DNA of 20,000 bases, taken from positions 56,635 to 76,634 of IMG/VR virus record IMGVR_UViG_3300020557_000008, one strand, 5' to 3'. Source of the stretch: an uncultured virus (IMG/VR IMGVR_UViG_3300020557_000008) (lineage: Duplodnaviria; Heunggongvirae; Uroviricota; Caudoviricetes). Positions 1 to 20,000 of this stretch are shown here, piece after piece (positions within the stretch are counted from its first letter, which is position 1; every line of letters starts with the position of its first letter). Below the pieces are notes generated by a model that did not search any database, was not told where the DNA came from, and was given only the letters and a program-made list of their open reading frames with translations. Position numbers and translations under genes: made by a program.

Positions 1-676
1 AAGAAATGTAAACGTATCTCTCCCCACTCAGGCATGGCCTCACTTCATGTGTGCCAAGGTAGTTTGATGGGAATATGAGCAAATCGCCAGATTTTGGTTG
101 ATGTACAGAATTGGCATATACGAATTCAATTTCTCCACCGCTGTATTCATATTTGCCTAGTTCTTTTTGACTCCCAACGGACGAATTTAAATACAGCAAC
201 ACACTCAATACATGCCTTGTAGCAAGTTGTAAATCCGGCTCAAAACCAACTTGATAATTCACTTCGTTGTCGTTGTGAGTCCCCATGCTGCTGCCTGCGC
301 CATAAGCGGCCACATGGCCAGTTTCCGTCCACCATATATTTGGGAGAACATGCGGGTACATTTCTATGTACATCAAAAGATGTTCATAGATGGTTTTTTC
401 ACATTCATTAAAAAATTCAACCAACTCTTTCGGACTATCTTCGTTGATGAAGTCCATGATGTGACTTGCGCTCTTTTTTATGTCTTCAATTTCGTATCTG
501 TGGCCGCTTCTGTTTATCGCATAAGGCTCTTGTCCATCCTCATGAACAATGGTGTAATCGTCTTTAATTGCCTTCTCTTTGAGCGATGAAAAATATGGAA
601 TAACCAGGTCTTGGTCAACTTCTATAGAATTTGGGAAACAGACAATGCCCATGCCGTAATTTATTGAAGTTTCCAT
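1..676 (-). CDS. 2OG-Fe(II) oxygenase, prolyl-4-hydroxylase-like (3' end runs off the window); paralog of 2506..3537
   Basis: Not in the ORF track because it is open at the window edge. Manual translation from the ATG at 676 gives METSINYGMGIVCFPNSIEVDQDLVIPY...LPNIWWTETGHVAAYGAGSSMGTHNDNEVNY...VLSVLLYLNS...YSGGEIEF...GDLLIFPSNYLGTHEVRPCLSGERYVYIS. The HxD...H...R motif is intact. Confidence 0.88.
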   Translation of the reverse strand, partial: METSINYGMGIVCFPNSIEVDQDLVIPYFSSLKEKAIKDDYTIVHEDGQEPYAINRSGHRYEIEDIKKSASHIMDFINEDSPKELVEFFNECEKTIYEHLLMYIEMYPHVLPNIWWTETGHVAAYGAGSSMGTHNDNEVNYQVGFEPDLQLATRHVLSVLLYLNSSVGSQKELGKYEYSGGEIEFVYANSVHQPKSGDLLIFPSNYLGTHEVRPCLSGERYVYIS

Positions 677-682
677 ACACAA

Positions 683-688
683 ATACTA
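683..688 (-). promoter_or_regulatory. Putative -10 element (TAGTAT) for a leaderless transcript
   Basis: TANNNT hexamer 6 nt upstream of the ATG at 676; no SD. Confidence 0.55.
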
Positions 689-715
689 TATGGGCACAAA
701 CCCACAAGCAAGAAT

Positions 716-1462
716 CTAATTCTTTACAAAAACCGTAACCCCGTAAAATTGCGGAAAATGATACGAGGTTCCCGACAAGCCTTTGAGATTTTCATGGAAC
801 TGGTAATACGGGTGCCAAGTGTATGAGGACGAGTACATATTTGATGCATCGTTTGTTGCGGAAATAACAAGCGTCCCGCCCGGAGCCAAAGCGTTGACCA
901 ACGAATCGAGATACTCCATATCAAACGCCACATCCCAGGATTGAACTGCAATCATTTCAAATTGTTCATCGATTCCAGAAATAAGTTCTGACTTGTCGTA
1001 CACCGAGTACCCAAAGGAGGTGTGCTCGTAAACGTTTTTTAGATTTTTCTCATACATGAAAAGGCCGACATCGTTCACAAAATTTATATTTGCATTTTTG
1101 AAACCGTCAAAAACATTTTCTGGCGCCAAAAGAAAACGAGACACCGAACTGCTAAGTCCCCCAACAAACAGTATTGATGTTGGTTGCTTGGTGCGAATTA
1201 AAAAATCCTCTATTGCCATTTGGGGAATTATCGCGCCAACCCAAAATTCATCAGTCATGTCTTTTGAAACTCGCCACTGCATTGACACGGTGGACAAACC
1301 CACAGCGTTATGGCTCAAGTCAACACTTGCCTCGGCCATCGTGTTCCAGCACTTGGTTGACCAGTCTTCCATGTTTGTTTTAAATTCATTGGAGACCAGC
1401 GACGTGCCAGACGAAGAAAGTTGTGTACTTACCATTCCGGCGAAAAGGACTTCTGGTTTCAT
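716..1462 (-). CDS. Class I SAM-dependent methyltransferase-like protein (divergent)
   Basis: 248 aa. EQFEMIAV...LVNALAPGGTLVIS resembles the FD.I...L.PGG.L motifs of Rossmann methyltransferases. Motif I (ILFVGGLSS) is degenerate. The start overlaps the upstream stop (ATGA). Confidence 0.55.
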   Translation of the reverse strand: MKPEVLFAGMVSTQLSSSGTSLVSNEFKTNMEDWSTKCWNTMAEASVDLSHNAVGLSTVSMQWRVSKDMTDEFWVGAIIPQMAIEDFLIRTKQPTSILFVGGLSSSVSRFLLAPENVFDGFKNANINFVNDVGLFMYEKNLKNVYEHTSFGYSVYDKSELISGIDEQFEMIAVQSWDVAFDMEYLDSLVNALAPGGTLVISATNDASNMYSSSYTWHPYYQFHENLKGLSGTSYHFPQFYGVTVFVKN

Positions 1463-1761
1463 AGTTCTTTCCCGTATTTAGATACTTGCAAATAGAAAAA
1501 AGCATTTCTAAGTTTCGGTATAAAGAAACTGTAATTGCGATAAATAAATGGATACGCTGGGTCTCTTCCAAATCCAGAATCTTTTGTGGAAAAAGTTTCT
1601 CTTAGGGCAGTGATAATTTGACCAATTTCGTAACTTTCAAAGTTGGCAGGGTCGAGACCGGTAACAAAAAGAATTTCAGCGATGTCTTGCCACAAATCCA
1701 CAATATGCTTATCTGCGTCAAAAAGTTTTTCTGCTGAATTGGCAGCACACGACCTTGGCAT
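1459..1761 (-). CDS. Hypothetical protein with helix-G(L/V)D motif
   Basis: 100-aa ORF tightly packed in the operon. IAEILFVTGLDPANFE resembles motifs in 1957..2172 and 2176..2424. Confidence 0.7.
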   Translation of the reverse strand: MPRSCAANSAEKLFDADKHIVDLWQDIAEILFVTGLDPANFESYEIGQIITALRETFSTKDSGFGRDPAYPFIYRNYSFFIPKLRNAFFYLQVSKYGKEL

Positions 1762-1765
1762 ATCT

Positions 1766-1954
1766 TTACTGCTCTTTCGCTAAAAATCGGTCAGTGATAT
1801 CGCAATTCATCATTTGACCGTTTTTAAATTCCCACTGCCTTGTGTCTGGGTTCCATTGAGCAACATTGTTCTCATAATCCTTATACCTCAGCATGCGCGG
1901 CTTTTCTTCCTTTGCCTCATCTAGGTGAAGTGGAACAACTGGCTTTGGAATCAT
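1766..1954 (-). CDS. Hypothetical protein (62 aa)
   Basis: Fills the gap between neighbours exactly, with 2-nt and 4-nt spacers. Confidence 0.65.
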   Translation of the reverse strand: MIPKPVVPLHLDEAKEEKPRMLRYKDYENNVAQWNPDTRQWEFKNGQMMNCDITDRFLAKEQ

Positions 1955-1956
1955 GT

Positions 1957-2172
1957 CTAAGAGTCAGAAATCAAAACGTAATTGGCTACTTGACGCTTCA
2001 GCGATTCATGAGCAGCATATTCCGAATGCCCCTCTGGCAAATCGTGGTCGTATGAATCATCAATTGTCGATACGTCGACGCCAAGCGACATGCACAAGAC
2101 GCCGATTGAGTGCTCAAGAAGTTTTTTTGCTTCTTGTTTTGCCTTGGCAAGTTGCGCTTCTGAGAGGTTCAT
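1957..2172 (-). CDS. Hypothetical small helical protein
   Basis: 71 aa, operon-packed, contains IGVLCMSLGVDVSTID. Confidence 0.72.
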   Translation of the reverse strand: MNLSEAQLAKAKQEAKKLLEHSIGVLCMSLGVDVSTIDDSYDHDLPEGHSEYAAHESLKRQVANYVLISDS

Positions 2173-2175
2173 TGA

Positions 2176-2424
2176 TTACCCAAGTTTTTCTAGACGTGAT
2201 TTGAGGGACGCAATCGTTTCAAGTTTTTTCTTTACGTCCAGTTTCCATTGCTGAACATCTGTCTGGTTCTCGGCGAAAGACTCAGAAAAAGTGGCTTCGT
2301 CAAAGGTGTCAACGTCTACCCCGTAGCGAAGCAGTACGCCAAATACTTCTGTTTCCTGCGCTGCAATTGCCTCTTCCACAAGGCGCTTTTGTGTCGCTAC
2401 GTCAATATTTGTGTTGAGTTTCAT
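2176..2424 (-). CDS. Hypothetical small helical/coiled-coil protein
   Basis: 82 aa with a strong SD (AAGGAGA) just upstream; contains VFGVLLRYGVDVDTFD and has a coiled-coil-like C-terminus. Confidence 0.8.
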   Translation of the reverse strand: MKLNTNIDVATQKRLVEEAIAAQETEVFGVLLRYGVDVDTFDEATFSESFAENQTDVQQWKLDVKKKLETIASLKSRLEKLG

Positions 2425-2463
2425 TGGTCTCCTTTTAGCCGCGTCTTGACCGTTGTTGATTCA

Positions 2464-2472
2464 ATAATAGCA
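2464..2472 (-). promoter_or_regulatory. Putative extended -10 promoter (TGcTATTAT) for the 2424-to-716 operon
   Basis: TGnTANNNT in the intergenic region, about 40 nt upstream of an SD-bearing ATG. Confidence 0.5.
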
Positions 2473-2505
2473 CTGCTACTCAAAAAAAGGCAAAGGTGGC
2501 GACGC

Positions 2506-3537
2506 CTATAGCGACTGAACCTTGCCTCGTTTATTGTTGGCATCAAATACGTCTGAGTGCCTGTACGCCTGCTTCAGGCCATCCTCCCCTTCTAGCGACC
2601 TATTTTGGAAAAGGGGATTTGGCTTACCGCTTAACTCCTCCTCGGATTTACCAAACTCCTCAATGCCACAGTACTTTTTATAATCTTCGTATAATGGCTC
2701 TAACCAATGCGGCTCGCACCACGCCTTTACCGTATCAACGTCGAATACTTCCACGAGCACATTGGGGTCACTGCTTCCTTGAGCGTAAAAAGTTAAATAT
2801 CCGTACCGATTTCCTTCGGTGACAGTGCGAACGCCATGAGTCGCAATGAAATTACATGGAAACACAACTATGTCTCCTGCTTTGGCCTGATACTCAACCC
2901 CCAAATAAGGAAAGAATAATTCGCCGCCTGAATACTGGTTCTCGCCAACCGTTCCCTCATCGACGCAATCGTTGAAATAAGCCATGATTGCAATTGTCTG
3001 ACGTGCACCCAATTGTCCCTTCGGTATGTACTTCTTACCTTTTTCGGCTCTAAAATTTGTGTCGTTGTCATTGTGAACTCCCAAGTAGTTGCCCTTGGAG
3101 TATCTCAAAGCATGCCCTCTAGTCCTCCACCAAAGAGTTGGCAAAACCATTGGAAATTCGTGTATGTATTTCAGTACACATTTATAAATTGAATCTTCCA
3201 GATATCGAAAGAAATCAATCATATTTTGTTCGGTGTTCTCGTTGACAACCTGAAGCACTCTCACCGGCACTTCGTTCATCTGCTCTATGGAGAATTTATT
3301 GCCGTCTTCGTTTACGGCATATTTATTTCCTTCTAGGTCGTAGTCAAATTTCCATCTTTGCTCATGCGCATGCTTCCCTTCTTTGTCAATCCATGGAAGT
3401 AATTGTTCTTGATTTACCTTGAAGGCATTTGGAAATGCGATTACACCGCCACCAAGTTTGACCATGTCCATAGCCATGATTTCCTTGACTGCTTGGTCAT
3501 CAATTGTTGGATAATAACCAAAGTATCTATCGTCCAT
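2506..3537 (-). CDS. 2OG-Fe(II) oxygenase, prolyl-4-hydroxylase-like, with N- and C-terminal extensions
   Basis: 343 aa. LRYSKGNYLGVHNDND...IMAYFND...YSGGELFF...GDIVVFP...THGVRTVTEGNRY gives HxD...H...R. Confidence 0.9.
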   Translation of the reverse strand: MDDRYFGYYPTIDDQAVKEIMAMDMVKLGGGVIAFPNAFKVNQEQLLPWIDKEGKHAHEQRWKFDYDLEGNKYAVNEDGNKFSIEQMNEVPVRVLQVVNENTEQNMIDFFRYLEDSIYKCVLKYIHEFPMVLPTLWWRTRGHALRYSKGNYLGVHNDNDTNFRAEKGKKYIPKGQLGARQTIAIMAYFNDCVDEGTVGENQYSGGELFFPYLGVEYQAKAGDIVVFPCNFIATHGVRTVTEGNRYGYLTFYAQGSSDPNVLVEVFDVDTVKAWCEPHWLEPLYEDYKKYCGIEEFGKSEEELSGKPNPLFQNRSLEGEDGLKQAYRHSDVFDANNKRGKVQSL

Positions 3538-3544
3538 AAGGCAA

Positions 3545-3553
3545 ATTATAACA
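3545..3553 (-). promoter_or_regulatory. Consensus extended -10 promoter (TGTTATAAT), leaderless
   Basis: Perfect TGnTATAAT 7 nt upstream of the ATG at 3537. Confidence 0.7.
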
Positions 3554-4261
3554 TTATTGATTTGGAACAGAAATTACAGGAAGTCCTGTGAATGTTGGCC
3601 CAATAGTATTGCCATCAGCGTCAAGACCTGTCTTTATGCCTTTTGTCCATGTCCATGGACGTTCATTATTGTTGTCGCTCTTTAGTTGTCCATATTTCAT
3701 TCTTTGTTCCATAAGTTCTTTGTCATCCCATAAATTTGATACCGAAACGGTCGCATCCGTCATAACCCTGTTGTCGTATATGTTAAAGAAGCAAATTGGC
3801 TCACCGGCCTTGAATGTGACAGGCGCGCCAATGACATTAATTTTCCAGTTCATTTGAACCTCGTCTGGCCACCAAAATGTAGGAACAGTTGCTGAAAGTG
3901 CCTGTGCGTCACTTCTCAAATAGTTTGGCGAACCAGAAAACCAAGTACTGTAATTTTTTTCTGTTCTCACGACCCAGCCCATTGCAAAAGAAACCATTCC
4001 AATTATTGAGCAGTGGACTTGTGTAAAACCGCTTGATGTTTTTTCGCCAGACAATATTTTGGGGACTGAGTTGCCGCCATCCCACTGGACAACAACATCC
4101 TCACTCAGCACCAGTTCCCAACCTAAAACATTCGCGACAGACATTGGCATGCATTGATAAGCATGCTTTTTGTAGGTCTCATCCATCCAGTCTCGCTTGA
4201 TTCGCGACTGTCTAATTTCTGGCGGGTTTTGTGTCGTTTTTACAAACTGAACATTTGTCAC
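3554..4261 (-). CDS. DUF6065-like protein
   Basis: 235 aa. RDWMD...HAYQCMPMSVANVLGWEL and SGSPNY...MNWKI...FKAGEPICF match the DUF6065 pattern as I recall it. The start overlaps the stop of the upstream oxygenase, implying translational coupling. Confidence 0.7.
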   Translation of the reverse strand: MTNVQFVKTTQNPPEIRQSRIKRDWMDETYKKHAYQCMPMSVANVLGWELVLSEDVVVQWDGGNSVPKILSGEKTSSGFTQVHCSIIGMVSFAMGWVVRTEKNYSTWFSGSPNYLRSDAQALSATVPTFWWPDEVQMNWKINVIGAPVTFKAGEPICFFNIYDNRVMTDATVSVSNLWDDKELMEQRMKYGQLKSDNNNERPWTWTKGIKTGLDADGNTIGPTFTGLPVISVPNQ

Positions 4262-4947
4262 TGTGATGTGCTCACCCCACGTGTTGCCGCAACTGGAGAA
4301 TAAGACTGAACCTGCTTGTGGTTCTTGTCGTTGTAGTCAAACATTGTGACGGCAGAATATTTCACTCCGCTCTGAACTGGAAGTGCTGCGTGAGCGAAAA
4401 TGTATGTCGATGGGAAGAAAACAATGTCTCCTGCTTCTGGCTTGAACTTCAAGTCAAAATATGGGAAGAACAGTTCTCCACCTTCATAATCATCGTTTAG
4501 ATACATGATGGACGATATCGTGCATGTGTAAGAAAATCCGTGGTCGGTGTGAGTTTGAAAGTGTTGTTTTGGTCCGTACTTGACGTAATTAATTGCTTCC
4601 ATCCATTCCATTTTTACGTTGTACATTGACTCATAATGACGCAAGCACGGCGTGAGTCTTTCGATTGTGTCTGACCAAATGGCCTTTATTTCCAAGAACT
4701 CGCCTGGCGCCTGGTTCGCAAGTTGTTCGCTAATTTTGCAGTCAAAACAGTCCCTGTAGTCGGGCATCTTTTCCTGGTGTCCGACAAGGGCCTCCATCCA
4801 CATGTACGGGGGTGTTGTGCTCGTCCCTATCGTCTCCTCCAAGCGCTCTATCAAACGCAGTTCTTTGGGGAGCATATTTCTGTAGACCATAATCGCGAAG
4901 CGAGGGTCTCCAAGATATTCGCACGAAACATTTATGGCTGAGTTCAT
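4258..4947 (-). CDS. 2OG-Fe(II) oxygenase, prolyl-4-hydroxylase-like
   Basis: 229 aa. VKYGPKQHFQTHTD...IMYLNDDYEGGELFF...FPSTYIFAHAALPVQSGVKYS gives HxD...H, with Lys at the 2OG-binding position. SD GAAAGGT. Confidence 0.92.
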   Translation of the reverse strand: MNSAINVSCEYLGDPRFAIMVYRNMLPKELRLIERLEETIGTSTTPPYMWMEALVGHQEKMPDYRDCFDCKISEQLANQAPGEFLEIKAIWSDTIERLTPCLRHYESMYNVKMEWMEAINYVKYGPKQHFQTHTDHGFSYTCTISSIMYLNDDYEGGELFFPYFDLKFKPEAGDIVFFPSTYIFAHAALPVQSGVKYSAVTMFDYNDKNHKQVQSYSPVAATRGVSTSQ

Positions 4948-4980
4948 TGTATTGGACCTTTCTTGACCTGGGATGTCGTG

Positions 4981-4990
4981 ATAGTAGAAT
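4981..4990. promoter_or_regulatory. Overlapping divergent -10 elements (TACTAT on minus, TAGAAT on plus)
   Basis: Plus-strand TAGAAT (4985-4990) lies 6 nt before the ATG at 4997. Minus-strand TACTAT (4986-4981) lies upstream of the gene starting at 4947. The two share the central TA. Confidence 0.6.
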
Positions 4991-4996
4991 GTTCTT

Positions 4997-5860
4997 ATGA
5001 GTATAGCGCCTATTTCGGGGGCAATCGAAACCCTGCCATTGTCTATTTACGACATAAAAATCAAGTCAGCCGACGGGAAAAACAGTGACGTTTTGGGTGA
5101 CGCAAGGGGTAAGGTAACCCTGCTTTTCAATGTCGCCGCAGGCTGCGGGAATATTCCTCAACACGGCGTAATTGAGCAACTTCATCAAATGTATAAGGGA
5201 AACCCAGATTTTAAAATTTTGGCTGTGGTTGTTGACGACTTTGTGTGTCACGGATACGAACAGTTCCAGGGCGGACTCGCTTCTTATGCTGAAAAAAATG
5301 CGCTGAGCATGACCCCAGGTCAAATAGCACAGGATTATGCCAAGACCCATTTCGGCTCAACATACGAATTCACTGAGTTGACAAACGGTAGATACGACAA
5401 GCACTCGTACAGCGAAGACTATGTTCCAAATGCTCAAAAGATTCAGGACATTCATGAATTGTGGTTTTATTTGACTGGTTGTCATTCGGCAGATTTTCAA
5501 GAAAACGGAACCCCCTATACTGACGAATTTATTCCTTGGGCAAAAGTAAAGGCGTCAAAGCCAGATGACAAAAGGGGAATGTCCAATTTGACTGGTAATT
5601 TTACAAAGTTTTTGATTGATAGGACAGGAACGCAATATTTGCGCTATCACAATGGATTTCTTCTCGGTGAACGAACACCGCATGGCGAGCCATTCCCTTG
5701 GTGGCAGGGTGAGGGTTTGGAAAAACTCAAACAAGAATTGGGAGAAAAAGAATTTTTTGAGTGGACAAACGCCCCGTATCCAACAAAGTTGCAACAAAAG
5801 GGAATTAACGAATCCCTGAGAATAATCAAAAACGATATCGATTACATGCTCGGGATGTAA
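4997..5860 (+). CDS. Glutathione-peroxidase-like (thioredoxin-fold) protein, atypical active site
   Basis: 287 aa. SIYDIKIKSADG...RGKVTLLFNVAAGCGNIPQH and NFTKFLIDRTG correspond to the GPx signatures NVASxCG and WNFxKFLIDxxG. Confidence 0.8.
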   Translation: MSIAPISGAIETLPLSIYDIKIKSADGKNSDVLGDARGKVTLLFNVAAGCGNIPQHGVIEQLHQMYKGNPDFKILAVVVDDFVCHGYEQFQGGLASYAEKNALSMTPGQIAQDYAKTHFGSTYEFTELTNGRYDKHSYSEDYVPNAQKIQDIHELWFYLTGCHSADFQENGTPYTDEFIPWAKVKASKPDDKRGMSNLTGNFTKFLIDRTGTQYLRYHNGFLLGERTPHGEPFPWWQGEGLEKLKQELGEKEFFEWTNAPYPTKLQQKGINESLRIIKNDIDYMLGM

Positions 5861-6880
5861 TCACTTAATCAGAAACAACTTATTCCTATTTGGGATGGGT
5901 AGCAAAGAGTCTTTATTGTCCTCAATATTGACTTTTTCAAATATGCCAAACAGCGCGTTTCTCGTTAGTGATTTTTCGTTGTTTGGTATCGCATCGCAAT
6001 ACAATGACTTCCCTTGCCATGCGATTGCGTCGCCTTCCATGGGCATGTGTTGATATATTTTCCCAACATCTGCATTTGCCAACCTGTGACAGTAGTGAAT
6101 ATATTCGTTGTATTTTTCATTGGAGGTTAGGTCCCCAATGATGTTTTGGTCAAGGTCCAGCGCATGCGAACCTGCCGCTATTTGTAATACTCCAGAAATT
6201 GGATGATGGTCTTCTATGGCAACCATTTCTATAACTGTGCCCGGCGAAGTGATTGGCTCATTGCACCATGGCGCCTCCATCTTCCAATGGTGCTGCGACG
6301 ACCATGTAAAAGCATGAACAAATCTAAGTCCATATGCCGTGTTCATTGAATCTGCCAATGACTCCATGAAGTCGTTGCACAGAATAGAGACAATTGACTC
6401 CGATACAAGATATTCTTTTGTTGAAAACAAATAAGACTTTTTTTTGGTGCCCGTCTTTAAAAGCATTTCTTTTGCATATTTTGATTTGTAGTCGCTAATC
6501 GCATCTTTTGGTGCTCCGCCTAAACAAACGGAATAACCCTTATCTACAAAATCACCATGATTTTCGCTAGAGGTGTACTGCTCAAGTAATCGATAGTCAA
6601 TATATGATTTACGTCCGCCATTTGTTTTATGCCCATATCCGTTGATATGAATGTTTTTCCCAAAAGTATTTAAAGCATGAAGGAAGCCAACGGACTCAAC
6701 AAAACCCACATCCAAACCAAGTTCGTCTATTTTTCCTTCTGCTATTTGTGCCCATGCATTGGCTACGGCTTGATATCCAGTTGTTTCCCCAACCCAGAAG
6801 TGTCTAGCAATAATTTCGGTAACTGTGTAGTCGTGCCACGCAGTTGATGTATCAAAATCTTTTGGTTTATTTACACTCAC
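5861..6880 (-). CDS. Phytanoyl-CoA-dioxygenase (PhyH)-like fold protein, probably lacking Fe ligands
   Basis: 339 aa, GTG start. VAIEDHHPISGVLQIAAGSH and EGDAIAW...TRNAL match the PhyH patterns (ALED...G.L...PGSH; GD.L.W), but no HxD is present at the expected position. Confidence 0.6.
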   Translation of the reverse strand: MSVNKPKDFDTSTAWHDYTVTEIIARHFWVGETTGYQAVANAWAQIAEGKIDELGLDVGFVESVGFLHALNTFGKNIHINGYGHKTNGGRKSYIDYRLLEQYTSSENHGDFVDKGYSVCLGGAPKDAISDYKSKYAKEMLLKTGTKKKSYLFSTKEYLVSESIVSILCNDFMESLADSMNTAYGLRFVHAFTWSSQHHWKMEAPWCNEPITSPGTVIEMVAIEDHHPISGVLQIAAGSHALDLDQNIIGDLTSNEKYNEYIHYCHRLANADVGKIYQHMPMEGDAIAWQGKSLYCDAIPNNEKSLTRNALFGIFEKVNIEDNKDSLLPIPNRNKLFLIK

Positions 6881-6886
6881 AAATTC

Positions 6887-6896
6887 AGACTATCAT
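6887..6896. promoter_or_regulatory. Overlapping divergent -10 elements (TAGTCT on minus, TATCAT on plus), both leaderless
   Basis: 22-nt intergenic gap. Each hexamer lies exactly 6 nt from its start codon (GTG 6880, ATG 6903), and they share the TA at 6891-6892. Confidence 0.68.
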
Positions 6897-6902
6897 AACT
6901 AT

Positions 6903-7466
6903 ATGGGAATAAACCGTGTCGTCGGCCTTGTTTCTCTTGGAGTAATGGGGTCATCGCTTGCGTCATCATTGCTTTCGTCTGGGCATTCGGTTATATGGGC
7001 CTCCCATGGTCGTTCACAAAAAACAATTGACAGGGCTCGCTCTGTGGGCGCCATTGATGTTGGGACAATCAAAGAACTTTCAGACCGTTCTGATGTAATT
7101 ATGTCTGTTGGGTTTGGCAATAGCGGGCCAGAAACCGCAGAACGTTTGATACATGTGGGCTTTGACAAAATTCTTGTTGACTTCAATTCATTGTGGGGAG
7201 AGTCATCAGAGCATTCTTTTTATGAGACTGTGGCGCAAGGTAAGTATGATTACGTTGACGGAGCAATCCATGGATACCCGCTCAACAGTTCTTTTGATAA
7301 AGATGGGTTGACTCGCTTGATGCTCCTGCATGGCGAGCATGCTCAATTTATTGGGTCTCTGTTTACTGATGATATTTGGACAATCATCTACTGTAAAGAA
7401 AAGGCAAAAAAGGAAAATAGGATTATGAGCCAACGACCGTATAGAACGATGGAGTCGTATACCTAA
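6903..7466 (+). CDS. NAD(P)-binding Rossmann protein of the 6-phosphogluconate/3-hydroxyisobutyrate dehydrogenase family, N-terminal domain only
   Basis: 187 aa. VGLVSLGVMGSSLA...GHSVIWAS.GRS..T..RA...SDVIMSV...VDFNS...YVDGAIHG. Overlaps the convergent gene by 44 bp. Confidence 0.72.
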   Translation: MGINRVVGLVSLGVMGSSLASSLLSSGHSVIWASHGRSQKTIDRARSVGAIDVGTIKELSDRSDVIMSVGFGNSGPETAERLIHVGFDKILVDFNSLWGESSEHSFYETVAQGKYDYVDGAIHGYPLNSSFDKDGLTRLMLLHGEHAQFIGSLFTDDIWTIIYCKEKAKKENRIMSQRPYRTMESYT

Positions 7467-8061
7467 ATCCTTTTGTAATCATTGTTACCCCATGCAGATA
7501 ATTGACATCACCGGGGTGCATGACGGCCAAGCCTGGCTTTGGCCTTACCGTGAGGTCGTGTTGTGGATAAAACAAATCTCCGCCTTCAAAATCGTCGTTG
7601 TAATAAAACAGAGAGTTGAGGTCATAGTCAACAAATGCATTTGGTCTTCCGTCATTCAATTGTTTGTCCGCGTGAGGTTTTTGCTCAATTCCAGGACGCC
7701 ATTTCATTATTACGGGAGGGCGTTTGCTGACTTTCACTTTGTAAAAGTCTTCAATCGTTTTCTGCATTTTGTCAATATATTTGTCAACAAGTATCCATAC
7801 CTGTTTGTTGAGCCGTTCTAATATCTCGCTACTGCACTGTCTGTCGTTCCAATAATCTGCGTTATATAAACAAGTTCCATCTTCGGCGTACACGCTTTCA
7901 GCAGAATTGTTCCACTGATTAATGGTTGGGCAAAACTCCTGAATAAGTTTCAAATCTTCCAATTCAATAAAATTGTCAATGACAACAATATTTGATGAAC
8001 TGTTTCCGAAATGTCCCGGCTTGATTTTCCATGGGCTTTCTGCTGTAACGTCCGTGCTCAT
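7423..8061 (-). CDS. 2OG-Fe(II) oxygenase, prolyl-4-hydroxylase-like
   Basis: 212 aa. IVVIDNFI...KWRPGIEQKPHAD...YYNDDFEGGDLFY...YLHGVTMITKGFRYT gives HxD...H...R. Confidence 0.92.
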   Translation of the reverse strand: MSTDVTAESPWKIKPGHFGNSSSNIVVIDNFIELEDLKLIQEFCPTINQWNNSAESVYAEDGTCLYNADYWNDRQCSSEILERLNKQVWILVDKYIDKMQKTIEDFYKVKVSKRPPVIMKWRPGIEQKPHADKQLNDGRPNAFVDYDLNSLFYYNDDFEGGDLFYPQHDLTVRPKPGLAVMHPGDVNYLHGVTMITKGFRYTTPSFYTVVGS

Positions 8062-8067
8062 GTCATA

Positions 8068-8073
8068 ACCCTA
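8068..8073 (-). promoter_or_regulatory. Putative -10 element (TAGGGT), leaderless
   Basis: TANNNT 6 nt upstream of the ATG at 8061. Confidence 0.5.
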
Positions 8074-8107
8074 ACAGCCACTGCATTGGAGTTCTGGATT
8101 TAACTAA

Positions 8108-8599
8108 TCAGCACGGGCCCAATTTTGGATTAAAGCAGGGTGGGAAATATGGCGGGAAGAAAGGTGGGAAGAATGGCGGGAAGAAAGGTGGGAAGAACGG
8201 CGGGAAGTATGGGGGGAAAAAGGGCGGGAAGAACGGTGGGAAAAACGGAGGGAAAAAAGGCGGAAAATACGGAGGAGTTACCGATGGTGATGCCGCTGAA
8301 ACATCTGATGGAACGCCATAATTTGTATTTGCGACAACCGTAAATGTGTAAGAAGTTCCAGAAGTTAAGCCAGATACGGTTATCGGTGAAGATGAGCCAG
8401 TCGCAGTCAAACCGCCAGGGCTTGAGGTCGCCGTATATGTAACTGTTCCCTTGCCAATGTAAGAAGACGGTGTGAAAGCAACGCTTACCTGCTGTGCGTT
8501 GTTCGGGTTTGTGTTATTGACAACGGGAACGACCGTCCCTGTTGGGGACGACGGTGTCGTTGGCTTTTTGCCGCCACTGTCCTTTGGTGCCCTTGCCAT
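8108..8599 (-). CDS. Fibronectin type III domain protein with a C-terminal (PPFF)n repeat tail; likely virion/fibre-associated
   Basis: 163 aa. VSVAFTP...YTATSSPGG...ITVSGLTSGTSYTFTVVANTNYG..S..S is an FN3 signature, followed by 12 PPxF units. Starts 3 nt after the stop of the large fibre gene. Confidence 0.85.
   Translation of the reverse strand: MARAPKDSGGKKPTTPSSPTGTVVPVVNNTNPNNAQQVSVAFTPSSYIGKGTVTYTATSSPGGLTATGSSSPITVSGLTSGTSYTFTVVANTNYGVPSDVSAASPSVTPPYFPPFFPPFFPPFFPPFFPPYFPPFFPPFFPPFFPPFFPPYFPPCFNPKLGPC
8132..8275 (-). repeat. Coding 12-nt tandem repeat x12, encoding (PPYF-(PPFF)4)2-PPYF-PPCF
   Basis: Codons read directly: CCT CCG TAT TTT / CCG CCT TTT TTC / CCT CCG TTT TTC / CCA CCG TTC TTC ... 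CCA CCC TGC TTT. Synonymous positions vary while the peptide is conserved. Confidence 0.97.
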
Positions 8600-8602
8600 A
8601 AA

Positions 8603-11600
8603 TTATGCCGAAATATCTCCTACGAGAACCCACGTATTTTCTGCTCGCTTGATAAGCGTAGCATAGGACCACTGTGCTCGCATCTTCAAGCCTGGTGCTG
8701 CGTTAATTGTTACCCCACCAGTTGCAACAATTGTTGTCTGGCCAGCACCTGTCTGCAAAATGTTGATTTGTGAGCCCACAGGGAAGGCAACGGATGAGTT
8801 CAGTGGAACGGTCAAGTTGTTTGCAGAGGCAACGTTCATTTCTACAATCTTGTTCTTATCCGCAAGGACAAGTGTATAACTGGCTGTTTGAGCGTTTGTT
8901 GAGATGTCTGCCAATTTGCCAAGTTCAATTGCCGCAGTCGCGCTTACATCAGCATTAACAATCACGCCGGAAGAAATCGCCGTAACGCCAGATGAGTCAA
9001 TTGTTATATCGCCGGTTTCCGTTACCCATGTCGGTACACCAGATGCGTTGGCAACAATGATTTGTCCAGCAGTTCCGCTAGATACTGCAATTGAGGCACT
9101 AGAACCCTCTCCTGGCGTGTGCGTAACCGTAATTAGGTTGCCAGCAGCAACGTTCGACATATAGTTACCAGTTGTATCTGTCCCTAGGTCAATTGCGTCA
9201 TTGACCCATGCAGTTCCATTCCATTTCAGGAATTGGCCAGATGTAGCGCTCGTAATTGTTACGTCAGCGATGTCATCGAGGGAATTGATGGTTGTGCCGC
9301 CTGCTGCGTCATTTACCCATGCAGTTCCATTCCATTTTAGAACTTGACCGGCAGATGCAGATGTAATTGATACGTCACCGATGTCATCGAGTGAAGCAAC
9401 CGTTTGCCCATCAACATAAAATGTTGTAGCAATGTCGTAATACGTAGAGCCATCTTCAGTGATTTCCCACTTATCGCTTGTTTCATTCCAGCGGACGGCA
9501 ACGTTTGCCGACGTTCCACGTTCAACTTCAATACCAGCATTCTGTGATGGCGCGCTTGTCTCATTGCTATTGAGAACAATGATGTTGTCAGCGAGATTGA
9601 TTGTCTCCGTATTGACAGTCGTTGTCGTTCCATTGATTGTTAAATCTCCGCCAACAGTGACGTTTCCAGTTGTGGTGATTTGAGCAAATTGAACCGAAGC
9701 GGAAGTGCCAACAGCCTGACCGATTGCAACTGTGGGGCTTGAACCCTCTCCTGGGGTGTGGCTAACGGTTACACCAGTTCCTGCGGTTACATCAGAAACA
9801 TAATTTCCTGTTGTGTCTGTCCCTAGGGCAACTGAGTTAGCCGCGATTGTTGCGTTTATGGTTACATTAGAGGAACCATTAAATGAAGCAGAACCACTCA
9901 GGTCACCGCCCAGAGAGATTGTGCGAGATGTGGCAAGGGCCGTTGCGGTAGACGCATTGCCGATAAGTGGAGCCGTGACTGCCGCAAATGTCACCGATGA
10001 TGAAGTGCCAACAGCCTGACCAATGGCAATCGTCGGGCTTGAGCCTTCGCCAGGAGTATGTGTGACGGTGACACCAGTGCCTGCGGTTACATCAGAAACA
10101 TAGTTTCCTGTTGTGTCGGTGCCAAGAGCAACGCTGTTCGGCTCAACTGCCGCAGTGATTGTTACATCCGATGTTCCGTTAAACGACACCGAACCGCTGA
10201 GGTCTCCACCAAGAGAGATTGTTCGAGCATTCTGAAGAGCGGTCGCCGTTCCAGAATTTCCTGTCACATCGCCTGTTATGTTGCCTGTTACCGGCGCAGA
10301 AACATGTGCAAATGTGACAGACGATGAAGTCCCAACATCTTGGCCAATTGCAATTGTTGCGTTTGAGCCTTCTGCCGGAGTATGTGTAATTGCAACACCC
10401 GTACCAGCAGTGAGGTCAGACATGTAGTTTCCGGTCGTATCTGTTCCGAGCGCAACTGAGTTCGCTGCAATAGTCGCAGTGATTGAAGCATTTGTAGAGC
10501 CATCAAAAGAAACCGAACCAGTTACATCGCCAGAAAGGCTTATCGTCCTTGCGTTTTGCAACGTTGTGGCTGTTGATGCATTACCAACAAGATTTGCGCT
10601 TACAGTATTGAATGTAACCGATGCGCTTGTCGCCACATCTTGACCGATAGACAGTGTGTTTCCCGTCTTCGTAATTCCTGTACCGGCAACAATGTTTGCA
10701 GCACCAGTAAACTGCGTAAAGGTTATTGCGTCAGTACCGATGATGTGAGCACCACCTGTTCCTGTTCCCTCTGAATTGATAATAAAACCTTGGTTGATAT
10801 GCGTTGCGCCGTTTGCAACATAAACAGCATCTCCGCGTACAACTTCATCAAGGTTTCCATCATGGTCAGATGAGCGAGTAAGAATCCATGCTGCAGAAAC
10901 CGAGCCCTGATTTGTTACATCATAAATTCCGTTATGAACACTATTTGCCTGATTCTGCACCAAGACTCTGTCGCCGGTTGTCGCATTTACTCCGTCAATA
11001 ATGAGTCGCGCACTTGCGCTAGCGGTAAGGGTCGCACCAACACCACTTGTTCCATTGTCGTAAGTTGGTGAGTTCGGCAGAACCGCCGCTGTCGCGAGTT
11101 CCACGGAATCGTGCCAGTTGATTCCCGCTGCTATTGAGTCGGCGTACGACTTTGTAACTGCGTGGGTTGTTTCAGTCGGCTGACCAGTGAGTGTAAGGAC
11201 AGCGAATGTTGGCGATGCTGATGTTGCAACACTTTGAGGAATGGATATTGTCGCCGTTGAGCCTTCGCTTGGAGTGTGGCTGATTGTGATTCCTGTTCCA
11301 GCGGTCACATCAACCATGTAGTTGCCGACGGTGTCGGTGCCGAGGTTAATTTGGTCGTTAATCCAGACAGATGATGCGCTGTTCCACATCAAGACATCTT
11401 TGTCAACCTTGCCGTTGGTCTTGACATCATGCAGTTCATTCAGTTCATATCCGTTCTGAACTGCAACATAGATGATTCCGTTGTTTGTTGCACGAACGAC
11501 AACGCCGATGAACACTGTGTTCAGCGGAGCAGAAGGCTTAGTGGTGGTGACACCACCATTTGTTCCAAGCCACAGGATGTCGCCGACGCTGTAGGCAGAA

Positions 11601-14041
11601 AGGTTAATTCCATCGACATATCCGCGTGTGATGACTGGACCGTTTTGGTTCGACGCAACTGCCGTACCCATAACGCCGACAGTCTTGGAAGACGTTGTCT
11701 CCAGCGCATTATCGGCGCGCTTGACCGAAGCATGGTCGCCGTTTCCACCAAAGAGGTATACAACTGTGCCTGATGCAAGTGTCGTTGCTTCCGCATTGCG
11801 GACATACGAGACAACCGGTGTGTATGTCGGAACCCAGCCAGAACCGTCGTAGGCAAGGGCCTGGAATTCTTCTGGTGTCCCAACAACCACATCGTTGAGG
11901 TCGTTCAATGATGCATTCAGGGCAACCGATGCGCTAGAGCCCTCACCGGGTGTATGGGTAACCGTGATAGCAGAGCCAGCAACAATGTCGTTGACGTAAT
12001 TGCCGGTTGTATCGGTACCGAGGGCTACAGAGTTTGGCTGAACCGTTGCGGTAATCGTGACATCAGCAGTTCCGTTGAAGGATGCAGAGCCAGACAAATC
12101 GCCCGAGAGAGAAATTGCGCGCGAAGTCTGCAGCGAGGTTGCTGTGTCAGCATTTCCAGTCAGATTTCCGGTGACATTACCCGTTACGTTCCCCGTTACT
12201 GGCGCAGAGACGTGCGCGAATGTCACAGATGACGATGTTCCGACATCCTGTCCGATTGCTACCGTTGGAGAAGAACCTTCGCCAGGAGTGTGCGTTACAG
12301 TAACGCCCGTTCCAGCGGTCAAATCATTGACATAGTTGCCAGTCGTGTCTGTTCCGAGTTCAATAGCCCCAAGTGCAGCGATGTCACCGTATGTGGTGCC
12401 GTCGTTCGTGAACTCCCATTGGTCGTTTGTTTCGTTCCAGCGAATTAGAACATTTGCTGAAGTTCCGCGCTCAACTTCAATTCCAGCATTTTCTGTTGGT
12501 GAGCCAGTGACATTGCTATTCAGAACAACAATGTTGTCCTCAATCGCCAGTGTCTCTGTGTTTAGGGTGGTTGTGGTTCCGTTTACTGTCAGGTTTCCGC
12601 CAACAGTGATGTCGCCAGTTGTGTCAAGTTTTGCGAAAGTAACCGATGCGCTAGTTGCTACAGACTGACCGATTGCGATTGTTGGGCTTGAGCCCTCTGC
12701 CGGCGTGTGTGTAACGGTTACACCAGTGCCAGCGACAACATCTGAAACATAGTTTCCTACGGTGTCAGTCCCGAGGTTGATTGTGTCGTTTACCCATACG
12801 GTTGAGGCGCTGTTATAGCGCAGGAATTGACCGTCTGTTGGAGATGTCAAAAGAACATCATGCAAATCTTGAATGTGCTCACCTACAGATGGCCTTACAA
12901 GCAAAACGCCAGTTGATGCATTCCTGACAACTAGAGTTGCAACAAGAACCGAATGACGCGGAGCAACGTTTGTCAGTTTGCCAGCGACTGTTGGGTGAAC
13001 ATAGAGAAGGTCTCCAACAGCCCATGTTTCATCGCCAACGCTGATTGCTGTTGAAGAATTTCCTCTTGTGTCAAGTCCTCTTACAAAACCAAAAGTTTGA
13101 ACAAATCCACTGCCGCCATTGGTTATTGATTCAGTTGCAAGTCCAATAAAACTTTCTTCACGGATAGTTCCATCTGCAGTATATGGAAATACTTCAACTT
13201 TTCCGTCTTCCTCTACCCCGGAAGCGTAAAGCGCAGTGCCTTTTTGAATTTGCGAACCAGTTGTGTTGCGAACACGGAATACCGATTCCTCTCCAAGATG
13301 TATGTGTTTATCTGCTGTCAAGCCAAGATTGAGTGTTCCCTCAACAGAATCCCATGTAAGCATTCCAGCAGCAGGTGCCACACTCGCTGTTGTATCAAAC
13401 TGAACGGAATCGATATCTGATAGCGAGTCAACCGTCAAGCCACCAGAGAAAGTGATTGATGTTCCATCACTCGTGATTTCTGCCCCACCAAGATTGATGC
13501 TTGTGCCAGACAAATAGATATCCCTGAATCGCGCCGAAGCAGAGCCAAGGTCGTATGCTTCTGTTGTGCTTGGAATTACATGACCGGCAATATTTGTTTG
13601 ACCATTTACCGTAAGTTGACCAAACGAAACTGATGCGGAAGTGCCCACATCTTGCCCGATTGCAATAGAGGCAGTTGAACCTTCGCCTGGGGTGTGAGTG
13701 ACGGTGACACCAGTGCCGCCAGCCACATCGACCATGTAGTTGCCGACGGTGTCGGTTGAAAGGTTTACGGCGTCGTTAATCCAGACGGAAGCGGAACTGT
13801 CGTAACGCAAAAAATCCCCACCGCTGACGCTGGTGATGGTTACATCACTAAGGTCATTCAGTGAACTAAGGGAAATCGGGATAACCGTATACGAAAGCGA
13901 ATTCCATGCTGTAGTGCCGTCGCCAATTTTGACTTTTTTCGTGTCGGTTTCAAAACCGATTTCACCCGCGTAAAGAACAGGGTTATTGCTTGTCCAAGAT
14001 GAGGCTGTACCGCGCTTGACCTGAATCCTTGCTCCAGCCAT
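8603..14041 (-). CDS. Large mosaic phage fibre protein (1812 aa) with an Mtd_N/hyaluronidase-type N-terminus and many internal repeats
   Basis: The N-terminus RIQVKRGTASSWTSNNPVLYAGEIGFETDTKKVKIGDGTTAWNSLSY is typical of the Mtd N-terminal anchor. The protein is G/T/S/A/V-rich with several repeated modules and ends in a TASYTLVLAD...WVLVGDISA domain. Confidence 0.88.
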   Translation of the reverse strand: MAGARIQVKRGTASSWTSNNPVLYAGEIGFETDTKKVKIGDGTTAWNSLSYTVIPISLSSLNDLSDVTITSVSGGDFLRYDSSASVWINDAVNLSTDTVGNYMVDVAGGTGVTVTHTPGEGSTASIAIGQDVGTSASVSFGQLTVNGQTNIAGHVIPSTTEAYDLGSASARFRDIYLSGTSINLGGAEITSDGTSITFSGGLTVDSLSDIDSVQFDTTASVAPAAGMLTWDSVEGTLNLGLTADKHIHLGEESVFRVRNTTGSQIQKGTALYASGVEEDGKVEVFPYTADGTIREESFIGLATESITNGGSGFVQTFGFVRGLDTRGNSSTAISVGDETWAVGDLLYVHPTVAGKLTNVAPRHSVLVATLVVRNASTGVLLVRPSVGEHIQDLHDVLLTSPTDGQFLRYNSASTVWVNDTINLGTDTVGNYVSDVVAGTGVTVTHTPAEGSSPTIAIGQSVATSASVTFAKLDTTGDITVGGNLTVNGTTTTLNTETLAIEDNIVVLNSNVTGSPTENAGIEVERGTSANVLIRWNETNDQWEFTNDGTTYGDIAALGAIELGTDTTGNYVNDLTAGTGVTVTHTPGEGSSPTVAIGQDVGTSSSVTFAHVSAPVTGNVTGNVTGNLTGNADTATSLQTSRAISLSGDLSGSASFNGTADVTITATVQPNSVALGTDTTGNYVNDIVAGSAITVTHTPGEGSSASVALNASLNDLNDVVVGTPEEFQALAYDGSGWVPTYTPVVSYVRNAEATTLASGTVVYLFGGNGDHASVKRADNALETTSSKTVGVMGTAVASNQNGPVITRGYVDGINLSAYSVGDILWLGTNGGVTTTKPSAPLNTVFIGVVVRATNNGIIYVAVQNGYELNELHDVKTNGKVDKDVLMWNSASSVWINDQINLGTDTVGNYMVDVTAGTGITISHTPSEGSTATISIPQSVATSASPTFAVLTLTGQPTETTHAVTKSYADSIAAGINWHDSVELATAAVLPNSPTYDNGTSGVGATLTASASARLIIDGVNATTGDRVLVQNQANSVHNGIYDVTNQGSVSAAWILTRSSDHDGNLDEVVRGDAVYVANGATHINQGFIINSEGTGTGGAHIIGTDAITFTQFTGAANIVAGTGITKTGNTLSIGQDVATSASVTFNTVSANLVGNASTATTLQNARTISLSGDVTGSVSFDGSTNASITATIAANSVALGTDTTGNYMSDLTAGTGVAITHTPAEGSNATIAIGQDVGTSSSVTFAHVSAPVTGNITGDVTGNSGTATALQNARTISLGGDLSGSVSFNGTSDVTITAAVEPNSVALGTDTTGNYVSDVTAGTGVTVTHTPGEGSSPTIAIGQAVGTSSSVTFAAVTAPLIGNASTATALATSRTISLGGDLSGSASFNGSSNVTINATIAANSVALGTDTTGNYVSDVTAGTGVTVSHTPGEGSSPTVAIGQAVGTSASVQFAQITTTGNVTVGGDLTINGTTTTVNTETINLADNIIVLNSNETSAPSQNAGIEVERGTSANVAVRWNETSDKWEITEDGSTYYDIATTFYVDGQTVASLDDIGDVSITSASAGQVLKWNGTAWVNDAAGGTTINSLDDIADVTITSATSGQFLKWNGTAWVNDAIDLGTDTTGNYMSNVAAGNLITVTHTPGEGSSASIAVSSGTAGQIIVANASGVPTWVTETGDITIDSSGVTAISSGVIVNADVSATAAIELGKLADISTNAQTASYTLVLADKNKIVEMNVASANNLTVPLNSSVAFPVGSQINILQTGAGQTTIVATGGVTINAAPGLKMRAQWSYATLIKRAENTWVLVGDISA
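9701..10120. repeat. Recent ~300-bp internal tandem duplication in the fibre gene
   Basis: 9771-9817 and 10071-10117 differ at 2 of 47 nt. gaagtgccaacagcctgacc occurs at 9702 and 10002. Both offsets are 300 nt (100 aa). Confidence 0.85.
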
Positions 14042-14496
14042 TACACCGCACCTCCGTCAAAGCCAACGATTACATAATTTGTAACTTCCGCTTCATATAT
14101 TTCTGGAGAAATAATACCACCATCTACGTCTCCAGATAACAAACCTGCTCCGCCGCTTACTTCAGTCCATGTTGAGTTAGAGCGGAAAAAGAACTTGTTA
14201 TTTGTTGTATCTACTGCGATGGCTCCGTTAGGAAGTTCCGAAGTAGGCGTCCCATTTGTCGTCAGTGTCACGAGCCCAAGGGCGGCCTGAAATACGTCAT
14301 CCGTATAGAGGGTGTTTGCACTTGTGCGGTAGAGGTTGGTATCTCCAGCCGCTGAACCAGAAGACCACGTAAGGCGACCGCCAGCATCAATGCGAATTCT
14401 TGCATGTGCATCAAGATTTACGCGCGTAGAGAATGATTCGTCGCTTGGACTAGAAAACTCAATGCCGCGTAGGGGCGTTCCAACAAATCGTGTCAT
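14041..14496 (-). CDS. Small fibre/tail-associated structural protein
   Basis: 151 aa. RIRIDAGGRLTW...DTNLYRTSANTLYTDD and C-terminal DGG motifs resemble phage minor tail proteins. TAATG overlap with the large fibre gene. Confidence 0.65.
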   Translation of the reverse strand: MTRFVGTPLRGIEFSSPSDESFSTRVNLDAHARIRIDAGGRLTWSSGSAAGDTNLYRTSANTLYTDDVFQAALGLVTLTTNGTPTSELPNGAIAVDTTNNKFFFRSNSTWTEVSGGAGLLSGDVDGGIISPEIYEAEVTNYVIVGFDGGAV

Positions 14497-14556
14497 ATGA
14501 ATACAGCCTCGACTGCCTTCTGGTTGTGTGTGCCCCGCAAGGCACTATGGGTATTA

Positions 14557-16017
14557 CTAACCAGTGACGACGACTGTATATGCGTTCGAAGAAGGGGCGA
14601 CCGAGAAGGAAACCGTAACGGTGTCCGTGGTCGTCCGCACTACGTCTGCAATGACGGTGTCATAACTGGAGGAATCATAAACCTGCACAACAACTGCACG
14701 TGTGCCGAAGTTGTGAGTTACGGCAAACGATGTATTTGCACCGTCGCCGACAACCTTGTTAGCAACTCGGGCCAAGACCGGCGTGCTGGTATTTGCGCCA
14801 GTCGGGCTTGTGTAAGCAAGGTTCTGGCGGGCTGTTGCCTCGTCGCTGGCGTTAGTACCGCCATTTGCAATCGGTAGGACACCAGTTACGCCACCACCAG
14901 ATGCGGAAGAAAGGCTAACTGCATCGACAGACAGTGTTCCGGCCGTGAATGTAATGCCAGTTCCTGCGATGTTCGAGTTAAGGGCAAGTCCATCACCTGT
15001 TGTAGTAAGACCATTTACCGCACCATCAAGTTTGATTTGGACTTCATCCCCATCAATCTCAAGGCCGCCAGTGCCATGCAGGGCTACGCTGAGAACACCA
15101 GCGGAAGCGGAAAGACCTGCGCCAGCAGCGCCATCAGCAATGCTGAGTTCATCGTTGACGATATGGATGCCAACACCGTCGACAAGAACGTTGAGTGTTG
15201 AGCCGACTTTCTCAAGGGCTTCACCAGCGGTAATCTGACCAGTTCCCGAGAACTGAGCAAATGTGAGCGGGGTTGTGCCAAGAGTAATCGGGTTGTTTGT
15301 AGTAAGAACCCAACCAGTGTCACCGTATGTAGTTCCGTTCGTGACGAACGTGAACATGCCAGAGGTAACTTCAGCACTTGTATCAGCATCGGTTGCGCGC
15401 TGAGCGGTTCCAGATGCGGACACAACATAAATGCCGTTTTCAGAAGCAGTTACCTGGTCCTTGACGAGAACTCGGTCGCCAGTTTCAAGTACGTGGCTAT
15501 CAATTGTGTCGCCGGTATTGAGGTCGCTCGCAAGATTGACCGGGCCAGTCGTTGCAACATGTACTGATTCCTTAACGTCAAGACCACTGCGTGCTGCATC
15601 AACATACGCCTTGTTGGCAGCATCCAGTGCGTTGACTGGTTCGGCAACTTGGAACCTACCATCACCATTGCGCTTGACAAGAGTATTTACGCCATCAGAT
15701 GAACTTGCATTATCAAGCAATGACTTGTCCGATGTGGACATGACGCCAGGGTTAGATGTTGTGGCAAGATTCGGCTCAATAGAAATTGTTCCATTGGACT
15801 CGTTGATTGTGAGTGCTGCAGAAGCGCTGCCGGCTGTTTGAACAGCGATAATCGCTTTCTTCCAACTTGTACCATCAAAATATTTGACCGTCTTCTCGGT
15901 CGAGTTGTAAATGAGGCGACCCTCAAAGTTCCCAGTGCTCGGGTCAGAAGCAACGACCTGGAACTTTCCGTTCTGGAGTTCGTTCTGATTAAGATTTAAG
16001 TTTGTTACGAATTTCAT
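14557..16017 (-). CDS. Phage tail-fibre-like structural protein (486 aa)
   Basis: Contains a DAANKAYVD...TGDRVLVKDQVTASENGIYVV tail-fibre module, AGxGL repeats, a VTGVLPIANGGTNA motif and a C-terminal THNFG domain. SD GGAGGT. Confidence 0.82.
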   Translation of the reverse strand: MKFVTNLNLNQNELQNGKFQVVASDPSTGNFEGRLIYNSTEKTVKYFDGTSWKKAIIAVQTAGSASAALTINESNGTISIEPNLATTSNPGVMSTSDKSLLDNASSSDGVNTLVKRNGDGRFQVAEPVNALDAANKAYVDAARSGLDVKESVHVATTGPVNLASDLNTGDTIDSHVLETGDRVLVKDQVTASENGIYVVSASGTAQRATDADTSAEVTSGMFTFVTNGTTYGDTGWVLTTNNPITLGTTPLTFAQFSGTGQITAGEALEKVGSTLNVLVDGVGIHIVNDELSIADGAAGAGLSASAGVLSVALHGTGGLEIDGDEVQIKLDGAVNGLTTTGDGLALNSNIAGTGITFTAGTLSVDAVSLSSASGGGVTGVLPIANGGTNASDEATARQNLAYTSPTGANTSTPVLARVANKVVGDGANTSFAVTHNFGTRAVVVQVYDSSSYDTVIADVVRTTTDTVTVSFSVAPSSNAYTVVVTG

Positions 16018-16040
16018 GTGGGTCTACCTCCAGAGTTCTC

Positions 16041-16718
16041 CTATGAAAGATACGCCTTTCCAGCGAAAGAGTGTGAGAAGGTCACCGTTAGGGCATTTTC
16101 CGACACATACGTGACCTCCCCCACAACTTTGCTGAGGGCGCTATCAACAATGCTGACATTTGGGTAAAACTTCATATTGTGCGTGATATTCCATGTATTC
16201 GATGCAGTTGGTTGGTCGTGTACATACCTAGAACGGGTTCTTAATTCCTCTATTGCGTCCTGAACATTGACAGAGGTGATTTCTGATGTCGGAACAAAAA
16301 TGATGTTCTCTGCTGAACCAGCATCCGAAAAAGCGTCATTGACATACTCAACAGTCGCATAGTTCTCCTGCACGACTGGAGCAATATTTGGGGCAAGGTC
16401 CGCCAAGTCAACAGCACCAAGAATCGCGTCCTTGTCAATCTCGATAAAGTATTTATTTAGTGCGCATCCAGAAATTCGCTCTGTCACTTCATAGGTAACG
16501 CCAAGGGGTTCTGTTGCGGTGTCGTTGGTCGCGTACAAGACAACCGAAAAAGAGCCAGATGCACTGAGTGTCGCGGTAACCAAAGATGGAGCAACTGTGA
16601 GATTGAATTGAGGTTGACGCATTGGTGCAGTAAGGAGGAACGTGACGCGACCGGACTGCGGGTTGCCAGTTCCTGTCTCAACATACGTTCCCGTAACGGT
16701 GATTGGTGTAAATGCCAT
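16041..16718 (-). CDS. Minor tail/structural protein
   Basis: 225 aa. The N-terminal beta-rich domain (VTGTYV...GRVTF...GSFSVVLYATND) resembles actinophage minor tail proteins. It also has an NVQDAIEEL motif and a C-terminal WNITHN...V..VD domain. Confidence 0.68.
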   Translation of the reverse strand: MAFTPITVTGTYVETGTGNPQSGRVTFLLTAPMRQPQFNLTVAPSLVTATLSASGSFSVVLYATNDTATEPLGVTYEVTERISGCALNKYFIEIDKDAILGAVDLADLAPNIAPVVQENYATVEYVNDAFSDAGSAENIIFVPTSEITSVNVQDAIEELRTRSRYVHDQPTASNTWNITHNMKFYPNVSIVDSALSKVVGEVTYVSENALTVTFSHSFAGKAYLS

Positions 16719-17107
16719 TACTGCGCCTTTTGTATGACGTTGAGGGTTACTGCGTGTAAAATAGTATCATCCTCGGAGTCGAAGGCTCTTTGTATGTCTG
16801 CGACACGAACCCTGTAAACAAACTTGTTTGCGCTCAAATTTGCATTGTCTAGCGCAGCAACAACCTCGTCAATAATTGCTGTGTTTTCTGATTGGCGCAA
16901 CTGCCACAGGCTGACCTGAACGAGCCGTGTCCTTGCCAGTACAACCTGGTCTCCAATCAGTGCCGGGGTATTCCCAAGTTCGTCAAAGATTGTGATATAT
17001 GGATATGCAGTTTCCGGTGGAGCGATATCTCTATAAATACGCGAACCAACGCTTGTTATCGAATCATTGACCAGCACGGTCCGGATAGCGCCGCCGATGG
17101 AAGCCAT
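16718..17107 (-). CDS. Tail completion/terminator protein (DUF3168 / SPP1 gp17-like)
   Basis: About 129 aa with RIYRDIAPPETAYPYITI...VQVSLW; last gene of the neck cluster. The ATG at 17107 overlaps the upstream TGA. Confidence 0.72.
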   Translation of the reverse strand: MASIGGAIRTVLVNDSITSVGSRIYRDIAPPETAYPYITIFDELGNTPALIGDQVVLARTRLVQVSLWQLRQSENTAIIDEVVAALDNANLSANKFVYRVRVADIQRAFDSEDDTILHAVTLNVIQKAQ

Positions 17108-17619
17108 CACATCTCCAAATCAAGGGTGAACACCGAACCCTTAAGGGAGCGGGTCTTGCGGGAATAAGCAATCTTTAGGTGGCGGGCAACATTTGACGCG
17201 GCAACAGCCGCTACTTTATCTTTTGCTGGCCTAATGAATGGTCGTGGCTGTGTCGTTGTTGTGCCGAATTCCAAATCTTTTGCAAATGATGCATTGCTGC
17301 CAAACTCTGCAATTGCCGGATTTTGATTTGGCCCACTAACCACCTTGTTGTAGATACTTGGCTCAAGCGTTTCACCGCGCATTGCTGCCGGTGGTTCACC
17401 TGGAGCAGAAGACATTCTTTTCTTTCCGTTCTTAAAATACGGTCTGTAACTACCTTTTTGGAGAATAAAGCGGGTTGTCTCGTTAAAGCCAATTACAGAC
17501 AAATCTTCTGCTGCTTTACGCATCTGATATACGCCGGCCAAAATAATGCTCTTGACTTGTGGCTCTAATGAATCCAGGATTTTGTAAAGTTTTTGCGTTG
17601 GTGTCAATTTGGAAGCCAT
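17107..17619 (-). CDS. HK97 gp10-like neck/tail component
   Basis: SSAPGEPPA...SI...LEFGT...PRPFIRPA is typical of this family. Probable start is MASKL at 17619 (TAATG overlap). Confidence 0.8.
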   Translation of the reverse strand: MASKLTPTQKLYKILDSLEPQVKSIILAGVYQMRKAAEDLSVIGFNETTRFILQKGSYRPYFKNGKKRMSSAPGEPPAAMRGETLEPSIYNKVVSGPNQNPAIAEFGSNASFAKDLEFGTTTTQPRPFIRPAKDKVAAVAASNVARHLKIAYSRKTRSLKGSVFTLDLEM

Positions 17620-17951
17620 TATCGCATTGTCCTTCTGCATTCTGCGCGAATGTGTGTTTTCGTAAACAGCAAAGAATCTATTTCGTAAACGCCATTCACA
17701 ACTTGATGAAAATTATTAATAACAACTTGGTCACCATAGGTCACGCTTGCGCTAAGTGGAAGTCGGCAAACAATGTTGCGCTCTTCACTTATTTGACCAA
17801 CAGTGTTCTCCATCACTTCCTCGGATGCTTTTTGATGGATTGAACCGTAAACTGTTGTATCGGAACCTGTATTGCTCCAGATTCCTTCTGATTCATTTGC
17901 ATAACCAGCAATCATGTTTCGGATTACTATCGGCGTGTAGGCACCTCGCAT
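17619..17951 (-). CDS. Head-closure (stopper) protein, SPP1 gp16-like
   Basis: About 110 aa, beta-rich (TTVYGSI...VTYGDQVVI...VYEID), lying between the adaptor and gp10-like genes. Probable ATG at 17951. Confidence 0.6.
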   Translation of the reverse strand: MRGAYTPIVIRNMIAGYANESEGIWSNTGSDTTVYGSIHQKASEEVMENTVGQISEERNIVCRLPLSASVTYGDQVVINNFHQVVNGVYEIDSLLFTKTHIRAECRRTMR

Positions 17952-17952
17952 A

Positions 17953-18513
17953 TCACACAATCACCCTTCGCTTAAATCTCTTTACGGAGTTAAGTTCACG
18001 CTCGGTAAATCCGCCTTCCCCACCGTCGGGAAAAATGTAATCAGTTCCCTCAACATTGAGCCTTGCAAGACCCTGAGCGTCGATGAGGAACTTACTCATT
18101 TCGCGTGTTGCTGCTGTGTAGAGCACGCGCTCAAGTGCGACAGTGTCGCTAGAGGTCATTCCTGCGGTGTAGGTGACAAGTGCTTGATTGCCTGTTCCAG
18201 CAATTCGGATGTTGTCAATACCCCAAGGGAAAATGTCAAAGTCGGCAATATTTTGCTCTTCTTCTTCTCCTGGCATTCCAACATAAAAAGATGTGACACT
18301 CTGGACTGGAGCATGGCGCAGGAATATCTGGCGCTGTCCGGGGACCAACTTGTGCTCTTCTTCTGAATAGAGCCTGGCGCCGAGAGGGCGGTTCAAAAAG
18401 TATTCAAGTTCAGCCTCAAGAGATGCAAGAATCGACATGGCGGCGTCTTGTTGGGCTGCCGTGAATGTCTTCCCCATGAATATTTCGAGGTCGTCATAGG
18501 TGAGAATGGCCAT
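17953..18513 (-). CDS. Head-tail adaptor protein (gp6/gp15-like)
   Basis: 186 aa. MAILTYDDLE...LEYFLNRPL...LRHAPVQSV...VTYTAG...FTERELNSVKRFK is a typical adaptor layout, and the gene position fits. Confidence 0.78.
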   Translation of the reverse strand: MAILTYDDLEIFMGKTFTAAQQDAAMSILASLEAELEYFLNRPLGARLYSEEEHKLVPGQRQIFLRHAPVQSVTSFYVGMPGEEEEQNIADFDIFPWGIDNIRIAGTGNQALVTYTAGMTSSDTVALERVLYTAATREMSKFLIDAQGLARLNVEGTDYIFPDGGEGGFTERELNSVKRFKRRVIV

Positions 18514-18520
18514 AAAGCCG

Positions 18521-18526
18521 ATAATA
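18521..18526 (-). promoter_or_regulatory. Putative -10 element (TATTAT), leaderless, for the neck/fibre operon
   Basis: TANNNT 7 nt upstream of the ATG at 18513. Confidence 0.58.
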
Positions 18527-18554
18527 CACCAGACGTCAAAATTATTTTATTTGG

Positions 18555-18953
18555 CTACTCTTCTGCTTCGCATACCCAGAATATGTTCTTGTATGCGAAT
18601 ACCCCGTAATCGCCATCTCCGAGGTCCAGCATGAAGCCCATATCCTCTGCGTTAATGCGCACATCCACCTTGTCGACATACCCAAAACATGAGTGCATGA
18701 TGATGTTGTTATCGTCAAGCAGTTCCCAGCCGTACCGAACTTCAATGCGCTTATCTAGGTCGTAGGCGCTACGAATCATCCCAGTAGTGGCAACGCGACC
18801 AATCAGGCTTTCGTAAGGGTTCTCCGGGTTGAAGTCATCCCTCTCCATGAAAATCTTGAAGATTGCCGCCTTGATGAGGGCATAGGCGTGTGGGTGCGAC
18901 CACGCCCCAGAGAAGTCCAGGTCCAGCGACTCTTCGTCGTCCGGCTCTTGCAC
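18555..18953 (-). CDS. Hypothetical acidic protein (~132 aa)
   Basis: C-terminal part of track ORF 18555..19067. The likely start is the GTG at 18953, 4 nt after the stop of the small upstream gene. Confidence 0.62.
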   Translation of the reverse strand: MQEPDDEESLDLDFSGAWSHPHAYALIKAAIFKIFMERDDFNPENPYESLIGRVATTGMIRSAYDLDKRIEVRYGWELLDDNNIIMHSCFGYVDKVDVRINAEDMGFMLDLGDGDYGVFAYKNIFWVCEAEE

Positions 18954-18957
18954 GGCG

Positions 18958-19116
18958 TTACTTTGTTTCGATATTTGCGAAAGAAGAAACAGCGATTGGA
19001 AGCACTTTGTACTTCTTGGCCTCATCAATCGTAAGCCTGTCGCCTTTACTGTGGACTCGGACGGCAACGCCGTTGCGTGTCTCGAAGATATCGCGTGGGG
19101 AAATTACGTGTGTCAT
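18958..19116 (-). CDS. Small hypothetical protein (52 aa), absent from the ORF track
   Basis: Manual translation: MTHVISPRDIFETRNGVAVRVHSKGDRLTIDEAKKYKVLPIAVSSFANIETK*. It fits the gap exactly and has a TAGAGT hexamer 6 nt upstream. Confidence 0.7.
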   Translation of the reverse strand: MTHVISPRDIFETRNGVAVRVHSKGDRLTIDEAKKYKVLPIAVSSFANIETK

Positions 19117-19122
19117 GCCAAC

Positions 19123-19128
19123 ACTCTA
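19123..19128 (-). promoter_or_regulatory. Putative -10 element (TAGAGT), leaderless
   Basis: TANNNT 6 nt upstream of the ATG at 19116; overlaps the TAG stop of the upstream gene. Confidence 0.5.
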
Positions 19129-19656
19129 GCAGGCATCAATAATCAAATGCACACGGTCTATTTTTGAGCCATTTTGCACGCTGTGAAGTTTCCCAGTGTT
19201 GTTTATTTCCCAAATCTCGCCCATGGGGATATGCATCTCTTCGCCATCTACTTCGAACGTGCACTTTTGGTCTGTCGTTACCGGGAGGTGAAATCGTCTT
19301 GTTACTTGCAATAATTCTGTTGCATCCTTATGTCTGCCGATTGATTTGCCCGCTTTTAGAAGCACAAGATTTGCTCTGCGAATATTGCTGTGCTGTCCAA
19401 TGCTAGATAAATAATTTTCTATTTCTTTTAGATGATTTGCAAATGAGTCATAGAACCGCGGGGCTATTTTTCTTGCTTGTGGAAGTTCATTGAACAAGAT
19501 TGGAATCGTCAATGTGTCACGATGGCCAATGATGTTGTCCTGCCTATAGGTAAATGCTTCCCACGATGATGGAGAGAGTGAATTGACTGTGTTTGCTATT
19601 GAAGACGTGTCGTGATATCCAACAAATCTAAAATTGAAATCTTTATCTAATGCCAT
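19126..19656 (-). CDS. Aspartyl/asparaginyl beta-hydroxylase-family 2OG-Fe(II) oxygenase
   Basis: RRANLVLLKAGKSIGRHKD...RFHLPVTT...GEIWEINNTGKLHSVQNGSKIDRVHLIID is a typical signature for this family. Probable start is MALDK at 19656, because the longer start lies inside the terminator. Confidence 0.85.
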   Translation of the reverse strand: MALDKDFNFRFVGYHDTSSIANTVNSLSPSSWEAFTYRQDNIIGHRDTLTIPILFNELPQARKIAPRFYDSFANHLKEIENYLSSIGQHSNIRRANLVLLKAGKSIGRHKDATELLQVTRRFHLPVTTDQKCTFEVDGEEMHIPMGEIWEINNTGKLHSVQNGSKIDRVHLIIDAC

Positions 19657-19664
19657 ATGTCCAT

Positions 19665-19719
19665 AAAAGCCGAAGCCCCCGCCTTTGTCCATTGCTGGAC
19701 TCGGGCGGGGGCAACGACT
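19665..19719 (-). terminator. Intrinsic terminator-like hairpin after the major capsid gene
   Basis: Minus strand: agtcg-tt-GCCCCCGCC-cga-GTCCA-gcaa-TGGAC-aaa-GGCGGGGGC-tt-cggct-tttat. This is a long GC-rich stem with a GCAA tetraloop and a short U tract. Confidence 0.8.
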
Positions 19720-19734
19720 AAGCCGTTAGGCTAA

Positions 19735-20000
19735 TCACTCAGGTGCGCCGTCGAATTCAACTTCGACAAACGACTCTGGGCGCTTCACCGCGAGGGCAAG
19801 GCGCTCTTCGGCCAGAATCGCCACGGCGTTCCGGATGAAGAAGTCGCTGTGCTGCTCAGCAACGCGGATGTTGCCTTCCATGCGGTCGTACAGCGTGGCG
19901 CCGATACCGAACGCACCGACGAGAGCGTAGCCCTCGGTGATGGCCGGAGTGGCAACCATTGGCAGACGCCACAGGCGGGCTTCAGCACCCATCGACACCG
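19735..20000 (-). CDS. Major capsid protein, HK97 fold (C-terminal part; 5' end outside the window)
   Basis: RLWRLPMVATPAITEGYALVGAF...LYDR...HSDFFIRNAVAILAEERLALAVKRPESFV is a typical HK97-family MCP C-terminus. It has strong GC3 codon bias and is followed by a terminator. Confidence 0.93.
   Translation of the reverse strand, partial: VSMGAEARLWRLPMVATPAITEGYALVGAFGIGATLYDRMEGNIRVAEQHSDFFIRNAVAILAEERLALAVKRPESFVEVEFDGAPE

Follow-up and report, generated by a model that had tools for sequence, protein, structure and literature searches.

A fibre-linked FN3-(PPxF)12 protein followed by a battery of P4H-like oxygenases in an uncultured tailed phage

The window analysed here is a stretch of 20,000 nucleotides from an uncultured lake-type virus of the Caudoviricetes (IMG/VR record IMGVR_UViG_3300020557_000008, positions 56,635 to 76,634). 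It contains a large fibre gene (FIB), a small gene encoding a proline-rich repeat protein and an island comprising oxygenase, DUF6065 and accessory genes. Their features are as follows:

8603..14041, minus strand: FIB, a fibre protein of 1812 aa with an Mtd_N N-terminus and repeated modules
8108..8599, minus strand: FN3-(PPxF)12 protein of 163 aa (ORF translation), with a conserved N-terminal KDSGGK-P motif, an FN3 fold (about 8300-8551), a Pro/Phe tract (8132-8275) and a tail with two terminal Cys
7423..8061, minus strand: oxygenase O_a, 212 aa, P4H-like, HxD...H present, 46 nt 3' of the FN3 gene
6903..7466, plus strand: NAD(P)-binding Rossmann protein, 187 aa (NAD_binding_2, 30.8 bits for a cut-off of 21)
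5861..6880, minus strand: possible PhyH-type dioxygenase, 339 aa (protein-atlas feature score of 0.92 to PhyH clusters, a lead only)
4997..5860, plus strand: GPx-like protein (N-terminal part), 287 aa (GSHPx, 26.2 bits for a cut-off of 27, E 6e-6; PHROG 5295)
4258..4947, minus strand: oxygenase O_b, 229 aa, the most P4H-like paralog (PF13640, 50.3 bits)
3554..4261, minus strand: DUF6065 protein, 235 aa (PF19541 over the full length, 148.3 bits for a cut-off of 26.6, E 3.3e-43)
2506..3537, minus strand: oxygenase O_c, 343 aa, a long form with a C-terminal extension (PF13640, 34.5 bits; PHROG 61, E 1.4e-17)
1459..2424, minus strand: four small ORFs (82, 71, 62 and 100 aa), all without Pfam or PHROG matches
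716..1462, minus strand: class I methyltransferase-like protein (O-methyltransferase family 3-like), 248 aa, a lead only
1..682, minus strand: oxygenase O_d (PF13640 over 2-682, 42.1 bits), whose gene crosses the left end of the window

The C-terminal tract of the 163-aa protein (residues 109-156) consists of 12 units with 24 prolines, as counted in the translation, in the order PPYF, four PPFF, PPYF, four PPFF, PPYF and PPCF. At the DNA level, Tandem Repeats Finder reports an array at 8139-8272 with a period of 12, 9.4 copies and 79% matches. Variation among the units is almost confined to third codon positions (CCT/CCG/CCA/CCC and TTT/TTC), and the only amino-acid substitutions are F to Y (three) and F to C (one). 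Because nearly all differences fall at third positions, we conclude that this is a selected coding frame. The Pfam fn3 profile scores 24.0 bits, below its gathering cut-off of 25. In the AlphaFold model, residues 17-92 fold into a beta-sandwich (pLDDT 83-92), as expected for an FN3 domain. Its best PDB match is to chitinase A1, again an FN3 domain (1k85, TM by target 0.80), followed by titin Fn3 domains. In the model, the PPxF tract is predicted to be non-globular. The translation and the fold thus bear out the first-pass annotation, which had described a small FN3 protein with a tail of 24 prolines arranged as 12 PPxF units. It had also placed this gene last in the structural operon, which is incorrect: tape measure, Dit and Tal-like genes follow the island on the same strand, outside the window and about 20 kb beyond the FN3 gene.

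The FIB gene stops 3 nt ahead of the FN3 gene. FIB matches Pfam Mtd_N (E 1.3e-15) as well as PHROG tail-fibre and minor-tail families, and in most related loci a homologue lies immediately upstream of the PPFF gene. The protein of the window is poor in proline (2.4%) and contains nine TP[GAS]EG motifs, which are of the X-Pro-Gly type.

On the other side of the repeat gene, three of the four window oxygenases exceed the gathering cut-off of PF13640 (27 bits). The fourth, O_a, scores 20.1 bits and matches PHROG 61 with an E-value of 6e-18. In full, O_d has 305 aa (L010:18399-19316). Both His and the Asp of the HxD...H motif are invariant in all eight of the record's paralogs included in the alignment, and H133, D135, H186 and K196 are invariant across 42 O_b orthologues. 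In this type of enzyme, a basic residue about 10 positions past the distal His binds the C5 carboxylate of 2-oxoglutarate (2OG). K196 lies 10 residues past H186, and the matching column of the paralogs holds R or K. A PDB profile search with O_b gave the Bacillus anthracis P4H as the best hit (E 3.4e-8), with LH3, the PBCV-1 P4H (5c5t) and P3H1 among the others. By sequence, the window oxygenases are of the P4H type, the nearest solved relatives of O_b being prolyl and lysyl hydroxylases. Four P4H-like 2OG-Fe(II) oxygenases with an intact HxD...H had been noted in the first reading, and the domain scores and the invariant triad agree with this. The count of four holds for the window, whereas the whole 76.6-kb record carries nine PF13640-type genes, six of them within about 10 kb. 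Past O_d and outside the window lie two more oxygenases and two glycosyltransferase-like genes.

The DUF6065 gene overlaps the O_b gene by 4 nt and, together with the PF19541 score, this overlap substantiates the earlier mention of a DUF6065-like gene coupled to an oxygenase. The oxygenase directly ahead of DUF6065 is O_b, and 65 of the 66 distinct oxygenases adjacent to DUF6065 are of the O_b type. By comparison, none of the 19 bacterial DUF6065 loci read has a phage-type oxygenase within 1.5 kb. Invariant residues in the DUF6065 alignment (A1) are concentrated in an N-terminal R-W-M..T..HAY-C-P motif, which includes the invariant C37. The structural model (pLDDT 87.6) points to a dUTPase-like beta-barrel: Foldseek places only dUTPases at the top of its list (E 4e-5, with TM by target reaching 0.77), and the 13 chains at Z >= 8 in VIA-align are 12 dUTPases and HCMV UL82 (best Z 10.7). 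Sequence identity to dUTPases is only 7-14%. The predicted fold suggests that the ligand may be a nucleotide or a small molecule.

The remaining genes of the island are less constant. The first-pass annotation had listed dehydrogenase-like, GPx-like, PhyH-like and methyltransferase-like genes; the first matches NAD_binding_2 above its cut-off, the second falls just under its cut-off, and the other two are atlas leads only, their products giving no match in Pfam scans. For the methyltransferase-like protein, the atlas structure has a TM of 0.55-0.60 to Methyltransf_3 clusters (pLDDT of the atlas model 0.52). Among 79 PPFF loci, homologues were counted for the GPx-like protein in 14, for the methyltransferase-like protein in 11, for the NAD(P)-binding protein in 5 and for the 100-aa ORF in 3. 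No GT1 glycosyltransferase homologue was present in the 79 PPFF-seeded loci, and we therefore rejected glycosyltransferases as a conserved part of the module. A look-alike of the 71-aa ORF sits after DUF6065 in two related loci (L153 and L158). Since the island holds opposite-strand genes, including the NAD(P)-binding gene, whose 3' end overlaps that of O_a, the island and the FN3 gene do not form one operon.

The pairing of tract and oxygenases in related phages is beyond chance. A (PPFF)3 DNA pattern matches more than 124 viral stretches, and 44 of 50 viral records found in this way contain PF13640 genes, for the most part 6-11 of them, records of only 13-19 kb included. Within 10 kb of the tract, an oxygenase is present in 64 and DUF6065 in 50 of the 79 PPFF loci, and of the 69 distinct tract genes for which 8 kb or more of downstream sequence is available, 59 are followed by at least two oxygenases. 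Conversely, when loci were seeded with DUF6065 (at least 6 kb of upstream sequence), 35 of 40 had a tract of 4 or more units on the same strand within 6 kb upstream. Three of the remaining five loci were inspected, and in each the FN3 protein carries a tract that is degenerate or has 3 units. The co-occurrence and synteny expected by the first-pass annotation were thus found from either seed. Dozens of viral contigs from two deeply diverged clades share the gene order fibre, FN3-(PPxF)n, oxygenases, DUF6065, also where DUF6065 identity drops to 22-29%. However, all cases may share one phage-lineage ancestor, so that these counts do not represent independent events. The sole clear contrast, which we counted as a single event, is the group of G051 (94% complete), whose FN3 orthologue is 61% identical to that of the window: a Cys-rich module and PSFG units occupy the position of the PPxF tract, and there is one PF13640 gene versus nine in our record. 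Short internal PPFF linkers occur in G007, G010, G016, G017 and G042 with 0-1 PF13640 genes, these records being incomplete.

Starting from the observed gene content, folds, catalytic residues and conserved synteny, we propose that the 163-aa protein is a fibre-associated stalk whose tract prolines are hydroxylated by at least some oxygenases of the battery, a reading to which we give slightly less than an even chance. The protein would be a virion component associated with the fibre, probably docked by its conserved N-terminal peptide, with the single FN3 domain as a spacer and the C-terminal (PPxF)12 as an extended, very hydrophobic stalk. The oxygenases would be produced together with the late genes, and at least some of them would hydroxylate prolines of the tract, and possibly further positions, using Fe(II), 2-oxoglutarate and O2. 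P4H-family enzymes hydroxylate polyproline-II peptides, and hydroxylation of the tract is suggested by analogy with collagen, extensin and the proline-rich repeats of PBCV-1; a stiffer and more soluble stalk would be the expected outcome. O_b and its translationally coupled DUF6065 partner would make up the conserved core, with the remaining paralogs, the glycosyltransferases and the methyltransferase-like protein as probable lineage-specific additions. Of the substrate-plus-tailoring-enzymes locus put forward in the first-pass annotation, the P4H-type enzymes and the conserved gene order stand, while action on the tract stays at the level of a proposal. Its likening to a RiPP cluster does not hold. 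The putative substrate is a folded FN3 protein within the fibre module, Pfam found no leader-type gene in the window, and Pfam-level scans of the island and the record gave no RRE family, peptidase or ABC exporter; we therefore rejected a RiPP biosynthetic cluster. A more elaborate version, in which several specialised paralogs divide the hydroxylation of the four-residue unit among them (at the two prolines and perhaps the Phe/Tyr beta-carbons), some hydroxyls are O-methylated or glycosylated, and a new type of virion fibre results, with a collagen- or extensin-like stalk and, in relatives, a C-terminus freed by Hint or S74-type self-cleavage, seems improbable to us. A text search of the literature found no mention of 'PPFFPPFF' or 'DUF6065', and the PPxF repeat constitutes a testable candidate substrate for phage P4H-like enzymes.

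Adjacency alone cannot separate the tract from the fibre as the target, because linkage of the battery to the fibre gene is just as strong, a fibre homologue adjoining the oxygenases as constantly as the tract gene does. The oxygenases might therefore act on other proteins, namely the large fibre, other virion proteins, or host translation factors and ribosomal proteins. The nine X-Pro-Gly type motifs of the window fibre agree with this, and EF-Tu and ribosomal proteins are substrates of some P4H-like enzymes of bacteria. Nevertheless, we consider such targets unlikely: the number of TPGEG motifs in the fibre does not track the number of oxygenases across loci, the fibres of L147 and L012, in loci with 6-7 oxygenases, have no TP[GAS]EG motif at all, and proline makes up only 2-5% of the fibres. 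Moreover, in contigs with several fibre genes (L023, L032 and L047), the battery lies behind the fibre-tract pair rather than behind the tract-less fibre genes.

The presence of 6-11 paralogs exceeds the obvious need of a four-residue repeat and counts against the tract as substrate. The battery could instead serve host metabolism or the tailoring of small molecules, as an auxiliary metabolic island located behind the fibre genes only because this is the accessory-gene site of the lineage. Secondary-metabolite synthesis was proposed for the dioxygenase array of the Synechococcus phage Syn9 by Iyer et al. 2010 (PMC2938197). That array occurs without PPFF, and short internal PPFF linkers occur alongside 0-1 oxygenase; both go part of the way towards what the first-pass annotation had named as refuting its proposal, an oxygenase cassette equally common in phages lacking Pro-rich repeat proteins. 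The dUTPase-like fold predicted for DUF6065 and the NAD-binding, GPx-like, PhyH-like and O-methyltransferase-like genes within the island would also suit a metabolic cassette, as would the G+C content of the island, which is below that of the structural genes (0.41-0.46 versus 0.47-0.52). On the other hand, Pfam scans of the record detected no scaffold-building enzyme (NRPS, PKS, ATP-grasp or terpene synthase), the oxygenases are closest to peptide hydroxylases, the relative with a degenerate tract (G051) has a single oxygenase, and the order of tract, oxygenases and DUF6065 is maintained over deep divergence. A metabolic role seems to us rather unlikely.

According to Iyer, Abhiman, de Souza and Aravind (2010, PMC2938197), the Syn9 array comprises 10 dioxygenases in tandem, 2 halogenases and a protein that has a dUTPase fold and a conserved Cys. 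As in our phage, the tandem 2OG dioxygenases of Syn9 (gp41-gp54) lie 3' of putative fibre genes (gp32-34), and the present island likewise combines six PF13640-type genes within about 10 kb with a DUF6065 protein having a predicted dUTPase-like fold and the invariant C37. Syn9 gp43 gives a weak hhalign match to the DUF6065 profile (E 7.8e-4, probability 25%, 156 columns), and a Pfam scan of the Syn9 array did not call DUF6065. The Syn9 enzymes are mostly 2OG-FeII_Oxy_5, JmjC and DUF6445 members, plus two Trp halogenases, whereas those found here are of the PF13640 type; Pfam scans of the window and the rest of the record gave neither a Trp halogenase nor a JmjC/MINA-type member, both present in Syn9. 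Moreover, the Syn9 genome (177 kb) contains no match to (PP[FY][FY])2, and the proteins ahead of its array are Gly-rich (35% Gly in gp36).

Among solved proteins, the closest to O_b in sequence is the B. anthracis P4H (3itq, 5hv0; E 3e-8). It shares the HxD...H...K arrangement with O_b and acts on proline-rich PPII-type peptides, although identity is low and the alignment is limited to the DSBH core. A peptide tunnel is described for Cr-P4H (PMC9676403). In contrast to collagen and extensin maturation, the phage locus has neither a Gly-X-Y collagen repeat nor a PDI-type subunit. A parallel in arrangement is the chlorovirus PBCV-1, which encodes both a small monomer-type P4H-like 2OG oxygenase (5c5t; PDB sequence match with O_b at E 0.0015-0.0076) and Pro-rich repeat proteins of its own, on which the enzyme reportedly acts. 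PBCV-1 is a giant algal virus with one such enzyme, whereas the tailed phages described here have 6-11 paralogs and a DUF6065 partner, and their repeat is PPxF, half aromatic and C-terminal on an FN3 protein of the fibre module.

The linear IMG/VR viral record is 76.6 kb long, with a CheckV completeness of 57%, and ends in the window, which makes up its final 20 kb and carries all of the large genes on the minus strand. The features considered here are as follows, in the order of minus-strand reading:

first in gene order, minus strand: head-tail adaptor, Neck1-type and tail-terminator genes
after the tail terminator and before the fibre, minus strand: genes for proteins of 225, 486 and 151 aa
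8603–14041, minus strand: fibre, 1812 aa, with an Mtd_N N-terminus
8108–8599, minus strand: FN3-PPFF (tract) gene, starting 3 bases past the fibre stop
7423–8061, minus strand: O_a, P4H-like oxygenase
6903–7466, plus strand: NAD-binding protein, its ORF sharing 44 nt with the 3' end of O_a
4997–5860, plus strand: GPx-like protein
4258–4947, minus strand: O_b, P4H-like oxygenase
3554–4261, minus strand: DUF6065 gene
2506–3537, minus strand: O_c, P4H-like oxygenase
2176–2424, minus strand: small ORF behind O_c, 82 aa
1957–2172, minus strand: small ORF behind O_c, 71 aa, with a look-alike directly 3' of DUF6065 in loci L153 and L158
1–682, minus strand: O_d, P4H-like oxygenase

Among the products encoded elsewhere in the record are WhiB, ParB-type proteins, a replication initiator, an SNF2 helicase, a holin and an endolysin, together with a 1638-aa tape measure, Dit and a Tal-like protein. 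This gene content indicates a siphovirus, and its host is probably an actinobacterium, as judged from WhiB. The FN3 gene is followed ∼20 kb downstream by the genes of the tape measure, Dit and Tal, so that the enzyme island behind the FN3 gene interrupts the structural genes and does not mark their end. The virion module is split at 38–56 kb of the record, outside the window, with the neck and fibre genes apart from those of the tape measure, Dit and Tal; the ∼20 kb between the two parts hold the oxygenases, two glycosyltransferase-like genes, an 897-aa protein, the SNF2 helicase, the holin and the endolysin. Glycosyltransferases were rejected as a conserved part of the module, GT1/GT2 homologues being found in none of 79 PPFF-seeded loci. 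The G+C content is 0.41–0.46 in the island (window 1–8000) versus 0.47–0.52 in the structural genes (8001–20000), and this may reflect a different history of the island. In a promoter and terminator scan, promoter-like sites occurred at chance level and the interval from the FN3 gene to O_a showed no terminator; the scan was not informative.

Direct reading of residues 109–156 of the 163-aa product confirmed the 12 PPxF units and 24 prolines previously described: PPYF, four PPFF, PPYF, four PPFF, PPYF and PPCF. The array was also detected by TRF in the DNA, and nearly all differences between the units are synonymous changes at third positions, showing that this reading frame is under selection. 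Against Pfam fn3, the N-terminal part scores 24.0 bits, slightly below the cut-off; the AlphaFold model has a confident beta-sandwich followed by an unstructured tail (pLDDT 57–70), and the closest PDB matches of the modelled N-terminal part are FN3 domains, so that its predicted fold is that of FN3. Proteins with the (PPFF)3 pattern form one family, in which 1–4 FN3 domains or a PASTA-like domain (the latter judged by eye) precede a C-terminal (PPxF)n or (P/PP-FF)n tract. The tails end in '...FK', a Cys-rich knot, a Cys-starting domain or an 'SD.R.K' chaperone start, the last two of which we take to be Hint-type and S74-type, respectively. In eight loci (L017, L020, L043, L054, L066, L075, L079 and L080) the tract is directly followed by a Cys-starting domain ending in HN or S, which by eye looks like a presumed self-cleaving domain of the Hint/intein type; the 'SD.R.K' start that takes its place in L046 and L077 resembles what we presume to be the S74 intramolecular chaperone of fibres. 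Cleavage of either type would make the tract the mature C-terminus.

The synteny search proposed in the first-pass annotation recovered the pairing of the tract with PF13640 and DUF6065 genes in viral metagenomes from both ends. A (PPFF)3 DNA pattern matched more than 124 viral contig stretches; among the matches listed were 76 distinct records, 50 of which were searched for PF13640. Matches were present in 44 of these 50 records, mostly 6–11 per record, even in records of only 13–19 kb. Among 79 PPFF loci, oxygenase homologues were found in 64, one DUF6065 gene in 50 and a fibre homologue in 56, with the recurring order fibre, tract gene, O(.O), DUF6065, O..., where O is an oxygenase. Conversely, a DUF6065 profile yielded at least 604 pattern stretches and 573 confirmed relatives, of which the best 80, all 55–100% identical to the query, were used as loci. 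Upstream sequence of at least 6 kb was available for 40 of these, and 35 of the 40 carry a same-strand tract of at least four units within that distance. The exceptions are L153, L154, L158, L160 and L168; the three that were read (L153, L158 and L168) each retain, behind the fibre, an FN3 protein that has 3 PPYF units or else a short PPYF stretch giving way to a Cys-rich module and units of the PSFG type. Moreover, the synteny is kept in a clade in which DUF6065 shares only 22–29% identity with that of the window. Two fibre–tract gene pairs lie several kb apart in L073/L074, L032, L043 and L138, with the oxygenase battery behind only one pair.

In the G051 group, the FN3 orthologue is 61% identical to that of the window and its tail is degenerate; in G051 (94% complete) the only PF13640 gene is the O_b orthologue adjoining DUF6065, versus nine such genes here, a contrast that is one evolutionary event and not a statistic. 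Tract length and oxygenase number show a weak trend (Spearman rho 0.29, n=69 distinct tract genes, the rows being non-independent).

In the cultured-phage collection, neither megablast of window 1–8700 nor tblastn of the FN3-PPFF protein and DUF6065 (E 1e-3) gave a match. The (PPFF)3 pattern matched 22 stretches of the genome collection (21 distinct, L232 overlapping L224), and real tract proteins were found in six of them, corresponding to five phage-like contigs that had been assigned to MAGs (L215, L220, L224/L232, L227 and L228). The other matches were rejected as non-coding frames or chance low-complexity sequence. Thus, the genome collection gives no independent bacterial occurrence of the tract. 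These five contigs carry the fibre–tract–oxygenase module under the MAG labels Verrucomicrobiales, Gammaproteobacteria, Acidibacter and Cyclobacteriaceae, which are probably due to mis-binning and do not designate hosts.

The four P4H-like oxygenases reported at first are indeed those of the window, but the record holds five more 2OG-FeII_Oxy_3-type genes elsewhere. The HxD...H triad is invariant in eight aligned paralogs, and O_b keeps H133, D135, H186 and K196 in a profile of 42 orthologues. Its closest solved relatives are the B. anthracis P4H (E 3.4e-8), PiuC-type hydroxylases, LH3, the PBCV-1 P4H and P3H1; the label 'P4H-like' with an intact triad is therefore justified at the sequence level. 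The assignments of the accessory genes are less certain: the NAD-binding protein scores above the Pfam cut-off, the GPx-like protein falls slightly below it, and the PhyH-like and O-methyltransferase-like assignments are protein-atlas leads only. Homologues of the two opposite-strand genes are often co-oriented with the oxygenases in other loci (e.g. 'O N D' and 'O G D'), suggesting that inversions took place locally.

The coupling of DUF6065 to one oxygenase, also noted at first, was borne out by a 4-nt overlap with O_b. Across related loci, 55 of 80 adjacent oxygenase–DUF6065 pairs overlap by 4 nt or 1 nt, and 65 of the 66 distinct oxygenases adjoining DUF6065 are of the O_b type. DUF6065 gives a confident model (pLDDT 87.6) with a dUTPase-like barrel (Foldseek E 4e-5); VIA-align returned 13 chains at Z≥8, twelve dUTPases and one herpesvirus dUTPase-derived protein (best Z 10.7), and the modelled fold is dUTPase-like. 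Its invariant residues make up an N-terminal motif with a conserved Cys. A complex prediction of O_b (alignment A3) with DUF6065 (alignment A1) gave no answer in either direction (score 0.00 in both runs). In bacteria, DUF6065 is present in 25 of 401 Pseudomonadota genomes as a stand-alone chromosomal gene, and a phage-type oxygenase within 1.5 kb was seen in none of the 19 loci read (L247, which belongs to an unpublished genome, was excluded from the Pfam scan and is used in no claim). A YbaK/ProX-type aminoacyl-tRNA editing (tRNA_edit) gene adjoins it in 6 of the 19 (L236, L237, L242, L243, L244 and L246), often with a thioredoxin-TPR gene nearby, and in L253 its neighbours are an L,D-transpeptidase on one side and a collagen-repeat protein on the other. 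A text search of the accessible literature retrieved no paper with 'DUF6065' or 'PPFFPPFF'.

Hydroxylation of the tract by at least one of these enzymes seems to us possible, at slightly short of even chances. Hydroxylation would plausibly be needed to hold a half-phenylalanine (PPFF)n tract soluble and in the PPII conformation. All the tract–battery cases may be one lineage, which counts against this reading, as do the lower G+C and the two opposite-strand genes of the island, and short internal PPFF linkers in large proteins of records with 0–1 oxygenase, these records being fragmentary. The fibre gene is linked as tightly as the tract gene, which also counts against it; however, the fibre is Pro-poor, and X-Pro-Gly-type motifs are missing from the fibres of loci with 6–7 oxygenases. 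A TP[GAS]EG motif of the fibre was rejected as a substrate, as its occurrence does not follow the oxygenase count. The Syn9 array without a tract and the bacterial DUF6065 genes without oxygenase neighbours (19 loci read) speak against the tract as substrate. The battery is unlikely to have a small-molecule or host-metabolism role, and it is rather improbable that the oxygenases act on other proteins; a small remainder of the odds goes to none of these three readings. The analogy with a RiPP cluster was not supported.

We know of no substrate for the tandem 2OG-oxygenase arrays of phages since their in silico description in 2010. The module makes the question concretely testable at low cost, since a single small protein, or a synthetic (PPFF)n peptide, and a few enzymes would suffice; if the tract is not the substrate, the conserved pair of O_b and DUF6065 still indicates an unknown enzyme system.

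In cyanophage Syn9, Iyer et al. 2010 (PMC2938197) described a tandem array of ten dioxygenases with two halogenases plus a dUTPase-fold protein in which a cysteine is conserved, and suggested secondary-metabolite synthesis. The latter protein is probably gp43 (L233, DQ149023, 16055–16843), whose alignment to the DUF6065 profile is weak (hhalign E 7.8e-4, probability 25%), with matching positions at R..W, C, PNY and AGTP, Pfam making no DUF6065 call. The Syn9 enzymes are mostly of families other than the PF13640 type, and the proteins before the array are Gly-rich. No pair of PP[FY][FY] units occurs anywhere in the Syn9 genome; hence, an analogous array exists without a Pro-Phe tract. The present module combines two known kinds of system, virus-encoded P4H with the virus's own Pro-rich repeats and phage dioxygenase arrays. 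If the tract is hydroxylated, (PPxF)n would constitute a new motif of fibrous proteins, one that needs oxygen, iron and 2-oxoglutarate for its assembly, virion maturation would be tied to host physiology in lakes, and tailed phages would join chloroviruses and mimiviruses in hydroxylating their own structural repeats.

Follow-up and report, generated by a model that had tools for sequence, protein, structure and literature searches.

A proline-aromatic rod at the end of a putative phage fibre-tip protein, encoded beside a prolyl-hydroxylase-like oxygenase

The fibre tip of T-even phages is made of two parts, gp37 and the gp38 adhesin. Proline-rich repeats that contain Tyr are found in plant extensins and hydroxyproline-rich glycoproteins, where they are hydroxylated by prolyl 4-hydroxylases (P4Hs) and then glycosylated; extensins are recognized by Ser-Pro(3-5) motifs and by Tyr cross-link motifs (YxY, VYK). 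Antamanide and cyclolinopeptide A, small cyclic peptides of fungi and plants, contain the tetrapeptide PPFF. The viral repeats of PBCV-1 are of the (Pro-Ala-Pro-Lys) type. That PBCV-1 has a P4H (vCPH) as well as its own Pro-rich repeat proteins is stated in the relevant passage of PMC9301287, citing Eriksson et al. 1999. Phage fibre proteins use collagen-like or proline-rich repetitive segments as stalks (PMC3368898), and cyanophage Syn9 carries ten dioxygenases in tandem (Iyer et al. 2010, PMC2938197; Sullivan et al. 2010, PMC3037559). The passages of these two papers that deal with function propose secondary metabolites as the business of phage dioxygenase arrays (PMC2938197) and 2OG/nitrogen physiology or DNA repair as roles of phage dioxygenases (PMC3037559); none of these proposals names a substrate. 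Among the papers listed in our literature searches, none linked prolyl hydroxylase to tail fibres in tailed phages, and none described a PPxF array.

Here we analyze a window of 20,000 nucleotides, positions 56,635 to 76,634 of the IMG/VR record IMGVR_UViG_3300020557_000008. The genome is that of an uncultured siphovirus from lake metagenomes and encodes a tape measure, a Dit and a Tal-like protein. The features on which the argument turns are these.

2..4947, minus strand: further island of putative tailoring enzymes, 2OG oxygenases and DUF6065
2..682, 2506..3537 and 4258..4947, minus strand: the 2OG oxygenases of this island (PF13640 at 1.7e-10, 4.1e-8 and 5e-13, respectively)
3554..4261, minus strand: DUF6065 gene (PF19541, 3.3e-43)
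7423..8061, minus strand: 2OG/Fe(II) oxygenase of prolyl-hydroxylase type, 212 aa, 46 nt downstream of the tip gene on the same strand
8108..8599, minus strand: gene of the putative fibre-tip protein, 163 aa (ORF list and translation)
8108..8131, minus strand: C-terminal NPKLGPC and TGA stop (translation)
8132..8275, minus strand: array of twelve PPxF units, x = YFFFFYFFFFYC, residues 109-156 (translation, Tandem Repeats Finder)
8276..8542, minus strand: fn3 beta-sandwich domain, residues about 20-108 (Pfam, AF2, BFVD)
8543..8599, minus strand: N-terminal leader, residues 1-19, with a conserved DSGGKKP-type motif (alignment and AF2 model)
8603..14041, minus strand: repeat-rich tail fibre of 1812 aa with an Mtd_N N-terminus (PF18454, 1.3e-15; tail and tail-fibre PHROGs)
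8606..8995, minus strand: C-terminal "knob" of this fibre, its last 130 aa, homologous to domains upstream of fn3-family genes

The 163-aa protein consists of a leader, an fn3 domain, a PPxF rod and a Cys-bracketed end. In an alignment of relatives, G10 of the leader is invariant and P16 nearly so, and the mean pLDDT of residues 11-20 in the AF2 model is 89; we suggest that the leader acts as an attachment segment. The fn3 domain scores just under the Pfam cut-off (PF00041, E 4.5e-5, 24.0 bits against 25), which several relatives pass; the AF2 model shows six detected strands of the seven-strand beta-sandwich with pLDDT 83-95 over residues 11-110, and the BFVD entries that it matches best are fn3 proteins from uncultured phages of the Caudovirales. 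PHROGs holds no family (0) for this protein, and a Pfam scan finds no Peptidase_S74 domain in it. The rod has no secondary structure or defined fold in the AF2 monomer (pLDDT 48-64), and is presumably extended, stiff and very hydrophobic, of polyproline-II type. A collagen triple helix was considered and rejected, as the 48-residue array is devoid of Gly and has a period of 4 residues.

Translation bears out the initial annotation's reading of the tail as PPYF(PPFF)4 PPYF(PPFF)4 PPYF PPCF NPKLGPC, so that x is Tyr, four Phe, Tyr, four Phe, Tyr and Cys, and the stretch from 8108 to 8275 that it singled out spans exactly the first repeat codon through the stop (NPKLGPC at 8131..8111, TGA at 8110..8108). 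The protein does have exactly two Cys, C155 in the last repeat unit and C163 as the final residue, separated by 7 residues, and these may form a disulfide. The use of all four Pro codons and both Phe codons across the 48 repeat residues is likewise as described: CCA 7, CCC 3, CCG 9 and CCT 5; TTC 15 and TTT 5; with TAT 2 and TAC 1 for Tyr. Tandem Repeats Finder reports periods of 12, 24 and 36 with 79-83% matches, and when the units are compared pairwise as DNA, just 1 of the 66 pairs matches exactly. We find pS = 0.85 and pN = 0.047 for this array, similar to the medians of 0.79 and 0.046 for 26 other arrays. Because synonymous sites are saturated while the peptide is almost invariant, with nonsynonymous change of about 5%, selection acts on the protein, and the proposal that it does so, with recent slippage set aside, holds; the PPxF array is under strong purifying selection.

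The 20-residue Tyr spacing fares less evenly. It is missing in the closest relatives, which have YFF (12-residue) patterns, Tyr-rich starts or all-Tyr arrays, and it is statistically weak in this array, since three Tyr among 11 units fall evenly in 25 of 165 placements (15%), or in 5 of 45 when a Tyr is required in the first unit. The array has no 60-nt DNA periodicity; a recent 60-nt duplication was rejected as the source of the Tyr period, third-position identity being 0.32 at lag 60 and 0.60 at lag 24. The spacing does recur in the wider family: among 50 testable arrays, a 3-unit spacing of Tyr/His fits best in 18 and a 5-unit spacing in 19, and no others reach z >= 3. The 20-residue period is therefore a real recurring pattern, because the 5-unit spacing fits best in 19 of these 50 arrays.

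Relatives of the 163-aa protein are numerous in uncultured phages (681 protein hits, 389 viral loci), and 44 of 80 related loci carry PPxF arrays. A tblastn search of 50,697 cultured-phage records with the protein as query, run with the low-complexity filter on, gave no match, and blastn of window positions 7400-9400 matched Synechococcus phage S-H38 alone, over a short stretch of fibre repeat; these searches suggest that there is no close cultured relative, and the filtered one says little beyond that. Positions 7900-8700 are identical in lake contigs of 2016, 2020 and 2024, which may be the source of the record and so lend it no independent support. Among 24 sequencing runs listed, none with this sequence was from RNA, and a raw-read run of 2026 yielded no reads here. 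Many structural proteins of phages contain arrays of the form PP[F/Y/H]F, which act in them as stalks or linkers, some before self-cleaving domains; in 54 longer proteins they are interdomain linkers or lie ahead of Cys tips or Hint-like domains. The PPxF array is a widespread structural module built of Pro and aromatic residues only. The suggestion of a stalk presenting a tip suits the family, in that PPxF and (V/T)TPP arrays precede Cys-rich tips in many relatives and in a second structural protein of the same genome, the Tal-like protein, which ends in (TPPV)11 and a Cys-rich tip. In relatives P0067 and L079 the array is followed by a Peptidase_S74 domain (1.4e-10 and 3.8e-12), a chaperone domain that marks trimeric fibres. 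The terminal Cys pair, which had been proposed to close the tip, is not conserved: most close relatives finish in ...PPxFK with no Cys, and relatives L069 and P0004 begin Cys-rich tips with the same PPCF-type junction.

The family also bears on two further ideas of the initial annotation, that the protein is a multi-core precursor from which PPFF-type peptides are released or cyclized or that it is an extensin-like scaffold cross-linked through Tyr, which we regard as very improbable. In their favour are the regular repeat, the recurring Tyr, the PPFF shared with antamanide and cyclolinopeptide A, and the Radical-SAM/SPASM and DUF6171 genes near Cys-tip relatives (L030). Against a precursor stand the fn3 domain, the structural operon and the units themselves, which abut with neither spacers nor flanking recognition sequences, as well as the PPxF arrays that serve as internal linkers inside proteins of 1000-1480 aa; Pfam scans of the 19 ORFs of the window and of 225 neighbours of related loci find no protease, macrocyclase or other cyclase, or haem peroxidase. 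Extensin-like cross-linking fails on the motifs, since the array is PPxF only, each Tyr is isolated, and it holds no Ser-Pro(3-5) (SPPPP) and no YxY/VYK; in relatives, His or Phe replaces Tyr, so that some have no polar residue at these positions.

Gene order suggests a place for the protein at the end of a fibre. The surrounding block encodes a head-tail adaptor, Neck1, a tail terminator and fibre genes (Pfam, PHROGs), and the ATG of the tip gene lies 3 nt past the stop of the 1812-aa fibre gene. Of 65 distinct related loci, 43 have a knob homologue at the C-terminus of the protein encoded immediately upstream: 27 of the 33 with repeats, 4 of the 5 that are otherwise Pro-rich and 12 of the remaining 27. 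The upstream proteins that end in it range from 128 to 1355 aa, against 1812 aa in this window. The knob also precedes the PASTA-headed repeat genes of L093-L099, so that in these loci as in the 43 the tip gene adjoins a conserved fibre C-terminal domain. This arrangement suggests that knob and tip protein form a two-part fibre, with the knob as the proposed docking site.

Genes of phage fibre chaperones lie directly after the fibre gene, and the same position, together with the conserved pairing with the knob, is also what one would see if the protein were a Tfa-type assembly chaperone or adaptor for the knob, no lasting part of the virion, its rod a flexible spacer. We consider this improbable, because relatives that share the head end in domains of adhesin type (Lcl_C, Gly_rich_2, DUF7483), in Cys-rich tips or in Peptidase_S74 caps, and such C-terminal domains are typical of exposed fibre ends rather than of chaperones. 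That the 163-aa protein is a structural fibre-tip protein with a stalk-like rod is, in our judgement, the probable reading.

The enzyme encoded 46 nt downstream belongs to the 2OG/Fe(II) oxygenases. It matches phrog_61 at 6.4e-18 and PF13640 at 1.3e-3 (20.1 bits, below the cut-off of 27), and a sequence search of the PDB returns B. anthracis P4H as the best match (2.7e-4). The HxD...H iron triad and the basic residue that binds 2OG are present, and H130, D132, H190 and R200 are invariant across 19 orthologues. Its AF2 model (pLDDT 94) shows a double-stranded beta-helix that, as modelled, is closest to the peptidyl prolyl hydroxylases of PBCV-1, humans and bacteria: Foldseek places PBCV-1 vCPH first (5c5t, 1.4e-9), then P3H1, B. 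anthracis P4H, PHD2 and LH3, and the top set (5c5t, 8k0m, 3itq, PHD2, LH3, 2jig, 7zsc; E 1e-9 to 5e-8, TM 0.5-0.66) consists entirely of hydroxylases of peptidyl proline or lysine. The tip and oxygenase genes are probably co-transcribed, as the minus strand has no predicted terminator between them. Both this adjoining prolyl-hydroxylase-like gene and the fibre context had been missed in the initial annotation.

We find the same pairing in other loci. Of the 33 repeat-bearing loci, 30 have an oxygenase relative at most 4 kb downstream, as do 4 of the 5 loci that are otherwise Pro-rich and 2 of the 27 with no Pro repeats. These counts ignore kinship, most of the repeat-bearing loci being related phages with conserved gene order and with orthologues 57-75% identical; Pfam-based counts agree. 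In 29 PPxF loci, orthologues scoring 280 bits or more are found 6-3255 nt downstream. Other PPxF architectures have PF13640 in 5 of 5 records, and controls lacking Pro repeats, mostly short fragments, in 1 of 10. Behind the (TPPV)11 protein of this genome come a DUF6171 gene and then a 451-aa PF13640 oxygenase, and in L008 and L099 this cassette comes after proteins of a different build. The 76.6 kb of this genome hold at least 8 PF13640-type oxygenase genes, so that adjacency of one of them to the tip gene is not in itself rare by chance; the record also has a gene of Asp/Arg-hydroxylase type. In two related loci, L032 and L045, we find a gene of the PF11397 GlcNAc-transferase family, which is presumably linked to the Skp1 hydroxyproline GlcNAc transferase.

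These counts can also be read with the rod left unmodified. The protein would then be a structural fibre or linker protein, adjoined by the oxygenases only because related phages maintain a variable island of enzymes where the fibre module ends; the enzymes would have targets elsewhere, for instance small molecules, nucleic acids, host proteins or, within the virion, proteins like the giant fibre. We think this unlikely, if still a serious alternative. It gains from the company the oxygenases keep, as the island also has GSHPx-like, NAD-binding and DUF6065 genes and relatives have sulfotransferases, from the different roles proposed for phage dioxygenase arrays in the passages cited above (PMC3037559; PMC2938197), and from the disregard of phylogeny in the association counts. 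It gains further from L086-L097, 12 loci with two other PPxF architectures, where phmmer finds no oxygenase within 10 kb of the PPxF proteins; the whole records of these loci do contain oxygenases. What speaks against it is that the closest structures act on peptidyl-proline or peptidyl-lysine, that the pairing is seen in three different protein architectures and with two kinds of repeat, PPxF and (V/T)TPP, and that the fn3-family loci lacking Pro repeats so seldom have the enzyme, even when they share the upstream knob gene.

On balance, we favour, as somewhat more likely than not, a tip subunit of a two-part fibre whose rod may be hydroxylated by the adjoining oxygenase. The product of ORF 8108-8599 would be the small distal subunit, with leader and fn3 domain probably docking onto the C-terminal knob of the 1812-aa fibre, and its C-terminal 48 residues would form a stiff proline-aromatic rod that closes in a minimal Cys-bracketed loop. 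The most likely action of the 212-aa P4H-like oxygenase would be to hydroxylate prolines of the rod, giving a stiffer, soluble rod. Known P4Hs act on X-Pro-Gly or poly-Pro-like sequences, and here Pro is flanked by Phe; that the rod is a substrate of one or more of the neighbouring oxygenases is, to us, close to an even call, leaning slightly against. As a tentative and rather doubtful generalization, tailed phages of lakes and the sea may tailor their own fibre tips post-translationally, with 2OG oxygenases hydroxylating PPxF and (V/T)TPP rods, some lineages then glycosylating or sulfating them, and the preferred 12- and 20-residue spacings of Tyr/His reflecting the helical geometry of the rod. 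If so, this would be a hydroxyproline-based stiff stalk that is neither collagen nor extensin, and would give a role to the large banks of "prolyl hydroxylase / 2OG oxygenase" genes in phages, which have long lacked an explanation. The 163-aa protein with its 48-residue rod and the 212-aa enzyme make a concrete pair for laboratory expression, in which the rod is a testable candidate substrate for phage oxygenases. The PPxF array itself is of interest to the study of fibre mechanics and of phage adsorption, and could interest those who work on peptide materials.

Compared with the systems described at the outset, the locus shares single traits with each. With antamanide and cyclolinopeptide A it has only the PPFF tetrapeptide in common, a likeness that the initial annotation allowed might be coincidence and that is best read so, as nothing here indicates cleavage or cyclization. 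Like plant extensins, it has a proline-rich repeat with Tyr; unlike them, it has no signal peptide or secretory route, and its composition is one of Pro and Phe only. The repetitive proline-rich segment in a fibre protein recalls the collagen-like phage stalks, but Gly at every third residue is absent and the unit is four residues long, two of them aromatic. As in T-even gp37/gp38, a small gene stands right behind the fibre gene, with a conserved fibre C-terminal domain and a variable distal end, whereas the head here is fn3 or PASTA and not gp38-like; the likeness seen is one of gene arrangement. PBCV-1 likewise encodes a P4H-type enzyme along with proline-rich tandem repeats; that virus, however, infects eukaryotic algae and its repeats are not aromatic, whereas the present one is a tailed phage with a PPFF/PPYF repeat, and its enzyme and candidate substrate are encoded by adjacent genes. 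Finally, as in the cyanophage arrays, the genome of a single aquatic phage contains a cluster of many 2OG/Fe(II) oxygenase paralogues, but in contrast to the roles proposed for those, the arrays here lie directly behind Pro-repeat fibre proteins, which points to the tailoring of virion proteins.

The PPxF array forms the C-terminal rod of the tip protein, and a 2OG/Fe(II) oxygenase is encoded close behind it on the same strand.

Features of the tip protein locus
8108..8599, minus strand: tip protein ORF, 163 residues
8132-8275, minus strand: twelve PPxF units, residues 109-156, x = Y F F F F Y F F F F Y C
7423-8061, minus strand, as the tip gene: 212-aa 2OG/Fe(II) oxygenase, 46 nt downstream of the tip gene

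NPKLGPC and a TGA stop directly follow the twelfth unit, and the range 8108-8275 assigned to this feature by the initial annotation is exact, spanning the array through NPKLGPC and the stop. As also claimed there, all four Pro codons (CCA 7, CCC 3, CCG 9, CCT 5) and both Phe codons (TTC 15, TTT 5) are used, and C155 and C163 are the only two Cys residues of the whole protein. The rod contains no charged residues, its sole polar groups being three Tyr hydroxyls. Purines make up just 20 of the 144 nt of the array's coding strand (86% pyrimidine), and the array's preference for TTC, where six long ORFs of the genome favor TTT (141:77), may reflect avoidance of long T runs. A 67-aa Gly/Lys/Arg-rich ORF on the plus strand (8140-8343) is an antisense reading of the repeat and thus an artefact, not a gene.

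Of the 66 unit pairs, just one has the same DNA sequence in both units, with third-position identities between units of 0.25-0.60; Tandem Repeats Finder detects 12-, 24- and 36-nt periods (79-83% matches). The array itself has a pS of 0.85 and a pN of 0.047, and comparison with 26 other arrays of related loci gives a median pS of 0.79 and a median pN of 0.046; synonymous sites are therefore saturated and the tetrapeptide is almost constant, so that the proposal of protein-level selection rather than recent slippage is sound. A 24-nt periodicity across units 7-10 is a local exception. One relative, P0006 (239 aa), has two PPYF units and then the repeat in another frame (SFLHSFHPSSRHSS...), which is either a frameshifted array copy or an assembly error.

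The initial annotation also described a Tyr super-period of 20 residues. This is weak in the tip protein alone, where even Tyr spacing arises by chance in 15% of placements (11% with the first Tyr fixed) and the array has no 60-nt DNA period. No other case of 5-unit spacing occurs among 47 distinct arrays of the nearest relatives, which show YFF triplets (loci L005, L006, L038 and L032, proteins P0001 and P0011), a Tyr-rich start followed by Phe runs, or nearly all Tyr (e.g., L058). The period does recur in the wider family: with distant array-bearing proteins added (59 distinct arrays with 10 or more units, 50 testable), the best Tyr/His lag is 3 units in 18/50 arrays and 5 units in 19/50, each with six arrays at z ≥ 3 (tip protein, z = 2.8), and lags of 2, 4 and 6 units are best in 7, 5 and 1 of 50, none at z ≥ 3; these counts are not independent because many of the tested arrays are relatives of one another. 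Even so, the array family has two preferred patterns, super-periods of 12 and 20 residues, and these may come from rod geometry or from block duplication.

A word-seeded search with the tip protein returns 681 proteins at E ≤ 0.01 out of 3651 candidates, with 389 confirmed relatives in IMG/VR, the best 80 of which were used for locus analysis. In 44 of these best 80 loci an aromatic-proline array follows one to four fn3 domains; most arrays among the relatives end in ...PPxFK, others continue into Cys-rich tips, and a Peptidase_S74 chaperone domain caps two (P0067, 1.4e-10; L079, 3.8e-12). The remaining 36 of the 80 have the leader and fn3 domain in common and carry other C-terminal domains (Gly_rich_2, Lcl_C, DUF7483 and more); fibre and adhesin proteins are usually built in this way, with a conserved head and an exchangeable distal end. 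A further search, with residues 100-163 as the query and confined to longer proteins, finds 54 proteins of 287-2000 aa, in which PP[F/Y/H]F arrays separate a large N-terminal part from terminal fn3-like domains (P0136, P0143, P0147 and others) or stand before Hint-like self-cleaving domains (P0135 is PF07591 by precomputed annotation, others were judged by eye), before Cys tips (P0122, P0140) or, in others, before Gly runs. Arrays of this kind thus serve generally as stalks or linkers in phage structural proteins, in some relatives running into Cys tips; this fits the stalk role first suggested and rules out a dedicated, multi-core peptide precursor. Self-cleaving Hint-like or Peptidase_S74 caps follow the arrays of P0135, P0134, P0144, P0169, P0172-P0174 and P0051, and of P0067 and L079; with the cap removed, the mature protein would end at the array, like the natural ...PPxFK ends. 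Among the papers listed by our literature searches, none describes PPxF arrays. The PPxF rod is a real, selected and undescribed structural module on a fibre-tip protein.

The Pfam fn3 match of the tip protein is borderline (24 bits against a cut-off of 25); AlphaFold2, run on a 29-sequence alignment, models residues about 11-110 with confidence as a beta-sandwich (pLDDT 83-95) and the rod as unstructured, at low confidence (pLDDT 48-64). The predicted viral structures closest to the tip protein are those of fn3 proteins without annotation from uncultured Caudovirales phages, at most 60% identical. The source record, a 76.6-kb viral contig judged 57% complete, belongs to a siphovirus: it encodes a tape measure protein, Dit and a Tal-like protein, and the window encodes a head-tail adaptor, Neck1, a tail terminator and fibre genes. 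The stretch is found in 19 freshwater or lake DNA runs (2016, 2020, 2024); contigs from three of these are identical across 7900-8700 and may themselves be the source of the record.

The gene for the 1812-aa Mtd_N fibre ends 3 nt before the tip protein ATG. The knob, comprising the last 130 aa of that fibre, recurs at the extreme C-terminus of the protein encoded immediately before the fn3-family gene in 27/33 repeat-bearing loci, 4/5 other Pro-rich loci and 12/27 other distinct loci, in proteins of 128 to 1355 aa; genes that immediately precede PASTA-headed repeat proteins (L093-L099) end in it too. From this gene order and recurrence we read a two-part fibre, in which the small protein would dock on the knob; the tip protein could also be a chaperone.

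No terminator is predicted between the tip gene and the 212-aa oxygenase gene. Residues H130, D132, H190 and R200 of the oxygenase are invariant across 19 orthologues, and its AlphaFold2 model (pLDDT 94) best matches the PBCV-1 viral collagen prolyl hydroxylase (5c5t, 1.4e-9), followed by human P3H1, B. anthracis P4H, PiuC, PHD2, lysyl hydroxylase LH3, Chlamydomonas P4H and human C-P4H-II. Among proteins of solved structure, B. anthracis P4H is the closest in sequence (2.7e-4). The enzyme is a member of the protein-hydroxylase branch. In 29 loci, an orthologue scoring at least 280 bits is encoded 6-3255 nt downstream from the repeat gene.

Distinct loci with any relative of three oxygenases from the window (within 4 kb)
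Repeat-bearing (aromatic-proline array) loci: 30/33 (the three misses each have < 2 kb of downstream flank)
Other Pro-rich loci: 4/5
Loci without a Pro repeat: 2/27 (12/25 misses have < 4 kb of flank)

The association gives a Fisher p of 2e-11, uncorrected and from phylogenetically related loci, and Pfam scans of neighbors agree with it. Partly independent observations come from cassettes and other architectures. Elsewhere in the same genome (G000:C1:32500-38304; L084:7500-13304), a Tal-like protein of 1186 aa has (TPPV)11 and a small Cys tip at its end. Behind it come ORFs of 66 and 136 aa, a DUF6171 gene and the gene for a 451-aa PF13640 oxygenase; the same cassette also follows an fn3-(VTPP)15-Cys protein (L008) and a PASTA-(VTPP)n-Cys protein (L099). 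PF13640 occurs in 5/5 viral records with other PPxF architectures (1 to 10 copies) and in 1/10 records of relatives without Pro repeats, these controls being mostly short fragments. Four points count against a tight link: phmmer finds no oxygenase within 10 kb in 12 loci of these other PPxF architectures, the source genome has at least eight PF13640-type oxygenase genes, the loci share phylogenetic descent, and most control records are short fragments.

Other enzyme genes recur at these loci. The small, Cys-containing DUF6171 gene product accompanies Cys-rich-tip proteins (L024, L032, L045, L055, L008, L030, L067, L093, L099), and a radical-SAM/SPASM enzyme after it in L030 hints at modification of Cys tips. 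PF11397 'GlcNAc' glycosyltransferase genes (L032:2149-3099, 3.8e-25; L045:1437-2417, 4.7e-22) both sit between the repeat protein and the PF13640 oxygenase; PF11397 is, we presume, the family of the Skp1 hydroxyproline GlcNAc transferase, and these genes would then fit glycosylation of Hyp. Glutathione-peroxidase-like (thioredoxin-fold) genes occur in the enzyme island of the window (4997-5860, plus strand) and in L005, L006, L020, L026, L038 and L049, some directly after the repeat gene. A further protein-hydroxylase candidate in the structural region is an Asp/Arg beta-hydroxylase-type gene (PF05118, 2.8e-13; 19126-19692, minus strand) upstream of head-tail connector genes.

Overall, the original observation is confirmed and its interpretation partly supported. 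In the mechanism that we propose, the tip protein would be made together with the fibre, dock on the knob through its leader and fn3 domain, and project a stiff rod of Pro-Pro-aromatic-aromatic units. The rod is a good candidate for a substrate of the neighboring P4H-like enzyme, which would hydroxylate its prolines and, judging from known Hyp behavior, plausibly stabilize polyproline II and preserve the rod's solubility. C155 and C163 would close a 9-residue ring upon release into oxic water. This ring may represent, in minimal form, the Cys-rich tips seen in relatives; these tips start with the same PPCF-type junction.

For phage dioxygenase arrays, passages of PMC3037559 propose roles in 2OG/nitrogen physiology or DNA repair, and passages of PMC2938197 propose secondary metabolites. 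The latter also name collagen-like and tail-collar proteins as proposed substrates of co-encoded hydroxylases in bacteria; sulfotransferase and APS-kinase-like genes adjoining fn3-family fibre genes (L063:6733-8332, L060:7319-8562, L044:1863-2651) recall their hydroxylation-then-sulfation proposal for bacterial collagen-like proteins. The closest precedent comes from PBCV-1, a virus with both a P4H and Pro-rich repeats (Eriksson 1999, as cited in passages of PMC9301287, a paper which states that the use of viral P4H "remains cryptic").
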